Under the pieces are notes generated by a model, which saw nothing but the letters and a program-made list of their open reading frames with translations, searched no databases and was not told where the DNA came from. Position numbers and translations under genes: made by a program. Source: Candidatus Brocadiia bacterium (lineage in GTDB: Bacteria; Planctomycetota; Brocadiia; CAIUPP01). Taken from it: a stretch of DNA of 64,000 bases. Position 1 is the stretch's first letter. The number at the start of each line of letters is the position of its first letter. Location: NCBI GenBank assembly GCA_050015075.1, contig JBEKCB010000004.1:1-64000 (forward strand), written 5' to 3'. Positions 1 to 64,000 of the stretch are shown in pieces.

Positions 1-268
1 CGAACGTGTCCAGCCCCTTGCATCGCAGCAACACCCGGTCGCGCGCCAGGACCTCGTCGCCCACCGAGAAGTTGCGCGAGTAAATCCAGTCCGCCTCGCC
101 GACCCATTTCACCTTCAGCTCATTGTCGCGATAGAACGGGTCCTCGATTGCGCCCGCTTTGAGAAGGTCCGTGTGCACGCAGCCGGGCACGGTCGCCGGG
201 AATCGCTGTCCGCTGCCCACGCGCTGGAGTTTCCAGGCGCCGCCCAGATCGATTGTGAAGTTCGGCAA
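1..268 (-). CDS. Glycoside hydrolase family 2 (beta-mannosidase-like), N-terminal part; runs off the window edge
   Basis: Own translation from TTG at 268 (AGGGAG upstream): MPNFTIDLGGAWKL...PATVPGCVHTDLLKAGAIEDPFYRDNELKVKWVGEADWIYSRNF, the typical beta-mannosidase N-terminus. Confidence 0.85.
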   Translation of the reverse strand, partial: MPNFTIDLGGAWKLQRVGSGQRFPATVPGCVHTDLLKAGAIEDPFYRDNELKVKWVGEADWIYSRNFSVGDEVLARDRVLLRCKGLDTF

Positions 269-455
269 GGCGATCTCCCTTAATGGCCCATGAATCGCGA
301 GGCTGGGCGGAATTTAGCTTCCGCGAATGGAAAAAGCAACCGAGGTTCCCGGCGCAAACGGCTGCGTGTGGCTTGACGGGGAGTGACCCTGGTCGTGAGA
401 ATATGATGCAGGTGGCGCAGGTACGGCAGCTGGCAGAGTGGAAAGGACAAACCCT

Positions 456-1670
456 ATGTCCGTCAGGTCATCGGCCGAACGAGCCGTGGAACAAGGAAAA
501 GGCATTCTGCGCCTGGCGCCCAACTGGGTGCCGCGAGTGTACTGCGTCCCGGGTCGCCGCATCAAACTTCACCCCGACGATTACTATGCGCTCGGAAGCC
601 GGCGCGGCGGGATTGACGAACGCTGGTTCGCTTCCACCACCCCGGCTGACAACGGGCCGCTCACCGCTCCGAACGAAGGGCTCAGTTTCATCGTGCTCGA
701 GGACGGTCCCCGCACGGAGCGCATCCTCTTGCGGGACGCCATCGAGGAACTCAAGGAGCGCATTGTCGGACAACGAATCTGGAGCAAGCACCGCCGCTGG
801 CCCATGTACGCGAAGTTCTTCGACAACAAGGGCGCGCTGCCGCACCACATCCACCAGCGCGACGAGCACGCGCGGTTGACCGGACAGCTCGGCAAACCCG
901 AGGCCTACTATTTCCCGCCGCAGGCGAACAACCACACAGGCGATTTCCCTTACACCTTCTTCGGACTCAATCCGGGAACGACGAAGGACCAGCTTCGAGA
1001 GTGCCTCGTGGATTTCGCCAGGGGCGACAACAAGATCACGAACATCTCCCGCGCCTATCGCCTCGAGGTCGGGACCGGCTGGGATGTGCCGCCGGGAGTC
1101 CTTCACGCGCCCGGCAGCCTTTGCACCTATGAGCCTCAAAAAGCGTCTGACGTCTTCGCCATGTACCAGTCCCTGACCGGGGATCAGGTCGTCCCGAATG
1201 AACTGCTTTGGAAGAACACGCCCCAGGACAAGCTCGACGATCTCGACTATTTGATCTCCGTGCTGGATTGGGACCTGAACGTGGACCCGGATTTCAGCGA
1301 GCATCGCTTTATGCGCCCCAAGCCGGCGCGCCCGCCGGAGCAGACGGCGGCCGAGGGATACATGGAGAATTGGATCTGCTACAAGTCCGCCGCGTTCAGC
1401 GCCAGGGAATTGACCGTATTGCCCGGCGCGACCGTCACGGTCCGCGACGCAGCCGCCTACGGCCTTATCATGATGCAAGGGCACGGCAAGATGGGAGTGT
1501 GGGACATCGAGACGCCCAGCATGATTCGCTATGGCCAGTTGACCTATGACGAGTTCTTCGTCACGGAAGATGCCGCGCGGAGCGGCGTCACGATCGCCAA
1601 TCTCTCCAAGGCGGACCCGATCGTAATGCTCAAACATTTCGGGCCGGATAACCCCGAGATGATGCTTTGA
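456..1670 (+). CDS. Cupin-fold, mannose-6-phosphate isomerase-like protein
   Basis: KFFDNKGALPHHIHQ, GKPEAYYF and VPPGVLHAPG..YEPQKASD metal-binding motifs of class I PMI/cupins; GTG at 438 is an alternative start. Confidence 0.75.
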   Translation: MSVRSSAERAVEQGKGILRLAPNWVPRVYCVPGRRIKLHPDDYYALGSRRGGIDERWFASTTPADNGPLTAPNEGLSFIVLEDGPRTERILLRDAIEELKERIVGQRIWSKHRRWPMYAKFFDNKGALPHHIHQRDEHARLTGQLGKPEAYYFPPQANNHTGDFPYTFFGLNPGTTKDQLRECLVDFARGDNKITNISRAYRLEVGTGWDVPPGVLHAPGSLCTYEPQKASDVFAMYQSLTGDQVVPNELLWKNTPQDKLDDLDYLISVLDWDLNVDPDFSEHRFMRPKPARPPEQTAAEGYMENWICYKSAAFSARELTVLPGATVTVRDAAAYGLIMMQGHGKMGVWDIETPSMIRYGQLTYDEFFVTEDAARSGVTIANLSKADPIVMLKHFGPDNPEMML

Positions 1671-1676
1671 CCGCTC

Positions 1677-1725
1677 GTAGTGTGCCCGTCAGGGCATACG
1701 GACCAGCGCCTGACGGCGCCACTAC
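1677..1725. repeat. GTAG-type palindromic element / bidirectional terminator between convergent genes
   Basis: gtagtg..ccgtcagg...cctgacgg..cactac imperfect inverted repeat. Confidence 0.5.
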
Positions 1726-1731
1726 AAGCTG

Positions 1732-3009
1732 CTAAGGGCCGGGAGGCTCGGGCGGATCGCGGCTCAGCGCAGGCTCCAGGGTTCGCACGCCCTCTTCACG
1801 CCGCTCCACGACAGGCGTGGGGTGCCTCACGCGCCAGGCGATAAAGAGCGAGACGAAGAGGAGCAACTCGCCGGAGAGGGTGAACGTGGCGCGGTAGCTT
1901 CTCATGAACACCGAGAAGTAAGCGCCGACCAGCGGGCCGAGCGACCAGCCCAGGCTGGTTACCGACGAGACGATGCCGAAGGCCTTGCCCATACTCTGCT
2001 CGGGCGCGACCTTCCGTATGAGAGCGCTGGCCGTCGGGAAGATTCCCGCCATCCCGAATCCAAACAGGACGCGGATCAGAATGAGTTGCCCAATTGTTTG
2101 CGAGTAAGCCTGCAGCGAGGCCATGATGCCGCCCCAGACGACACAGAACATCAGGACTCTCTTCTGCCCCCAGCGGTCTCCGAAGAACCCGAACATCCAG
2201 GCCGAACTGGCCTCAACCGGCCCCACAATCGAGAGGATCAAGCCGGTCAAGGCCCCTGCTTCCGCGTCGCTCATGGCCGAGATGCGCTTCACGAAATATG
2301 GGAAGATCGGCCCGGGCGCGGTCGCGGAGAAGTTGATCAGGCACAGCGTCACCACCGGCACGATGAACGCACCCGTCTTCAACAAAGGCAGGAACGAGCC
2401 TCTCACGTCGGTCTTGGCCGCCACGGAGCGCGTGAACTTCTCCCGGACGGCAAAATGCACGATGAGCCCGCCGAGAACCAGAATCCCGCCGGCGAGGAAG
2501 AACGTCGGTTCGTAGCCGAAGAACTTCGCCGAGTATCCGCCCAGCACCGGGCCGATGTATTGGCCGCTGGTCGAGGAGACGATCAGCGTGCCCAGGACGG
2601 TCCCGGCGCGTTCCTTCGGGGTGATGCTTGCCGCAAGGGCCATGCTTGCACCCACTGTCCCGGTCAGCATGCCCTGGAGGATCCGCAGGATCAGCAGGTG
2701 CGTGATGTTCTGCGCGCAGCCCATCAGCGCGATGACCACCGCCCCGCCGAGCATGGCTCGGAGGACCATGGGCTTCCTGCCGTACCGGTCGGCGAGCAGG
2801 CCCCAGATCGGCGAGAACACGACCATGGGCAGGCCGCCGGCCATCATGATAATCCCGGCCCATTTGTCCGCCTCCGGGCCTTCCGGAATGGGCACGGGCA
2901 GGTGCTTGATATAGAAAGACAGGAACGGCATGACGAAACTGAACCCGAGCATCGCGATGAACTGCGCGATGCACAAGGCGTAGAATGTCTTCTTCCACGG
3001 AGGGCTCAT
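1732..3009 (-). CDS. MFS transporter (DHA1/MdtG-like)
   Basis: About 12 hydrophobic segments; WGLLADRYGRKPM motif A; LRILQG motif; start MSPPWKK. Confidence 0.9.
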   Translation of the reverse strand: MSPPWKKTFYALCIAQFIAMLGFSFVMPFLSFYIKHLPVPIPEGPEADKWAGIIMMAGGLPMVVFSPIWGLLADRYGRKPMVLRAMLGGAVVIALMGCAQNITHLLILRILQGMLTGTVGASMALAASITPKERAGTVLGTLIVSSTSGQYIGPVLGGYSAKFFGYEPTFFLAGGILVLGGLIVHFAVREKFTRSVAAKTDVRGSFLPLLKTGAFIVPVVTLCLINFSATAPGPIFPYFVKRISAMSDAEAGALTGLILSIVGPVEASSAWMFGFFGDRWGQKRVLMFCVVWGGIMASLQAYSQTIGQLILIRVLFGFGMAGIFPTASALIRKVAPEQSMGKAFGIVSSVTSLGWSLGPLVGAYFSVFMRSYRATFTLSGELLLFVSLFIAWRVRHPTPVVERREEGVRTLEPALSRDPPEPPGP

Positions 3010-3151
3010 TCGGACGTCCCGGTGCAAATGTGCAGAAAGACAGCAAGCGGGCGCGCATGACTCGCCCGCTTCACTGAGATTCGGATTACACGTTCCGCGC
3101 ATTATACGGCGCGTGCCCGGATTCCGGCAAATCATCCGGAGTCCCGGCGGT

Positions 3152-3181
3152 TTGACGACCGATTGCAAATCGCGGTATAAG
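3152..3181 (+). promoter_or_regulatory. Putative sigma70 promoter for the 990-aa gene
   Basis: TTGACG-18nt-TATAAG, followed by GGAGGAG RBS. Confidence 0.45.
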
Positions 3182-3211
3182 CACTGGGCGATTTAGAGGG
3201 AGGAGTTCGAA

Positions 3212-6184
3212 ATGATCGGTCCAAACTTCGTGCGACATGGCCGTCTCGTTGCCGGCATGCTTCTCATGGCAGCATTCGCTCCATCAGTCTCAGCGGCGGC
3301 ACCGCTCCCGTTGACGAACCACAAGTCGGGCATCTCGGTCTCGCTGTCCGGCAGCAATGGAGCTGACTGGGCCGTCGAGATGACTTACCATGATGAGGAG
3401 ATTGCCGACCAGATCCTCTACGTCAAATCGTCGGTCAACTTCTCCCTGGCCCACAACGCCAATAACACTCTCGAGATTGACAGCGCGTCGAAGCTCCCGC
3501 ATGTCCTGGGCACGACGGTGCCGAAGGACGCTCCCAACGGCGGCGAAATCCGTTACAAGATTGACCGCGACCAGCAGGCGCACGCCTACTGCGGCCCAGG
3601 CGGCTCCCTGCCGCCCTTCGCTGTGGCTTACGCGGCGCCGTTCAACTTCGACACGCTGACCTACAGCGACGCGGCCCGCACGCCTGTGCTGGGCAAGATC
3701 GGGGACAATGGTCTGCCCTATGGCAATTCGCCGCAGGCGACGAAGGCCCGCTTCTGCTACGGGCAGCGCGACGCCTTCGGCAACGAGTGGCACGTGCTGA
3801 CTTATTGGGACAATGACGTGCCGCTGTGCTCCGCCCTGCACGTTGACGGCGGGCGGGCCGAAGGCTCCGACGGCTATTGCGTCCCGGTCTGCGTCAACCC
3901 GCTGACTCCGATCGTGCAGCTCACTGCCGGCGGCTCAGCGCAGTACTATACAACGCCGCTGAAGACCTACCACATCCCGAAAATCTGGGACCGCACGACC
4001 TACCTGACCTCCGGCGTGCAGATCAGTTTCGTGAACCTGACCAACAGCGCCGCGGTGATGTATCGCGTGGACGGCGGCGCGTGGCAAACCTGGTCCGGCG
4101 CGCCGTTGCTCACGGAGGCGCTCTTCTCCGGGTCGAATTCCTCGCACGTGCTCGAAGCCAAGTGCGGCGATTCCGGCGCGGCGCTGAGCCGCGCGATCGT
4201 GTTCAAGCCGGATTATCCTGCCCCGGCGGAGCATCACGGCTACCTGCTCTGGGCCGACGAGGCCGAGCGCCAGGCCCTGATCCACAAGCTCAAGAACGTA
4301 CAGCCGTTCAAGATTTCCTATGAGAACTGCTTCCGCAGCGACAGTTGGGTCCAGGGGTTGCCGGGGAAGCTTACGGACCAGCGCGGCGTCTGGCGCTTCT
4401 GGCCGGGCCTGGTGGGCAATGCCCTGTCCAACGCCCTCGTCGTGGCCGTCGAAGGCCCAGAGACGCCGGTCGCGCCGCTCCTCAAGCAGCGGCTGCTGTG
4501 GATGTCGCGGCTCGAGCCGATCGGCTTCGAGTGCCACATTGACGAGATCACGCCGGCGAAGGACTACCTCAGCGAACTCGGCCAGACGGAAGAGCTGTGG
4601 GTTGACGCGGCCGTCGCGTACGACATCGCGGCGGGATTCTATCGCAGCACACAGGACCCCGGCGGCCTGACGCCGATCGAGGAGATTCTGGTGCGCGACG
4701 GCCTGGCCAAGGTCGCTAAGAGCCTGCTCCAGTTCCGAGACAATTATTCGGCCACCAACGGCGGCGGCGACTCGCACTGGCCGCTGGGCTACGAACTGAG
4801 CCTGGCCGCCATCGCCATGGCCATGCCGACCTACAAGACGCCCTGCTACGGGGCCAGCGGCGGTGACCGTCAGACGATCAATGATCTCCACGACGTCAAC
4901 GGCAAGTACTGGAACCCGTTCCCCGACCAGGGCGCGACGTGGTACGCCGCGGCAACCGACCCGTGGATCGCGCGGCCGGGCTATCCGAATAACGTCTACT
5001 CGTTCCGCTCGGACTACCTGATCACCGACGACGGCTGGTGGGCGGGCGCGAACGATATGGTCGGCGCGCCGTGCAACGCCGGCGGCGGCAGCGACCGCTA
5101 TGTCACCGGCCCCAACGGCACCAAACTGGTTGACGTCCTGTACGGCGATATGGCCAATGCCGAGTGCCGCGTGGAACTGCAGGAGATGAACGGCTACGAA
5201 AACCCGTTTGTCGAGCGCATTGCGGTCCTCGATTGCATGCGCCGCATCAAGGGCGACACGACGCAGGCCGGGTGTGTGACCAACTACCTGCGCCGCCTGC
5301 TGACCAACGGCGCGGTGACCGTCACGTGGAACCCGAAGACGAAGATCTACACGCCCGATGCGCCGCGCGTCGAACCGGCGGTCTGCACCTTCAACCACCA
5401 TTACGAATTCGCCTCGCTGCCCGGCCCGATGGGACTGGTCAACCGCTTCCTGAGCGACCTGAAGGCCTACTACGGCATCAGCGGCGCCATTGACAAGGCC
5501 ACGCATGACCGCATTGAGAATGACACGCGGAAAATCTTCTACGAGCCGTACGGCCTGATCCTGTGCGAAGACCCGGCGACTCTGCCGCCGCACGCGCCGG
5601 AACGCAACCACCCGCCGGTCGTCAAGCCGCTGTTCAAGTACGTGGTCAAGCCCGGCGAGCCCTGTGTGAAGTACGTCGTCGCGTGCTCCCCGGACTGCAA
5701 CCCGCTGAAGATCACCGTCAGCGGCCTGCCCGATGGCGCCACCTGGGACCCGGAAGCCCGGGTCATCAAATGGATGCCGACGGCCAACGACGCCGGCGTG
5801 CATGTCGTGAAGGTCACGGCCGACGACGGCAAGGCCGCTACGACGCGGCCCTTCGCCATGATCGTCAAGGCGGACGCCGGTTCAGGCCGCACTCCTGCGG
5901 CGCCGGCGAACGTTACAGCCGCCCTGACGGCCGATAAGTCGGCCGTGGTGCTCAACTGGACGAAGCCCTCGGACGTCGCCGTCGCGGCCTACGCCATCTA
6001 TCGCGACGGGATCCTCTGGGCGTCGGCGCCCGCCGACGCGACCGCCTGGACCGACAGCGAATTGATCCTGCCCTCGTCGAAAACTCGTTACTATGTCTCG
6101 CTCTGGGCCGTGAACGGCGCGGAGTCGAGCGCCACGACGGCCGCGCCGGACATCATCGAGGTGCCGGCCGCCGACAACCCGTAA
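3212..6184 (+). CDS. Large secreted protein with helical core, putative Ig (He_PIG) domain and C-terminal FN3-like domain
   Basis: Signal peptide (..APSVSAAA); GLPDGATWDPEARVIKWMPT..DAGVHVVKVTADDG Ig motif; PAAPANVTA..VVLNW..YAIYRDG FN3 motif. Confidence 0.7.
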   Translation: MIGPNFVRHGRLVAGMLLMAAFAPSVSAAAPLPLTNHKSGISVSLSGSNGADWAVEMTYHDEEIADQILYVKSSVNFSLAHNANNTLEIDSASKLPHVLGTTVPKDAPNGGEIRYKIDRDQQAHAYCGPGGSLPPFAVAYAAPFNFDTLTYSDAARTPVLGKIGDNGLPYGNSPQATKARFCYGQRDAFGNEWHVLTYWDNDVPLCSALHVDGGRAEGSDGYCVPVCVNPLTPIVQLTAGGSAQYYTTPLKTYHIPKIWDRTTYLTSGVQISFVNLTNSAAVMYRVDGGAWQTWSGAPLLTEALFSGSNSSHVLEAKCGDSGAALSRAIVFKPDYPAPAEHHGYLLWADEAERQALIHKLKNVQPFKISYENCFRSDSWVQGLPGKLTDQRGVWRFWPGLVGNALSNALVVAVEGPETPVAPLLKQRLLWMSRLEPIGFECHIDEITPAKDYLSELGQTEELWVDAAVAYDIAAGFYRSTQDPGGLTPIEEILVRDGLAKVAKSLLQFRDNYSATNGGGDSHWPLGYELSLAAIAMAMPTYKTPCYGASGGDRQTINDLHDVNGKYWNPFPDQGATWYAAATDPWIARPGYPNNVYSFRSDYLITDDGWWAGANDMVGAPCNAGGGSDRYVTGPNGTKLVDVLYGDMANAECRVELQEMNGYENPFVERIAVLDCMRRIKGDTTQAGCVTNYLRRLLTNGAVTVTWNPKTKIYTPDAPRVEPAVCTFNHHYEFASLPGPMGLVNRFLSDLKAYYGISGAIDKATHDRIENDTRKIFYEPYGLILCEDPATLPPHAPERNHPPVVKPLFKYVVKPGEPCVKYVVACSPDCNPLKITVSGLPDGATWDPEARVIKWMPTANDAGVHVVKVTADDGKAATTRPFAMIVKADAGSGRTPAAPANVTAALTADKSAVVLNWTKPSDVAVAAYAIYRDGILWASAPADATAWTDSELILPSSKTRYYVSLWAVNGAESSATTAAPDIIEVPAADNP

Positions 6185-6242
6185 ACGCATTCGGATCCGG
6201 CTCTCAGGGCGTCGTCAGAAGCAGCGAAATGGACCTGATTGC

Positions 6243-6752
6243 ATGGAACGTCGAGAACTTCGAACGACTCCGCAGTTCGTCCGAAAACGGGCCAAGCACT
6301 ACCTAAAGTGGAACTTGATTATCTTTGTGGTATTCGCAGCGTCAGGTGCTCTATTATTCTATCAGGGAGTGCCGGTGCTGCATGCCGTTGGATGTATCTT
6401 CCTTCTTTTTTCGTCCTTATTGCTGCTAATCCCCTTCGGCAATCTTGGAGATATGCTATGGCGTAGTGAGCAGGCGGCAAAAGCCATGCTTTACGTTGAC
6501 GAGTCGCGTTTAGCGACCTTTGAGGAAAGCAGATGGCAGTACGTGGACTTGACTGATATTGAATCAATTAAAACTATGTGGTCAGGCCGGAAGATCAGGA
6601 TTTGCCGAAGGCGAAGGATTCTGGGCCTCGTCCTTGAAAAGGACCTCAATACGCCTTATTTTGAGCGTCGAGAGCTGGAGGATTTTCTCGCCTGCGTACG
6701 GCAGGCAGCAATGCAGGCACACAGGCAGGCGACCGACGAACGACGGGGATGA
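6243..6752 (+). CDS. Hypothetical membrane protein (2 TM plus soluble, PH-like tail)
   Basis: 169-aa ORF with two hydrophobic helices; visibly more AT-rich than neighbours. Confidence 0.55.
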   Translation: MERRELRTTPQFVRKRAKHYLKWNLIIFVVFAASGALLFYQGVPVLHAVGCIFLLFSSLLLLIPFGNLGDMLWRSEQAAKAMLYVDESRLATFEESRWQYVDLTDIESIKTMWSGRKIRICRRRRILGLVLEKDLNTPYFERRELEDFLACVRQAAMQAHRQATDERRG

Positions 6753-6756
6753 CGAC

Positions 6757-8349
6757 TCAGATGCATGGAAAGCTGACGGTGAACGTGGAGCCCCGGCCGA
6801 CGTGGCTTTCCACGTGGACGCTGCCTCCGTAACGGGTGACGAGCGCCTTGACGAAGGCCAATCCGAGCCCGGAACCCGCAATGCCCTTCCGCACCGCTTG
6901 CGGGCCTCGAAAGAACTCGCTGAAAAGGCGCAAAGAATCCTTGTCCGAGATGCCAGGACCGTGGTCGCGGACGCTGGCGAAAAAGGACCCGTTCTCCACG
7001 CCGCCCGATATGACCACATCGCCGTTGCCGCCTGAGTACTTGACCGCGTTCTCGATGAGGTTCGCGAAGATGATGCGCAGGCCGGCGGGATCGGCGCGGA
7101 TTCCGGGCGAGCCGGCCGGCAGTTCGACACGCAGCCGCAGGTTTTCCGCTTCCGCCGCCTTCCTGTGATTCTCGGCCACTTCGCGGATGACGGCTACGAT
7201 ATCCACAGCCGTGCAGTCCGCCAGGGCGCGGCCGTCGCGGATCGCCATGAGTTCCGCCAGTTTCTTCGACAGTTCCTGCACGACGACAACTTTGGCGAGC
7301 GCGCCGCGCATGAGAGAGTCCCTGTCCTCGGCCGACAGGCGGTCTCCCAGCTTGGCAAGCGTCGAGACACAGGTATGCGCCGTGGCCAGCGGGGAGACGA
7401 TCTGATGCATCAGGAGGGCGACAAATCGCGACTTCGCCTGGTCAACGCGGCGCATCTCCTGAACCTGGCCCGACAGATGCGCGCTTTGAAGCGCGAGGCT
7501 GGCGATGATGCCGACCTCCGCCAGAAACCATTCGTCGTCCTCGCTGAAATGATCGCGCCGGCTATTGAGGACCTCGACCACCGCGACGACGGCATTGGGA
7601 GACGCCGGGTCTTCCTCACCGGCGGGCGAAGTCTCGCGCCGTCCGTGGATCGGGACGGCAAGCACGTTGCGCACCGGGAAACCGTACTGCTGCTGAAAAC
7701 CCTGGCGCACGTGAAGTGTCGGAAAGATATAGGAAAGTTCTGCGGAAGTGTCGAAGATGTTGACCATGGTATCGTGCTTTGCGGCGTAGCCGGCGGGTGA
7801 GTCGTCGGCAATCGGCACGTCGAAGCCGACCAGGTCCTGCCCGAACATTGCGGCGGCGGTAAGCTGCTTGTCACCCTGCTCCAGCAAATAGACGATACCG
7901 TGTTCCGCGTCGCAGCCGATGGACGCCTGCCGGGCGATCGTCCGAAGGAGCGCGCCGGCGTCGCTGTGACGCGTGATATCCTGGCACACCGTCAGCAGGT
8001 GCTCGAGGTCCGCGAACCGGCGGCGAAGCCACGAGGTTTCGCCCGGCTCGCCGGCCTTGCCTCCCGGCGGCGGAGCCAGCGTGATCGTCCGGAATTGCTC
8101 GCCTTCCTCCTCTTTGACGCGCCGGAAGAACGGGCATAGCCTGCAGAGCGACCGCTTCCGTGGCACGGACGGCTGATGATGGTCCAGGCATAATGTGCCC
8201 GCGATTCCCCAACAGATGCGCCCCCCGTTTTTGCCGCCGTTGATCCCGTCAGACGCGGCATCGAGCGCGGTGGGACAGGTTCCCTTCTTCGAGGAGTCGG
8301 CCCCGGGTCCGCGGCCGCACGCCATGACTTCCCAGCAATTGAGTTTCAA
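6757..8349 (-). CDS. Cytoplasmic sensor histidine kinase: Cys-rich two-CW domain + GAF + HisKA + HATPase
   Basis: N-term CWEVMAC..CP..CWGIAGTLC..CRLC; GAF (NVLAVPI, VEVLNS..FSEDDE); H-box MHQIVSPL; NLIENAVKY, DHGPGI, GSGLGL. Confidence 0.9.
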   Translation of the reverse strand: MKLNCWEVMACGRGPGADSSKKGTCPTALDAASDGINGGKNGGRICWGIAGTLCLDHHQPSVPRKRSLCRLCPFFRRVKEEEGEQFRTITLAPPPGGKAGEPGETSWLRRRFADLEHLLTVCQDITRHSDAGALLRTIARQASIGCDAEHGIVYLLEQGDKQLTAAAMFGQDLVGFDVPIADDSPAGYAAKHDTMVNIFDTSAELSYIFPTLHVRQGFQQQYGFPVRNVLAVPIHGRRETSPAGEEDPASPNAVVAVVEVLNSRRDHFSEDDEWFLAEVGIIASLALQSAHLSGQVQEMRRVDQAKSRFVALLMHQIVSPLATAHTCVSTLAKLGDRLSAEDRDSLMRGALAKVVVVQELSKKLAELMAIRDGRALADCTAVDIVAVIREVAENHRKAAEAENLRLRVELPAGSPGIRADPAGLRIIFANLIENAVKYSGGNGDVVISGGVENGSFFASVRDHGPGISDKDSLRLFSEFFRGPQAVRKGIAGSGLGLAFVKALVTRYGGSVHVESHVGRGSTFTVSFPCI

Positions 8350-8428
8350 TTCTATGGCCCGAAAGAACCGGTACCGGGGCGGCCGATGCGCCGTGCGCGT
8401 GCGTCGAAGGCTGGGGACCTTCGGCTCG

Positions 8429-9430
8429 TCAGGGCTCGCGGGAAGGCACGGCCGCCTCGACCTCCGGCCTGGGAAACAGGCCGGCCGCCTTCACGATATC
8501 CGGCACGGCTTCCTCCCACTCGATCGCCTGGATATGCACGCCGCTCACGCCCTCGATTTCGCGGAGTTGCTGAATCAACTCGACCGAAATTTTCTTGCCC
8601 TCCTCGCGGGCCTTGTCCTTCTTGACGCCGGCCATGCGCTGGATCAGCGCATCGGGGACCTTCACGCCCGCCACCGAGGACTGCATGTAGCGAAGCATCC
8701 CAGCGCTCTTGGGCACAATCACGCCTGCGAGGATGCAGGTCCGCGTGTGCAGGCCGCGGTCCCGCGCGCGCGACATGATGCCCTTGAACTCCTCGATGTC
8801 GTATACGCCCTGGGTCTGGATAAAGTCAGCGCCCGCTGCCACTTTCTTTGCCAGACGGAGAACGCGGATATCGCCCACTTCCTTCACCGGCGTCCAGGCC
8901 GCCCCGATGAAGAGCCGCGGCCCGCCGTGCTCAATCGCGTCTCCGCCCTCGAGCAGCCCCTCGTCGCGCATCTTCTTCAGCATGGCCACCAGTTGGATCG
9001 AGTCCACGTCATAGACGTTCTTCGCGCCCGGATGACCCTTCAACTTGCCGGCCGCGCCGAAGGACTGGTGGTCGCCCGCGATGCAGAGGCAGTTGCGGAT
9101 GCCGAAGCTCGCCGCGCCCAGGACATCGCTCTGGATGGCGATCCGGTTGCGGTCTCGGCAGGTCATCTGCATTACCGGTTCGATCCCGCGCTGAATCAGC
9201 AGGACGGCCGCGGCGATGCTCGAGAGGCGCACCACGGCGGTCTGGTTATCGGTGATATTGAGCGCGTCGGCATAACTGCGGAGCAGATCGCCCTTGGTCA
9301 CCACCACGCTCGGGTCGCAGCCCGGCGGCGGGCCGATCTCCGCGGTCACGGCGAACTGCCCGCTGCGGAGCACCCGCTCGAGCCGGCTGCCGGAGATGAG
9401 AGGTTTCGCGGCTATGTCAAGGCTTGGCAA
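8429..9430 (-). CDS. metF: Methylenetetrahydrofolate reductase
   Basis: AVTAEIGPP, NITDNQTAVVRLSS, MQMTCRDRNRIAIQSD, AGDH, KKVAAGADFIQTQ. Confidence 0.93.
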   Translation of the reverse strand: MPSLDIAAKPLISGSRLERVLRSGQFAVTAEIGPPPGCDPSVVVTKGDLLRSYADALNITDNQTAVVRLSSIAAAVLLIQRGIEPVMQMTCRDRNRIAIQSDVLGAASFGIRNCLCIAGDHQSFGAAGKLKGHPGAKNVYDVDSIQLVAMLKKMRDEGLLEGGDAIEHGGPRLFIGAAWTPVKEVGDIRVLRLAKKVAAGADFIQTQGVYDIEEFKGIMSRARDRGLHTRTCILAGVIVPKSAGMLRYMQSSVAGVKVPDALIQRMAGVKKDKAREEGKKISVELIQQLREIEGVSGVHIQAIEWEEAVPDIVKAAGLFPRPEVEAAVPSREP

Positions 9431-10097
9431 TTTTCAAGTCCTCCCTTTTCACTCGACGAGGCCCGCCATGATGCGACGAGGCCCAGTTCTTGGGCGCAAT
9501 GTACGTGGAGGCGAGGTCGTCCAGCTTCCCCAGCGCCTGCGCCCGCTCCACAATCTTTATCCATCCGCAGTCCGTCTCGGGGTTGATCTCGCATTTCCCG
9601 TCCTTCGAGCCGCCGCACGGGCCGTTCAATATGCTCTTGCTGCACCGCGCGATGGGGCAGATGCCGAACGTCCGGTCGAGGACGCAGTCGCCGCAACCGC
9701 TGCACATCTCCTGCCACTGCCCATGCTCCGTCGTGGCGCCGATAAAGAGTGTGTCGACGCCCGGGAAAACGCGAATGGCGCCGAGGTGGTCCGCCAGGAG
9801 GTTCGTGCCCGCGCCGCAGGAGAAGGACACGACCGCGTCCGGCTTGTCGTCTCCGGCGAGCACCGGCTCGACGAATTCCCAATCGCAGACCCGCTGGCAG
9901 GTTGCCGCGCGGACCTCAAGGTCCATTCCCTTGTCCGCGGCCATGACCGGCAGCAGACAGGCCATTTCTTCCGTCTCTTTCTCGCCGCCGGCAAAGCAAA
10001 CCGCCGCGCAGGAGCCGCACCCGAGGAGCAGCACCTTCCGATACGGCGCCAGGAATGCAAGTATGCTCTCGATCGGCTTTCGGCGGACGACAATCAT
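9417..10097 (-). CDS. metV: MetV, Fe-S subunit of methylene-THF reductase
   Basis: GCGSCAAVC, CSGCGDC, CPIARCSKSILNGPCGG..GKCE..DCGW; overlaps metF start. Confidence 0.9.
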   Translation of the reverse strand: MIVVRRKPIESILAFLAPYRKVLLLGCGSCAAVCFAGGEKETEEMACLLPVMAADKGMDLEVRAATCQRVCDWEFVEPVLAGDDKPDAVVSFSCGAGTNLLADHLGAIRVFPGVDTLFIGATTEHGQWQEMCSGCGDCVLDRTFGICPIARCSKSILNGPCGGSKDGKCEINPETDCGWIKIVERAQALGKLDDLASTYIAPKNWASSHHGGPRRVKREDLKIAKP

Positions 10098-12070
10098 TGG
10101 GAAACTCCTTGCACGGAGGGACTTTCGGAAAGGACCTGCCCGGCCTCGACGAATTCGATCGTCACTTTCGGGCGCACCGCGCGCGCCCGCTGCACGGCGG
10201 CGGTCAGGACTTGCTTGGCCCGTTGCTGACCGCTCGCGTGCTTGCAGGCAGCCGGGCTGCAAAGCACGACTCGGATTTCCTCTATCCCGTTCGCGATCAG
10301 GCGCAGAAGGTCGCGAGCGGCGAGGTGCGTGACGCACGGCACCCGGAGGTGAACGGCAGCGGCGTCGGACTCGCTCTTTGACGTCGCCGCGTGCGCACAC
10401 GTCACCACTGCGGCGCGTGGGCGCGCAGGCCTGGCGACGTCAAGGTTGCGGTCAATCTGCTCGCGGAACTGTTCGCGGGTCCAGTGTCCCACCGTGATTG
10501 CGCCCTGGGGACACTCCGCCGCACACAGGCCGCATGCCTGGCAAGTCTCCGGCGCCGCGACCATCTTCTTCTGTATCGTGATGCCGTCGAGCGGACAGAG
10601 GCGGAAACAGGCGAGGCAGGAAGCGCATTTGACCTCGTCAATCGTCGGCCCGGACCCGCAATTCAGGCAGCGGCCGGCTTCCGTCAGCGCCGCGGCCTGA
10701 TCGTAACCGAGTTCGTGCTCATGGAACCCCGCGAGCCGCTCCGGGCCGGGAACCTGGGGCATCGGCATGCGGTCGAGGCGATGGAGCTTGTCGTGCGCCG
10801 CTTTCGGGAACTCGCCGACAATCGCGCGGTCTTCCGGCGGCGGACTCTTCATGATTCCAGTCCGCAGGAACTGGTCCACGATGGCGGCAGCCCGGCGGCC
10901 GTCCGCAATCGCCTGGATGGCGCTGCCGGGCCCGTTGAGGACCTCGCCTGCGAGAAACACGCGCGGCTCGCTCGTGCTGTGCAATTCCCTGTCGGCGACA
11001 ATCCGGCCGCGTCGGTCCAACTTCACCGGCGAACCGAGAGTCCAGCTTGTGTCGCCCGCCTGGCCGATTGTCAGCACCACCATGTCGGCGGCGACCGCCT
11101 TCACGTGGGCGGGATCGTACTGAGGGCTGAACCGCTTTTTGTCGTCGAAGACCCGAGTGACGCGCATCAATTCGAGACCCGCGACATGGCCGTCCTTCTT
11201 CAGCACCCGTTTCGGAGCCCAGGACGGCATCAGGCCGATGCCCTCTTCCGTGGCGGCGGCGATCTCCTCTTCGGAAGCGGGGATCTCGGCGTGCGACTCC
11301 ATGCAGGCCATCGTCACCTGCTCCACCCCGAGGCGGCGCAGGGTTCGAGCCACGTCCACGGCCACGTTGCCGCCGCCGATCACCAGCGCTTTGCGGCCTA
11401 CCGGCACGGGATTTCCGGCCCACACATCCATCATCAGGGGAATGGCAGCGACAAACCGCTCCGCGCCGAAGCCGGGTAAGGCCAGGCCGCGGCTGCGCGA
11501 CAGGCCGGCGCACACGATGATCGCCTGGTATCCGTCAGCCTGGAGATCGGAAAGTTGCACGTCGCGGCCGATCTCGCAATTGCACTTGAGCTCTATCCCC
11601 CGCGCGAGGATCGCCTCCACGTCCTTCCTCAAAATGCGCTCGGGAAGCCTGTACTTCGGGATGAGATTCAGCATGCCGCCCGGGTGTGCCAGTCGCTCGA
11701 GGACGGTGACTCCATACCCCATCTCCCGCAAGTCCTGCGCGGCGGTCAGGCCGGACGGCCCTGCGCCGACGATGGCGATCTTGCCACGGGTCACGGGCAC
11801 CAACTCCATAGCCGGGGCCGGCGCGGTCTCGATCTCCGTGACGAAGCGTTTCAACTCCTTCAGCGCCACGGCGGCGTCCAGCGCTCCACGGCGGCATTTT
11901 GCCTCGCAGGGGTGCTGGCATATCCGGCCGCAGACGGAAGGGAACGGGTTGACCTTTCGGATCACCTGGAGCGCTTCCTCGAACCTGCCCCAAGCGATCA
12001 AGTTCACATATTCCCGCGTGTCGGTGCGGACCGGGCATGCGGCCTGGCAAGGGGGAAACGGGCGTTCCAC
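10094..12070 (-). CDS. GltD/NfnB-like FAD/NAD(P)H oxidoreductase fused to a 2x[4Fe-4S] ferredoxin domain and a C-terminal MvhD/FlpD-like domain
   Basis: CQAACP..CGRICQHPCEAKC; GAGPSG; GGGNVAVD; EAGRCLNC; CASCLACFRLCP and CQACGLCAAECP; VTC..RVPC..LCSPAACKH. Confidence 0.85.
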   Translation of the reverse strand: MERPFPPCQAACPVRTDTREYVNLIAWGRFEEALQVIRKVNPFPSVCGRICQHPCEAKCRRGALDAAVALKELKRFVTEIETAPAPAMELVPVTRGKIAIVGAGPSGLTAAQDLREMGYGVTVLERLAHPGGMLNLIPKYRLPERILRKDVEAILARGIELKCNCEIGRDVQLSDLQADGYQAIIVCAGLSRSRGLALPGFGAERFVAAIPLMMDVWAGNPVPVGRKALVIGGGNVAVDVARTLRRLGVEQVTMACMESHAEIPASEEEIAAATEEGIGLMPSWAPKRVLKKDGHVAGLELMRVTRVFDDKKRFSPQYDPAHVKAVAADMVVLTIGQAGDTSWTLGSPVKLDRRGRIVADRELHSTSEPRVFLAGEVLNGPGSAIQAIADGRRAAAIVDQFLRTGIMKSPPPEDRAIVGEFPKAAHDKLHRLDRMPMPQVPGPERLAGFHEHELGYDQAAALTEAGRCLNCGSGPTIDEVKCASCLACFRLCPLDGITIQKKMVAAPETCQACGLCAAECPQGAITVGHWTREQFREQIDRNLDVARPARPRAAVVTCAHAATSKSESDAAAVHLRVPCVTHLAARDLLRLIANGIEEIRVVLCSPAACKHASGQQRAKQVLTAAVQRARAVRPKVTIEFVEAGQVLSESPSVQGVSQ

Positions 12071-12072
12071 TA

Positions 12073-12504
12073 TCAGTGCTCCTGGGATAAAGCGGTCTTC
12101 GTGGGGCGTGGGTCAGGCTGGCCGAGCATTCCTCGGACCTCGGCCATCAACGTTTCGGCGTCAACCGGTTTCTCAAGGAACCGGTCGGCCGGGAGCCACA
12201 GGCTGTCCGGCTCGAAGGCCATCTGGAACTGCCGGCCGACGGCGGACAAGACGAGAAGGCGGGAGTTCTTCAACGACGCGTCGGCGCGCAATTCCCTGCA
12301 CAACTCGAATCCCGCTTCCGGGCTCCCCATGATGATGTCCAGGATGACCAGGTCGGGCTTCTCGGCGCGGGCCAGCTCCAGGCCGCTTTGTCCATCGTAC
12401 GCCGCGCTCACTCGGTATCCCGCTTCCTCCAGGAGGAGTTTGTGGGCGGTCACGAGTTCCCGATCATCGTCAATCAGAAGTACACTTTTCGCCGGGGCGC
12501 TCAT
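12073..12504 (-). CDS. Stand-alone response regulator receiver
   Basis: LIDDD, LVILDIIM, FLEKPVD; no output domain. Confidence 0.9.
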   Translation of the reverse strand: MSAPAKSVLLIDDDRELVTAHKLLLEEAGYRVSAAYDGQSGLELARAEKPDLVILDIIMGSPEAGFELCRELRADASLKNSRLLVLSAVGRQFQMAFEPDSLWLPADRFLEKPVDAETLMAEVRGMLGQPDPRPTKTALSQEH

Positions 12505-12527
12505 CTGCCAGACCTCTCCTGTTGGCG

Positions 12528-12917
12528 CTATTTCTTCACTCGAAGGCACCGCTTCACCGCGGCAACGAGGTCCTGCTGGACGGCGGTCTTCGGAAGGACC
12601 TCTTTCGCGCTGAGGGCGTGATCTTTCTCGAACGCGTACATCATCATCCCGGGGCTCTCGGCCACTGCGGTAACGAGGACGATTGGGATGTTGGAGTATT
12701 CCGGGCTCGCCGACAGTTCATCGCAGAAAGTGAACCCATCTTTCTCCGGCATCCGCACGTCCAGCAAGATCAGGTCCGGGTGGGTCTTCTTCAGATGTTT
12801 CGTCGCTGCGCCCGTGTTCTCCGCGGTGGCGACAGTGTACGACTCGGCTTCGAGCATCAGCTTTACCGCAAGAAGAAAATCCTTGTCATCGTCCACGACG
12901 AGTATTTTTGCTCCCAT
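12528..12917 (-). CDS. Stand-alone response regulator receiver
   Basis: VVDDD, ILLDVRMPEKDG, LVTAV, VLPKT. Confidence 0.9.
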   Translation of the reverse strand: MGAKILVVDDDKDFLLAVKLMLEAESYTVATAENTGAATKHLKKTHPDLILLDVRMPEKDGFTFCDELSASPEYSNIPIVLVTAVAESPGMMMYAFEKDHALSAKEVLPKTAVQQDLVAAVKRCLRVKK

Positions 12918-12973
12918 GTCTCTTCCTTCCACTGGTCTTGCGCTCATCTTCCCACCTTTGAACGCTTTACAGC

Positions 12974-13026
12974 TTGACGACCACGCTGCGATTTGCTACT
13001 ATACCACAGCGTGGTACGAGTGTCAA
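12974..13026. promoter_or_regulatory. Overlapping divergent sigma70-like promoters with a palindrome
   Basis: +: TTGACG(12974)-17-TACTAT(12997); -: TTGACA(13026)-17-TATAGT(13003); TACCAC-agc-GTGGTA at 13002-13016. Confidence 0.65.
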
Positions 13027-13074
13027 CCTCGGGCGCGGGCGCCGAGAGACGCTTGGAAGAAGGAGGGCAAGCCT

Positions 13075-13530
13075 GTGGCCTATCTGATGATCGTGGATGA
13101 TGACGAGGCATTCACCGAGGCGATAGCCCTTGCCCTGCGCCACGAGGGGCACGAGATGGTCATCAAGTCCGAAACCGGCGCCGCGTTGGAAGAGATGCAA
13201 AGTCGCGCGCCCGACCTGGTCATCCTGGACGTGATGTTTCCTGAAGACGATTTCGCCGGGTTGGAGCTGGCGCGCGCAATGTACAGGCGCCGTGAGCTGA
13301 GCCGAATTCCCATCCTGATGCTGTCGGGGCTGAATCAGAAGCTCACCATGAAGTCCGGCGCCTCGGATTCCGACGCCGCCCGGCTGCCGGTCACCGAGTT
13401 TCTGGACAAGTCCCTGGACCTCGATGAACTGATAGGCAAGGTCAAGTCCTTTCTCCCGCCCGCGGTTCGCCAGGCGAACAGCTTGCCGGACCGGAACGCT
13501 GGGCCGAGGGAGACAGGGCAGCGCCTGTGA
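13075..13530 (+). CDS. Stand-alone response regulator receiver
   Basis: GTG start after GGAGG; IVDDD, LVILDVMFP, MLSG, FLDKS. Confidence 0.88.
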   Translation: MAYLMIVDDDEAFTEAIALALRHEGHEMVIKSETGAALEEMQSRAPDLVILDVMFPEDDFAGLELARAMYRRRELSRIPILMLSGLNQKLTMKSGASDSDAARLPVTEFLDKSLDLDELIGKVKSFLPPAVRQANSLPDRNAGPRETGQRL

Positions 13531-13606
13531 CTTCCCGCCGCCTTTTCGCAACAATTCTTCAGAGCGTTCCCAACCCGCCGCAGTACGAGCATGCGCGAAT
13601 CACCAC

Positions 13607-15352
13607 TTGACAGCGGCTGCTTCGACGTATAGTCTCGTCGTTGAAAGGCGATTGACCGCTTTTGCGCACGGAACTTCGGAGCCTCCCGGAATGGCGAACT
13701 CGCAGGCGCTCGCGGGGCTGCGTCCGGTTCAGGAATGGGTGAACCTCTTGCGTGACCCGGCCAGCCGCGCGTATGCTGCGCTCTCGGCGATCTACGGCGC
13801 GGACCGGCCGCTTCTGCGCGAGAAGGCTGCGTTCGTCCTCGACCTGCTCGACCTCTTCCCGCGCCTCTTTCCCGGCGACGCCCCGATCCTGCTCGTGCGC
13901 TCCGCCGGGCGGATCAACCTGATCGGCATGCATGTGGATCACCGCGGCGGCGTGGTCAACCCGATCGCCGTGCGCGAGACCTGGTGCCTCTGCCGGCCGC
14001 GCCAGGATGACACCCTCGATTGCGCGACTCCTCACGAGCGCCTGTTCCCGCGCCGAAAATTCTGCATTCGGCAGGAACTGGGATCGGAGAAGATCGAAGA
14101 CTGGGACCGCTGGACGCAGGCGCGGGCTGCGGAGCGCAAGGCCGCCGGCACCGCGGGCGACTGGATCAATTACATCAAGTCCGCCGCGCTCTACCTCGAA
14201 CACATTCGTCCGACTCTTCGCGGAGCGCCGGCGTCTCCGTTGCGCGGGGCGGACATGCTCATTGCGGGCACTCTGCCGCGCGGCGCCGGAGTCAGCTCGT
14301 CCTCCTCGGTCGTCGTCGTCGCTGCGGAGGCGCTAACCCACATCAACCGCCTGCCGATCTCCGACCCGGAGCAGGTGGAAATCTGCGGCCAGGCGGAATG
14401 GTACGTCGGCACGCGCGGCGGGTGCGGCGACCACGCCGCGATCAAGTTCGGCAAGTTCGGCCGCGTGTCGAGCCTCGGCTCGAATCCGCTGACCGTGGAC
14501 TCCGCGCCGTTCCCGGAGGACCTGCGCGTGGTGCTCTGCAATAGCCTGATCGAGGCCAACAAGTCGTCCACCGCGCGAGACGAGTTCAACAACCGGATCG
14601 CCTCGTACGAATTCGGCCTGCTGCTGCTGAGGAAACGAAATCCGGGACTCGCTCCGAAAATGCGGCAGTTGCGCGACGTGAATTGCGGATCTCTGGGGCT
14701 GACTGAGGCCGGAATCTGCCGTCTGCTGCTCGCCCTGCCGGGGCGGATGACGCGTGAGGAGATTCTCGCGGCGCTGCCCGAGCACGACGAGCGGATCCGG
14801 CATATTTTCGGCTCGCACGTGCCGCCGGCGCGCGGATACCCGGTCCGGCAAATCTGCGCCTTCGGGATGGCCGAATGCCTGCGGTCCGGCCTGGCGGCCC
14901 GGGCTCTGCATAGCGGAAACACGGCCGAGTTCGGCGAGATCGTCAATGTCTCGCACGACGGCGACCGCGTCACGCGCGTGGCCTCGTCCGGCCGGCGTGA
15001 GCCGCTGGACAAATCCATGCCGGATCGGCTCATCGAGGCGCGCGCCGCGGACCTGGAGAGCGGCGATCCGGCCCGCGCGGCGGGCGCGGCGCTCTGGAGG
15101 ATGCCCGGCGGATATGACGCGAGCCTTCCTGAACTCGATATTCTGGTGGATGCCTCTCTGGCGACTCATGGCGTGGTGGCCGCCCGGGTGGTCGGAGCCG
15201 GCCTCGGCGGCGCGGTGCATGCGATTGTGCATAAGGACTGTGTCGCCGACCTGCTCAAGAACGTCGCCGGCAGCTATTACGAGCCCCGCCGCCTTGAAGT
15301 CGCCGCCGAAGTCTACTCGCCGGTTGGCGGTTCGGGCGTCTTCGCGGTATGA
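13607..15352 (+). CDS. GHMP sugar kinase (galactokinase family); start may be ATG 13691
   Basis: SAGRINLIGMHVDHRGG, PRGAGVSSSS, GGCGDHAA, GAGLGG. Confidence 0.85.
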   Translation: MTAAASTYSLVVERRLTAFAHGTSEPPGMANSQALAGLRPVQEWVNLLRDPASRAYAALSAIYGADRPLLREKAAFVLDLLDLFPRLFPGDAPILLVRSAGRINLIGMHVDHRGGVVNPIAVRETWCLCRPRQDDTLDCATPHERLFPRRKFCIRQELGSEKIEDWDRWTQARAAERKAAGTAGDWINYIKSAALYLEHIRPTLRGAPASPLRGADMLIAGTLPRGAGVSSSSSVVVVAAEALTHINRLPISDPEQVEICGQAEWYVGTRGGCGDHAAIKFGKFGRVSSLGSNPLTVDSAPFPEDLRVVLCNSLIEANKSSTARDEFNNRIASYEFGLLLLRKRNPGLAPKMRQLRDVNCGSLGLTEAGICRLLLALPGRMTREEILAALPEHDERIRHIFGSHVPPARGYPVRQICAFGMAECLRSGLAARALHSGNTAEFGEIVNVSHDGDRVTRVASSGRREPLDKSMPDRLIEARAADLESGDPARAAGAALWRMPGGYDASLPELDILVDASLATHGVVAARVVGAGLGGAVHAIVHKDCVADLLKNVAGSYYEPRRLEVAAEVYSPVGGSGVFAV

Positions 15353-15406
15353 TGGTTCTCGCCTGGGTCCTGTTCGATCACAATCACGATTGAGATAAGG
15401 CGTCCT

Positions 15407-17974
15407 ATGTCGTCGGAGGTTTATTCCATCGCGATGGCGGCCGGAGCGAGCAGTCGCATGCCGCCGGAACTGCGCCCGAAGGCATGCTGCCAGGTCGGCA
15501 CGATCTCGGTCATCGAGTATGCCCTGCAGACGTACGAGCAGGCGGGGATCCACAAGCACGCCGTCGTCGTCGGGCGCGGCGGCGAGAAGGTGATGGACAC
15601 GCTCAGCGGCAAGGGCTACCACGTCCTCTTCGCGTATCAGACGCAGCCCAAGGGGACCGGCGACGCGGTGCGCTGCGCGGTGGAGATGCTCGCGGGCATT
15701 GACAGCCCGGAGTACGTGCTCATCGCCGCCGGCGACAAGGTCATCGCGCCTGAAGTGATCCGCGGACTGATGGAGAGTTTCGCCGCATCGGGCAACGACC
15801 TGTGCCTGGTCGCCGGCCGCAGCAGCGATTATCCCGGCGCGGGGCGGATCGTCCTGCGCGAAGGGCACGCACAGGCGATCATCGAGGTGCCGGACATCAA
15901 GGTCCGGCAGCTCGCCGCGCGGCTTAGGTCCCCGGCGACCAACGCGACGATAACGGCGGGCGAACTCGCCGCGCTCGCCGAGCAATACGTCAGCGTGAAG
16001 AAGCTCGGCACGGTTTTTCCCGCCTTGAAGCGGCTGACCGCCGGCTCGCCCGAGAAGAAAGTCCCGTGGGAGACGGTCGCGGCGGCCGCGGAGGAAATCC
16101 CCGACGCCTTCGACCTGCCTTGCGGCCTGGTGCCGGTGCAGGAAGCGTTTGAGGCGACCTGGGCGAACCTCAGCGTCTACGCGGGCCGATTCGCGGCCAT
16201 CCGCAGCGCCGTCGAGCAACTCCGCTCGGACAACGTGCAGCGCGAGTGGTACCTCACGGACATCGTGAAGATTCTCGCTTCCAAGGGCGGCGCCGTCGGC
16301 CTGTTCCGGGTGCAGAACCCGGAGGAGTGCATGGCCTTCAACACGGTGCAGGAGCTCGAAGAGGTCCGGAAAGTCTACGCGTTGCGCTCCATCAGCGCCG
16401 AGAAGTATCCCGGCGTCGAAACCTGGGCGAACTGCTTCGCCGCGCGCAACGAGAAGGGATTGCTCGCGCAGGCGGTCGAGGGACTCGGCCGGCGGATCGG
16501 TTCGACGAAGACCTGCATCCTCGTGCGGTCGCCCGGCTTGATCAACCTGATGGGCCGGCACATTGACCACCAGGGCGGCCTGTGCAACATGATGGCGATT
16601 GACCGCGATATCGTGCTGGCCGCCGCGCTCCGCGACGACGACCGGGTCAACCTGTGGAACGCCTCCGAGCGCGACTACCCGCACCGCACGTTCACCTTCA
16701 GCGAGCTGGCGACCGACATCGTGTGGGAGGACTGGCGGCGCACGCTCAACACGCAATTCATGCAGCGCTATGTTTCGAAGGCCGCCGGCGACTGGGTGAA
16801 CTACGTCAAGGGCGCCGCCCTGCGGCTGCAGCACCGCTTCCGCGACCGCAAACTGCGCGGCATGGACGCATTCGTCTGCGGCAACATCCCGGCGGCCGGC
16901 GGACTGAGTTCCTCCTCCGCCCTCGTCGTGGCGACGGCCGACGCGCTGGTCGAGCTCAACGCGCTCAACGTCGGCGTCCAGGAATTTGTGGACCTCTGCG
17001 GCGAAGGCGAATGGTTCGCCGGGCAGCGCGGCAGCAACGTGGACCACGCGGCGATCAAGTTCAGCCGCGCGAACGAGGTCCTCACGGTGTCGTTCTTCCC
17101 GTTCGAGATCGCCGCGCATCATCCGTTCCCGCCCGACTGCGCGCTGATGGTCTGCGACTCGGGCGCTTCCTCGATGAGGGCGGAGAATGCGCGAGCGCGG
17201 TTCAATTCACGCATCGCCTGTTTCCACATGGCGCGGGAGATCATCAAGAAGAAATTCCCGGCGTTTGCGCCGCGGATCGAGCACCTTCGCGATATCAATG
17301 CGCGCCGGCTCGATATCACGCTGCCGGCGCTCTACGCGCTCGTCAAGGAACTACCGCTTCAGGTTCAGCCCGATGAGGTTGAGCGGATGGCGCGAGAGTA
17401 TCCATCCGTCGCCATGTCTGTGAGCGCGCTCGACGTGCGGGCGCATGAGTTCCCGGTGCGCGGCGTGGCGCTCTACGGCCTGGCCGAATGCGAGCGCGCG
17501 ATGAGGGCCGGCGAGCTGCTGCAGGGGAACGAGGCCGCGGCGCTCGGCGGAATGATGAATCTCTCTCACGACGGGGAACGCGTTGCGCAATGGAGCCCGA
17601 AGCAGGCGCCGTTCGACTGCGCGGCGACAGACGCGGTGCTGGACCGGCTGGCGCGGAACGCCGCGTCGCTGCGGCCGCTCGCGGAGTGCGGCGCGGCGCT
17701 GTGGCAGCAGCCCGGCTCCTACGCGTGCAGCACGCCGGAGGTGGACCGGATGGTGGACATCGCCAGGGAATGTCCCGGGACGCTGGGCGCGCAGATCGCC
17801 GGCGTCGGACTCGGCGGGTGCGTGATGATCCTGGTCCAACGGGAATCCGCGGCCGAGGCGCAGGATCTTCTGAGACGGAAATATTACGAGCCTCAGGGCA
17901 TCGAGCCGCGCATGTTCGTGTGCCGGCCGACGCATGGCAGCCAGACGTTCACCACCATCGAAGCCGAACGGTAA
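15407..17974 (+). CDS. Fusion of GlmU-like nucleotidyltransferase and galactokinase-like GHMP domain
   Basis: MAAGASSRM..PK, QPKGTGDAV, DNVQREWYLTDIV; then PGLINLMGRHIDHQGG, PAAGGLSSSS, GVGLGG. Confidence 0.85.
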   Translation: MSSEVYSIAMAAGASSRMPPELRPKACCQVGTISVIEYALQTYEQAGIHKHAVVVGRGGEKVMDTLSGKGYHVLFAYQTQPKGTGDAVRCAVEMLAGIDSPEYVLIAAGDKVIAPEVIRGLMESFAASGNDLCLVAGRSSDYPGAGRIVLREGHAQAIIEVPDIKVRQLAARLRSPATNATITAGELAALAEQYVSVKKLGTVFPALKRLTAGSPEKKVPWETVAAAAEEIPDAFDLPCGLVPVQEAFEATWANLSVYAGRFAAIRSAVEQLRSDNVQREWYLTDIVKILASKGGAVGLFRVQNPEECMAFNTVQELEEVRKVYALRSISAEKYPGVETWANCFAARNEKGLLAQAVEGLGRRIGSTKTCILVRSPGLINLMGRHIDHQGGLCNMMAIDRDIVLAAALRDDDRVNLWNASERDYPHRTFTFSELATDIVWEDWRRTLNTQFMQRYVSKAAGDWVNYVKGAALRLQHRFRDRKLRGMDAFVCGNIPAAGGLSSSSALVVATADALVELNALNVGVQEFVDLCGEGEWFAGQRGSNVDHAAIKFSRANEVLTVSFFPFEIAAHHPFPPDCALMVCDSGASSMRAENARARFNSRIACFHMAREIIKKKFPAFAPRIEHLRDINARRLDITLPALYALVKELPLQVQPDEVERMAREYPSVAMSVSALDVRAHEFPVRGVALYGLAECERAMRAGELLQGNEAAALGGMMNLSHDGERVAQWSPKQAPFDCAATDAVLDRLARNAASLRPLAECGAALWQQPGSYACSTPEVDRMVDIARECPGTLGAQIAGVGLGGCVMILVQRESAAEAQDLLRRKYYEPQGIEPRMFVCRPTHGSQTFTTIEAER

Positions 17975-17986
17975 GTTGAGAGTTAC

Positions 17987-19417
17987 ATGAGCATCGCTGC
18001 GGCCATCAAGTTTCCGTGCGAAGCGTTGCCGGAGGACCCTGCGCAGGCGCGCCTGCTCGGTGTCTACCCGCAGCGGCAGGAAGGGCTGTTCATGCAGCGC
18101 GTGAAGCTGCCGGGCGGCCGGATCGAGGCGAACCAACTGCGTGCGCTCGCCTCGATCGCCGAACGCTTTGGTCCAGGCTCTCAGCTTCATCTGACTACGC
18201 GGCAGGCCATTGAGTTTCACGAGCTGCGGCGCGATGACATTCCCGCCGTCCAGCGCGATATTGAAGCGACGGGACTTACGGTGCTCGGCGCCTGCGGCGA
18301 CACGCTGCGGAATCTCACCGTCTGCCCCGGCACCGGGCGATGCGCGGAGACGCGCGACGTATCCGCCCTGGGCGCCGCGATCGCTGCGCGCGCCGGCCTG
18401 CTTCCCTGGATTCGCCAGCTTCCCAGAAAGTTCAAGATCAGCATTTCGGGGTGCCCCAACGCCTGCGCCAGGCCGTGGATCAACGACATCGGCCTCATCG
18501 CGCAGACCGACGGAACGATCCGCGCCGTTGTCGCCGGATCGCTTGGAGCCCGGCCGGGAACCGGCATCCTGTTTGACGGGACATTGAGCGCCGCGAACGT
18601 GCAGCGTTTCGTCATCGCTGCGCTGCGGCTGTTCCATGCTGAAGGAGACCGGGTCAACCGCTCGCGCGCCAGGCTCCGGCACGTCCGCGAACGCATGGGC
18701 GATGCCGCGTTCCTGGAAAGGCTCAATGACCTGTTCAAGGCGGAGTTGCGCAACGACGATGGGCCGGGACCGGACTGGGCGCCGGTCAGCGCTCATGCGA
18801 AACTCGTATGCCGCCTGCGTCCTCCGCTCGGAGACCTTGCGCCGGCGCTGGCGCACGAGCTGGCTGGCGCGGTCGAAGGGGTCGGCGCCGACCTGCGGAT
18901 CGGCCTCGAGCATGACCTGCTAGTGCACGGAAAGGTGCCGCCGGCGCTCACGCCGTCGCTCCGGCAACTGACTGTCGAGCCGTGCATTGTCCCCTGTCCC
19001 GGCACGACGTGGTGTTCGAGGGCTATCGCCGATTCGCGCGGAACCGCTGCGAGCATCCGCGCGGCTCTGCCTGCCAACTGCGCGCTGGGCATCTCCATCT
19101 CAGGCTGCCCGAACAATTGCTCTCATGCAGGTGTGGCCGACATCGGCCTGGTGGGTCGGATTCGGACCGTGAACGGCGTCCGGCAGGAGTGTTATCGTCT
19201 GCTTGCGGGTGGCGGCGCCGGACGGACCGCGAATCTGGCGACCGAACTGCATCCCTGCGTTCCCGCAACACAGGTTCCGGAAACGGTTCGGCAGATAGCG
19301 GACGAATACGTCCGGTCCTGCGGTGAACGCGCGGAGTCTTTCGGCGCATTCGTTTCGCGGGAGAAGGCGCAACTTTCCGCGGTCGTCGCGTCGCGCCTCC
19401 CGGCGGTTGGCTTGTAG
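17987..19417 (+). CDS. Ferredoxin-dependent nitrite/sulfite reductase (siroheme, 4Fe-4S)
   Basis: GVYPQRQEG.FMQRVK.PGG, HLTTRQ, GACGDTLRN, LPRKFKISISGCPNAC; second CPG..C / GCPNNC set. Confidence 0.85.
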   Translation: MSIAAAIKFPCEALPEDPAQARLLGVYPQRQEGLFMQRVKLPGGRIEANQLRALASIAERFGPGSQLHLTTRQAIEFHELRRDDIPAVQRDIEATGLTVLGACGDTLRNLTVCPGTGRCAETRDVSALGAAIAARAGLLPWIRQLPRKFKISISGCPNACARPWINDIGLIAQTDGTIRAVVAGSLGARPGTGILFDGTLSAANVQRFVIAALRLFHAEGDRVNRSRARLRHVRERMGDAAFLERLNDLFKAELRNDDGPGPDWAPVSAHAKLVCRLRPPLGDLAPALAHELAGAVEGVGADLRIGLEHDLLVHGKVPPALTPSLRQLTVEPCIVPCPGTTWCSRAIADSRGTAASIRAALPANCALGISISGCPNNCSHAGVADIGLVGRIRTVNGVRQECYRLLAGGGAGRTANLATELHPCVPATQVPETVRQIADEYVRSCGERAESFGAFVSREKAQLSAVVASRLPAVGL

Positions 19418-19644
19418 TCGCATAGCCGCCGTGTGTTCACTCAACAGCGCACAAATCCCATGATGCCCCGCCTTTGCAGGCGCCGATGCGTTGCCGATCG
19501 TTCCGCGCCCGCGTTTTTCCCCGCCGGTTTGAGCTAAACATTCCGCGCTTTCCCGCGATGATCGCTTACAGAGTTTCCCGATATACCGCGGAAGCTCCAG
19601 GTGCGGCAAATCCTTCGTTGCCCTTGCTAGGCGAAAGGAAAGCG

Positions 19645-20376
19645 ATGAAGACGACAGTAGCGATGGCCCTTCTGGCCGCCATCCTGATTTCTGCGCCGGC
19701 CTGGGCGCAGTATGTCACGGGCAGCCCTCACGACCTCTCAGTCCGGCTCGGCACCGGCGAGATCTGCCTCTCCTGCCATGTGCCGCACAACGCGCCGAAT
19801 GCGGCTTATGGCCCGCTGTGGAACCACGCCCTGACCTCCGGGAACGGGACGGCAGCAACCTTCGTCGGTCCGGCGAGCGGAGGCTTCATCAGGAACGGAG
19901 CGGCGACCACGCTGTACGGGAACTCGCTGCTCTGCATGGGTTGCCATGACGGTGTGACGGCGGTCGGCGACTTCAGCATCATGAACGTCAATGTTACTGT
20001 AAACGACACCACCAACCCCATCCAGAGCGTGTCGTGGGCAAGGAAGGTGGTCAATGGCGCCGGCCAAACCGTGTATCCCAATGAAATAGGCATGGATTTG
20101 ACGTACGTCCATCCGCTCGGAATTGTATACCCCGCGCTCGGCACGGCCACCACCAGCTTTCACACCGCCACTGCCTCGAGCGGCTACGGCGGAGTAACAA
20201 ATTATACGATAGGGGGAAGTACGGGTATTACCCTGGAGATCGGCGCCACGGCGAATGTAGCTAACACTATCGGATGCAGCACGTGCCACAATCCGCACGA
20301 CGACACGACCGCACCGCCGTTTCTCATAATCTCGAACTCGAAGAGCGCGCTTTGTCTCACGTGTCACATTAAGTAG
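19645..20376 (+). CDS. Periplasmic tetraheme cytochrome c (doubled-CXXCH / cytochrome c3-like)
   Basis: Signal peptide (AWA|Q); CLSCH, CMGCH, CSTCH, CLTCH; GSPHDL and HPLG distal-His motifs. Confidence 0.88.
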   Translation: MKTTVAMALLAAILISAPAWAQYVTGSPHDLSVRLGTGEICLSCHVPHNAPNAAYGPLWNHALTSGNGTAATFVGPASGGFIRNGAATTLYGNSLLCMGCHDGVTAVGDFSIMNVNVTVNDTTNPIQSVSWARKVVNGAGQTVYPNEIGMDLTYVHPLGIVYPALGTATTSFHTATASSGYGGVTNYTIGGSTGITLEIGATANVANTIGCSTCHNPHDDTTAPPFLIISNSKSALCLTCHIK

Positions 20377-20527
20377 ATTGCGTCTTTGACGACCAGTTCG
20401 GCGTGCGGCGGTCGGCTGGATGATTGCCCCGCGCGCCGGCTGACCCGCTCTCATTCTCAATGGCCTCACGAATCCCACTACTTCCCATCCACCGGGCTCC
20501 TGTCACATCAGCCTTCTTCGGAACCAC

Positions 20528-20556
20528 TTGACGAGGCCACCTTGTTCGGTCATACT
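20528..20556 (+). promoter_or_regulatory. Putative promoter of tRNA-Arg
   Basis: TTGACG-17nt-CATACT about 60 nt upstream of the tRNA. Confidence 0.55.
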
Positions 20557-20617
20557 ACCCAAGGACTTCGCAGCGGGATTTTCACCGAACATTACAACCT
20601 CACGCAAGCTGTCATAA

Positions 20618-20694
20618 GCGCCCGTAGCTCAGTAGGATAGAGCGGCGGTTTCCTAAACCGCAGGTCGCAGGTTCGACTCCTGCCGGGCGTGCCA
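20618..20694 (+). tRNA. tRNA-Arg(CCT)
   Basis: GCGCCCG acceptor, TAGCTCAGTAGGATAGAGC D-arm, GCGGT-TTCCTAA-ACCGC anticodon arm, GGTTCGACTCC T-loop, encoded CCA. Confidence 0.97.
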
Positions 20695-20930
20695 ACATCA
20701 GGAGCCTTGGAAACGCAAGAGTCGCTTGGTGTTTCTAGGGCATTGTCGTCGTCCGGCCTATCAGAACCGCCAACCTCCGGTTGTCCCAATTCGTTCCACG
20801 AAGTCCCACCTTTTCCCGCCTGCACGGTCAGTTTCTGGTCAGTGGCGCGGTCGGTGGAACCCGGTGCCGGCGCACCATTCGTTCCTGTGGCAGCAAGGGT
20901 CGCACTTTTAGATGCGCATTCCCGCACGTA

Positions 20931-21155
20931 TTTGACCTCCACATCCTCCGCTACTCGTTCGCAACGCACCTTCTCCGGGCCGGGGTGCCGATTCAGACCG
21001 TGCAACGCCTGGGGCGGTGGAAGACCGTGGACGTGCTCCTGGGTGTCTACGCTCAGACCTTCCCGGCGGACGAGCGCGCCGCCGTCGAGCGGCCACCCTA
21101 TTTCTGCGTGAAAAGTGGAGAACAAGCGGACACGCGGACCCAGGCGAGAGCGTGA
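20931..21155 (+). pseudogene. Tyrosine integrase C-terminal remnant
   Basis: FDLHILRYSFATHLLRAGVPIQTVQRLGRWKTVDVLLGVYAQ (HxxR box and catalytic Tyr); no N-terminal domains. Confidence 0.85.
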
Positions 21156-21198
21156 AAAGGCCGCCGTTTACAAGGCAAAGCGCCAATCCGGCATGCGG

Positions 21199-21237
21199 TT
21201 CCCAAGACCTCAAGTCGCAGCTTTGACTTCTGCCCGG
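21199..21237 (+). repeat. Degenerate att-like copy of the tRNA-Arg 3' end
   Basis: 30/39 identity by manual alignment to 20649-20687; same position relative to the integrase relic as the 43232 copy. Confidence 0.7.
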
Positions 21238-21589
21238 ACCTTGAACCCACGACCTCCAGCCCCCATTCGGGACGCTGTCAGTCGTTAGTTACTGCGGCGT
21301 GGAGAGTTACAAAAAGCGAAAATGGCCTGCTGACCACTGTATTGTCATGCCGTCAAAATTGTTTTTGCTCGTTGCCCACTTCATCCGAGTTCGATAAGGT
21401 TCGACCGCTCCCTCACCGTAGAAGGTGAGCCATTGCGCCTCCCCGCCACTTGGAGCTACCGTGGAATCTTCTGTAATTGTGTAGCTCCTCTACCGAACAT
21501 TTCTCCCTTTCAAGTGTTACTATATGTGAGCACGCGGCTGCCTTTGCTTCGCTATTGAACCGCAGCCCGCACCAGAATGAGGATTCGGA

Positions 21590-22141
21590 ATGGATTCTCT
21601 GCCGCTCACTCATGAGAAGCGCGCGCGGATTGAATCAGCCTATGCCGATCTACGAGATCGGTTGCTCATCCTTGCTGCGGCTTTGACGGCGGATTGGGCT
21701 GCGGCTGAAGACGTGGTGCACGACGCGTTCGCCACAATCGTGCGCGAGCACTGGCGACTGCAAAATGGCTTCAATCTGGAAGGGTTTCTGACCGTATGCG
21801 TGCGAAATCGCGCTATGAACGTCCTTCGCAGCGAGACGTTGAGGAAGCGCGCGCAACCGCACTCGGGCTTCCTGATTGACCCCAAAGCGAGCGATCCCGG
21901 AGCCCGAACAGTGGCTCAGGAAGAGCGCGCGATGTTATTGGACGCCGTTAGGAAACTCTCGCCGGAAAACCGGGAGATTCTGAGCTTGAGAATCTGGGGC
22001 GGGCTCAGCTTCGAAGAAATCAGCCAATTGCAAGAAATTGCCAAGAGCAGTGCTCATGATCGGTACAGGCAGGCGCTGAGCGAAGTGAGAATTGCACTTC
22101 AAGAAGTGCAGGGAGGCCGCAATGAACGACTGGAACCCTGA
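21590..22141 (+). CDS. ECF RNA polymerase sigma factor
   Basis: AAEDVVHDAF, FLTVCVRNRAMN, LSPENREILSLRIWGGLSFEEISQ. Confidence 0.92.
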   Translation: MDSLPLTHEKRARIESAYADLRDRLLILAAALTADWAAAEDVVHDAFATIVREHWRLQNGFNLEGFLTVCVRNRAMNVLRSETLRKRAQPHSGFLIDPKASDPGARTVAQEERAMLLDAVRKLSPENREILSLRIWGGLSFEEISQLQEIAKSSAHDRYRQALSEVRIALQEVQGGRNERLEP

Positions 22142-22721
22142 GGAACTTGAAAAAAGGCTGGCGAATCTCCGTGCGCCGGAATCGCCCGCGCTGGACGCGC
22201 GGATTCGAGAGCTGATTCAAAGTGCGTCTTCTCCAGCGAAGCGGCTTGAACTTGTGAAACGCCGTTCCGGCAGTCGGCGCTTGATTTCCTGCGGCTTAAT
22301 CGCAGCCGGTGTCCTGGTTGGCGTGGCCTTGTGCCTTCTCGTTCAGATCGCTGAGCCTCAATCGCGCTTGTCCCCTCCAGTCCCGATTCGCGTCAACACA
22401 ATTCAGGGAACAGTCTTGGTCAAACACCGAGGCGAATCAACGTGGGAAGAACTAGGCGCCAGTTCCCAGTTGCGCGTCGGGGATCAATTCTGGGCAGGTT
22501 CCGCTTCGAAAGTCAGTTTAGCGATGAACGACGGTTCGCTGGTCACACTTACCGCGGGCGGCGTTCTGTCTATTGCGCACCAAGACGGCGGCATGGAGTT
22601 CGAACTGACCCATGGGACCATGCGGGCCGTCATGCGCGAAGGACATCCACCGTTCGCTATTCGCACTCCACAGGGCCGATTGGAGGCGCTGGGGACGGAG
22701 TTCACTGTCTCAGTCGAATGA
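22122..22721 (+). CDS. Anti-sigma factor, single TM + N-terminal part of FecR domain
   Basis: TM LIAAGVLVGVALCLLV; LRVGD..NDGSLVTL..LTHG..FAIRTPQGRLEALGTEFTVSVE then stop. Confidence 0.85.
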   Translation: MNDWNPEELEKRLANLRAPESPALDARIRELIQSASSPAKRLELVKRRSGSRRLISCGLIAAGVLVGVALCLLVQIAEPQSRLSPPVPIRVNTIQGTVLVKHRGESTWEELGASSQLRVGDQFWAGSASKVSLAMNDGSLVTLTAGGVLSIAHQDGGMEFELTHGTMRAVMREGHPPFAIRTPQGRLEALGTEFTVSVE

Positions 22722-22741
22722 TCAGAAAGGAGAGTACCCCA

Positions 22742-23992
22742 ATGAGAGGGCTGACATTCTGCTCGGCGTTGCCAATCGGCGCATTTCTTGCCGCTCTGAC
22801 CTTCGGCCAGACTACGGAGGTGACCGTGGAAAAGGGCGCCGTCAAGGCACAGACGGAAAACGGAACTGTTACGCTCGTTCCAGGACAGAAGGGAATTTTG
22901 AAAGAAGGCGACGCGCCTGAAGTCCGGATTGATGAACCCCTGGTCGCGGACGTTATGCAAATGAAGAAATGGCTGGACGAGGAGAGGCGGAAGGCGCATA
23001 TTCCATCGAGCGACAATGCAACTATCCAGTCCTTCGGTTTTGGCGAGAATCAAATGAAGGCCGCAGCCTACGCCGAGGTGCCCGCGGCCGATTTTATCGC
23101 CGCAAAGAGGTATTCCAGGGAGACCGGCAACCTGGAGATCGGGCAAATCGGAATGAAAGCCTCTGTGAACGTCTATGACATGGCGGGGAAGAAGCTGACC
23201 GCCGAAGAAGGGGAGGAAGGGAAGCTATATGCTCATGTGGGCGAGTTAGACCCCACGAGCAAATTGCAACTCATCATGGTTGCCAATAGCGAGACCCCTG
23301 AATTCCTGACGCAGAAGGACGGGAACCTGCGACGCTGCCTCGCCGGCAATGGATCTGCCAATTCTCTCAACTATTATCGCGTCATCCTTCCCCAAACGGC
23401 CGTTTTTGTTTCCTCGTGGCCGAGTCCGGTCTGCGTCAACGACGCCGACGGCCGGACGGCCGTGACGCTCCGGCAAAGGAACTTGGCCAATGGCGATAAC
23501 TTCGTGATCGCTTATCTATGGCCCGCCAAGGACGGCGTTATTGCAGAATCCCTTCCGCCGGAATATCGCGGGCTGCGAGATCCGCGCGACGTTCAGATTT
23601 CGGAATTCTACCAGCGCGAGATGGCCGATATTCTGGCTGGCGCGGTCTACCGCGATCAGAGCACGCCGGTTGCCGCACTGCTCACATGGCGTTGCGCGCT
23701 GGTCAAGAACGACAAAGAACTTCAAGCGGAGTCTCACTATGATAAGAAATTGCCGCCTGTATCGGACGCAGCCAAAACATATTTCGTCGAGGATATGACG
23801 TTCCTAAGCACGCCTGCCTGGCCTGAACAGCCGAAGGAAGGCTACATTCACCCCGTTTACATGTGCTTCCCCGGAACGCTCCTGCGGTGCGACACGCACG
23901 CAATCATTTTCCATAACGGCAAGTGGCGGGTCATCGGCAACACCGGCAATTGGCGCGACACGGACGTCAGCGTCTTTGAAAAGTTCCGCTGA
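22742..23992 (+). CDS. Secreted protein that begins with the C-terminal strands of a FecR domain
   Basis: AAAGGAG RBS, signal-like N-terminus, then TTEVTVEKGAVKAQTENGTVTLVPGQKG; remainder unrecognised. Confidence 0.75.
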   Translation: MRGLTFCSALPIGAFLAALTFGQTTEVTVEKGAVKAQTENGTVTLVPGQKGILKEGDAPEVRIDEPLVADVMQMKKWLDEERRKAHIPSSDNATIQSFGFGENQMKAAAYAEVPAADFIAAKRYSRETGNLEIGQIGMKASVNVYDMAGKKLTAEEGEEGKLYAHVGELDPTSKLQLIMVANSETPEFLTQKDGNLRRCLAGNGSANSLNYYRVILPQTAVFVSSWPSPVCVNDADGRTAVTLRQRNLANGDNFVIAYLWPAKDGVIAESLPPEYRGLRDPRDVQISEFYQREMADILAGAVYRDQSTPVAALLTWRCALVKNDKELQAESHYDKKLPPVSDAAKTYFVEDMTFLSTPAWPEQPKEGYIHPVYMCFPGTLLRCDTHAIIFHNGKWRVIGNTGNWRDTDVSVFEKFR

Positions 23993-24028
23993 ACAATCTG
24001 CGATGCGAATTATCCCGGTGAATGGACA

Positions 24029-24057
24029 GCGGGCCGAAGCACAAGCTTCGGCCCGCT
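24029..24057. terminator. Strong hairpin after the ECF operon
   Basis: gcgggccgaagc-acaa-gcttcggcccgc. Confidence 0.6.
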
Positions 24058-24199
24058 CCAATCTCACTAGACCGCCTTCTTCGCAGCCGTAACCAAGCTC
24101 TCGACGGTCGCCTCGGCCTTCGCCAGGTCCGCCTTCGCATCCGCAAGCGCCGTGGAGAGGCTTCCGTGGGCCTTCACGACCTCCTAAACGATGCAGCCG

Positions 24200-24265
24200 A
24201 GCGCCGCGAGAACCTGCTCTGGGGCTATCGGCGAATCGTGGGTGAATTAAGGAAGCGCGGCCACG
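24200..24265 (+). pseudogene. IS transposase (integrase-core type) fragment
   Basis: RENLLWGYRRIVGELRKRGH resembles the ENPxWGYRRIxGEL motif of IS3/IS481-like transposases. Confidence 0.6.
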
Positions 24266-24314
24266 CTGCCGGTTTATCCGGTCAGATTCGATCAGAGGAA
24301 ATTATCCGATGCGG

Positions 24315-25547
24315 TCAGAGCAAACGCCCAAACACCGTCCGGATGAACTCGTCGTTCTTCAGGAGTCCCATGGAGCCTCTGGCGGCCTGATCTTCGTCAA
24401 AAGCGGTGCTGGCATCGGCTATGATGCCTGTGCGCCAGAGGGCGAAGGGTACTGGATCGCTGGCGTGATAACCTACTTCCACAGGAGTGGGATGATCGGA
24501 CAGGATGGCGATGGTGGCGTCCCAACCTTTGGCCTGAATGCCTTCGGCAATGGGCCGCACCAGGCGATCATCGAGGTACTCGATGCACTTGATCTTCAGA
24601 TCCAGATCGCAGGCATGGCTCGCTTCGTCCGTGGCCTCCACATGAACGAAGACAAAGTCGTGGGTCTCCAGGGTCTTCAGCGCTGCCTGTGCCTTGCCCT
24701 CATAGTTGGTGTCGTAAAGACCCGTGGCGCCTTCGACGGGAATGCGATCCAGCCCCGCATACTTGCCGATGCCATGGACGAGATCCACGGCGGAGATAAC
24801 GCCGCCGGTGATGCCGAAGCGCGCGGTGAGGGGTTCCATTTGCGGACGCCGCCCGGGAGACCACGTCCAGATGGCATTGGCGGGATCCTTCCCGGCGGCA
24901 ATGCGGGCGCGATTCACCGGGTGCTGCGCGAGGAATGCCTTGGCGCGTTTGTGCAACTCGCCTAGACGCACGGCGGTGGCTTCGGCTTCCGGATGCCTGG
25001 CGCGGGGGAGCAACTCCGATTCGTGAATACCCACATAGTCGTGGGGCGGCGCGCAGATCAGATCCGGGGAGGCCCAACCGCCGGGCAGTACCAGCAGGTG
25101 GCGGTAACTGACGCCGGGATGGAACACGGCGGGCTGGTCTCCTTTTCCACCGCCCAGTTCCCGATCCAGGTCCCTGATGAGGATGGAGGCTTCTTCGCTG
25201 CTGATATGGCCGGCGCTGTGATTCTTGATGCGGCCGTCTGGATGGAGCGTCAGCAGATTGCAGCGCAGGGCCACATCGGAGGGATTCAGATCCACGCCCA
25301 TGCTGGCGGCTTCCAGCACGCCACGGCCTTGCAAGCACTTCCGGGGGTCGTAGCCCAGCACGGAGAGAATCGCCACATCGGAACCATTGGGCATGCCTTC
25401 GGGAATGGAGGCGAAGAGCCCTGTAACGCCTTCACGGGCAATGCGATCCATGGCCGGTTTGCGGGCCACCATGAGCGGCGTCTTACCATTCAGGGCCTTC
25501 ACGGGGAGGTCCGACATGCCATCGCCCAAGATGATCACTGTTTTCGT
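24315..25547 (-). CDS. ApgM-like cofactor-independent phosphoglycerate mutase / proposed homoserine kinase
   Basis: IILGDGMSD..GKTPL, GSDVA, GRGVLEAAS, HVEATDEASH, SDHPTP; start is ACG 25547 or GTG 25538. Confidence 0.88.
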   Translation of the reverse strand, partial: TKTVIILGDGMSDLPVKALNGKTPLMVARKPAMDRIAREGVTGLFASIPEGMPNGSDVAILSVLGYDPRKCLQGRGVLEAASMGVDLNPSDVALRCNLLTLHPDGRIKNHSAGHISSEEASILIRDLDRELGGGKGDQPAVFHPGVSYRHLLVLPGGWASPDLICAPPHDYVGIHESELLPRARHPEAEATAVRLGELHKRAKAFLAQHPVNRARIAAGKDPANAIWTWSPGRRPQMEPLTARFGITGGVISAVDLVHGIGKYAGLDRIPVEGATGLYDTNYEGKAQAALKTLETHDFVFVHVEATDEASHACDLDLKIKCIEYLDDRLVRPIAEGIQAKGWDATIAILSDHPTPVEVGYHASDPVPFALWRTGIIADASTAFDEDQAARGSMGLLKNDEFIRTVFGRLL

Positions 25548-26905
25548 CAGCGGTATTCCTTCAGCAGATGGGCCTTGAATGTTGCGTAATCGGAGGCGGA
25601 TTCGACGATGCGCTCAGGCTTGACATCCAACCCTTGCATGCTGGAAGGCAGCGCCGGTTCCAGACCCGTGAGCTTCCGCACCTCGTCCGGGAACTTGGCT
25701 GGATGGGCTGTCTCCAGAGAGATGGCGGCGAGTTGAGCCGATTCCGGATGCACGGCCATGAACCGTTCCAGACCCGCCCAACTGACGGCGCCGTGGGGCT
25801 CCAGCATCACGCCATGCTCTTTCTGAACTTTGGACAGCGTCTGCCGCGTTTCCTCGTCGCTGATGCTCACGGCATAAAAGTCCCGGCGAAGGGCATCCAT
25901 GCTGGGCTGTACGTGCAGCACGCCTTTCTCGTCCATGCGTCCATCGTAAAGGGCCACCAGGCGGGCAAGGTTGGAGGGATGTCCTACATTCATGGCGTTG
26001 GAGATGCACCCAAGGCTGGGATCGATCTTCTGGTAGTTGCCCGTTTCCAGGAAGCGCGGCACCTCGTCGTTGGCATTGGTGGCCACCACGAAGCGCGAGA
26101 CGGGCAGCCCGCTCTTGAAGCAGAGCACACCGCCCATGAGATCGCCGAAGTTTCCGCAGGGCACGGAGAACACCACCGGTTCGCCTCCGCCGATATCCGC
26201 GAGCCGCGAGGCGGCATACAGGTAGTACACCGATTGGGGCAGCAGGCGGCCGATGTTGATGGAATTGGCCGAAGAAAGATTCAGCGCTGCCAGATCGGGA
26301 TCCGAGAAGGCCTGCTTCACCAGGGCCTGGCAATCGTCGAACTTGCTGTCCAGGGCCAGGGTGGCCACATTCCCGCCCAAGGTCGTCATCTGTTTCCGTT
26401 GGCGATCCGAAACTTCGGCGATGGGGTAGAGCACCAGCACGCGGACGTCCTTTACGCCGAGGAAAGCGTGGGCCACGGCGCCGCCCGTATCTCCGGAGGT
26501 GGCCGTGAGGATCAGCAACTCCTGCCCCTTCTCCCGCACCAGGCGGCCCAGGGCCCGGCCCATGAAGCGCGCTGCAAAGTCCTTGAAGGAGGCCGTGGGG
26601 CCTTGGTCCAGGCGCAGGACGTAATGACGGCCACTGACCTGCTCCAGAGGCACGGGGAAGTCATAAGCGTCCTGGCAGATCTCAGAGAGCACTTCCCGGG
26701 AGAAGACGCTCTCCGCGTAGGGCGCCAGGATTTCTACGGCAAGTTCCGGATAGCTCAGATCCTTGGCCCGGCGCAGAAATTCCTTGGAGAAACGCGGCAG
26801 TTTCTCCGGCATATAGAGGCCCTTGTCCGGAGCCTGCCCCTGCAGGAGCGCCTCTCCCAAATCCACCCGTGGGGACCGCCGATTGGTGCTGTAGAAATGG
26901 ATCAT
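25547..26905 (-). CDS. thrC: Threonine synthase
   Basis: GPTASFKDFAARF (PLP Lys), ATSGDTGGA, SANSINIGRLLPQ, VPCGNFGD, ETAHPAKF. Confidence 0.95.
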   Translation of the reverse strand: MIHFYSTNRRSPRVDLGEALLQGQAPDKGLYMPEKLPRFSKEFLRRAKDLSYPELAVEILAPYAESVFSREVLSEICQDAYDFPVPLEQVSGRHYVLRLDQGPTASFKDFAARFMGRALGRLVREKGQELLILTATSGDTGGAVAHAFLGVKDVRVLVLYPIAEVSDRQRKQMTTLGGNVATLALDSKFDDCQALVKQAFSDPDLAALNLSSANSINIGRLLPQSVYYLYAASRLADIGGGEPVVFSVPCGNFGDLMGGVLCFKSGLPVSRFVVATNANDEVPRFLETGNYQKIDPSLGCISNAMNVGHPSNLARLVALYDGRMDEKGVLHVQPSMDALRRDFYAVSISDEETRQTLSKVQKEHGVMLEPHGAVSWAGLERFMAVHPESAQLAAISLETAHPAKFPDEVRKLTGLEPALPSSMQGLDVKPERIVESASDYATFKAHLLKEYR

Positions 26906-27085
26906 CCCTGGCTCCGGAGAGATTCACGCCGTGAACTGATTATACCAAAACCCCGGAACCTAAAGATACGTCAGCTGGCCACGCACCCTGCATGCCGTCA
27001 AAGTCGATCCGCGCGGGGCGGGAAAGAGGTGAGATAAATTATGTGTCCCCGAACTGCCCGAACTACCTCGAAACCGGCAGCGACT

Positions 27086-28087
27086 CTACTTCGCCGCTAC
27101 TCCCTTCAAGTGCTTGTCGCAAAAGTCCAGAATCTTGTCCTCGATGCCCGGAACCAGGATGTCCAGGCCGTGGGAGGCGCCCTTGACGATCAGGATCTCC
27201 ACCGGCACACCGGCATTCTTCAGCGCTTCGGCGAAACTGGTGGACTGCTCCACCGGCACCATTTCGTCCTTGTCGCCATGGATAATGAAAAACGGCGGCG
27301 CGTTCGGGTGAATGTGCAGGATGGGACTGCTCTGCCGGTAGGCATCCGGCATGGCCTCGGCGCTGCCCGCAAATAGCGGCAAGACCCGCGACTTGTCCTT
27401 GGGGACCAGATTCGTCGGCCCGTTGACGTCAACGACCGCCTGAACCTTGCTGCTCACGCCGGGATAACCCCCGCTCCCTTCCAAGGCCGGATCGTCCAAA
27501 ACGCCCAGGCAGGCCACGAGGTGCCCGCCGGCGCTGCCGCCGAGGACTCCAATGGCATTGGGATTGATGTGATACTTCTCCGCGTTGGCGCGAATCCAGC
27601 GCACCGCCAATTTGCAGTCTTCAATTTGCGCCGGCCACCGGGCGTCTTTGCTCGCCAGCCGATACTCGATGCTGGCCCCAAAATAACCATGCTGGGCAAA
27701 CACCTTGTAGGTCATGGTCGTCTTGTGCGAGCCGCCCGACCAGCCGCCACCGTGAATCTGGAGCAGCACCGGCATGGGGTCCTTGGGCAGCACCTTCGGC
27801 CGGGCGATTTCGGCGTGCAAGACTTGCCCACCGCCGGTCCCGATCACGACATCGTGGATCAACTCCACACCTTCGGGCGCAAAGTTCGGGTCGTCCAGGC
27901 TGTTGGCCCTGGCCGGTTGCGCGTTGACCACCGGCTGCGTGCCGGCTCCCGCGGGCTGGGTCGGCGTTGCCTGCGCGCCGGCGTAACCAACGAGCCAGAA
28001 CCCGAGGATCAGGAGGAGCCCCAGCACCATCGAGGCCGCCCCACGTAAGACCGTGCTCATCCAGCCCGCGAGCGTCGTTTTTCTCAT
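27086..28087 (-). CDS. Secreted alpha/beta hydrolase (HSL-type esterase)
   Basis: IHGGGW oxyanion motif, GGSAGGHL nucleophile, HGDKD, GASH; hydrophobic N-terminus. Confidence 0.9.
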   Translation of the reverse strand: MRKTTLAGWMSTVLRGAASMVLGLLLILGFWLVGYAGAQATPTQPAGAGTQPVVNAQPARANSLDDPNFAPEGVELIHDVVIGTGGGQVLHAEIARPKVLPKDPMPVLLQIHGGGWSGGSHKTTMTYKVFAQHGYFGASIEYRLASKDARWPAQIEDCKLAVRWIRANAEKYHINPNAIGVLGGSAGGHLVACLGVLDDPALEGSGGYPGVSSKVQAVVDVNGPTNLVPKDKSRVLPLFAGSAEAMPDAYRQSSPILHIHPNAPPFFIIHGDKDEMVPVEQSTSFAEALKNAGVPVEILIVKGASHGLDILVPGIEDKILDFCDKHLKGVAAK

Positions 28088-28683
28088 AGCAAGACTCCTC
28101 GTCAGCAACCCTTTTGCGATGGGATCCTTCGTTCGTCTCCTGCCGCCGGGCCGTTGGACCATTTCGGCTTGTTGATCAGACCGCCCTCAAGCGGCAATTT
28201 ATTGTCCGCCGGACGAGGCCAAGCGGCGATGTACTTCAGACCATCAGTCATAGGGAATGCCTATTTCCCCCTTCTATGCCCTATCTACCAGATCATGAGA
28301 GCAGTTTGAGCGGGAAACAGGCTAACATGCAGGAAGCCAGGTTTTCAAGGAGAATCTGGCAGGGAGTATTACTCGGTTCGCTCGCAGAGGCATGATGGTG
28401 CATCAAGGGGAGGGCGAATGCATCCATGCCACATCAGAGTACTGCGGCGGAGGTGGCATAGCGGCTTGTTGATCAATGCTTCCGGCTTGACAGTGCACGG
28501 GTGAGTCGTCAAAATAGCTCTTAAAATGCAGGAATGCTCGCAGACTCCGAGGCGACATAGGACCGTGCGGGGAACGCGGGAAAAGGGCCGATATGGATAA
28601 ACTCCTGCAAAAGCAGCTTTCTGCTGCAGGCCCACACGCTCTGGCCCTTCTTCGGTCAGAGGGTGCCTTGTTAGGGAACCCTG

Positions 28684-28960
28684 ATGCTTGCAGCAATTCA
28701 ATTTCCCATGGTTCATGTTCGCCGACTTCTGGATCAGTATACCGGTCTTCTGCCAGTGCCCAACTGGCCCGCACCCTTGGAGGATGTGGAGTTCATGCGC
28801 CACTTTGGTCCGATCCGCGTTCGGCCACAGGGGGGGGCATGACCGGGTGGGTCGTGGAAGATCGGATATGCCTGCGCCAGTCGGTTCCTTGGCATGAGCC
28901 AGGAGCTGGGCATTCAGATCAACCAATTCACAGCGGTGCTGACTCGACTCCACGGTTAGC
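28684..28960 (+). pseudogene. Fragment of a hypothetical gene, frameshifted at a poly-G run
   Basis: MLAAIQFPMVHVRRLL..PNWPAP..EFMRHFGPIRVRPQGG then continues in another frame (MTGWVVEDRIC) after the G8 run at about 28830. Confidence 0.35.
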
Positions 28961-28991
28961 CGCCGACGCTTCTGCGAAATGAGAGGAGCAT

Positions 28992-29762
28992 GTGAGTGGT
29001 ATGCATTATCCTTTGAACTTGGATGGCCGCCGTATCTTGATAACCGGGGCCGCATCCGGCATCGGACGGGCCACCGCCGTCCTGGTAAGCCGCTTGTCAG
29101 GGAGTGTGGCTGCCGTGGATCAGAATCGGGAAGGCCTGGAGCAGACGGTGGCGTCTCTTGAGGGGGGTGGACACACGCTCCACAGTTGCGACTTGCGGGA
29201 CATTGGAGGTATTCCGGAGTGGCTGCCGAAATTGGCGGAACAATGGGGCCCCCTGCATGGAATTGTCCATGCCGCCGGGGTGCCTTGTACGGTGCCGCTC
29301 CGTGTTCTGAAACCTGAAAGCTACCGTGACGTTCTGGCGGTGAACACGGAAGCCGCGCTCGCCCTGGCACGGGCTTTTCAGAGCCGGAAAGTTTACGCGG
29401 GTAATCACGGTTCAATTGTTTTCATTTCTTCCGTAATGGCGATCGTCGGGTCACCGACCATCGTGGCCTATTCGATGACCAAATCCGCCCTGATCGGCAT
29501 GGCCCGTTCGATGGCCCTCGAACTGGCGCCGAAACGAATCCGCGTGAACTGTGTGGCTCCCGGATTTGTGCGGACGCCGATGTATGCCCAAGTCGCCGGG
29601 TCCTGGGATCCGGAGCAAGAGGCGCGGATGATCGCGCTGCATCCGCTGGGACCGGGCGAACCCGAGGACATTGCCCACGCGATTGCCTTTCTGCTGGCCG
29701 ATACGGGCAGATGGATTACGGGCACCGTCTTGACCGTCGATGGCGGATATACCGCACAATAG
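28992..29762 (+). CDS. SDR oxidoreductase (FabG-like)
   Basis: TGAASGIG, HAAG, YSMTK, RVNCVAPG, VDGG. Confidence 0.93.
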   Translation: MSGMHYPLNLDGRRILITGAASGIGRATAVLVSRLSGSVAAVDQNREGLEQTVASLEGGGHTLHSCDLRDIGGIPEWLPKLAEQWGPLHGIVHAAGVPCTVPLRVLKPESYRDVLAVNTEAALALARAFQSRKVYAGNHGSIVFISSVMAIVGSPTIVAYSMTKSALIGMARSMALELAPKRIRVNCVAPGFVRTPMYAQVAGSWDPEQEARMIALHPLGPGEPEDIAHAIAFLLADTGRWITGTVLTVDGGYTAQ

Positions 29763-29770
29763 AAACGCAA

Positions 29771-30601
29771 TTACGGTGAGCGGGATTCAGCGGGCGGGGA
29801 CGGTGGTTGAGAATCAGTGACCTTGGGAGCGCCCGGCAGTTTGCAAATGATCTTGCCCGGGTCGCCGGCGACCAGGGAATACGGGGGGACTTGGATCCGG
29901 ACAACAGAACCGGCCGAGATGATGCTGCCCTCACCGATGGTGACTCCCGGAAAGATGATGGAACGCCGACCAATCCAGACATTGTCGCCGATTACGACTT
30001 CACGCACGTCGTCCGCGGACGGCGGTTTCCAAGTGTGCGTCTTCGCGTCCGCGATCCGTTCGGCCGCGTCCACCGGGTGTCCACTCGAATCCAAAATCCA
30101 ACAAGCGGGCGCAATTCCACAGTTACGCCCGATCGTGATGCGCTTGCCGATGGAAAACCCGCAGCCTGCGCCGATGCCGGTTCCGTCGCCGATCTCCAGC
30201 ACGGGCCGGTCCACGAAACGATAGGCAAAAGCAAAGGTGCATTTTCCATCGATCAGCACGTTATCACCGACGATGATGTCCCCTTTGCCCATGACCCAGT
30301 GAATGTAGATGTCGGTTCGCAGGTTTCGTCCGTAGCGCTTGCAGTATGCCTTGAAGAGCGGCTCCGCGATGAACACGCGCCTGAAAAAGAACACCAGAAA
30401 CCGCAACACGAGATACGCCCACAACATCGGCTTCACCACGAGGCGCGGCGCGGGCACACTGAAGTTATTCACGCGCCGGTAAAGCCAGCGAACCGCCCGC
30501 GGCATCCGCCGGTTGGAAGTGGCGAGGTACCGGCGGAACGACGCTCGGGTCAACTTGACCTCTTCGGTTGTCTCCGGTTTCTCGCTGGTGGGCGTAGTCA
30601 T
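29771..30601 (-). CDS. Left-handed beta-helix acyltransferase
   Basis: Hexapeptide repeats IGDNVWIG..PGVTIGEGSIISAGSVV; DSSGHP. Confidence 0.9.
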   Translation of the reverse strand: MTTPTSEKPETTEEVKLTRASFRRYLATSNRRMPRAVRWLYRRVNNFSVPAPRLVVKPMLWAYLVLRFLVFFFRRVFIAEPLFKAYCKRYGRNLRTDIYIHWVMGKGDIIVGDNVLIDGKCTFAFAYRFVDRPVLEIGDGTGIGAGCGFSIGKRITIGRNCGIAPACWILDSSGHPVDAAERIADAKTHTWKPPSADDVREVVIGDNVWIGRRSIIFPGVTIGEGSIISAGSVVRIQVPPYSLVAGDPGKIICKLPGAPKVTDSQPPSPPAESRSP

Positions 30602-32475
30602 GATTGTTTCCTCGCCGCCAAGGGTGCGTCTTCAATGGGCAAAGCGGGCGGTTGCGCCGTGCCAGGGGTCAACACAAACACCGTTTCCGCGGCGGTCGCG
30701 GCAAACTGTTGAAATCCGATCGTGGCATAGAAGTCAGCCACGACGGAATTCTTGGGAGTGCGGCAGTACGAGCCGACGAGTTTGTCAATTCGCCTCTTCT
30801 TCGCTTCAGCGACGAGCGTTTGAACCATGAATTGCTCCATGCCGCGTCCCATCACCCGGCAACTCATCAGCAAGGTATCGATCCGCCACGCGTCGTCACC
30901 GTCGGCCAGCGCGATGATCACCCCGATGATACCAGAATCACCAATCCGGTCCCGCAACCGGAACCACTGTGTCCAGTTCTTCCCGTTCTGGCTGACGCGC
31001 CGCAGTTCTTCGAGACTGTGACGCCGCGAGGTCAGGTTGAACTGATTGGTCTTGCCCACGAGCTGGGCCACGCGCGGCAGCGTCGCTTCATCGAATGAGC
31101 CGTGGGTGGAGACCATGTGCAGATCACGCAGGTACTCGGCTTCGGAAGCCGCGCCGCGCAACAGTTGTTCGCGCTGGGCCTCGGCGGCGTAGCTTTCGGT
31201 GCGCTGCCGGTCTTCTTCGGAAAGGCTCCAGGCCTCGAAGTATCGGCCCGCGGCCAGAACGCGAATGAATTCCGCCGGGTCATCTGTGATCTCCGGCACG
31301 GCGACCATCGGCAGTTGGGCGCGAACGTGGGCGCGCTCGGCGGGGTTGTCATCGAGGAATACGAAGCTGTCCAGGCCGAGGTTCAGTCTGCGCGCCATCG
31401 CTTGGAGGTTGTCAACCTTGTCCTTCCAGTTGGCGAAAAAGGCGGCAAAATCGTTCAGTGCCAGGACAGAAGCTTCATGCCTTTCGAATGGCAACCGCGC
31501 ATCCTGTTCGTCGTTCTTGCTGCAGACGGCAAGAAGAATTCCGCGCTCCTTCAACTCGCGACAATACCGCTGCAATGCCTGATGGGCCTCGCCGCGGGAG
31601 TCCGGGGGTCCAAGCTGGATGCCCCCGAGGCCATCTTCGCCAATCACACCTCCCCACAGCGTATTGTCCAAGTCGAGGACGAGCACTTTCTTTGTCAGGC
31701 CGAGCCCGGCACGGATCAATGCCAATTGGGCTTTGGCGAGAACCGGAAGGGCCTCGTGGGCCGGGTGCTGCTTGGCCAGATACCACGCGCGGTCATCCTG
31801 CCAGCGCTCTCTTCCGAAGTTGGCCGATACTTGGGATTGATCAAGAATGGCGACATGCGGCGGCGCCATCTGGGCCAGCCGAAGATTCAATTCCCGCAGA
31901 ACGGCCTGCCGGCCCCCGCGGAGTCTCTGGCTCAGGGTGCCAAAGGCCTCCCAGGCCGGGAGGTCGAAATTATGCTGGATGATCCGGCACGGTTGGCGGC
32001 TCACAACGGCGTCCCATTGTCCCTTCAGACCGTCCAAGACCATCTGCACGGTTGACTCTGGATCGCTGCTAAGAGCGGGGAGATTCGAGTCGCGCCAGTG
32101 GTTGGCGAACAGAACGAGATCCGGCGAAAACGCGTATAATCCGGAGGTCGGCTTCACCACCTCTTGGGTGAGCGCCCCGTAGGGAGATGCGTAGATTTCC
32201 AGCGCCAAGCCTTCCGACCAGGCAAGCACCCGCAAGATCGGCAGGTGGAACATGACGGTGTGATTACAAAGGTACGCGACCCGACACGCGCGACTGATGC
32301 CCGGAGGTGGAGACTGCTTGTGCAATCGGTCGAACAGTTCCGCGGCCTTGGCGAGGAAACCGTACGTCTCGGGTCCCGTGACCACGGCTTGACGCAAGGC
32401 AGCATAGGCCCCCATCACGTCACCGGCTCGGCGGCGTTCCCGTGCTAATTCCAGGATATTCTCAGCAGAGGGCAT
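30598..32475 (-). CDS. FkbH-like glyceryl transferase/phosphatase (HAD-IIIC)
   Basis: KKVLVLDLDNTLWGGVIGEDG, CSKN, FLDDNPAER, KTNQFNLT, LMSCRVMGR. Confidence 0.95.
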   Translation of the reverse strand: MPSAENILELARERRRAGDVMGAYAALRQAVVTGPETYGFLAKAAELFDRLHKQSPPPGISRACRVAYLCNHTVMFHLPILRVLAWSEGLALEIYASPYGALTQEVVKPTSGLYAFSPDLVLFANHWRDSNLPALSSDPESTVQMVLDGLKGQWDAVVSRQPCRIIQHNFDLPAWEAFGTLSQRLRGGRQAVLRELNLRLAQMAPPHVAILDQSQVSANFGRERWQDDRAWYLAKQHPAHEALPVLAKAQLALIRAGLGLTKKVLVLDLDNTLWGGVIGEDGLGGIQLGPPDSRGEAHQALQRYCRELKERGILLAVCSKNDEQDARLPFERHEASVLALNDFAAFFANWKDKVDNLQAMARRLNLGLDSFVFLDDNPAERAHVRAQLPMVAVPEITDDPAEFIRVLAAGRYFEAWSLSEEDRQRTESYAAEAQREQLLRGAASEAEYLRDLHMVSTHGSFDEATLPRVAQLVGKTNQFNLTSRRHSLEELRRVSQNGKNWTQWFRLRDRIGDSGIIGVIIALADGDDAWRIDTLLMSCRVMGRGMEQFMVQTLVAEAKKRRIDKLVGSYCRTPKNSVVADFYATIGFQQFAATAAETVFVLTPGTAQPPALPIEDAPLAARKQS

Positions 32476-33886
32476 GATCGTTCGCCATGGTGCGCAAATG
32501 TTCCAAAAGGATCGGAACGGGGTCCCGATTCTCGCCCGGCATGAAACTGACGGTCTGATCGGTGGCCATTCGGGGTAGCCTGGGCTTGTGGATGATGAGG
32601 CCCGGATGGGCCTTCTCCAGGAACCGGCAGAGCCCTTCCCCAGCCATCTTGGCGGTCGCGTATTCGCCCATGTCCGGCGGGAGTTCGTCAATGAACGCAG
32701 TGGAAGGATACAGCACCCGCTGCAACCCGCGGCGGATCAACGGCTCCAACATCCGATGAAAGCCTAGAACGTAGTAGTTGCAGAACGTTTCGAACAGCGA
32801 ACCGGAAAATACCCCGTTCTTTCCTCGGGCGATGAAAGGCGAAGCCAGGTAATACAGGTGAGTCGGAGTCCATTCGGGCCCCAGTACGCCACCCATATTG
32901 GAGGCGCAATCCAGAACATCGAACGGAAGACAACCGGCATGACCGCCTGCCGAAGTGATCTCGGCGACTACTCGACGAGCGTCCGCGGCTCCCCGATGAT
33001 AGGTGAGTCTCACCTCCGCGCCGCCGGCGGAAAGGAGTTTGGCGGTCACTTCACCGAGACCGCGGGAACCGCCAATGATCAATGCCCGTTGGCCGGCAAA
33101 CTCACTGCGGTTGACGGTATCATGAAGGGCTCCATAACTGACCTGGTCCTGGGGAGGCGGACGGAAGAACGCGGTCACGACGCCGGTCATGTTCGGCGAA
33201 CCGATGTCCATCATCGCGACGCCGTAGCGCGTGTCAAGCTTCGTGACCCTGTAAGTCATGACAGGAGTTATGTTCGCATCGGCCCGGAACAGAATGTCCA
33301 GAGACGAATAGAGAGAGTACAGTCCGGGGCATTCCATACCCACGAGCCGCGTTGTTGCCAGCAACTGGGCGACCCGCAGCGGGGGCATAGCGGCGGCCAG
33401 ATGTGGAAAAAGCCGGGCGGAAGCCTGAGGATTCAGATACAGAGGCAACGTTCCCGAGGCGTTTTCAGCGTCGCGCATTGCGAGGACTCTGGGCTCTTGG
33501 CGTTGCGGAAACCCCACAGCGAAAAGGTCCAGATCCCGGCTGGACGAGGGGTGCCAATTGACCTTGATCTTTGTGGTCACGGACTGGTCAACGAGCAAGT
33601 GAAGTTGGGCTTGATCTGAGCGTTCGGTCACCGGGGAGCAAGTGACGACATCGCCCAACCGAATTGGCCTCGTGAAGGCCGCATGAATTGCACTGACGGA
33701 GACCGGAAGGGGACGATCTCGCAGCCACACGTCCAACCCCCACAACAGGGAGTGGATGCCATGCACCACAGCCGCCCCAAACATCGAGCGGCGGGCAACG
33801 ACCGGGTCGATGTGGAGGGGATTGTAGTCACCGGAGAGTTCGGCAAACGCCAGTTGATCCGTCAAGCCAAATGTTCGCGTTGTCAT
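32462..33886 (-). CDS. MaoC-type dehydratase fused to SDR domain
   Basis: FAELSGDYNPLH..VVHG; GGSRGLG; YATAK. Confidence 0.88.
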   Translation of the reverse strand: MTTRTFGLTDQLAFAELSGDYNPLHIDPVVARRSMFGAAVVHGIHSLLWGLDVWLRDRPLPVSVSAIHAAFTRPIRLGDVVTCSPVTERSDQAQLHLLVDQSVTTKIKVNWHPSSSRDLDLFAVGFPQRQEPRVLAMRDAENASGTLPLYLNPQASARLFPHLAAAMPPLRVAQLLATTRLVGMECPGLYSLYSSLDILFRADANITPVMTYRVTKLDTRYGVAMMDIGSPNMTGVVTAFFRPPPQDQVSYGALHDTVNRSEFAGQRALIIGGSRGLGEVTAKLLSAGGAEVRLTYHRGAADARRVVAEITSAGGHAGCLPFDVLDCASNMGGVLGPEWTPTHLYYLASPFIARGKNGVFSGSLFETFCNYYVLGFHRMLEPLIRRGLQRVLYPSTAFIDELPPDMGEYATAKMAGEGLCRFLEKAHPGLIIHKPRLPRMATDQTVSFMPGENRDPVPILLEHLRTMANDHALC

Positions 33887-33901
33887 CGCTGTGCCGAAGG
33901 T

Positions 33902-34135
33902 CTATGAACTCAGGGGTTCGAGAACGGACAGCATATCTCTGACGGACTTGATCTTGGCCACCTGATCCGTGGTGAAGCGCATGCCGAATTCAGACTCTAT
34001 GCTTAGCACGAGGCGGACGGTGGCCAGGGAATCCCAATCCCCGTAGAATGAGGGGGAAAACTCCGGCGTCAGCCGGATGGACGGATCGTCGAACACGTCC
34101 TGGAAAACGTTCTGCAGCTTCTCGATCGTGGTCAT
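33902..34135 (-). CDS. Acyl carrier protein
   Basis: 77 aa, acidic, WDSL pantetheine site. Confidence 0.9.
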   Translation of the reverse strand: MTTIEKLQNVFQDVFDDPSIRLTPEFSPSFYGDWDSLATVRLVLSIESEFGMRFTTDQVAKIKSVRDMLSVLEPLSS

Positions 34136-34144
34136 CCGATATCG

Positions 34145-35161
34145 CTAACTCCATTCAATGGCCGCAACACTCCAGGACAGCCCGTTGCCGAACCCCGACA
34201 GCACGAGTCGGTCGCCCGGCTTGACTTTGCCCTGGCGCAACGCCTCGCTTAACAAAAGGGGCGAGGACGCGCCGGCGGCGTTCCCGATGTTCTCCATGAA
34301 ATAGAACCTCTTTTCCGGCGGCACGTTCAAAGCCCGGTAGATCATGTCCACCATGGTTTTGTTGGCCTGGTGAAGCAGGACGAGGCGGCAATCCTCCACA
34401 GCCCAATTCCATTTCGACAAAGCGAACTGGATCGCCTCGGGCACGGTGGTCATGCTGAAGTGAAAGACGGCGGGGCCATTCATCTGCAAGTGTTCGGCCG
34501 TAGTGACGCTGCCGGTATCGGTGACGATTTCCCTGCCGGTATCCGCAGTGCGTTTGGCCCGGGCGCCTGAAACCGGCATCACGATGTGTTTCCATCCGGT
34601 ACCATCAGTTCCGAAGTGGAAGCCATGCAGCCGGCCGCCGCCGGCAGACCGGTCGAGCAACGTGGCAACGGCGGCATCACCGTGCAGCGTCACCAGAGCA
34701 CGGTCCTTGGGATAGAGCACTTGAGTGATCGCGTCGGCATTGAGTACGAGTGCCCGATTGGCCGCGCCGGTTTCCAGGAGACCGTTCGCGACGCTGAGGC
34801 TGTAAGGAAAGGCGCTGCAACCCTGGTTGAGATCGAAGCAGGCGCAGTTCAGGCGAAGTCCCAAACGTTCGTGCAGGACGCAGGCGGTGGCCGGGATCTG
34901 GTAGTCGGGGGTCTGTGAGGTGAAGATGAGCAGATCAATGCTTTGCGGGTCGCAGTGCTGTTCAGTCAACAACTGTTGCGCGGCACGCGTCGCCAGGTCC
35001 GCGGCCGTCTCGCCGGGCGAAGCGATTCGTCGCTCTGTGATGCCGGACATCTTCGAGATCGAACGGACGGCCTTCTCACCGAACCGCAGATACAAATCCT
35101 CATTGGTCAGGCGTCCTTCCGGCAGGCAGTACGCCATGGCTTTGATGTAGGCCACTCTCAA
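34145..35161 (-). CDS. 3-oxoacyl-ACP synthase III (FabH-like)
   Basis: DLNQGCSAF, HQAN, IGNAAGAS: Cys-His-Asn triad intact. Confidence 0.93.
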   Translation of the reverse strand: MRVAYIKAMAYCLPEGRLTNEDLYLRFGEKAVRSISKMSGITERRIASPGETAADLATRAAQQLLTEQHCDPQSIDLLIFTSQTPDYQIPATACVLHERLGLRLNCACFDLNQGCSAFPYSLSVANGLLETGAANRALVLNADAITQVLYPKDRALVTLHGDAAVATLLDRSAGGGRLHGFHFGTDGTGWKHIVMPVSGARAKRTADTGREIVTDTGSVTTAEHLQMNGPAVFHFSMTTVPEAIQFALSKWNWAVEDCRLVLLHQANKTMVDMIYRALNVPPEKRFYFMENIGNAAGASSPLLLSEALRQGKVKPGDRLVLSGFGNGLSWSVAAIEWS

Positions 35162-35847
35162 TTCTCCAAGGTCGCCGCACGAACGGCGGCGGCGTCGTGA
35201 CGGAATGCGCCCAGCGTAAAACTCATTCCATGTCCGGGATAAACAACGGTATCGTCGTCAAATTCGCTCAGAATTCTGGAGACGCTCTCCCGCAATGCCG
35301 GCTTGTTGCTGCCGGGAAGATGAGTGGGCGATGTAACCTTTCCAAGGAAAGTGTCACCGGTGAAGAGCGCTTGTCCAATGGCAACGGAAACTCCGCCGGG
35401 CGAATGTCCCGGCGTCGGAAACGCTTTGACCTTTCCGGTGCGCCACGGCAGTTCCCAGTCCATTTGCTCCCAACTCCACTCCGCAGGTTCGCAGATCAAG
35501 CGGGGCCCCTCATGGTAAGCGGACAAGTTCTTCTTCGGATCGGTGATCGACTGGATGCAGAGCTCGGAACACACAACGGCGCTCTGGTATCGCTGGCGAA
35601 GCGTATTGACTCCACCAATGTGATCGAAGTGTTCGTGAGTCAAAAGGATGTACGGCACATGTCGCACACCGGCGGATGCCAAGGCGCCCAATAGCGGCCC
35701 GATGTCGGGATCGCCCGGATCAACCACCAGCGCCTCCCGGTGGGACGGGGAGTGGACCACATACGTGCAGGACGAAAACACCGATGACACCAATTGTGTA
35801 ATGTGTAAATTATGACTAGCGCGGCATTGCATAGAATGTCTCGTCAA
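35158..35847 (-). CDS. Metallo-beta-lactamase-fold hydrolase; start uncertain
   Basis: THEHFDHIGG, TPGHSPG, FTGD, YPGHG. Confidence 0.88.
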   Translation of the reverse strand: MTRHSMQCRASHNLHITQLVSSVFSSCTYVVHSPSHREALVVDPGDPDIGPLLGALASAGVRHVPYILLTHEHFDHIGGVNTLRQRYQSAVVCSELCIQSITDPKKNLSAYHEGPRLICEPAEWSWEQMDWELPWRTGKVKAFPTPGHSPGGVSVAIGQALFTGDTFLGKVTSPTHLPGSNKPALRESVSRILSEFDDDTVVYPGHGMSFTLGAFRHDAAAVRAATLEN

Positions 35848-36916
35848 TCATGCTGTTCAAGAAACGTCGCAGGTGATAGCGATACCCGAGACCGTCTGTC
35901 AGCTCTCTCACCAGTAACGGCAACGCGTAGAAATCCTCGGGGTGATGGTAGACTCTTACCGCCAAGCCGGGGCGATGAGCCCGGATGGTTTCCCGTGCAC
36001 CGCGCAGAATGCCGGCCTCCGATCCCTCAACATCCATCGTTATCAATGAAGGCCGGAAATTGAAAAAAGCGTCGTCGATTGACACGGCCTGGACCATGGC
36101 GTCACCCTTGCCAATCCCCCCCATTTCGCCATCCATCGAGAAGCGAAGCTGCTCAGTTTTCTCCGACACAGCCAGCGGGTAGGCCTGCGCTCCTGGTACG
36201 TTGCGGACAACCTTTGTTAGTTTGGCGTAGTTGGTGGGATTGGGTTCCAGTCCCGCGTAGGCTTCAACGGTGTAGCCGGCGGCTTCTGCCGCGGCCAAGT
36301 CCGCCCCGTCATACGCACCGCATTCAAGGAAGCGAAGTGGTTCTGGCCAACGTCCGACTTCTTGGTCGCAGAAGTACGAGTAGATCTCGTGATACTGCCA
36401 ACTGGCCAGTGAAGCGCCATAACGCTCAGGTTTCTTCAAACGCTTGTAGAGTGTTCCCGGCGGCAGGAACGATATACTCCGTTGTTCATGGGCTTTCACG
36501 CAGGCCTTGTACAATTCACGGCTAACCTCATCGTCCCAAATGGATTCTGCTTGGGCAATTTCCTCATCGCGTCCGGCATGAACGTTGGGACCTCCCATCC
36601 ACAGCCATGGGGGCAGCTCTCGCCAGTGGAAGTTGTAATATAACTCAACGGAATACCACTTCTCGTTTTCTAACATCGTGATTATGCTGCGCAACCGTTC
36701 TCCGGGATGGTCAACCGTGACGAGCAAGCGCAGGGTGGAACGCTTTTCCGGCGGGAAATCAGCCGAGCGAAGCACTGGAACACCTTCGAATTCAGTCAGG
36801 CCGGTGAAATCATCCAAGATGGCAACAATGGGCCTGTGGTTCTTCTTCAGGAATCTGACTGCTTGCTGACCAAGAAATGCGCTTCCGAAAACTACAATAC
36901 CGACCTCATTCTTCAT
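35816..36916 (-). CDS. FkbM-family O-methyltransferase
   Basis: ECGAYDG, LEPNP, ITMDVEGSE, VYHHPED. Confidence 0.85.
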   Translation of the reverse strand: MKNEVGIVVFGSAFLGQQAVRFLKKNHRPIVAILDDFTGLTEFEGVPVLRSADFPPEKRSTLRLLVTVDHPGERLRSIITMLENEKWYSVELYYNFHWRELPPWLWMGGPNVHAGRDEEIAQAESIWDDEVSRELYKACVKAHEQRSISFLPPGTLYKRLKKPERYGASLASWQYHEIYSYFCDQEVGRWPEPLRFLECGAYDGADLAAAEAAGYTVEAYAGLEPNPTNYAKLTKVVRNVPGAQAYPLAVSEKTEQLRFSMDGEMGGIGKGDAMVQAVSIDDAFFNFRPSLITMDVEGSEAGILRGARETIRAHRPGLAVRVYHHPEDFYALPLLVRELTDGLGYRYHLRRFLNSMIDETFYAMPR

Positions 36917-37023
36917 GTAGTCTCTCGTGCCGATCCTGTTAAGTCGTATGTCGCTGTTTCCAGTATTGTTCCTGCAATTGCGAGTAAATGCCGGTAAGGG
37001 TGAGACTGGCCTGGGTGATGATT

Positions 37024-37782
37024 CTAGTGAGCCGTGTAACCGCCATCCACCACCAACGTTGAGCCGGTAACCCATTTTGCCGCCGGGGAGAGCAGGTATG
37101 CAATCGCGTAGGCAACATCGCTCGGATCACCGAGCCCCATGGGATGCTCACGTTCGATGGCAGCCACGTAGTCTTCTGTCAGACCCTTGGTAAATTGGCT
37201 GGACATTTCGCCGCGGATCATGCTCGGGGCGACGCAATTCACGCGGATTCGCTCACGAGCCAACTCCATCGCCAAGGAGCGCGTCAGCGCGATAATCGCC
37301 CCTTTGGAGGCGGAGTAGGCGGACAACGCCGGTTGGCCAACCAGCCCGGCCACGGAGGCGAGAAATACCACCGATCCGCCTGGGTTGTTCACGCCGCGCT
37401 GCCGGTAGCCCTTGGCCAACCAGAGGCTGGCGGTCACGTTGACCCGCCACAATTGTTCCACCGGTGCCGGTTCCAGCGTCTTAAGAGGCAGGCCGATGTG
37501 CAGGCCGGCGGAATGCACCAGACCGTCGAGGCTGCCATGCTGTTGGGTCAAATCTTTCAGCCACGCCGGGATGTTCTCATAGGCGCTCAGGTCGAAGACA
37601 CTCGTGACATGGCCGTTGCCGGTCAAAGCGCTGTGTGTGGACTCGAGCCGCTCCTGATTCCGGGCCACGAGGATGATACGCGCCCCCATTTGGCTCAGGA
37701 CAATCGCCGTTTCACGCCCGATACCTGAGGAGGCGCCCGTGACCAGTATCCTGCGCGCCGTCAGTTCAAAGGGATTCAACAC
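37024..37782 (-). CDS. SDR oxidoreductase (FabG-like)
   Basis: TGASSGIG, HSAG, YSASKGA, RVNCVAP; overlaps the upstream FabH stop. Confidence 0.93.
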   Translation of the reverse strand: MLNPFELTARRILVTGASSGIGRETAIVLSQMGARIILVARNQERLESTHSALTGNGHVTSVFDLSAYENIPAWLKDLTQQHGSLDGLVHSAGLHIGLPLKTLEPAPVEQLWRVNVTASLWLAKGYRQRGVNNPGGSVVFLASVAGLVGQPALSAYSASKGAIIALTRSLAMELARERIRVNCVAPSMIRGEMSSQFTKGLTEDYVAAIEREHPMGLGDPSDVAYAIAYLLSPAAKWVTGSTLVVDGGYTAH

Positions 37783-38867
37783 CGCCAGGCCTCGGATCTG
37801 TTGACCAGGATGACCGGGGGCGACACAAGCGGGCCACAACTCACGGCGCAGGCACCCCATGAATATCCAACACCGAAGCCCGCCAGCAACAGGCGGAGCG
37901 GCCGGGAACTGATCTCCTCGCGCAGTTGCGTGGTGATGGTGAGCGGTATTGATGAAGAACTGGTGTTTCCGTATTCCCTCAAAGAGAAGGGCACTTTGTT
38001 GAGCGGCACCTTCATGGCTTTAGCCAAATGGGTGAGCATGAATTTGTTGGCTTGGTGAAAGACAAAGTCATCCACCTCCTCCATCTTCCACCCGGCAGCC
38101 GTCAGCGCTCGGTTCACAAGGGGCGGGACCTCCCGGATGGTGAAGGCAAAGACTTCCGCTCCGTCCATGTATAGGTCCTCGGCACTTCGTTGATTGTCCG
38201 CTTCCGCCTTCCGCCGAATATGGGTTGTCTCGTCCTGCGGATGCCGGGAGTACTGCAGCCCGGTCGGGATGATCAGGTTCTTCCAGCCGGTCCCGTCCGT
38301 TCCAAGCGAGAAGACGCACGGCCCGACTGCGTCGTCCTTTTCCAAGGCCGTGGCGGAGCCGGCGTCACCGAACAAGAGGCTGAGGGCACGGTCCAATGGC
38401 GACGAAAGAAGGCTCGCAGTGTCGCCGGCCAACACAAGCACCCGCGACAGACCGGACCCGGCAATCAAACTGGCTCCCAGCCAGAGACCATAGACATATC
38501 CCGAGCAACCGAGCGCCACGTCGAAGGCCGCGCAGGAATGCGGCAGCCCCAATCGCATCTGTAGGACGCAACTGGTGGCCGGGATACACGGGAAATCGGG
38601 GGTTTGCGTGACGAACACCAAGCCTTCAATGCTCTCCGGACTCCAGCGGAGTTCCTGCAGCAGGCGTTGCGCCGCCGCATAGCACAGGTCCGAACTGCAC
38701 AACCCAGGAGTGGTCAGGTGCCGGTATTCGATGCCCGTGTTCATGGAGATCTTCTGCACCATCTCGGCCCCGAAGATATCCGTAGCCGCCGACACTGGCG
38801 CGCGCGTGTCCGGCACGGCGCTGGCAATGCCCGCCACCCGAACACCTGGTATCTTGGCGGTCGCCAC
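37776..38867 (-). CDS. 3-oxoacyl-ACP synthase III (FabH-like), second copy
   Basis: DVALGCSGY, FHQAN, YGNTSSSS, GFGVGYSW. Confidence 0.93.
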   Translation of the reverse strand: MATAKIPGVRVAGIASAVPDTRAPVSAATDIFGAEMVQKISMNTGIEYRHLTTPGLCSSDLCYAAAQRLLQELRWSPESIEGLVFVTQTPDFPCIPATSCVLQMRLGLPHSCAAFDVALGCSGYVYGLWLGASLIAGSGLSRVLVLAGDTASLLSSPLDRALSLLFGDAGSATALEKDDAVGPCVFSLGTDGTGWKNLIIPTGLQYSRHPQDETTHIRRKAEADNQRSAEDLYMDGAEVFAFTIREVPPLVNRALTAAGWKMEEVDDFVFHQANKFMLTHLAKAMKVPLNKVPFSLREYGNTSSSSIPLTITTQLREEISSRPLRLLLAGFGVGYSWGACAVSCGPLVSPPVILVNRSEAWRC

Positions 38868-38871
38868 GGAA

Positions 38872-39096
38872 CTACTTTTTCTCCACGAGTTTCATCAGGT
38901 CCGCAACGCTCTTGCATTGACGGAGATCGGCTGGCGCGACTCTGGTCCCATATTTCTCGTCCGCCATGGCCAGAAAGCTGACAAGGGCCAGAGAGTCCCA
39001 CCCCTGCAAACTGCCAAGTGGCGTCGCCAAGTTGAGCGACCCGGCGTCCGCCTCCAGCAGTTCTTCCAGGCGTGCGATGAACTCTTGTTCATTCAT
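38872..39096 (-). CDS. Acyl carrier protein, second copy
   Basis: 74 aa, acidic, GWDSL. Confidence 0.9.
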   Translation of the reverse strand: MNEQEFIARLEELLEADAGSLNLATPLGSLQGWDSLALVSFLAMADEKYGTRVAPADLRQCKSVADLMKLVEKK

Positions 39097-39268
39097 TCCA
39101 CGTCCCCGCATGTTGTGCTGTCGCTGGAGAATGGGTGGCAATCCAGAATTCCCCAGACGACCGAGGGTCCAAGACCGTCAGCGACCTTGTCGCCGACATT
39201 ATATCATCACACGAACACAAGAGCAAGTTTGCGAGGGTTCCGCCATCATTGGAGGATCCCTCCACTAA

Positions 39269-39450
39269 CAGGCTGCTAAAAGTTGACTTGACACGCATGT
39301 TATACTTCCGTGCAAAGGGTTCGAGTTTGGGAAGGAGCACCCGATGCGCGGAGACAGCAGCGAGCAGTTGCCGATCTACTTTGCGATTAATGTGGAGGCC
39401 GAGCTTCCGTCGAATCACCCGTTGCACGAGGTTCATCGGCGGATCGAGCC
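39269..39450 (+). mobile_element. Truncated IS5/IS1182-like element (left end + transposase N-terminus)
   Basis: CAGGCTGCTAAAA terminal-IR-like start, AAGGAG RBS, MRGDSSEQLPIYFAINVEAELPSNHPLHEV. Confidence 0.7.
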
Positions 39451-39485
39451 GCCCCGATTTGATTCAGCCCCGGCGGAAGTCGCCC

Positions 39486-40391
39486 TCATCGCGCCGCTCC
39501 GCGAGAAGCCCTCTGCCGGCCGCCGAGCAGATAGCGCAGCAGCGCTTTCAGCCGGATGAAACGCCCCCGGCGGAAACTCGATCCGCCCGGGAGCGGGAAG
39601 AGACAGAACGACTTGAGCAGCCTCGTCAGCGCCTTCCGGCGCTCCCCCTGAACGAAATACACCCAGGAGCAATCTGCGCAGGCATTGCTGTAAGCCATTG
39701 CTTTGAGAACGTAGCGGTGGCGAGCCTGGGGCCAGTCGAAAGCCTTGTCCAGGACGCGCAGGAAGTTGCGTTCCATGGTCGCGGCGTTCTTGCTCATGTT
39801 CCCGGGATGGTGACGGATCGTCACGTAGTCGCCGACGAGCACGCCGATCTTCCCGCCGTCGCGGGTCAGGCGGAGCATCATGTCGCGGTCTTCGACGCTT
39901 CGCAGGGTCTCATCGAACTCCCCGACCTCGTTGAAAAGCGACTTCCGCATCAGCGCCGTCGAGCCGAACCCGGGGCCCGAAAAGAAGCAGTCCTCAAAGC
40001 CGAGCGCCTCCGTCGCGCCTTTCGGCCACGTACTCCAGCAGACGACGGCCTGATAACCTTGGGCGATGGCCAGCGACATCTGCGCGGCGATTTTCTCCGG
40101 CTTCCACGTGTCGTCCGAGTCCAGGAGCGCCACGTACTCTCCCCGCGCCGCGCGGATGCCGGCGTTGCGCGCGCCGGAAAGGCCGCGGTTCTCCTGGTAG
40201 AGGTAGCGGATGCGCCCGCGGTAAGGCTGCAAGCGCTCTGCGGTGTCGTCGGTCGAGCCGTCGTCCACGACGACGACCTCCACCGGCGAATAGGTCTGCG
40301 CCAGGGCGCTCTCCACCGCCTCGGCGACGAACCGGCCATAGTTGTACGTCGGTATGACGGCGCTGACCACCGGATTCGCCTCCGCGCTCAT
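39486..40391 (-). CDS. Glycosyltransferase family 2
   Basis: VIPTYN, VVDDGSTD, NRGLSGARNAG, LLDSDD, EDRD. Confidence 0.93.
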   Translation of the reverse strand: MSAEANPVVSAVIPTYNYGRFVAEAVESALAQTYSPVEVVVVDDGSTDDTAERLQPYRGRIRYLYQENRGLSGARNAGIRAARGEYVALLDSDDTWKPEKIAAQMSLAIAQGYQAVVCWSTWPKGATEALGFEDCFFSGPGFGSTALMRKSLFNEVGEFDETLRSVEDRDMMLRLTRDGGKIGVLVGDYVTIRHHPGNMSKNAATMERNFLRVLDKAFDWPQARHRYVLKAMAYSNACADCSWVYFVQGERRKALTRLLKSFCLFPLPGGSSFRRGRFIRLKALLRYLLGGRQRASRGAAR

Positions 40392-41140
40392 CGGCCGTGC
40401 CCCCGCGCAATGACGTCGCGAGAGAACTCCACTTGGCGCCGGGCCGTCTGGCCGATAGAGAAGTTAAGGATGTCAATAAACGCGATCTCCAATGCTTCCG
40501 AGACGACCTCAGGGGCAGTCATATACTGAGCGTCTTCCTTCCGATTGCGGAAACTATCCTGGATAAAATGTCCGAAGGCTTCATTCAAACTATCCAAGGC
40601 CCAACGGCCGAGATTCGCGGAGTCAGCAACTGGCAGCGATTCCAAGAGGGGAACGAGAGCCGACGCAAACGCGTCATCATCGGGACTCATATTGAGACAT
40701 GGACGGGGGCCAAAGGCTTCGATCTCATCAGGAAACTTCGCAGTAATCTCGGAGAAGACCTCATGTATCGCAGCTGCGATCCTGCGCGGGTTGCCGCACT
40801 TTATTTTGGCGAGCTGCTTCAGATAGTCGAGAGACAGCCTTGTCGTTGCCGAGGCGGGTGGATGGCGGGCATCGAGTACCCTCAAGACTAGGAGCTTGCA
40901 CATCTCATCCAATTTGGCGTTCGCGTCATTAAACTGTCCGATGCGATGGAATACCTTACGCAGTTCACGGAGAGCGTTGTAAAAGGTCGCATAGGAGCCA
41001 CGTTTGGCGTCGGAATCTAGTTCCTCTGGTCGGTGAGACTGACGCCCAGGTTTATTCGTCTGAAGTCGTGGCGAGTCGTGATCGTCAAAGAGATCGCCGC
41101 CAGAAGTGGTGCCGCGACCAATACCTGTTCGAGTGGCCAT
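40388..41140 (-). pseudogene. Truncated N-6 adenine DNA methylase (HsdM/type IIG-like), N-terminal part
   Basis: AKLDEMCKLL, DSLNEAFGHFI..RKEDAQYMTAPEVV; ends before the SAM-binding DPACG and NPPF motifs. Confidence 0.7.
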
Positions 41141-41208
41141 CCTTCCTTGCCTCTTTCTGTAATGCTGATATGCTACCGCTTCTGAGGAGATTGTTTCAAG
41201 TGCAGGCT

Positions 41209-41590
41209 TTACCCTGCGATGCTTGAGGCGATTCGACACATCTCTGCATCATCGAGCGGCGGCGGGCAGCGGTCGCGGTTTACCCGGAGCAGCGCCGAAG
41301 AGACTCCGTCTCCGTCATCCCGGACCGGCGCATGGTGCCGGCGAGGCTCGCCAGGGAGTCGTTCCTCCGTCCCTCTTGTATCAGATTGTCGCCCGGCTTT
41401 CCGTTGGCGGCCGGGGCCGACGTGGCGCGGCGTGTGGCCACCACGTTTCGATCTGTTTCTGGTCTGTGGTCGCGTTCTGGAAGCCGCGCGGTGTGAGCGG
41501 CTTCTTCGTTCTTGGTATACAGGGGAAGACTCGGAAGTCCATTTCCGCGTACCGCAGGGCGGCATCGCGCAGGTGACCATTGAGTTCAGA
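41209..41590 (-). pseudogene. Prim-Pol/PriCT primase remnant with internal deletion and frameshifts
   Basis: ALRYAEMDFRVFPCIPRTKKPLTPRGFQNATTD..IETWW, then EGRRNDSLASLAGTMRRSGM and VNRDRCPPPLDDAE in other frames. Confidence 0.8.
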
Positions 41591-41669
41591 ATCGCTCAGG
41601 CCTTGGTCCCTTCGCGGTTGGGATTCAGGAGCGTTTGTAGTCTCACGATGTCGGCGGACGAAAACAGGC

Positions 41670-41745
41670 GAGCGCCGTTCCGTGTTGTAGTAGCTCACCC
41701 ATGACTGCACCACGTAATTCATCTGCGATTCCAGTTGATTCAAGC
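41670..41745 (-). pseudogene. IS transposase C-terminal fragment
   Basis: MNYVVQSWVSYYNTERR resembles the YYNxxRPH integrase-core end. Confidence 0.45.
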
Positions 41746-41906
41746 GGCGCGCAAAGCCTCGTAATCCAAGTCTATATTCAGCCGGTAGCAGGCCCCCGCT
41801 AGTTACCCACTGAGCGCTACGTTTCGACAGTGTGACGGTCACTGTGGCGGGTTCACATCGGGCTGTCCGCATCGACGGGAAAAACCTTCGCGGTGTGAGA
41901 GTCAGT

Positions 41907-42692
41907 TCATGGCCTCCGGTCAGGCGACTTGAGTATTTCCTTCCGGAGCTCTTCGCTGGTCCAGAATGGCGAACCGCCAAAACGTGCGTCGTCCAGAAAC
42001 ACTGCGTCGTCAATTCCCCAGGACAACAAGCTTGCCCTGTCAGATGTGTCTATTTCCTCGTAGTTGACGCGATCTTCAATCCCGGCGACGGCTTCTCTGG
42101 CTCTGACGCACTCCTCGCATCCACCTCCGCACCAACCATTGACGAATACGGTAACCTTCCTCTTTCTTGCGTCTCTCGATGGTCTTCGCTTCAGTCGCAG
42201 CAGCGCAGGCGGGTCGGCGGCCTCGACAAATTTCTTCCAAACCAACACATCTCCGCCCCGCTTGTCCGCGCGGGAATACCCCATGTGTTCGTAGAATGAT
42301 ACGGGATTCCAATCCGGGATGTCCATGCCTCAGGCGGCAACCCCTTTCGCGCCGGATCCCCGTGCGTCCTCTTCGATGGAATTGAGGATAAACCTCCCGT
42401 AGCCTTTCCGTTGCTGATTGCCGACAAGGTGCTCATATCCGTGCACCCAGATGCAAAGAATGGCGAAAAGGTCCCGGCCGATAAAGTGCGAATGTTCGAT
42501 TGGCACGTATTGGCATAACCCCAAGACGGCGCCATCTTCGCGCATGAGCACCTTGGCGCGCAGTCCTCTTCGCTTTAGGCGCTCGTACCAACGGCGGCGT
42601 AGAGCGGTGACACCGGGAATTTCCGGCTTTTCGTCGTGCAGGCACCGGAAGAACGTCCCTTCCGTGCTCTCGGCGATGTCAACGAGTCTCAC
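41907..42692 (-). pseudogene. GNAT acetyltransferase with thioredoxin-like C-terminus, interrupted by an in-frame TGA
   Basis: QQRKGYGR acetyl-CoA motif; ..KGVAA-TGA(42332-42330)-GMDIPDWNPVSFYEHMGY.. continues in frame. Confidence 0.8.
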
Positions 42693-43054
42693 GGTCCGCG
42701 CTCCCTTCGGAAGAAACCGTTGTCATCGTACCTGATGATGTGAGCCCATGCAAATGCGGGGTTTTCCATGCAGGCGTTGATGAGCTCACACCTAGCCTGG
42801 ACAAGACATAAGCTGGACCAAAGGCCGTCTTTGAAGCGTCATTTGGCGGTAGGATGCGGGCCAGAAAGGGCGTCAGGATGTGGGTGGCGCGCCTGCGGCA
42901 TGCAGCAATACCTATGTCTTCCCATGCCTCAAAACTCGAAGGGTCAGTGTAGAATCCTGCCGTCGGTACGAACCTGCGACGACTCGGTAGAGAGGGCACT
43001 CGTTGGTCTCATCTGAAAGCACTTGCACGGCGCGTAGACACCTTCACCATCGCC

Positions 43055-43188
43055 AGACCGTAGGTGTGCTCCTGGATGTCTACGCTCAGACCTTCCGAGC
43101 GGACGAGCGCGCCGCCGTCGAGCGGCTGCCGTATTTCGGCGCGAAAAGTGGACAACAAATGGACACGCGGACCCAAGCGAGCGAGTGA
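43055..43188 (+). pseudogene. Second tyrosine-integrase C-terminal remnant
   Basis: TVGVLLDVYAQTFRADERAAVERLPYF, paralogous to 21023-21155. Confidence 0.75.
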
Positions 43189-43231
43189 AAAGCCTACTGT
43201 TTACAAAGCAAATCGCAAATCCGGCGCGCGT

Positions 43232-43277
43232 TTTCCTAAACCGCAGGTCGCACGTTCGACTCCTGCCGGGCGTGCCA
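43232..43277 (+). repeat. attR: direct repeat of the tRNA-Arg 3' end
   Basis: tttcctaaaccgcaggtcgcaCgttcgactcctgccgggcgtgcca, 45/46 identical to 20649-20694. Confidence 0.95.
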
Positions 43278-43375
43278 TTCTTTCCGACTGCCACGGATGC
43301 TGCAAAATGCCTATCCCTTCTAAGGGCTAATGACGGCCTGACCTCATCGCTTCCCTTTTGCCTCGTGACCGGTCG

Positions 43376-44227
43376 CTAGATAGCGCCGAAGAGTTTCTTC
43401 TCCAGCTCGGGCGTGAGCCTGCCGCCGTACTCGCAGCGCTCGAAGGCCTCTGCGAACTTGACGGCGTTGCCTTTCTTCTCGCCGTATTTGGCGACTAACT
43501 GCGGGCGGTAGCGGTCCGCCGCCTCCGACGAGCGTTTGCCGTATCGGTCCGCCGCGAACTTGCGCCGGCCGGCCCGGCTCTTCGGAACCTGATTCTCCGC
43601 CATTCCGGAATTCCAAGGGATCCATTCGAACACCTGGCTCTCGTGGCAGATAATGGCGCTGAGCTTCTTGTCCATCACCGAGTCAATGGCCACCACGAAG
43701 TCCGGATGGAACGGGATCGGCTTTTGGAAGTCGTCGGCCATATAAAGCACGGACGGGGCATGACGCAGCGCGGGGGTCTCCGGGCAGTTGTTGGGCACGG
43801 TGACCACGTAGGACGAGTCCTGGACCAGGATGGACGTGTAGCGGTGGTCGGGGTGGTAGTCGTTGGGACGGTGCGTGATGACGACGTCCGCGTTGAACTC
43901 GCGGATCAGCCGGATGAACATGCCGCGGTACTCGAGCGAGGCCACCAGGCCGCCGTTCATGATGGGCAGCACCTGGCTCTCGACACCGAGCACGGCGGCG
44001 GCGGCCTTCGCCTCCGCGATCCGGCGCCGCACCAACTCGATGCCGCCGATGCGATGGTGTCCGGTGCCGCCGTTGGTGGCGCTGACGAACCGCACCTTGT
44101 GTCCTTGCCGCGCCCAGAGGGCGGCGACGCCTGAACACTTCAACTCGCAATCATCCGGGTGGGCGCCGATCAGGAGAATCCGCAGCTTGCCGCCTTTTCG
44201 CGGTGCGCCGCGTCTTGCCATGGCCAT
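43376..44227 (-). CDS. PIG-L/LmbE family deacetylase
   Basis: AHPDD, HPDH, CHESQ. Confidence 0.92.
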   Translation of the reverse strand: MAMARRGAPRKGGKLRILLIGAHPDDCELKCSGVAALWARQGHKVRFVSATNGGTGHHRIGGIELVRRRIAEAKAAAAVLGVESQVLPIMNGGLVASLEYRGMFIRLIREFNADVVITHRPNDYHPDHRYTSILVQDSSYVVTVPNNCPETPALRHAPSVLYMADDFQKPIPFHPDFVVAIDSVMDKKLSAIICHESQVFEWIPWNSGMAENQVPKSRAGRRKFAADRYGKRSSEAADRYRPQLVAKYGEKKGNAVKFAEAFERCEYGGRLTPELEKKLFGAI

Positions 44228-44435
44228 GGGTCTTCCTTTCCAAGATGTCCACGCCTCGGGTTTTCAGCCGTTCCGCCGGGCGCGCGGGCACTCCCCGGCG
44301 GACGCGATGATGCCATGCGCTCTTCTTAGCCTCCGGTGGAGAGCTTGTCAAGAGCGGCGGGTGTGGTACATCCGTGCTAAAGGCGACTGAGTGGAGGAAG
44401 GAGCTGGTGTGGAGTTGACAATGTGCGCACACGTC

Positions 44436-46019
44436 TCAGACGCTGACATATCGGGTGCAGTTACGGCCGGAGTTTTTTGCCTGGTAGAGGCATTTATCCG
44501 CCTCGTCAATGATGAGGCTGCCGTCGAGGTTGGGAGAATCGAAAGGGACGTGCACCACGCCAACGCTAACCGTGATACCGGGAACTTCAGGGACCCAGCT
44601 CTTGGAGACCTCGGCGATACCGAGCCGCAGCTTTTCGGCGGTCGCAAGGGTGCCTGCCATGTCGGTCTCCGGCAACAGGACCACGAATTCCTCTCCGCCC
44701 AGCCGGGCCGGGACGTCGGTGGTGCGCACCTGCTGCTTGAGGAACACGGACAGAGCTGCCAGAACTTTGTCGCCGGCGAGATGTCCGTAGGTGTCGTTGA
44801 CTTTCTTGAAGTGGTCAATGTCAATCATCAGAAAGCCGATGGGGTGCGCGTAGCGCCGGGCTCGACTGATCTCGGCGACAAGGCTCCTGAGAAGATCGCG
44901 CCGGTTGGGAAGCTGCGTGAGTTCGTCGGTGGCCGCGAGCCGTTTGAGGTCTTCCGCCTCAGCCTTCAACTGGCGCATCTCGTCGGCGTGCTCCTCGACG
45001 CGCACTTCAAGCACGCGCGCATGACCACCCAGTTCGGTGGCCAGGTTGCTCAGTTCCTGCGCGGCCTTCAGGCGCACTTCCTCGTACGAGGGAATCTGGC
45101 GCGGATCGAGGCTGAAGATTTCGCAGGTCTGGCGCACGTCGTGGGCCACCTTTCTCAGAATGCCGTTGAGCGCGTCCTCCGTCAGATTGAATTGCTCCCG
45201 GGCTTCGCTGATCATGGCGGCGCCGACGGTTCTCCGCCCCCTGCCGTAGAAAACATCGGAGACTTTCGAGCAAAAGCCGAGCACTTGCGCAAGCCTGCAC
45301 GTGTCCTGGTCGGCGCCTAGAATCCTGCCGCCGTCCGGTTCGTGGTGATAGCATACCGGGCCGTAAACTTCTTCGGGGATGCCCCACTTCTTAAGGAGTT
45401 CGGACCCGACTTTCGCATGGCTGAAGCCGAGGATGCGCTGCTCGACGAATTCGATGGAGGCCGTGGGATGCTTGCGCTGCTCTTCGGTGACTTTAGCGTA
45501 CAGTTCCGGTATCGAACATTGGAGCGCGACCATGCCGATATCCTGCAAAATGCCGGCTGAAAACGCCTCATCGCGCTTGACCGGCCAGACCCGCTCAGTC
45601 ACGAGGCGCGCGCCGACCGCTGTGGTCAGCGCATGCCACCAGAACCGTTCTATGGGAAAACTCTCGGGCACTTTCCTGCTGATGTCCGCTTCGAGGCTGA
45701 AACCGAGGACCATCATCCGCGTGACTTTCAACCCCATGCGCACGATGGACTCGTTGATCGAAGTGACTTTGCTGCGGCTGCCGAAATAGGCGGAGTTGGC
45801 CATCCGCAGCAACTTGGCCACCAGGGCCGGGTCCGCGCTGATCATCTCCTCAAGGCGCTCGAAGTTTACGTCCGGGTCCCGGCTGCTGGCGAGGACCTTG
45901 GCCGCCACGACCGGCACGACGGGCACCGAGTCGCTCGTCAGGACCTGAGCCAGAAGCGACGCCGATGCCTGGGCTTGTTCACTGGTGATTTCGGGCATTC
46001 TCAGAAGCTCCTCCATCAT
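44436..46019 (-). CDS. HDOD-GGDEF diguanylate cyclase
   Basis: DPALVAKLLRMANSAYF HDOD; DIDHFKKVNDTYGH, RLGGEEF. Confidence 0.93.
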   Translation of the reverse strand: MMEELLRMPEITSEQAQASASLLAQVLTSDSVPVVPVVAAKVLASSRDPDVNFERLEEMISADPALVAKLLRMANSAYFGSRSKVTSINESIVRMGLKVTRMMVLGFSLEADISRKVPESFPIERFWWHALTTAVGARLVTERVWPVKRDEAFSAGILQDIGMVALQCSIPELYAKVTEEQRKHPTASIEFVEQRILGFSHAKVGSELLKKWGIPEEVYGPVCYHHEPDGGRILGADQDTCRLAQVLGFCSKVSDVFYGRGRRTVGAAMISEAREQFNLTEDALNGILRKVAHDVRQTCEIFSLDPRQIPSYEEVRLKAAQELSNLATELGGHARVLEVRVEEHADEMRQLKAEAEDLKRLAATDELTQLPNRRDLLRSLVAEISRARRYAHPIGFLMIDIDHFKKVNDTYGHLAGDKVLAALSVFLKQQVRTTDVPARLGGEEFVVLLPETDMAGTLATAEKLRLGIAEVSKSWVPEVPGITVSVGVVHVPFDSPNLDGSLIIDEADKCLYQAKNSGRNCTRYVSV

Positions 46020-46421
46020 CCTGTCCGAGGTGCGGTACTGCACTCTGGCTTTGCCTGGGCCTTGCGGGAGCCGCCGTCCGAATCGTTGCAGCTTTTCAGA
46101 GACTCGGGCACGTCTGCCGACAGCCTTCGCCACCGGCCCGGTGCAAACCGGAGGCTGAGTCCCCAGAGGCTGCATTTCAGCAAATTCACCCGGCAGGACG
46201 AGCGATCCGTAGATGAAGTCCTTCAACAATTTTCGAAAACACATCAAACTAACCGCACCCAGGTGAGCCTTCAATTGTTAATTTCCCCGGCGGGTATTGG
46301 GAAATTTCCTACAGACCACTGGAATGCTCAAGCCGTAACGGCGGCGAAGAGTAATGGCATTCGAGGGAGGCCGGAGACGAAAGAGAACCTGCGGCAGAAG
46401 AAAAAAGGCCGAGTCGCTGAC

Positions 46422-47084
46422 TCAGAGCTCCGTTAGCCCTTCTTGAAGCGCGTATCGGGCCAGCTCGACATCCGTGTGAAGCTTCAGCTTCTCCATGATA
46501 TGCTTTCGGTGGGCGAGAGCGGTGTTTTGGCTCACGCCGAGACGGGATGCCACGTCCTTTGAATTCAGCCCCTCCGCGATCAGTTGCAGCACTTCCCGCT
46601 CCCGGTCGCTCAAATCCTCAAACGGACCATGCGCGGGCGCGCGGTCACGCAGTACGAACTCCTCAACCACGGCCCTGGCAACCAGGGGGCTGACGTACAT
46701 ATCGCCGGCGAAGACCACGCGGACGGCCTCCACAAGTTCCCTCGGCGCTGATCCCTTGACGAGATAGCCCGCTGCACCGGCTTCCAACATGGCGCGAATC
46801 AACTTCTTCGATGTATGCATGGACAGGCACAACACTCTTGCGCCGGAACGACCCGCTGCGATCTGCCTTGTCGCTTCGATGCCGTTGAGGTCCGGCATGC
46901 CGATGTCCATGACGACGACGTCTGGACGTTCACTTTCAGTCAATTCCATCGCGGCACGGCCGTTGCCGACCTCGGCGACGACCCGCATATCCGGTTGGTC
47001 ATCGAGGAGACGACGCAGACCCGCGCGGACCAGTTCATGGTCGTCCGCGAGAAGGACGCGTATTTTCTTCTCCGAAACGCTCAT
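46422..47084 (-). CDS. NarL/LuxR-family response regulator
   Basis: LADDH, MDIGMP, LSDREREVLQLIAEG HTH; TGATG-coupled to the kinase. Confidence 0.95.
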   Translation of the reverse strand: MSVSEKKIRVLLADDHELVRAGLRRLLDDQPDMRVVAEVGNGRAAMELTESERPDVVVMDIGMPDLNGIEATRQIAAGRSGARVLCLSMHTSKKLIRAMLEAGAAGYLVKGSAPRELVEAVRVVFAGDMYVSPLVARAVVEEFVLRDRAPAHGPFEDLSDREREVLQLIAEGLNSKDVASRLGVSQNTALAHRKHIMEKLKLHTDVELARYALQEGLTEL

Positions 47085-48175
47085 CACGGTCTCTCTTGAG
47101 AACTCGGCGGGCCCTTCGGCATCTCGATGGTCACGCGTGTTCCTCCGTTTTCCTTCGTCGCGAGTTGGAACGTCCCGCCCAGATGGCCGATTCTTTCCTG
47201 CATGCGGTATAACCCAAAGCCGCCGTTTCGGCTGAACGAATTCGTCATAACGGAACGGTCGAATCCTCTGCCATCGTCCTCGACGGCAATCCGAATGTGA
47301 CCATCGGTGCAAGTGGCGCGCACGTCAGCGCGCCGCGCGCCGGCGTGCTTTACGACATTATGCAGGAGTTCCCGCACGGCATCATACAGGACACCGTCAA
47401 TTTCCTTCGCCGATGCGGTCACGTCTCCATTGCTCTGGTAAATGCACTGGAGGTCGAAGCGCGATCCCACGTCTTCGCATAGCTCGTTCAGGGCGTCGTC
47501 CAGGCCGAGCTTCCGCAAGACCGGGGAATCCAACTCATAGGTCATATTTCGGACTTGGTCGGTCACTTGGCCAAGAACCTCCTCCGCTTCTCGAATGGAG
47601 CGCAACGCGCGATCGGGAAGAGGTCCGTTCCGAACAGCTTCATCGAGGCTGAGGCCCAAGGCGGTGAGCATCTGTCCGATATTGTCGTGCAGCCAGGCTG
47701 CGATCTCGCGGCGTTCCCGGTCACTCGCGTCCGCAAGCTTCATGTTCAGCCGCGCGCGTTCGGCGGCCTGGGCTTCGGCGGCCCTGCGCGCCTGACGTAA
47801 TTTTCCGCCGACGTACCCGACCAGGATGGCCCCGAAAATGACGATCAGCCGGCGCGGAACTAGCCCGACGCTTATCGGGCTGCTCGCCAGTGGAACAAGT
47901 GTAAGTTCCGAGACCGCGAGGCCGACGACGGCCGCCGTCAGGCCAGGTCCTACGCCCAGTGCCAGCGCGATGAGTAAGGCCGCTGGATACAGAATTACGT
48001 ATGGCGCGGCGACGCCAATCCATGGGACGAGCAACAGACGTATGGCAACCGCCGCTGCTCCGGCGAAAATTCCGATGCTATAACGTATGATTGCCGGTCT
48101 GCAACCGGTGCCTTTGGTCGCAGCTTCCCAGACGCCGACAAACCGTCGAATGAGACTTCTTGTCAAATTGATCAT
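47084..48175 (-). CDS. Membrane sensor histidine kinase (DUF4118-like TMs, HisKA_3)
   Basis: 4 TMs; ERREIAAWLHDNIGQ; ELLHNVVKHA, DDGRGF, GFGL. Confidence 0.92.
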   Translation of the reverse strand: MINLTRSLIRRFVGVWEAATKGTGCRPAIIRYSIGIFAGAAAVAIRLLLVPWIGVAAPYVILYPAALLIALALGVGPGLTAAVVGLAVSELTLVPLASSPISVGLVPRRLIVIFGAILVGYVGGKLRQARRAAEAQAAERARLNMKLADASDRERREIAAWLHDNIGQMLTALGLSLDEAVRNGPLPDRALRSIREAEEVLGQVTDQVRNMTYELDSPVLRKLGLDDALNELCEDVGSRFDLQCIYQSNGDVTASAKEIDGVLYDAVRELLHNVVKHAGARRADVRATCTDGHIRIAVEDDGRGFDRSVMTNSFSRNGGFGLYRMQERIGHLGGTFQLATKENGGTRVTIEMPKGPPSSQERP

Positions 48176-48600
48176 AATCTTTTTTCGTCGCAGGCGCCTG
48201 CTGTGCATCCGGCATCGCTGTTCATTTCCAGCGACTCCGTGTTTACCGTTAAGCCAGACCATCGCTAAACCGCAGGTCTTCAAAAGCATAACCCTCCATG
48301 CTGCTTCGCGCAAGTGCCATCATTCCCGACTGGAAGAAAGGAGTTCGCCAGCCACTTTACCTCAGCCTTCCACGCCGGCGTTCGCACTCGGCACAAGATC
48401 CGCGAGGAAGAGCTTTCCTGGAAACAGCGCGAGACCGAGCAGGCTTACTACACGGTGCTCGACTTCGAGCGCGACAAGCCCGTTCAAGACCGGCAAACCA
48501 CCAAAGAGTCGTTTGACAGCGGCAGCTGGACTGTTTAGTTTCATGCTTCAAAGCCAAGTGCCCTTTGGACTCGGGCAAACAGGAAATAGGAGGCGGAACC

Positions 48601-50697
48601 ATGCGAGCGATAAGATGGCATATCCTGCGTTCCGGCGTGATCTGTTTATCCTGTCTGGCCGCGGCCGCGACTTCATTCGCCGGCGCATCCGACCTGGCGC
48701 TGAGCTTCGACCCGGCGATAATCACCACGACTGACGCGACCGCATCGGCTAAACCCGGCGCGGCGCCGGTCCTGGTCGTGACCACCGGCCACGCGCAATC
48801 CTGGGCGGGTATCGCGCTGCCGGCGCCGGAGGAGCATTGGGACTTTTCAGCGTTCAGCTATATCGCATTGCAGATCAGGAACAGGGGCGCCCGCCCTGTC
48901 ACTGTCCATTGCCGCGTGGATAGTCCCGGCGCGGACGGCAAGAAGAATTGCGTTACGGGCCACCTGACGCTCGACATGTGCAGGGTGGACACGTTGATGG
49001 TGCCTTTGCAGCGAACGCACGAGGATACGCTCGGCGGAAAACTCTTCGGGATGCTGGGCTATCCGGTCTCCGCTGGCGCGGACAGCGGTTTCGACCCGAA
49101 GAACGTTACGCAACTTCTGGTCTTCGTGGACAAGCCGGCGGAGGACAGCGTTTTCGAGATTACCGCGGTACGCGCCACCGGCGCTTACAGCCCGCCGACC
49201 GCATGGACGACGGACGCCGACCCGTTTTTCCCGTTCATTGACACGTTCGGCCAGTACCGGCATAAGGATTGGCCGGGCAAGACGCATTCGCTCGACGACT
49301 TCCCGGCCCGGCGCGAGCAGGAGGCGAAAGACCTCGCAGCGCACCCCGGCCCGAAGGATTGGGACAAGTACGGCGGCTCGCTGAGCCACCCGGCGCTCAA
49401 GGCCACCGGGTTCTTCCGCGTCGAGAAGATCGGCGGCAAATGGTGGCTGGTGGATCCCGACGGCCGGCTGTTCTTCTCGAACGGCATTGATTGCGTGCGG
49501 TCGCAGGAGGGCACGCCGATTGACAACCGCGAAAACTGGTTTGCGGATTTCCCCGGCAAGCAGACGGAGTTTGCGGACTTCCTGACGCGTGGCCGAGCGC
49601 GCCCGGGCCAGAACGACGGGCGCCCGCCCCAGATGTTTTGCTTCAATCGCGCGAACCTCCTGCGCAAGTACGGCCCGGACTGGCATGCGCTCAGTTCCAG
49701 GCTCGCCCACCAGCGGCTGCGCAGTTGGGGACTCAACACCATCGCCAACTGGTCGGACGAGAGCGCGTTCCTGATGCGGCTCACGCCCTACACCGATTCC
49801 ATCGGAAGCCGCGGGTCGAAGGTGATCATCGCCGGCCAAGACTCCTATGCGAGATTCCCCGACGCGTTCGACGCGAGCTTTGCCGATGCCCTCCGCCAGA
49901 GTATGGAAGCGAAGCGCGGCAAGAGCGCCGGCGACGCATGGTGCATCGGTTATTTCTCGGACAACGAGTTGTTCTGGGACGACGACGGGCTGTCGCTCGC
50001 GGTCGCCGCGCTGAAATCGCCGCCGGAGCAGGCCGCGAAGAAGGTCTTCGTCGCCGACCTCCGGGCGAAATACGGCGACATCGCCAGGTTGAACCAGACC
50101 TGGGGCACGGCGCACGCCTCCTGGGAGGCGCTGCTCGAAAGCCGCGACGCGCCGGACCAGCAAAAAGCTGAGGCGGACTTGGCCGCGTTTTACTCGAAGC
50201 TGGGCGAGCAGTATTTTCGCACCGCGCGCGACACCGTCAAAGCGGTCGCGCCGAAGCAACTCTACCTGGGCTGCCGGTTCGCGTGGATCAACCCCCGCGC
50301 CGCCGCGGCGGCCGCGAAATATTGCGACGTGGTGAGCTACAACATCTACCATCGCAGCGCGGCCGATTTCCAGTTCACCGGCGGCGCCGACGTGCCGCTG
50401 ATTATCGGCGAGTTCCACTTCGGCGCGCTGGACCGCGGGCTGTTCCACCCCGGCGCGGTGGCGGTGGCCAACCAGGAGGCGCGCGCGCAGGCTTACAAGG
50501 ATTACGTCCTGGGAGTCCTCGCGCACCCGCAGTTCGTCGGCTGCCACTGGTTCCAATACCAGGACGAGCCGGTCACCGCCCGCGGGTACGATAAGGAGAA
50601 CATGCAGATCGGGTTCCTGGACGTGTGCGATACGCCCTATCCCGAAATCGTCGAGGCGAGCCGTGCCGTGGGAGCGATGCTTTACCAGCGGCAGTGA
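48601..50697 (+). CDS. Secreted GH50-like beta-agarase/beta-galactosidase
   Basis: Signal peptide; FIDTFGQY, KATGFFRVEK..WWLVDPDG, WGLNTIANWS, YFSDNE, IIGEFHFGA, GCHWFQY. Confidence 0.88.
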   Translation: MRAIRWHILRSGVICLSCLAAAATSFAGASDLALSFDPAIITTTDATASAKPGAAPVLVVTTGHAQSWAGIALPAPEEHWDFSAFSYIALQIRNRGARPVTVHCRVDSPGADGKKNCVTGHLTLDMCRVDTLMVPLQRTHEDTLGGKLFGMLGYPVSAGADSGFDPKNVTQLLVFVDKPAEDSVFEITAVRATGAYSPPTAWTTDADPFFPFIDTFGQYRHKDWPGKTHSLDDFPARREQEAKDLAAHPGPKDWDKYGGSLSHPALKATGFFRVEKIGGKWWLVDPDGRLFFSNGIDCVRSQEGTPIDNRENWFADFPGKQTEFADFLTRGRARPGQNDGRPPQMFCFNRANLLRKYGPDWHALSSRLAHQRLRSWGLNTIANWSDESAFLMRLTPYTDSIGSRGSKVIIAGQDSYARFPDAFDASFADALRQSMEAKRGKSAGDAWCIGYFSDNELFWDDDGLSLAVAALKSPPEQAAKKVFVADLRAKYGDIARLNQTWGTAHASWEALLESRDAPDQQKAEADLAAFYSKLGEQYFRTARDTVKAVAPKQLYLGCRFAWINPRAAAAAAKYCDVVSYNIYHRSAADFQFTGGADVPLIIGEFHFGALDRGLFHPGAVAVANQEARAQAYKDYVLGVLAHPQFVGCHWFQYQDEPVTARGYDKENMQIGFLDVCDTPYPEIVEASRAVGAMLYQRQ

Positions 50698-50756
50698 CGA
50701 GAAAGTCAAACGGGAAATCCCTGTAATTTCAGTGGACCAGTTCAGGAGGACGAGCG

Positions 50757-53048
50757 ATGAAGAAACTCTTGCAGTCGGCGGCGCTGGTTTCGGCTGCGCT
50801 GGCAATCGGGCTTGCGTTGGGCTGCGCGCAGACCCCACCGGTCAAGGTCCCGGCCGTGGCCCAGGAGCCGCCGGTGAAGGCCACGCCAACCCCGCCTGCG
50901 CCACCGCCGTCATTCCTGCCGGAGAAGGATCCGACTGCGCCGGAAGGGCTGCCGGTCAAGTACCTCGATGCCGCCGCCAACGTGCATCCGCGGCTGCTGA
51001 TCACCGCCGAGAAGGTTGCGCAGCTCAAGGCCTTTTACAACAGCCCCGAGGCCGCAACCTACCGGGCGCAGATGGAAGGATACGTCGCCGGATGCACGGT
51101 GCCGGCGGATCGCAGGACGAGTCTCTCCTGGGGACAGGAGTACGGCCTGTTCAAGATGCCGATGGTTGCCCTGCACTATGTGCTGACGAAGGACCCCGCC
51201 TCATTCGAGAAGTCGGTGGCGTACCTGAAATGGCTGGCCGGGACAGCCAATTGGACCCGAGGCGGCGAGCCGGCCGTGGCCGACACGCCGGAAGCCTATG
51301 CCCAGGTTATGGAGACATTGAAGCACTTCGAACCGCGCGGCGAGCGGAACAGCGATACGACCGCTTCGTTCACGATGGTCGGCGCGTCGCTCACCTGGGA
51401 CTGGCTCTATAACGATCTGGACCCGGCGTTCCGGGAGATGTTCCGCCAGGTGCTCTGGGAGCACGCCCGCGTGATGTACTACGGCGGCCACAAGGGCGGC
51501 AATCCCGGCGGGAACTACTGGCGCGGCAAGCCGGCGTACAATCACCGCTGGTTCCGCGACTGGGGCCTGACGCTCGCGGCGCTGGGCGCGGCCGAGGGCA
51601 AACCGGAGCAACAGTGGCTGCTGAGCGAGGTGGAGAAGGAACTCAAGTTCATGGCGGACTGGATGCCGTCGGACGGCAGCCAGCATGAAGGACCGGGCTA
51701 TGGCTCCAGCGCGGGCGCGCTGGGCATGGCCTTCGAGGTCTCGGACGATTTGAGCGGGACGCATTACCTCGACTCGCCGTTCTACCGGAGTGTCGGGGCG
51801 TACACGATGGAGACCACGGCGCCGGGCATGACCGAGTCGCTCTACTTCGCCGATTGCTGGACCAAGGAACTCGGTATGAATTCGTTCTTTCTGAAAACCG
51901 CGGCGATGCACAAGCAGCCCGACGTGATGGACGGCCTCAGGCATGCCCTACAAGTCCATTCGAAAGATTGGGGCATAGTGGATTCCGCCTGGGAGGCGCT
52001 GATCTACGATGATCCGAGCGTCACGGGCGGCCACTACGCGAATCTGCCCGCGACCGTGTTTCTTCCGGACCTGGGGATCTCCATCAGTCGCGACTCATGG
52101 CAGGACAAGGCCGTGGCGGCGATGTTCAAGTGTGGGCCGATGGGCGGCTATAAGGCCAACTCCTGGCGGCCGACCGCTAAGGAGCCCAACGGCAGCCTGC
52201 CGTACCTCAACGTGGCGCACGACCATCCCGACGCGAACTCCTTCATCATCTTCGGCGACGGCGAGTACCTGGCCGAGACCGACCGTTATTGCGAGCGGCC
52301 GGGCAAACTGTCCTCCAGCGTCAACACGATCCTGATCAACGGCCTCGGCCAGGTTGCGGACGGGCGACCCGAAGGAGATGACTGGCAGCAACCCGGCAAC
52401 GGCGACATGACCGATCAGGGCAAGATCACCGCGTACAAGGACGCCGGCGACGTGGTCGTGACCGAAGGCGAGGCGGCCGGGTCGTACATTCAGTACAACG
52501 ATGTCAAGACGAATCGGAGCCGCCCGGCCATTGACCGTTTCCGCCGGACTTTCATCTGGGTCAAAGGCGGCTACATTCTGACGTTCGACGATATCCGCTC
52601 GTCCAAGCCGGTCGAAATCACCTGGCTCATGCAAGGCGCCAAGCTCGAACCGGTGAACGAGGCCGAGGGGCGGTACAGGTTGGCCAAGGGCGACGCTCAG
52701 TGCGAGTTCCAGCTTGTGGCGGACGTGCCGCTCAAGTCGAAGATGGGCGTCTCAACTGCCAACGATCACAGCAAACTGATGAACTGGCAGCAACTCCAGG
52801 CCACCGCCGAGGGGACCGCCGTCCGGTACGCCTGCGTCGTTGACCCGTGGCACAAGAACGTGAAGGTCACGCTGACGCCCGACGGCCCGGACAAAACGAC
52901 AATCACAGTGAGCGGGCCGGGCATCGCCGACACGTGGACATGGGAGGCGGCCAAGGGTAAGTTCGAGGCAGCCACCTGGCACGGGTCGCGCCAGGGCGGG
53001 TTCGACGTTACGGTGAATGCCCAAACGGCTGTGCCGCCGGCGCCGTAA
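50757..53048 (+). CDS. Lipoprotein, heparinase II/III-like (DUF4962) polysaccharide lyase
   Basis: Lipobox LALGC; HPRLL; YNH; DGSQHEGPGY; HDHPDANSF. Confidence 0.78.
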   Translation: MKKLLQSAALVSAALAIGLALGCAQTPPVKVPAVAQEPPVKATPTPPAPPPSFLPEKDPTAPEGLPVKYLDAAANVHPRLLITAEKVAQLKAFYNSPEAATYRAQMEGYVAGCTVPADRRTSLSWGQEYGLFKMPMVALHYVLTKDPASFEKSVAYLKWLAGTANWTRGGEPAVADTPEAYAQVMETLKHFEPRGERNSDTTASFTMVGASLTWDWLYNDLDPAFREMFRQVLWEHARVMYYGGHKGGNPGGNYWRGKPAYNHRWFRDWGLTLAALGAAEGKPEQQWLLSEVEKELKFMADWMPSDGSQHEGPGYGSSAGALGMAFEVSDDLSGTHYLDSPFYRSVGAYTMETTAPGMTESLYFADCWTKELGMNSFFLKTAAMHKQPDVMDGLRHALQVHSKDWGIVDSAWEALIYDDPSVTGGHYANLPATVFLPDLGISISRDSWQDKAVAAMFKCGPMGGYKANSWRPTAKEPNGSLPYLNVAHDHPDANSFIIFGDGEYLAETDRYCERPGKLSSSVNTILINGLGQVADGRPEGDDWQQPGNGDMTDQGKITAYKDAGDVVVTEGEAAGSYIQYNDVKTNRSRPAIDRFRRTFIWVKGGYILTFDDIRSSKPVEITWLMQGAKLEPVNEAEGRYRLAKGDAQCEFQLVADVPLKSKMGVSTANDHSKLMNWQQLQATAEGTAVRYACVVDPWHKNVKVTLTPDGPDKTTITVSGPGIADTWTWEAAKGKFEAATWHGSRQGGFDVTVNAQTAVPPAP

Positions 53049-53542
53049 CGCGGGAATGAGAGCATCACCTAATTCGAAAATGTCCGTGGCGTTCCGGACG
53101 ATTACTGACCGGTACCTGACTGGAAGTTCAGATGCCGTCGGTATCTATGAAGATACCGGCGGCATCTACTTTTGGTTCGAAGTTCACCTGCGGCACGAGC
53201 CGGCATCCGGTAGGCAGCGCGGCCGGTGACGCAGTGCGAAACAGTCTAGCCAAGTTTGCGTTGCCGCTCTTCACAAAGTTCCACCGTACGAGTCGCTGGC
53301 ATGATCTTCTAGATACCATGCCAGTTCTCGCATACATGGTGCGGGGCCCATGCCGGTGAGAAGTCAGTCAATCGGCCTGAAGTTCGACCGGACCGGCTTG
53401 CTCGCCATCATGACCTTTGGCGTAACTAACGGCTGGAAAAGGGGTTGAGCAGGATTTATTCAAAGTGCCATAAAATGGGATACAATTCATATAAGGAGAG
53501 CGAGATACGAAGATGAGGACTTGAGGACAGGAGGGTTAAACC

Positions 53543-54202
53543 ATGCGCTACAACAAACTGATCTTACCAGTCGTGCTATCGCTGGTCACGCTTCCGTGGA
53601 CAGCGGCGGGAAGCGCAAGGGCAGCGGCAGGTCAGCCCGACGCCGGCTACCGAGCCGTAAGTTGGCCAAGCCCACCTGACCCATCTCCAGATACGCCGGG
53701 TAACCCGGACCCGAACCGTCCGGCTCCAAGTTTTCCGGGTCCACTCGTTCCGTCTCCAAATACCCCGGACAATCCGGACCCAAACTACCCGGCCCCAAGT
53801 CTTCCGGCGCCACCTGTCGCGTCTCCAAATACCCCGAGCAACCCGGATCCAAACTACCCGGCCCCAAGTCTTCCGGGCCCACCGGTGGCGTCTCCAAATA
53901 CCCCGACTAACCCGGACCCAAACTATCCGGCCCCGAGCCTTCCGGCTCCGCCCGTCTCGTCTCCGAATACTCCGAGCGACCCGAACTCGAACAACTCGCC
54001 TCCAAGCGCACCGTATCCAAGCAACCCGGCGCCCGGCGCGCCGGACAATAGTAACCCGGCTCCAAGCGCACCGGACTCAGGGAACCAGGCGCCAAGTGCG
54101 CCAGACAACAGTAACCCGGCTCCGAGTCCACCGGATTCAAGTAACCCGGCTCCAAGCGCACCGGACGAAAGCAGCCCGGAATCAGGTTCCAGCGATTATT
54201 AG
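53543..54202 (+). CDS. Secreted Pro/Asn/Ser-rich tandem-repeat protein
   Basis: GGAGG RBS, signal peptide; 23-aa (69-nt) repeats SPNTPxNPDPNYPAPSLPxPPVx, then 10-aa PAPSAPDxSN repeats. Confidence 0.75.
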   Translation: MRYNKLILPVVLSLVTLPWTAAGSARAAAGQPDAGYRAVSWPSPPDPSPDTPGNPDPNRPAPSFPGPLVPSPNTPDNPDPNYPAPSLPAPPVASPNTPSNPDPNYPAPSLPGPPVASPNTPTNPDPNYPAPSLPAPPVSSPNTPSDPNSNNSPPSAPYPSNPAPGAPDNSNPAPSAPDSGNQAPSAPDNSNPAPSPPDSSNPAPSAPDESSPESGSSDY

Positions 54203-54229
54203 GGCTCGGCGGAAAAGTCTACTCGCCGC

Positions 54230-55312
54230 TCACGACGCGCGCTTGGCCTGCGCCATCAGTTCCCGGGCCTCGCGAGCGCTCTTGACCGATGTCAGGATGT
54301 AAACTCCTCGCGCGCCGAAGCGCCTGACGAACCCCTCCACCGCGCGCGCGGGCAACGACACGTGAAGGCCCTTGCCGCCCTTGAGGATCTTTTCATACAG
54401 CGGGTACCAGCGCTCGTCTTCGTTCGGCGCTGCGCCCGACCCGGAGATCCACTGGATCGCATGCAGCCGCTCCAGCTTCAGAAGTTGATCCACGTGGCAG
54501 ATGCAGTTCGGCCCGTCAAGGTGATAAAGCACGCGGTCGAGGCCCTCGATCTGTTTCCTCACGTACGGAATGAAGAACTCTCCGAACTGGTCGGGAGAGA
54601 TCATCGCGCTGAAGTCGCACTGCACCTTGACCGTCCTGCCCGGCCCCCAGATGTGGAACGCTGTGAACACGCTGCCGCCCGCATCGTCCTTGACGAGGTT
54701 GTAGAACGCGTCGTAATGGATCTGGTAGAGGCGGTTGATGCGTTCCAGCCAGCGGCGGCACTGCTCCGGCCGGTCCATGAGGTCGTAAAGAAAGGTCGCC
54801 GGGCCGCGCATGGCCGAAAGGATGTCCGTGGACTCGACGAGGTCCGGGATCGTGAGGTACGCGTCCGCGCCGAACAGCTCTCGCAGCTTGCGGAACAAAT
54901 CCAGGTGCGCGCGCAGCCAGCGATTTTCCGGATCGTACTTCGGCAGCGGCGTATTCTCCAACGACTCGATGCAGGGCTTGTACCAGACCGTGTCCGGACT
55001 GAAGACGGGTTCGGAACCGAGGTAGAGCGACAGGCTGCCGGGACCGAGGTTCGCGGTGACTTCGGGCAAAGAGTCGCTCCCGAAGTCGTTATGCTCGAGC
55101 CAGCAGCGCGTACCCTGGATCAGGTAGTCCACATTCAGGTACTTCTGCGCAGGGTCCTTCGACTCCTTCGGCCAGGGCGTATCGCCCAACGGCGCGTCGC
55201 GCGGCGCATCAATGGCCATCAGCGGCCGGTCCACAGGCTCGCGATGCCACCACTTCTCGAATCGCTCCTGCGTCTCCGCCCAGTTCTGCTTGTACTGTGT
55301 TGATGGAGGCAT
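54230..55312 (-). CDS. URO-D/MtaA-fold protein (corrinoid methyltransferase-like)
   Basis: LGPGSL, DILSAMRG, QCDFSAMISP, YHLDG, IQW. Confidence 0.8.
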   Translation of the reverse strand: MPPSTQYKQNWAETQERFEKWWHREPVDRPLMAIDAPRDAPLGDTPWPKESKDPAQKYLNVDYLIQGTRCWLEHNDFGSDSLPEVTANLGPGSLSLYLGSEPVFSPDTVWYKPCIESLENTPLPKYDPENRWLRAHLDLFRKLRELFGADAYLTIPDLVESTDILSAMRGPATFLYDLMDRPEQCRRWLERINRLYQIHYDAFYNLVKDDAGGSVFTAFHIWGPGRTVKVQCDFSAMISPDQFGEFFIPYVRKQIEGLDRVLYHLDGPNCICHVDQLLKLERLHAIQWISGSGAAPNEDERWYPLYEKILKGGKGLHVSLPARAVEGFVRRFGARGVYILTSVKSAREARELMAQAKRAS

Positions 55313-55407
55313 GTCGGTTCCTATGTCGGCCGAGATTGATCGGCGATTCACGACCATCGCCGGACTCGGCGCCAATGTTACAGGCCCTGTGCGCCCAAAA
55401 GCAAGCG

Positions 55408-55436
55408 TTGACAAGTGCGGTGCCCTGCGATAGCAT
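55408..55436 (+). promoter_or_regulatory. Putative sigma70 promoter
   Basis: TTGACA-17nt-TAGCAT upstream of the Gfo/Idh/MocA gene. Confidence 0.55.
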
Positions 55437-55479
55437 ACCGCGACCTTGGCACTCCCTGGGGAGATTGAAAGGAAGAACC

Positions 55480-56343
55480 ATGCTGAAGATCGGAATCGTC
55501 GGGGCTGAGAACTCGCACGCCGTGCAAGTCGCCCGGTTGTGCAACGTCGAGAAGCAGGTGGAGGCGCGCGTGGAGATGGTCTGGGGCGAGAAGGCCGAGT
55601 TCGCGCAGAAGACCGCCTCAGACGCCCGGATCCCGGTCATCGTCAAGGACTGGCGCGCGATGCTCGGCAAGGTGGATGGCGTGATGATTGACCACCGCCA
55701 CGGAAAGCACCACTTCGAGCCGGCGAAATTCTTCCTGTCGAACGGCGTGCCCACCTTCGTGGACAAGCCGTTCACGTTCACGCTGGCCGAAGGCAAAAAG
55801 CTCATCGCCATCGCGCGGCGCAAGAAGACGCCCGTCACTTCGTTCAGCTCCAACCCGCTCCAGCAGAACTTCGGCGATTTCAAGGCCGCCGTCGCCAGGA
55901 TCGGCGAGGTGTACAGCGTGGCCACCGCCGGCCCGGCGGACATCGAGAGCCCGTGGGGCGGCGTCTTCTTCTACGGCATCCACCAGGTGGACGCGATCGT
56001 CAGTCTCCTGGGTCCCTGCGTCGGGACCGCGCGAATGTTCCGGCACGGCGACAACGCGGTCGCGATCCTCACGTACCCGAAGGGCCCGATGGTCACCATG
56101 ACCTGCATCAAGAACGGATTCCATCACTTCCACTGGAGCGCCCTCGGCGAGAAGGGCGCGGTGGATTGGGACCACCACGACGACACGAACGTTCTGCTCA
56201 AGGGTCTCCAAACTTTCCTGAAGATGTTCACGACGAAGGAACAGCCGTTCGAGGGAAGGCGCATACTCGCTCCCATCGCCGTGCTTGAAGCCATGGCGAA
56301 GTCGCTCAAGACCGGCAAGGCGGTGAAAGTGGCGAAGGTGTAA
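55480..56343 (+). CDS. Gfo/Idh/MocA oxidoreductase
   Basis: KIGIVGAENSH, FVDKP, FYGIH. Confidence 0.88.
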   Translation: MLKIGIVGAENSHAVQVARLCNVEKQVEARVEMVWGEKAEFAQKTASDARIPVIVKDWRAMLGKVDGVMIDHRHGKHHFEPAKFFLSNGVPTFVDKPFTFTLAEGKKLIAIARRKKTPVTSFSSNPLQQNFGDFKAAVARIGEVYSVATAGPADIESPWGGVFFYGIHQVDAIVSLLGPCVGTARMFRHGDNAVAILTYPKGPMVTMTCIKNGFHHFHWSALGEKGAVDWDHHDDTNVLLKGLQTFLKMFTTKEQPFEGRRILAPIAVLEAMAKSLKTGKAVKVAKV

Positions 56344-56499
56344 TCGCCATCACCGAAACGGAGGGAGTGCGATAAAGCGGACAGCCCAGGCGCAGCCTTA
56401 ATCGCCACGCTGTAATCCGAAGAATTCCCGCGCGGCCGCAGCGCCTATGCCCTTTGCGCGCGCCGCGCGTCAATCCGGCTTTGCCCCAGGCCGAACTAT

Positions 56500-56766
56500 T
56501 TATGCAGCTCCGGCGTTCGCCGTCATCCGCCGGGACGCGCCGACCGGTTGCTGACCTGCCATGCGCAACAGAACGCTATGCACAAGCCGGTCTTTGAGTC
56601 GTTCGTGCATTTGCCCCTGCTTGAGCGGCGTGACGATGATCCCTGCATCAAACCACTCCGCGATGACCTCTGAGTTGATGCACAGCCGCTCACCGTCCGT
56701 AGCCACCGGCGACCCCTCAGCAGGCTCCTGACTCAGAAAGGCCTCTACGACATCCATCTCGCTCAT
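56500..56766 (-). CDS. Small hypothetical protein
   Basis: 88-aa ORF with AAGGGGG RBS-like site. Confidence 0.45.
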   Translation of the reverse strand: MSEMDVVEAFLSQEPAEGSPVATDGERLCINSEVIAEWFDAGIIVTPLKQGQMHERLKDRLVHSVLLRMAGQQPVGASRRMTANAGAA

Positions 56767-56980
56767 GTTATCCCCCTTGCAGGCATCCATCGCATCCCCA
56801 TTCAAGTTCAACCTTCTGCGAATGCTATCACGGCCGCGTTCAGTTGAATATCGGGAACGCGTCCGGTCTTTCCCTAGGGGAATTCCTTACGGCGTTTGAG
56901 GTGCGTTCGACGCGGCCTCATTACGCAGACGCGGACGGTTGGACCTGCTGCGTCCCCGGACTCGCGTGCGGCGCGAGATC

Positions 56981-59900
56981 CTAATGACGGAAATGGAAAG
57001 GCTCGGGCGCCGCCGGCGCGGGCGGCACGGACGCCTTCTCCACCGGCGCGGGCGGCACGGACGCCTTTTCCGGCGACGCGGGCGGCACGAACAGCTTCTC
57101 CACCATCGGCGCCGGAGGCGACGCGAACGGCTTCTCCGCCGGCGTCGGTCCGCCTTCGGCAAGGTGGAGCTCAAAATTCACGCGCGGTTTCGTCGCGCCG
57201 GCCGCGGTGACGCTCTCCGGCTCGATCAGGAACAGGCGCGAGGCGTCGGCCTCCTGCGCGGCCAGCAGGTAGTCCCTCACCTTGGCGGCCCGGTTGTACG
57301 CCAGCCGCCGCAGGTCGTCGGGCGTGACGGCGGTGTGCTCCAGGAGCCGCCGCTCCATCTCCTCGCGCGGCACGTCCTTTGCGACGCCGATGAAGTTCCG
57401 CGGCTTGCCCGGAATGTCCTCGGCTCCGTACGCGAGCTTCAGGTACCGCTCGTACTCCTCCGGCGCGACCTGCACGTCCGCGAGCGACGCCACTGCCGCG
57501 CCCTGGCCGATCATCTCCTTGAGCTTCCCCGCCTTGATTTTCCGGTCGAAGAACATCTTGCGCAGCGCCTCCTCGTCCGGGCCGGAGACCGTCTGCGCCT
57601 GGATGTCCATCCGCAGCGCGGGCCGGTCGGCGAGCAGCTTTGCGATCGCATCCAGCTTCTTGACGCTGTCGGCGATCAGCACGTCGCTGCCGTAGTCGAA
57701 CTCCACGTAGCGCATTTCCTCGCTTCCGGCCAGGAACGCGAACGGCGACGTGACGGCTCGTTCGACCAGGTTGACGAGCGTTTGCACGATCAGGGGCCCC
57801 AGGCGGAACTTCGGATCGCTGAACGTGCCGCTGATCGGCACATCCAGCGTGATCCGCCCGAAGCGGTCGCGCAACAACGCGAGGGCGAACTTGATCGGCA
57901 GCTTCATCGCCGTCGGGCTGTCCACGTGATCGCCCAGCGTTAACTGATCGAGGAGGATGTGGACGTTCAAGCCCAGCTGCTCGCGGTGAATCACGCATTT
58001 CACGTCCAGGACGAGTTTGCCCTTCGTCAGCGGATAGCCGATGTATTTGTCCGAGAACGGCGTCAGCGAACTAAGCTGCACGTCACGGAAGGCGACCGTC
58101 ACGTCCACGAGGCGGTTGTCGCTCGCCGGCTGCAGCCGGCCGAAAAAATCGAGCGGGGCCAGATTGTCCAGCTTGGCCTGAAAGTGAAACTCTCCCGGCG
58201 CGGCCTGCTTCGTCGGGTCGAGCGCGAAGCCGGTAAGCGCCAGGTTCATCGCGTCCAGGCTCGTGTCGAAGTTCGGCTCGATGCTGCGGTCCTGGAACTC
58301 CATGCGCCCGTCGCGCAAGGCGATCTTGCCGATGGTCACGGATGCCGGCGGCGCGTTCTGTTGGGCCGGCTCGGGCGACGGAGCCACAGCCGGAGCAGGC
58401 GATGCCGCACCGGCGGACGCGCGCGGCGCAGTGGCCTCGGCCAGGTTCAGCGAGCCGTCTTTTTCTCTGACCACGTGCACGTCCAGCTTGTCCAGCAGAA
58501 TTTCCTCGATACTCACCGACGCGGGCGGGAACGCGACCTTGATCCCGTTGAAGCTCAGCGCGTCCCACTTGACCAGCTCCTCGCCCGCCTTGTCCAGCAC
58601 GGCCAGTTTATCCAGCGCCACGCGCCCGGTGAAACTGCCGGCGGGAGCGCCGTTCTCCTGCGAAGCGACCACGTCGCCTTCGACGAGCAACCGGCCGTCG
58701 GTGACCGGCGCCTGCAGCGCGCCGCTGTAGTACGGCGCGTATTTCGGCAGGTACAACCCGGCCAGGCGCAATTTCCCCGTGAGCGATTTCGCTTCAACCG
58801 AAAAATCCCCTTCGATGGAAAACGCCTCGTCCGATTCCGTCAGCATCTTGAAAGCGTATTCGCTCCTCTTGCCCGGCGCCATCGTGAAATGCTGAACCTG
58901 CAGGTCAATCGGCGAGAGGGTCGTCTTGAACGGGCTTGCGGCGGCTTCGTCGGTGACGACGACTTTCCCGGCGCTGAGGGCGATCTGGTCCACCTCGATG
59001 AGCAGCGGCGACTGAGGCGGTTTCGCCGCCGCGCGCTCCTCCGGCGCAGGCGCAGGCTCCCTCCCGGTCGAAGCCGGAGGCTGAGGCAGCAGCGCGAGCA
59101 GGTTCACCTGCCTTTCGCGCGACCGGGCGATGTTCAGTTCCGGCTCGCGGATCAGGATTTCCTTCAGGGATACTTGACCCGTCAGCGGTTGCAACGCGAG
59201 CCCCGTCAGCCTGAATTCCGGCAGCCGCAGCACCGGCTGATCGGCGAGGTCGGCGACCGTGAGGTTCGAAACCGCCGCGTCGCCGCGGATGCTCAGCGAC
59301 GGCGCCCCGGCTTTAAGTTGGACGTACGAGAGCGTCAGGGCCAGCGTCAGGCTTCCCGAAGGCACCTTGAAATTCAGCGGCATCGGCGCCTCCGGCACAT
59401 AACGCGCCAGGTCCAGGTCTTGCAGATTCAAGTCGAGCGTCGTCTCCCGCGAATCCTTGAATGGCCGGGTCGCCCCGTCGAGGCGGATCAGGCTCCCGTC
59501 CAGCCGTGCGGAGAAGTGCGGCTGAACGTCCGTCTCGATGTAATAGGCGAAATTGGAGACGAACGGGACCGCGATCTCGATTTCTTCCAGCGAGTGCTTC
59601 CTGCCGGAGACGTTGTCCTCGTAAAGAATCCGGCCGTTATGGAGCTGGATGTCGTTGAACGAGAAGCGGAACGGCTTGCCCTTCGGCTTCTCCGGCGCCG
59701 CCTCTTCCTTCTTTGGGTTCGTCAGGTCGGAGTAATTGAAGCGGTTTGTGTCCTCGCGGACGATCCGGACCATCAGATCATCAACGTACACCGCGCCGAT
59801 GACCGGCGCCAGTTTCCATGCCGAGGCGAGCTTGGCGTTGGCGTAGATACTGCCGACGCTCACAAAATCGTCCGCGGAGTCGCGGTCGCTCACGCGGATA

Positions 59901-60118
59901 CCGCGGACCGTGAGCGACAGCGCGTACGGGTTCACGCGGATCGAGTCAATCGTCACGCGCCGCGAGAGCGCCTCCGAGGCCTTGCGCTCGGCGATGTGCC
60001 TCGCCAGCGGCGGCAGGACCAGGAAGAAGAATACGTTGAACAAGACGAACAGGACCAGCAGGACTTTGTAGATGCGCACGGCCCGCCGCCCGCGCATCCA
60101 CGGACGAAGCAGTTTCAT
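56981..60118 (-). CDS. DUF748 (AsmA-like) protein with OmpA-like C-terminal region
   Basis: N-terminal TM, RVNPYALSL; repeated beta-rich units; LPIKFALALLRD..LDVPISG; FDYGS..RA..V; Pro-rich tail. Confidence 0.85.
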   Translation of the reverse strand: MKLLRPWMRGRRAVRIYKVLLVLFVLFNVFFFLVLPPLARHIAERKASEALSRRVTIDSIRVNPYALSLTVRGIRVSDRDSADDFVSVGSIYANAKLASAWKLAPVIGAVYVDDLMVRIVREDTNRFNYSDLTNPKKEEAAPEKPKGKPFRFSFNDIQLHNGRILYEDNVSGRKHSLEEIEIAVPFVSNFAYYIETDVQPHFSARLDGSLIRLDGATRPFKDSRETTLDLNLQDLDLARYVPEAPMPLNFKVPSGSLTLALTLSYVQLKAGAPSLSIRGDAAVSNLTVADLADQPVLRLPEFRLTGLALQPLTGQVSLKEILIREPELNIARSRERQVNLLALLPQPPASTGREPAPAPEERAAAKPPQSPLLIEVDQIALSAGKVVVTDEAAASPFKTTLSPIDLQVQHFTMAPGKRSEYAFKMLTESDEAFSIEGDFSVEAKSLTGKLRLAGLYLPKYAPYYSGALQAPVTDGRLLVEGDVVASQENGAPAGSFTGRVALDKLAVLDKAGEELVKWDALSFNGIKVAFPPASVSIEEILLDKLDVHVVREKDGSLNLAEATAPRASAGAASPAPAVAPSPEPAQQNAPPASVTIGKIALRDGRMEFQDRSIEPNFDTSLDAMNLALTGFALDPTKQAAPGEFHFQAKLDNLAPLDFFGRLQPASDNRLVDVTVAFRDVQLSSLTPFSDKYIGYPLTKGKLVLDVKCVIHREQLGLNVHILLDQLTLGDHVDSPTAMKLPIKFALALLRDRFGRITLDVPISGTFSDPKFRLGPLIVQTLVNLVERAVTSPFAFLAGSEEMRYVEFDYGSDVLIADSVKKLDAIAKLLADRPALRMDIQAQTVSGPDEEALRKMFFDRKIKAGKLKEMIGQGAAVASLADVQVAPEEYERYLKLAYGAEDIPGKPRNFIGVAKDVPREEMERRLLEHTAVTPDDLRRLAYNRAAKVRDYLLAAQEADASRLFLIEPESVTAAGATKPRVNFELHLAEGGPTPAEKPFASPPAPMVEKLFVPPASPEKASVPPAPVEKASVPPAPAAPEPFHFRH
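57008..57120. repeat. Short ~30-bp coding tandem repeats (EKASVPPAP)
   Basis: ccggcgcgggcggcacggacgcctt repeated, 3-4 degenerate copies. Confidence 0.6.
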
Positions 60119-60318
60119 AGCCGCCCCCGATGAATCGTTGCCCTCAGTTGCGAACCTGGTTCCCTGCGCCCAAACCGATTATAACCGTGCCATTGGAACC
60201 AAACAACCCGCTTCCCGTAGGCAGGCACGAAACAAAAAACGCGCCGTCACGTGGTTTTTGGTGTATATTATGAGGCACTGAGCGAAGGTTTCGCGTGAAA
60301 CAGGGAAAATTCGCAGCG

Positions 60319-61683
60319 ATGGATGCCACACACTCGTCGGCGAGCGCTCCCGAGGCAGCCGGCAAACGCAGAATCCCTGTCGGCTACATCATCGCCGCGG
60401 TGATAGTCGCAGTGATCGTCCTCGCGTTCCTCGGAATGCACCTCTACTTCCGCTTGCAAATCAACGCCGAACGCGATGCGATCCGCAAGGCCGGATTCCC
60501 GGTGACGCTCCGGGAATTGAGTGTCTATTATCCTGTTCCTCAAGGCAATAACGCGGCTGTCGTTTACACTCAGGCCTTTGCGAAATACGCCGGCCACAAC
60601 ATGGAGAATAAGTTGCCGCTCGTAAGCAATAGCTATAACGTAAAACTCCCGCCGCGCGGCGAGCCGCTGCCGGAGGACATGAAGACCGATATCTCAGCCT
60701 ACCTGGCTGCCAACGCGGAGGCGCTGGAGTTCCTCCACAAAGCGGCTGCGATAGACGGCTGTCGTTTCGATCTGGATTTCTCTCAGGGTTATGGCATGCC
60801 TCTGCCTCATCTGGGGAAACTCCGCCAGGCGACGCAGTTGCTCGAACTTCAGGCACTGATGAAGGTCGAGGGCGGCAAGCCGGATGACGCGGCGATGGCA
60901 ATTGCCGATTCCTTCGGCGCAGCCCGCGCCTTGCAGAATGAGCCTGTACTCATATCCCAGCTCATGCGCCTTGGCGTTATTTCAATCTCCGTGAGCAACC
61001 TGGAGCGCGTGCTTTCCAGATCGACTTTGGGCGATCAGCAATTGACCGACCTCTCGAATGCGATTGCATCGCAAGAGAATCCGGAAGCCTTGATACGCGG
61101 GTTGGCAGGTGAGCGTTGCACGGGAGAAGATCTGTTTCTCAACAACCTTTCCCGCTATATCGGGCCGGTCACCAAACCCGGAAACGCACTTACGTTATGG
61201 CAGTTGAGTGGTCTCAAAGCAATGGATCATCTCAAGTACCTCCAACTGATGGCCGAGCTGGTCAGGACTGCCGGCGGATCGGCAAGAGACATTCTCGATA
61301 CGGCTGAGGACTGGGAGAAGAAAGTCCATCAGCTGCCGAGGTTATATTTCCTGACGAACTTCCTCGTCCCCGCGCTAACACGCGTCAATGAAGAGCAATT
61401 GAAGATATTCGCCCGCCTCCGCTCTGGCCGTGCGGCGATCGCGGTCGAGCGGTTCCGCATGGCGAACGGCCGGCTTCCCGGTTCGCTGGACGAGTTGACG
61501 CCCAAATGGCTGGATACCGTCCCGGCCGATCCGTTCGACGACCAGCCGATCCGGTACAAGAAACTGGCCAAGGGCTTCGTGACCTATAGCGTCGGCCCGG
61601 ACCAGAAGGACCACGGCGGTATTGAACTCGACCCGAAACACTACAACATCCCACACGACATCACGTTCATCGTGGCGCGGTGA
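60319..61683 (+). CDS. Hypothetical membrane-anchored helical protein with GspG-like C-terminal motif
   Basis: N-terminal TM; AVERFRMANGRLPGSLDELTP..DPF..YSVGPD..D.GG. Confidence 0.7.
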   Translation: MDATHSSASAPEAAGKRRIPVGYIIAAVIVAVIVLAFLGMHLYFRLQINAERDAIRKAGFPVTLRELSVYYPVPQGNNAAVVYTQAFAKYAGHNMENKLPLVSNSYNVKLPPRGEPLPEDMKTDISAYLAANAEALEFLHKAAAIDGCRFDLDFSQGYGMPLPHLGKLRQATQLLELQALMKVEGGKPDDAAMAIADSFGAARALQNEPVLISQLMRLGVISISVSNLERVLSRSTLGDQQLTDLSNAIASQENPEALIRGLAGERCTGEDLFLNNLSRYIGPVTKPGNALTLWQLSGLKAMDHLKYLQLMAELVRTAGGSARDILDTAEDWEKKVHQLPRLYFLTNFLVPALTRVNEEQLKIFARLRSGRAAIAVERFRMANGRLPGSLDELTPKWLDTVPADPFDDQPIRYKKLAKGFVTYSVGPDQKDHGGIELDPKHYNIPHDITFIVAR

Positions 61684-61702
61684 TGCATAGGAGCCGACCG
61701 TC

Positions 61703-62611
61703 GTGAAGCACGGCGCGAAAGCGGGAAGACTGTGGGCTTCGGCGGAGACGCCGCCCCTGCTCGATCCGGGCCCGGTTGCCGGACACCCGCGCGTCGTCGT
61801 CCGCGAGACCGTTTGCCGGAGCGTCCTCAACCAAAGCTCGATCAGCGACTACTCCCTCAACTGCTACACCGGCTGCACGAACGAGTGCGTCTATTGCTAC
61901 GCGCGGTTCATGCAGCGGTTCCATCCGCACGCGGAGCCGTGGGGCGAGTTTGTGGACGTGAAAGTCAACGCCGTCGAGACGCTGCGGCGTCAGTTGCGCC
62001 GCGCCCGGCCCGGCGACGTGTTCATGAGCAGCGCCTGCGATGGCTGGCAGCCAATCGAGGCCAGCCGCCGCCTCACGCGCGGCTGCTGCGAGCTTCTGCT
62101 CGAGAGCGGGTTCTCCGTCAACGTCCTCACCAAGAGCGAATTGGTAATGCGCGACTTCGACCTCTTCGCCGGCCGGAATGGGCGCATCGGCGTCACGATC
62201 ACCACGCTCGACGACCGCCTCAGCCGGCTCTGGGAGCCTGGCGCATCGTCGGTCGCGGCGCGGTGCCGCATCGTCGCGGAGGCGCGGCGCGCCGGGCTGC
62301 GGACCGGCATCATGTTCGCTCCCCTGCTGCCGTTCCTCTCCGACACCACGGAATCGCTGGAGACAATGTTCGAGTGCGCCGCCGACCTGGCGGTTGACGA
62401 TCTCTGGGTGGACGCGCTCAACCCGCGGCCGAAAGTCTGGTCCTCCGTCTCAGACTTGCTGCGGCGGGAATTCCCCGAACTGCATGAACCGTACCGCAGA
62501 GTCCTCTTCAACGAGGGCGCTCGAGCCGTGTACCGGGCCGAGGTGCGCAACCGAGTGACCGCCGCGGCCGCGCGGTTCAAGCTCCAGGATAGGCTGACGG
62601 GCTGCTTTTGA
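61703..62611 (+). CDS. Radical SAM protein (SPL/Rv2578c-like)
   Basis: YTGCTNECVYCYA CX3CX2C; LTKS; APLLPFLSD. Confidence 0.88.
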   Translation: MKHGAKAGRLWASAETPPLLDPGPVAGHPRVVVRETVCRSVLNQSSISDYSLNCYTGCTNECVYCYARFMQRFHPHAEPWGEFVDVKVNAVETLRRQLRRARPGDVFMSSACDGWQPIEASRRLTRGCCELLLESGFSVNVLTKSELVMRDFDLFAGRNGRIGVTITTLDDRLSRLWEPGASSVAARCRIVAEARRAGLRTGIMFAPLLPFLSDTTESLETMFECAADLAVDDLWVDALNPRPKVWSSVSDLLRREFPELHEPYRRVLFNEGARAVYRAEVRNRVTAAAARFKLQDRLTGCF

Positions 62612-62642
62612 TCTTTTGTCGCGGGACGACAAAACTTTTTTA

Positions 62643-62741
62643 GCCACGGATTTCACGGATGGCCACGGATTACCGAAGAACGGCGATAACGGCCGTTTTT
62701 ACCTTTGTAGTTCAACGCCGGTAATCCGTGTAATCCGTGGC
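62643..62741. repeat. Palindromic REP-like element
   Basis: gccacggatttcacggat..ccacggattacc / ggtaatccgtgtaatccgtggc. Confidence 0.7.
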
Positions 62742-62768
62742 AAGAACGCTTTTCAGACGGAGGGGACG

Positions 62769-63275
62769 ATGGAATTATATATAGTCCGGCATGGCGACGC
62801 GGGACAGGCGATGCTGGTGCGCGGGCGCGCCGACGACGAGCGCGAGCTGACGCGCGAAGGGCGCAAGGAGACCGCCGAGGTCGCCAAGGCGCTACGAACG
62901 CTCGGGTGTTCTCCCGAGCGAATCGGGACGAGCCCGCTCCCTCGCGCGCGCCAGACGGCGGAAATTCTGGCGGAGGTGCTGGACGCGGAGAAGGAATTGG
63001 AGAGTTGCAAATTCCTCTCGCCCGGTTCCGACGCTGACGCGCTCATCCGATGGCTCCGGGACGGTCGCGCGGATTCCGTGATGATCGTCGGCCACATGCC
63101 CGACCTGGCTCGCCTGGCCTCAGCCCTGCTCGCGCCGAAAAGCTCCCTCGACATCGTCTTCAAAAAGTCCGGCGTCTGCTGCATCTCGTTCGACGGAACC
63201 CCGGCGGCCGGCGCGGGACGGCTCGAGTGGCTGTTGCAGCCGAAGCAGTTGCGCGGGCTCGCGAAGCGGTCGTGA
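62769..63275 (+). CDS. sixA: Phosphohistidine phosphatase
   Basis: YIVRHGDA, TSPLPRARQTA, VGHMPD. Confidence 0.9.
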   Translation: MELYIVRHGDAGQAMLVRGRADDERELTREGRKETAEVAKALRTLGCSPERIGTSPLPRARQTAEILAEVLDAEKELESCKFLSPGSDADALIRWLRDGRADSVMIVGHMPDLARLASALLAPKSSLDIVFKKSGVCCISFDGTPAAGAGRLEWLLQPKQLRGLAKRS

Positions 63276-63278
63276 CCT

Positions 63279-63391
63279 CACCACGACGACACTACGAGCA
63301 CTACGAACGTCATGGCAATTCATTGCTGTAACAGCAATACCGTCGTGCTCGTCGCGTCGCCGTGGTGAAATTTCGTGTCGTCGCCGTGGTG
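63279..63391. repeat. Second palindromic REP-like element
   Basis: caccacgacgacactacgagcactacg / cgtgctcgtcgcgtcgccgtggtg, right arm partly duplicated. Confidence 0.6.
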
Positions 63392-63400
63392 CTTTCTCCA

Positions 63401-63429
63401 TTGACGATTCGACGCAGATTCCCTATAAT
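63401..63429 (+). promoter_or_regulatory. gyrA promoter
   Basis: TTGACG-17nt-TATAAT. Confidence 0.75.
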
Positions 63430-63518
63430 GCGGTTCTATCAAACGGGTATCTTTTCGTCCGCCCGAGCCGTTTCGTAAGTCCCTTCGGCAGAACGACTTT
63501 CATCTTGGAAGAACGACC

Positions 63519-64000
63519 TTGGCGCAGGAAGAACAGACGCCGGAACGACGCGACCGGATCAAGGACCTCCTCATCGAAGAGGAGATGAAGGATTCGTACC
63601 TCACGTACGCGATGAGCGTCATCGTGAGCCGCGCGCTGCCCGACGTGCGCGACGGGCTGAAGCCCTCGCAGCGGCGCATCCTCATCGCGATGAACGACCT
63701 CAACCTGGGGCCGCGTTCGAAGACCCGAAAGTGCGCGAAGATCGTCGGCGACACGCACGGCAATTACCACCCGCACGGCGACGCGGCGATCTACCAGACC
63801 CTCGCGCGCATGGCGCAGGATTTCGTCATGCGCTACCCGCTCGTCGAAGGCCAGGGCAATTTCGGTTCGATGGACGGCGACCCGCCCGCCGCGCCGCGTT
63901 ATACCGAGGCGCGGATGACCGAGGTCACGTCGGAGCTGCTCGCCGACATCGAGCACGAGACGGTGGACTTCGTGCCGAACTACGATGGCACGCGCCAGGA
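63519..64000 (+). CDS. gyrA: DNA gyrase subunit A, partial
   Basis: Own translation: [54 protein letters not shown]. Confidence 0.95.

Follow-up and report, generated by a model that had tools for sequence, protein, structure and literature searches.

Gene organization of the locus

In the 64,000-nt stretch of DNA analyzed here (the window), three overlapping minus-strand genes run in the same direction in the order G, metV, metF, where G designates the first gene and its product:

10094-12070, minus strand: G, 658 aa, GltD/NfnB-type Fe-S flavoprotein with a 2x[4Fe-4S] ferredoxin domain and an MvhD domain (Pfam, NCBIfam and PDB sequence search)
9417-10097, minus strand: metV, 226 aa, Fe-S subunit of MetVF-type methylene-THF reductase (MTHFR) (Pfam DUF5981, E = 9.2e-35)
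8429-9430, minus strand: metF, 333 aa, flavin and catalytic subunit (Pfam MTHFR, E = 1.9e-35)

G is translated from a GTG with AGGAG 9 nt upstream, and its TGA stop shares the tetranucleotide ATGA with the metV ATG at 10097, giving a 4-nt overlap. The end of metV overlaps metF by 14 nt, the TTG start of metF lying 9 nt past GGAGG. The preliminary description of this DNA had likewise placed three overlapping genes here, and its coordinates held. The ORF list also contained a 327-aa version of metV, which was rejected as an upstream extension of the 226-aa gene. MetV has invariant cysteines in an alignment of 18 sequences (A3), MetF is 64-70% identical to the G-adjacent MetF of five other loci (L001, L008, L086, L087 and L093), and the identical 4-nt G/metV overlap recurs in L086, L093 and L010, as judged by listed ORF coordinates.

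Domain architecture and cofactor motifs of G

The domains of G were assigned as follows:

11825-12055, minus strand: N-terminal Fer4_20 domain, residues 6-82 (Pfam, E = 3.7e-20), with Cys 8, 12, 47, 51, 55 and 59 and Glu 56
10898-11782, minus strand: FAD and NAD(P) Rossmann core, residues 97-391 (Pfam Pyr_redox_2, E = 2e-33)
10493-10669, minus strand: CxxC pair and 2x[4Fe-4S] ferredoxin domain, residues 468-526 (Pfam Fer4 dicluster families at 476-526)
10151-10423, minus strand: MvhD/FlpD domain, residues ~550-640, with Cys 558, 579, 604 and 609; predicted [2Fe-2S] site

Among the Fer4_20 ligands, C47 was found in 134 of 135 aligned homologues and C51, C55, E56 and C59 in all 135. The second GGGNVAVD motif of the core is followed by ACMES, not YRR, and E258 is conserved in 134/135 homologues. 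The YRR of 9bov_A and 8oh5_C aligns opposite the CME of G, so the earlier statement that CMES stands where GltD has YRR is true by alignment. Each of the ferredoxin-domain cysteines (482, 485, 488, 492, 510, 513, 516 and 520) was present in 134/135 homologues. This domain resembles the C-terminal ferredoxin domain of HdrA (9sfi_A, 8rvu_a and 7bkb_A match residues 475-547), and the HdrA2 family NF040770 covers residues 459-624 (NCBIfam, E = 2.8e-20).

The FlpD match at residues 558-624 (Pfam, E = 6.6e-6; 26.6 bits against a cut-off of 22.3) includes the motifs VTC (C558), RVPC (C579) and CSPAAC (C604 and C609), and all four cysteines are retained in 126 of the 135 homologues. A profile of the C-terminal domain matched solved MvhD chains in the PDB at E = 4e-26 to 3e-23, and a fold search with a model of residues 455-658 (pLDDT 76) returned MvhD chains as its best four PDB matches (5odc_D, 5odh_D, 7bkb_F and 8rvu_F). 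Pfam, profile and fold searches thus agree with the first reading of G as a GltD/NfnB-type core, a 2x[4Fe-4S] domain and a C-terminus of the FlpD/MvhD kind. Some MetVF-linked homologues have an incomplete set of [2Fe-2S] ligands: CGCC stands in three anammox-type sequences, and two or three of the cysteines are lost in L004, L092 and L046. Not every lineage can therefore depend on the MvhD cluster as a relay.

Conservation of the G-metV linkage

A MetV domain was found within ~1.2 kb of G on the same contig in all 29 class relatives with a full-length G (41 genomes searched; genomes counted when the best G match had E <= 1e-100). The same linkage was found in 6/7 other Planctomycetota carriers (301 genomes sampled) and in 10/11 Syntrophobacteraceae carriers (41 searched), the seventh and the eleventh lying at contig ends. 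metV and metF followed directly downstream of G in 7 of the 9 full-length loci from the genome_contigs set, these G-metVF loci belonging to Nitrospirota, Planctomycetota, Chloroflexota and one 'Thermotogae' MAG. The neighborhood survey suggested in the preliminary description was thus strongly positive across four phyla, and the gene neighborhoods indicate that G is functionally tied to metVF. In one genome (G016) metF lies 200 kb off and G and metV are still adjacent, which points to MetV as the partner of G. All 13 genomes of one family (f4) carry a single MetV, adjoining G; the MTHFR gene is single in 5/5 of them checked, and hydrazine-synthase alpha was present in 2/2 tested. Anammox (hydrazine-synthase-bearing) genomes hold G beside their only MTHFR gene set, and the widespread G-metVF arrangement occurs in sulfate-reducing bacteria as well. 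The GltD cores of MetVF-linked G proteins did not form one clade (united in 0/200 bootstrap trees), and the starred branches of the GltD-core tree force at least three changes.

We considered whether the adjacency might be loose or non-functional, with G acting as a general NAD(P)H:ferredoxin-type oxidoreductase or a two-component-linked redox sensor and MetVF being fed by free ferredoxin. Type II MetVF uses reduced ferredoxin in vitro (available text of PMC8760232), and the subfamily of G includes GltD-ferredoxin proteins that come with neither MvhD nor metVF, for instance those of Collinsella and Bacillota. One full-length G from Nitrospirota (L002) had no metVF in the 3.1 kb downstream, and in a homologue of 823 aa (P0052) the N-terminus of a G-like chain is joined to a receiver domain. 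However, order and overlap are kept across phyla, with all misses in the three carrier surveys at contig ends, the stop of G and the start of metV share the 4-nt ATGA, and the G-metV adjacency survives the relocation of metF; a merely loose adjacency is barely credible to us.

Genomic context

The family searches run found no other Wood-Ljungdahl genes in the window, in agreement with the preliminary description; the genome does contain the pathway, but on other contigs, where CdhC, FTHFS, FolD and CODH are all located. A second metVF lies close to fhs and, on contig C6, next to a cytoplasmic (signal-peptide-less) [NiFe] hydrogenase; this copy could be the main Wood-Ljungdahl enzyme of the genome. 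A stand-alone hdrC-hdrB-hdrA-mvhD cluster is located on contig C44, and CCG domains are confined to contigs C14 and C44.

G-MetVF could in principle be part of a larger, type IV-like assembly, in which MvhD would dock G onto the HdrCBA-MvhD of C44 or the hydrogenase of C6; H2 or a disulfide, and not only NADH, would then act as donor or co-acceptor. MvhD links hydrogenase or formate dehydrogenase to HdrA in solved complexes, the chains matched by G belong to such entries, both candidate partners are encoded in this genome, and a hydrogenase maturation protease follows G-metV-metF in L089. Yet no hdrB/C or hydrogenase gene adjoins G in the window, nor, in ORF lists inspected by eye, in most of the loci examined. 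Hydrogenase-metVF and G-metVF cassettes are alternatives in relatives, metVF being preceded by HydS-HydL-HyaD (5/8 loci) or LpdA (2/8) where G is absent, and G holds a complete NAD(P)H/FAD site of its own. We consider such an assembly very unlikely.

Relation to known MTHFR types

Text searches of the literature found no description of a single-chain GltD-Fd-MvhD partner of MetVF, and this partner is outside the four MTHFR types as they are set out in the available text of PMC8760232. Type IV (MetFV-HdrCBA-MvhD; Moorella thermoacetica and Sporomusa ovata) shares with G-metVF the MetV and MetF core, the four-Cys MvhD module, the HdrA-like C-terminal ferredoxin domain and the position of the input genes directly upstream of metVF. 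According to the available sections of PMC9430772, the GltD-type FAD/NAD(P)H domain of Moorella HdrA is its sole predicted NAD(P)H site and serves as NADH entry, as the core of G would; Moorella HdrA oxidized NADH at 190 U/mg, compared with 0.5 U/mg for S. ovata HdrA, which is without this domain. HdrA-like polyferredoxins (~1250-1670 aa) are 35-45% identical to the first ~500 residues of G, five Desulfobacterota-type loci hold clusters of a GltD-containing HdrA ('HdrL'-like) with MvhD and MetVF, and the HdrL preceding MvhD-MetVF in L024, L033 and L036 has a Cys-Leu-Glu motif in common with G-like proteins. G thus looks like the type IV NADH module joined to a C-terminal ferredoxin domain and MvhD. 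In contrast to type IV, G has neither the TrxR-like flavin core of HdrA nor its inserted ferredoxin domain, its cluster is without HdrB/HdrC genes, MvhD is fused to the flavoprotein instead of free, and a single 658-aa chain makes up the input module, which in type IV comprises four proteins. The earlier proposal that a GltD-like chain replaces HdrABC overstated the distance: because Moorella HdrA already contains a GltD NADH module, the architecture is less foreign than first supposed.

Type III (RnfC2-MetVF, Acetobacterium woodii) likewise consists of three genes, with one Fe-S flavoprotein gene before metV and metF, and is a soluble NADH:methylene-THF oxidoreductase (available text of PMC8760232), the same function as we propose for G-MetVF. 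The input subunits, however, belong to unrelated families: RnfC2 is an RnfC-like protein that has FMN and an N-terminus resembling MetV, whereas G is of the GltD/NfnB kind and combines FAD with a ferredoxin domain and MvhD. The best solved relatives of G residues 6-475 are of the NfnB/StnC/NfnABC type (E = 1e-83 to 3e-60) and have the N-terminal Fer4_20 cluster domain and FAD/NAD(P) core in common with G, but they carry Tyr-Arg-Arg in place of Cys-Met-Glu and have NfnA or NuoEF/NuoG-like parts as partners, not MvhD/MetV. One of them, 8oh5 (entry title 'Formate dehydrogenase-O, major subunit'), we take to be the S. ovata Stn complex.

Dihydropyrimidine dehydrogenase (DPD; 1h7x and others), whose core matches G at E = 4e-38, is an architectural analogue. 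Besides its FAD/NADPH core it has a 2x[4Fe-4S] domain at the N-terminus, a 2x[4Fe-4S] ferredoxin domain at the C-terminus and a catalytic TIM-barrel module that binds a flavin, laid out as a linear wire from the nicotinamide to the second flavin. DPD unites all parts in a single chain and uses a pyrimidine as acceptor, whereas here the TIM-barrel MetF is separate and would be reached via MvhD and MetV. HdrA2 of Methanosarcina, an HdrA-MvhD fusion (NF040770), also has a C-terminal ferredoxin domain followed by MvhD and aligns to G 459-624, but its flavin core is of the HdrA/TrxR type, unlike the GltD-type core of G, and works with HdrB2C2 on heterodisulfide. In its proposed function G-MetVF resembles the NADH-dependent type III enzyme and, in its parts, a cut-down type IV without the HdrA TrxR-like core and HdrBC.

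Proposed electron path

We judge it fairly probable, from sequence and gene order, that G joins MetV and MetF in a soluble three-subunit MTHFR and takes in electrons from NADH. The electron-input module of types III and IV is encoded by the gene that lies upstream of metV (available text of PMC8760232), and G would have this role. NADH would reduce the FAD of G. From there single electrons would travel along the N-terminal [4Fe-4S] pair, the 2x[4Fe-4S] ferredoxin domain at the C-terminus and, in MvhD, the [2Fe-2S] cluster; MetV would take them up with its Fe-S clusters and hand them to the MetF flavin for the reduction of 5,10-methylene-THF to 5-methyl-THF. The path would be reversible in principle. 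Complex formation is suggested by the gene order, and the MvhD domain of G would dock on MetV. In S. ovata only pull-downs showed an interaction of the related Hdr/MvhD proteins with MetVF, and there was no co-purification (available sections of PMC9430772), so a G-MetVF complex may be loose. The putative NADH preference rests on the Cys-Leu/Met-Glu that stands in G homologues in place of the Tyr-Arg-Arg of NADPH-using relatives, and the HdrL GltD domains next to MvhD-MetVF carry the same motif. Since Cys-Leu-Glu is also found in GltD-ferredoxin proteins that have no connection with metVF (the Collinsella type, for example) and a MetVF-linked member (L028) has YRR instead, the motif is not specific to MTHFR and the preference follows from a rule of thumb.

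The scheme outlined above, with its putative donor and cluster order, would not involve bifurcation. The same complex might alternatively be electron-bifurcating (confurcating in reverse), the FAD of G acting like the NfnB flavin. Of two NADH, one electron pair would run downhill via the ferredoxin domain/MvhD, MetV and MetF to methylene-THF (-200 mV) and the other uphill to ferredoxin by way of the N-terminal [4Fe-4S] pair; in acetate-oxidizing carriers, reduced ferredoxin would drive methyl-THF oxidation with NAD+. The core of G is nearest to bifurcating enzymes (9bov_A, 1e-83; 8oh5_C, 6e-80; 9n5u_A ('NfnA'), 2.5e-78) and to NfnB-type chains (4ylf_B, 2e-62; 5jca_L, 3e-60), with GltD (2e-48) and DPD further away, and the Fe-S clusters of G form two separate branches, one N-terminal and one C-terminal. 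In the available text of the papers cited, NfnB is among four known bifurcating flavoprotein groups (PMC5861303) and a bifurcating NADH/ferredoxin MTHFR is a long-standing postulate (PMC8760232, PMC5861303). The arrangement is present in CO2-fixing anammox-type genomes and in Syntrophobacteraceae, and in the latter the oxidation of methyl-THF would run uphill with NAD+ as sole acceptor (E0' -200 vs -320 mV; PMC8760232, in part). On the other hand, GltD and DPD share the core and do not bifurcate, the NADH-dependent RnfC2-MetVF of A. woodii is non-bifurcating yet slowly reversible (PMC8760232, in part), and the MvhD cluster ligands are lost in several lineages. No bifurcating flavin is identifiable from the sequence of G, and placing an NfnA-like partner or a defined high-potential [2Fe-2S] by the FAD would take coordinates. 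We therefore regard bifurcation as rather unlikely and retain the linear, NADH-dependent path as our preferred scheme.

Flanking regulators and possible promoter

Predicted regulatory features flank the three genes on both sides:

12998..13026, minus strand: promoter-like site TTGACA-17-TATAGT with TG extension, upstream of the first receiver gene (11/12 matches, consensus match only)
12528..12947, minus strand: receiver-only response regulator, 139 aa (Pfam Response_reg, E = 1.1e-21)
12073..12549, minus strand: receiver-only response regulator, 158 aa (Pfam Response_reg, E = 5e-19), its stop 2 nt before the G start
6757..8349, minus strand: sensor histidine kinase, 79 nt downstream of metF (HATPase_c, E = 1.3e-23; GAF, E = 3.4e-9)

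The site at 12998..13026 may serve as operon promoter; the interval 6500-13700 contains three promoter-like sites (0.8 expected), and no minus-strand terminator-like site was found from 13700 to 6500. The kinase has a Cys-rich N-terminus (NF045718 two_CW_domain, 84.4 bits against a cut-off of 35). The two receiver-only regulators and the two-CW/GAF kinase probably form a two-component system that controls the operon or modulates the enzyme. By eye, receivers and kinases with a similar Cys-rich N-terminus also flank G-metVF in L086, L093 and L008, and a kinase and receivers flank it in L046 and L010.

Genes and domain architecture of the G-metV-metF cluster

Positions 8429-12070 hold three overlapping genes, as the preliminary description had read them. 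They are given here with the two-component genes beside them.

10094-12070, minus: G, a 658-aa GltD/NfnB-type Fe-S flavoprotein fused to 2x[4Fe-4S] ferredoxin and MvhD domains; GTG start, AGGAG 9 nt upstream
9417-10097, minus: metV, 226 aa; ATG at 10097
8429-9430, minus: metF; TTG start at 9430, 9 nt after GGAGG
6757-8349, minus: two-CW-domain/GAF histidine kinase
12073-12947, minus: two receiver-domain genes
12688-13530, plus: third receiver-domain gene nearby

G begins 2 nt past the stop of the preceding receiver gene, metV starts within the ATGA that ends G, and the metF TTG lies 14 nt ahead of the metV stop, giving a 14-nt metV/metF overlap. A 327-aa metV ORF is merely the open frame extending upstream of the ATG. 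MetF carries the methylene-THF reductase (MTHFR) domain PF02219 at residues 17-317 (E 1.9e-35; 123 bits versus a Pfam cut-off of 24), and MetV, encoded directly upstream, has a C-terminal DUF5981 domain (PF12225; E 9.2e-35). Alignment of 18 MetV sequences showed invariant Cys at 27, 30, 94, 132, 135 and 138, and further ones at 147, 152, 161, 169 and 177. Judged from domains, Cys clusters and gene order, the window's MetV and MetF are of the MetVF type.

Pfam found the following families in G: Fer4_20 at residues 6-82 (E 3.7e-20), Pyr_redox_2 at 97-391 (E 2e-33), 4Fe-4S dicluster families at 476-526, and FlpD (PF02662) at 558-624 (26.6 bits versus a cut-off of 22.3). The top NCBIfam model was PRK12771 ('NAD(P)-binding protein', residues 5-528, under its cut-off), and residues 459-624 matched HdrA2 in its C-terminal part, made up of ferredoxin and MvhD (E 2.8e-20). 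The nearest PDB chains to residues 6-475 were the large GltD-containing chains 9bov_A (1e-83), 8oh5_C (6e-80) and 9n5u_A (2.5e-78), followed by NfnB-type 4ylf_B and 5jca_L (~1e-60) and, more distantly, by GltD (2e-48) and then DPD (4e-38). The proposed GltD/NfnB-type Fe-S/FAD/NAD(P) core and 2x[4Fe-4S] domain are thereby borne out. With its MvhD domain included, G would be expected to hold four [4Fe-4S] clusters and one [2Fe-2S] cluster. No NfnA (PyrK-like) or GltB partner gene adjoins G, whose neighbours are the receiver gene and metV. In annotation the protein goes only by 'FAD-dependent oxidoreductase' or 'glutamate synthase beta-like', and its ESM Atlas clusters are generic GltD-like ones, including one with FlpD in 99% of members.

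The C-terminal domain had been assigned to the MvhD/FlpD family with four Cys, and several lines of evidence agree with this. The FlpD match in G is short (profile positions 14-80 of 123), and the homologues from relatives scored 40-87 bits (8/8). A 12-sequence profile of the domain retrieved solved MvhD chains from the PDB (E 4e-26 to 3e-23) and no other PDB match below E 0.01. An AlphaFold2 model of residues 455-658 of the window's G (16-row alignment, mean pLDDT 76, pTM 0.65) gave MvhD chains as Foldseek ranks 1-4 (E 3.6e-4 to 7.7e-4; TM by target 0.51-0.54), ahead of ferredoxin domains, HdrA's among them. Cys 558, 579, 604 and 609 were all retained in 126 of 135 aligned homologues. Among the departures, the loci L084, L085 and L091 (genomes G006, G016 and G009, of the hydrazine-synthase family) have Gly for the second cluster Cys, a C-G-C-C pattern despite which FlpD remains strong (68-74 bits). 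The second Cys is also missing from L089 and the homologous protein P0114; L004, L092 and L046 are short of two or three Cys, and P0116 is truncated.

Linkage of G to metV across lineages

The gene neighbourhood of G was surveyed in four sets of sequences. In a class sample of 41 genomes (the window's own and 40 relatives; a carrier was a genome with a best G match of E <= 1e-100), G lay within about 1.2 kb of MetV on the same contig in 29 of 29 carriers, and one further match (genome G029) was cut off by a contig end. Among 301 genomes drawn evenly from the phylum outside the class, G adjoined MetV in 6/7 carriers, the seventh being cut by a contig end. The 41 sampled Syntrophobacteraceae genomes included 11 with full-length G; ten had MetV adjoining, and in the eleventh G lay at a contig end. 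Among the genome_contigs matches listed, which were crowded by Collinsella proteins without MvhD, 80 loci were kept; metV and metF stood directly downstream of G in seven of the nine full-length loci (match reaching residue 617 or beyond), namely L001 (Nitrospirae), L004-L006 (Planctomycetota) and L008, L010 and L028 (Chloroflexota). As for the other two, the L003 sequence stops 321 nt past the G match, and L002 has no metVF within 3.1 kb of G.

ORF coordinates place the 4-nt G/metV overlap in L086, L093 and L010 as well. In genome G016, G and metV are still neighbours, with metF 200 kb off. PF12225 was absent from the Pfam lists of 240 G-homologous proteins, where G-MetV fusions were otherwise sought by eye. 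Predictions of a complex between full-length G and MetV scored 0.34, 0.35 and 0.32, and one control scored 0.43, values that weigh neither way on binding. The conserved gene order and overlap are strong evidence, short of proving a complex, that G and metVF form a functional unit in which MetV is the likely contact.

Proposed electron path through G

Whether this Wood-Ljungdahl step conserves energy, wastes it or is energy-neutral depends on the electron donor of MetVF. As a candidate for the input subunit, G is compact, and gene order ties it to metV in Planctomycetota, Syntrophobacteraceae, Nitrospirota and Chloroflexota. Its nucleotide preference can be approached through the Tyr-Arg-Arg motif of GltD, in which the Arg pair binds the NADPH 2'-phosphate. 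This site, which follows the second Rossmann strand, is absent from G in the PDB and homologue alignments; the printed PDB alignments set Cys-Met-Glu of G against the relatives' Tyr-Arg-Arg, in agreement with the CMES reading of the preliminary description, and 134 of 135 homologues conserve the Glu. An acidic residue ending the second Rossmann strand usually denotes NADH, not NADPH. On this general rule, NADH would be the donor to G. The Cys-Leu/Met-Glu motif was rejected as a signature of MetVF-linked proteins, since Collinsella and Bacillota GltD-ferredoxin proteins unlinked to metVF have it too; one MetVF-linked member, L028, has Tyr-Arg-Arg.

We consider it rather probable that G serves a three-subunit MTHFR as its NADH dehydrogenase module: G would take electrons from NADH, and a linear chain would pass them to the MetF flavin. 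The same three proteins could instead bifurcate electrons at the NfnB-like FAD of G. The nearest solved relatives of G are bifurcating enzymes, and G has two Fe-S branches: the ferredoxin domain, MvhD, MetV and MetF would form the methylene-THF branch, and the N-terminal cluster pair would serve ferredoxin. Carriers of G include lineages in which the pathway is reductive and also Syntrophobacteraceae, where oxidising methyl-THF with NAD+ alone would be uphill on the potentials in the available text of PMC8760232. Yet the sequence bears no mark of bifurcation, MvhD cluster ligands are lost in some lineages, and the RnfC2-MetVF precedent is non-bifurcating in that text; we regard bifurcation at G as unlikely. 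It is equally doubtful that G-MetVF is the long-sought bifurcating MTHFR in minimal form, its activity tuned by a receiver bound to G or, in some relatives, fused to it. If it were, a three-protein device for making low-potential ferredoxin at the MTHFR step, or for consuming it in reverse, would be available to anammox bacteria, to sulfate reducers and to Planctomycetota of peat.

With a linear path from NADH as the favoured reading, this three-gene system, which lends itself to heterologous testing, bears on whether NADH is the donor, whether ferredoxin is co-reduced and what MvhD does outside hydrogenase and Hdr complexes. The MetVF donor is still disputed for acetogens (PMC8760232 and PMC9430772, available portions). 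Experiments on G-MetVF would be worthwhile, since a system so small and expressible can test the way in which MetVF enzymes get their electrons.

Comparison with known MTHFR types and ancestry of G

Four MTHFR types have been defined: MetF (I), MetVF (II), RnfC2-MetVF (III) and HdrCBA-MvhD-MetVF (IV); a single GltD-ferredoxin-MvhD chain is in none of them as set out in the available text of PMC8760232. A search of the literature outside subscription journals found no description of such a chain with MetVF, and the words methylene, MetF and MTHFR do not occur in an anammox 13C-mapping study (PMC8027424). G-MetVF is widespread and conserved, with no characterisation found in the searched literature.

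The gene upstream of metV distinguishes the cluster from type III: it is G, not an RnfC-like FMN/NADH subunit, and no RnfC-type family was among the Pfam or NCBIfam matches of G. Type IV is more similar, in that G combines ferredoxin and MvhD domains with an NADH module; the MvhD module, with a four-Cys site of [2Fe-2S] type, is present here, but fused to G. Unlike type IV, G is without the TrxR-like HdrA core and without HdrBC. The flavin core matches GltD-family NCBIfam models, whereas HdrA models match G solely at 459-624. No HdrB or HdrC is in the G-metVF cluster, the genome's PF02754 (CCG) matches being confined to contigs C14 and C44; the genes around G-metVF are the receivers and the kinase. 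In the portion of PMC9430772 available, the GltD domain of the 163-kDa Moorella HdrA is its sole predicted NAD(P)H site, and this HdrA oxidises NADH far faster than that of Sporomusa, which is without the domain. Five Desulfobacterota-type loci (L013, L024, L025, L033 and L036) encode an HdrA of ~1400-1500 aa with inserted GltD ('HdrL'-like), followed by mvhD, metV and metF, and L036 has hdrC and hdrB upstream. Long proteins matching G at E <= 1e-40 numbered 733; the best 120 of them share 35-45% identity with G across roughly half to three quarters of its length, under the JGI name 'HdrA-like polyferredoxin'. Because the Moorella HdrA, the HdrL-type loci and the polyferredoxin matches agree, G can be described as type IV parts minus the TrxR-like core and HdrBC. 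The proposal of a candidate new MTHFR type is partly supported: the single chain is absent from the four types, but its NADH, ferredoxin and MvhD parts occur in type IV.

A maximum-likelihood tree of GltD cores was built from 56 rows out of 98 tblastn segments, after removal of segments that contained a stop or nearly duplicated another. The window's G fell in a well-supported clade (99/98) together with forms from Nitrospirota, other Planctomycetota and Syntrophobacteraceae, and the forms of the hydrazine-synthase-bearing (anammox-type) family branched apart from it. L046 grouped with HdrL domains, and L010, L028 and L088 lay across the midpoint root, a placement that gives no true root or direction of events. 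MetVF-linked G proteins were united in 0 of 200 bootstrap trees, and their origin as one clade with a single MvhD acquisition was accordingly rejected. Since the tree does not group them, GltD-type modules look to have been recruited to MetVF repeatedly, or to have been much reshuffled.

Carriers and further MTHFR cassettes

The anammox-type family is of the same class as the window's genome. Hydrazine-synthase alpha homologues were present in both anammox-type genomes tested, and none was found in the window's genome or one family-mate. Every sampled genome of the anammox-type family has G, with a single MetV adjoining it in all 13, and G accompanies the sole MTHFR in the 5/5 checked. [quoted passage not shown] Given this pathway and a single MTHFR beside G, G-MetVF would be the Wood-Ljungdahl MTHFR of anammox bacteria. 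One G homologue at 50% identity bears the NCBI name 'Candidatus Brocadiia bacterium'. The family member P0063 is named at NCBI as from cultured Desulforhabdus amnigena, and an identical protein adjoins MetV in one searched genome; an organism for the genetics and biochemistry of G is therefore probably at hand.

On contigs other than the window's, the genome (4.64 Mb, 66 contigs, 93.6% complete) carries CODH/ACS, fhs, folD and a second MTHFR cassette.

C6:170690-177192 (L094:2690-9193): lpdA, hydrogenase small and large subunits, protease, metV2, metF2

Its LpdA is a dihydrolipoyl dehydrogenase (TIGR01350, 567 bits); the [NiFe] hydrogenase has a small subunit without Tat signal and a large subunit matching NF033181 (660 bits), followed by the maturation protease, and metV2-metF2 lies ~5 kb from fhs. 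Among eight relatives' loci without G, five have the order HydS-HydL-HyaD-MetV-MetF and two lpdA-metV-metF. The recurrence of hydrogenase genes before metVF in these loci suggests that the cassette is an H2-linked MetVF; metF beside a [NiFe] hydrogenase has been remarked for 'Ca. Syntrophonatronum acetioxidans' (PMC6295475). Because the family-mates G002 and G003 are without G and have lpdA-metV-metF only, the G cassette may be an addition in the window's genus. The input cassettes of MetVF are exchangeable, with G, HydSL, LpdA or HdrL-MvhD taking that place in one or another locus. A stand-alone hdrC-hdrB-hdrA-mvhD cluster, not adjoining metVF, lies at C44:16184-20105 (L095:7184-11105), minus; its MvhD is canonical (FlpD, 172 bits), and a Fer4_22 protein comes next after it. 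Contigs C6 and C44 have 62-66% GC.

At least six further GltD-like paralogues are encoded in the genome, on C12, C15, C5, C31, C17 and C11. The C12 paralogue (C12:10306-11979) crosses two in-frame TGA codons, as does its relative in genome G001, and is a possible selenoprotein; that on C11 has the NADPH-type Tyr-Arg-Arg motif. Among the sequencing runs listed, near-identical DNA to positions 8300-13000 came only from those labelled peat metagenome; half or more of the sampled words occurred in 13 of the 24 rows, three of which are marked as a possible source, and no RNA run was on the list.

Two-component genes and other genes of the window

Two receiver-only regulators precede G, and the two-CW/GAF histidine kinase follows metF. 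Upstream of the first receiver gene there is a strong promoter-like site, and no terminator-like site was found on the minus strand from there through the kinase. The receiver just upstream of G resembles the DVU0259-family model weakly (57.6 bits, under the cut-off of 160). Receivers and kinases also flank G-metVF in L086, L093, L008, L046 and L010, and in the first three the kinase N-terminus is, by eye, similarly Cys-rich; the anammox-type loci, L001, L004 and L087 have G-metVF without flanking receivers or kinases. In P0052, a cluster of two member sequences, a receiver is fused N-terminally to the G-like chain, in the order that the genes have in the window. From this fusion one may suspect that the receiver controls the enzyme directly, although an artefact of sequencing or gene calling is conceivable.

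Elsewhere in the window, two large GHMP-kinase/galactokinase-like genes (13607-17974, plus), the second fused to an N-terminal nucleotidyltransferase domain (855 aa), suggest a sugar-1-phosphate activation pair. At 17987-20376 (plus) lies a 476-aa nitrite/sulfite reductase-family protein (NIR_SIR and NIR_SIR_ferr), followed on the same strand by a 300-aa multihaem cytochrome c with a doubled CXXCH motif. A secreted-looking protein of 990 aa is encoded at 3212-6184 (plus), with a He_PIG Ig-like domain near its C-terminus as its sole Pfam match.
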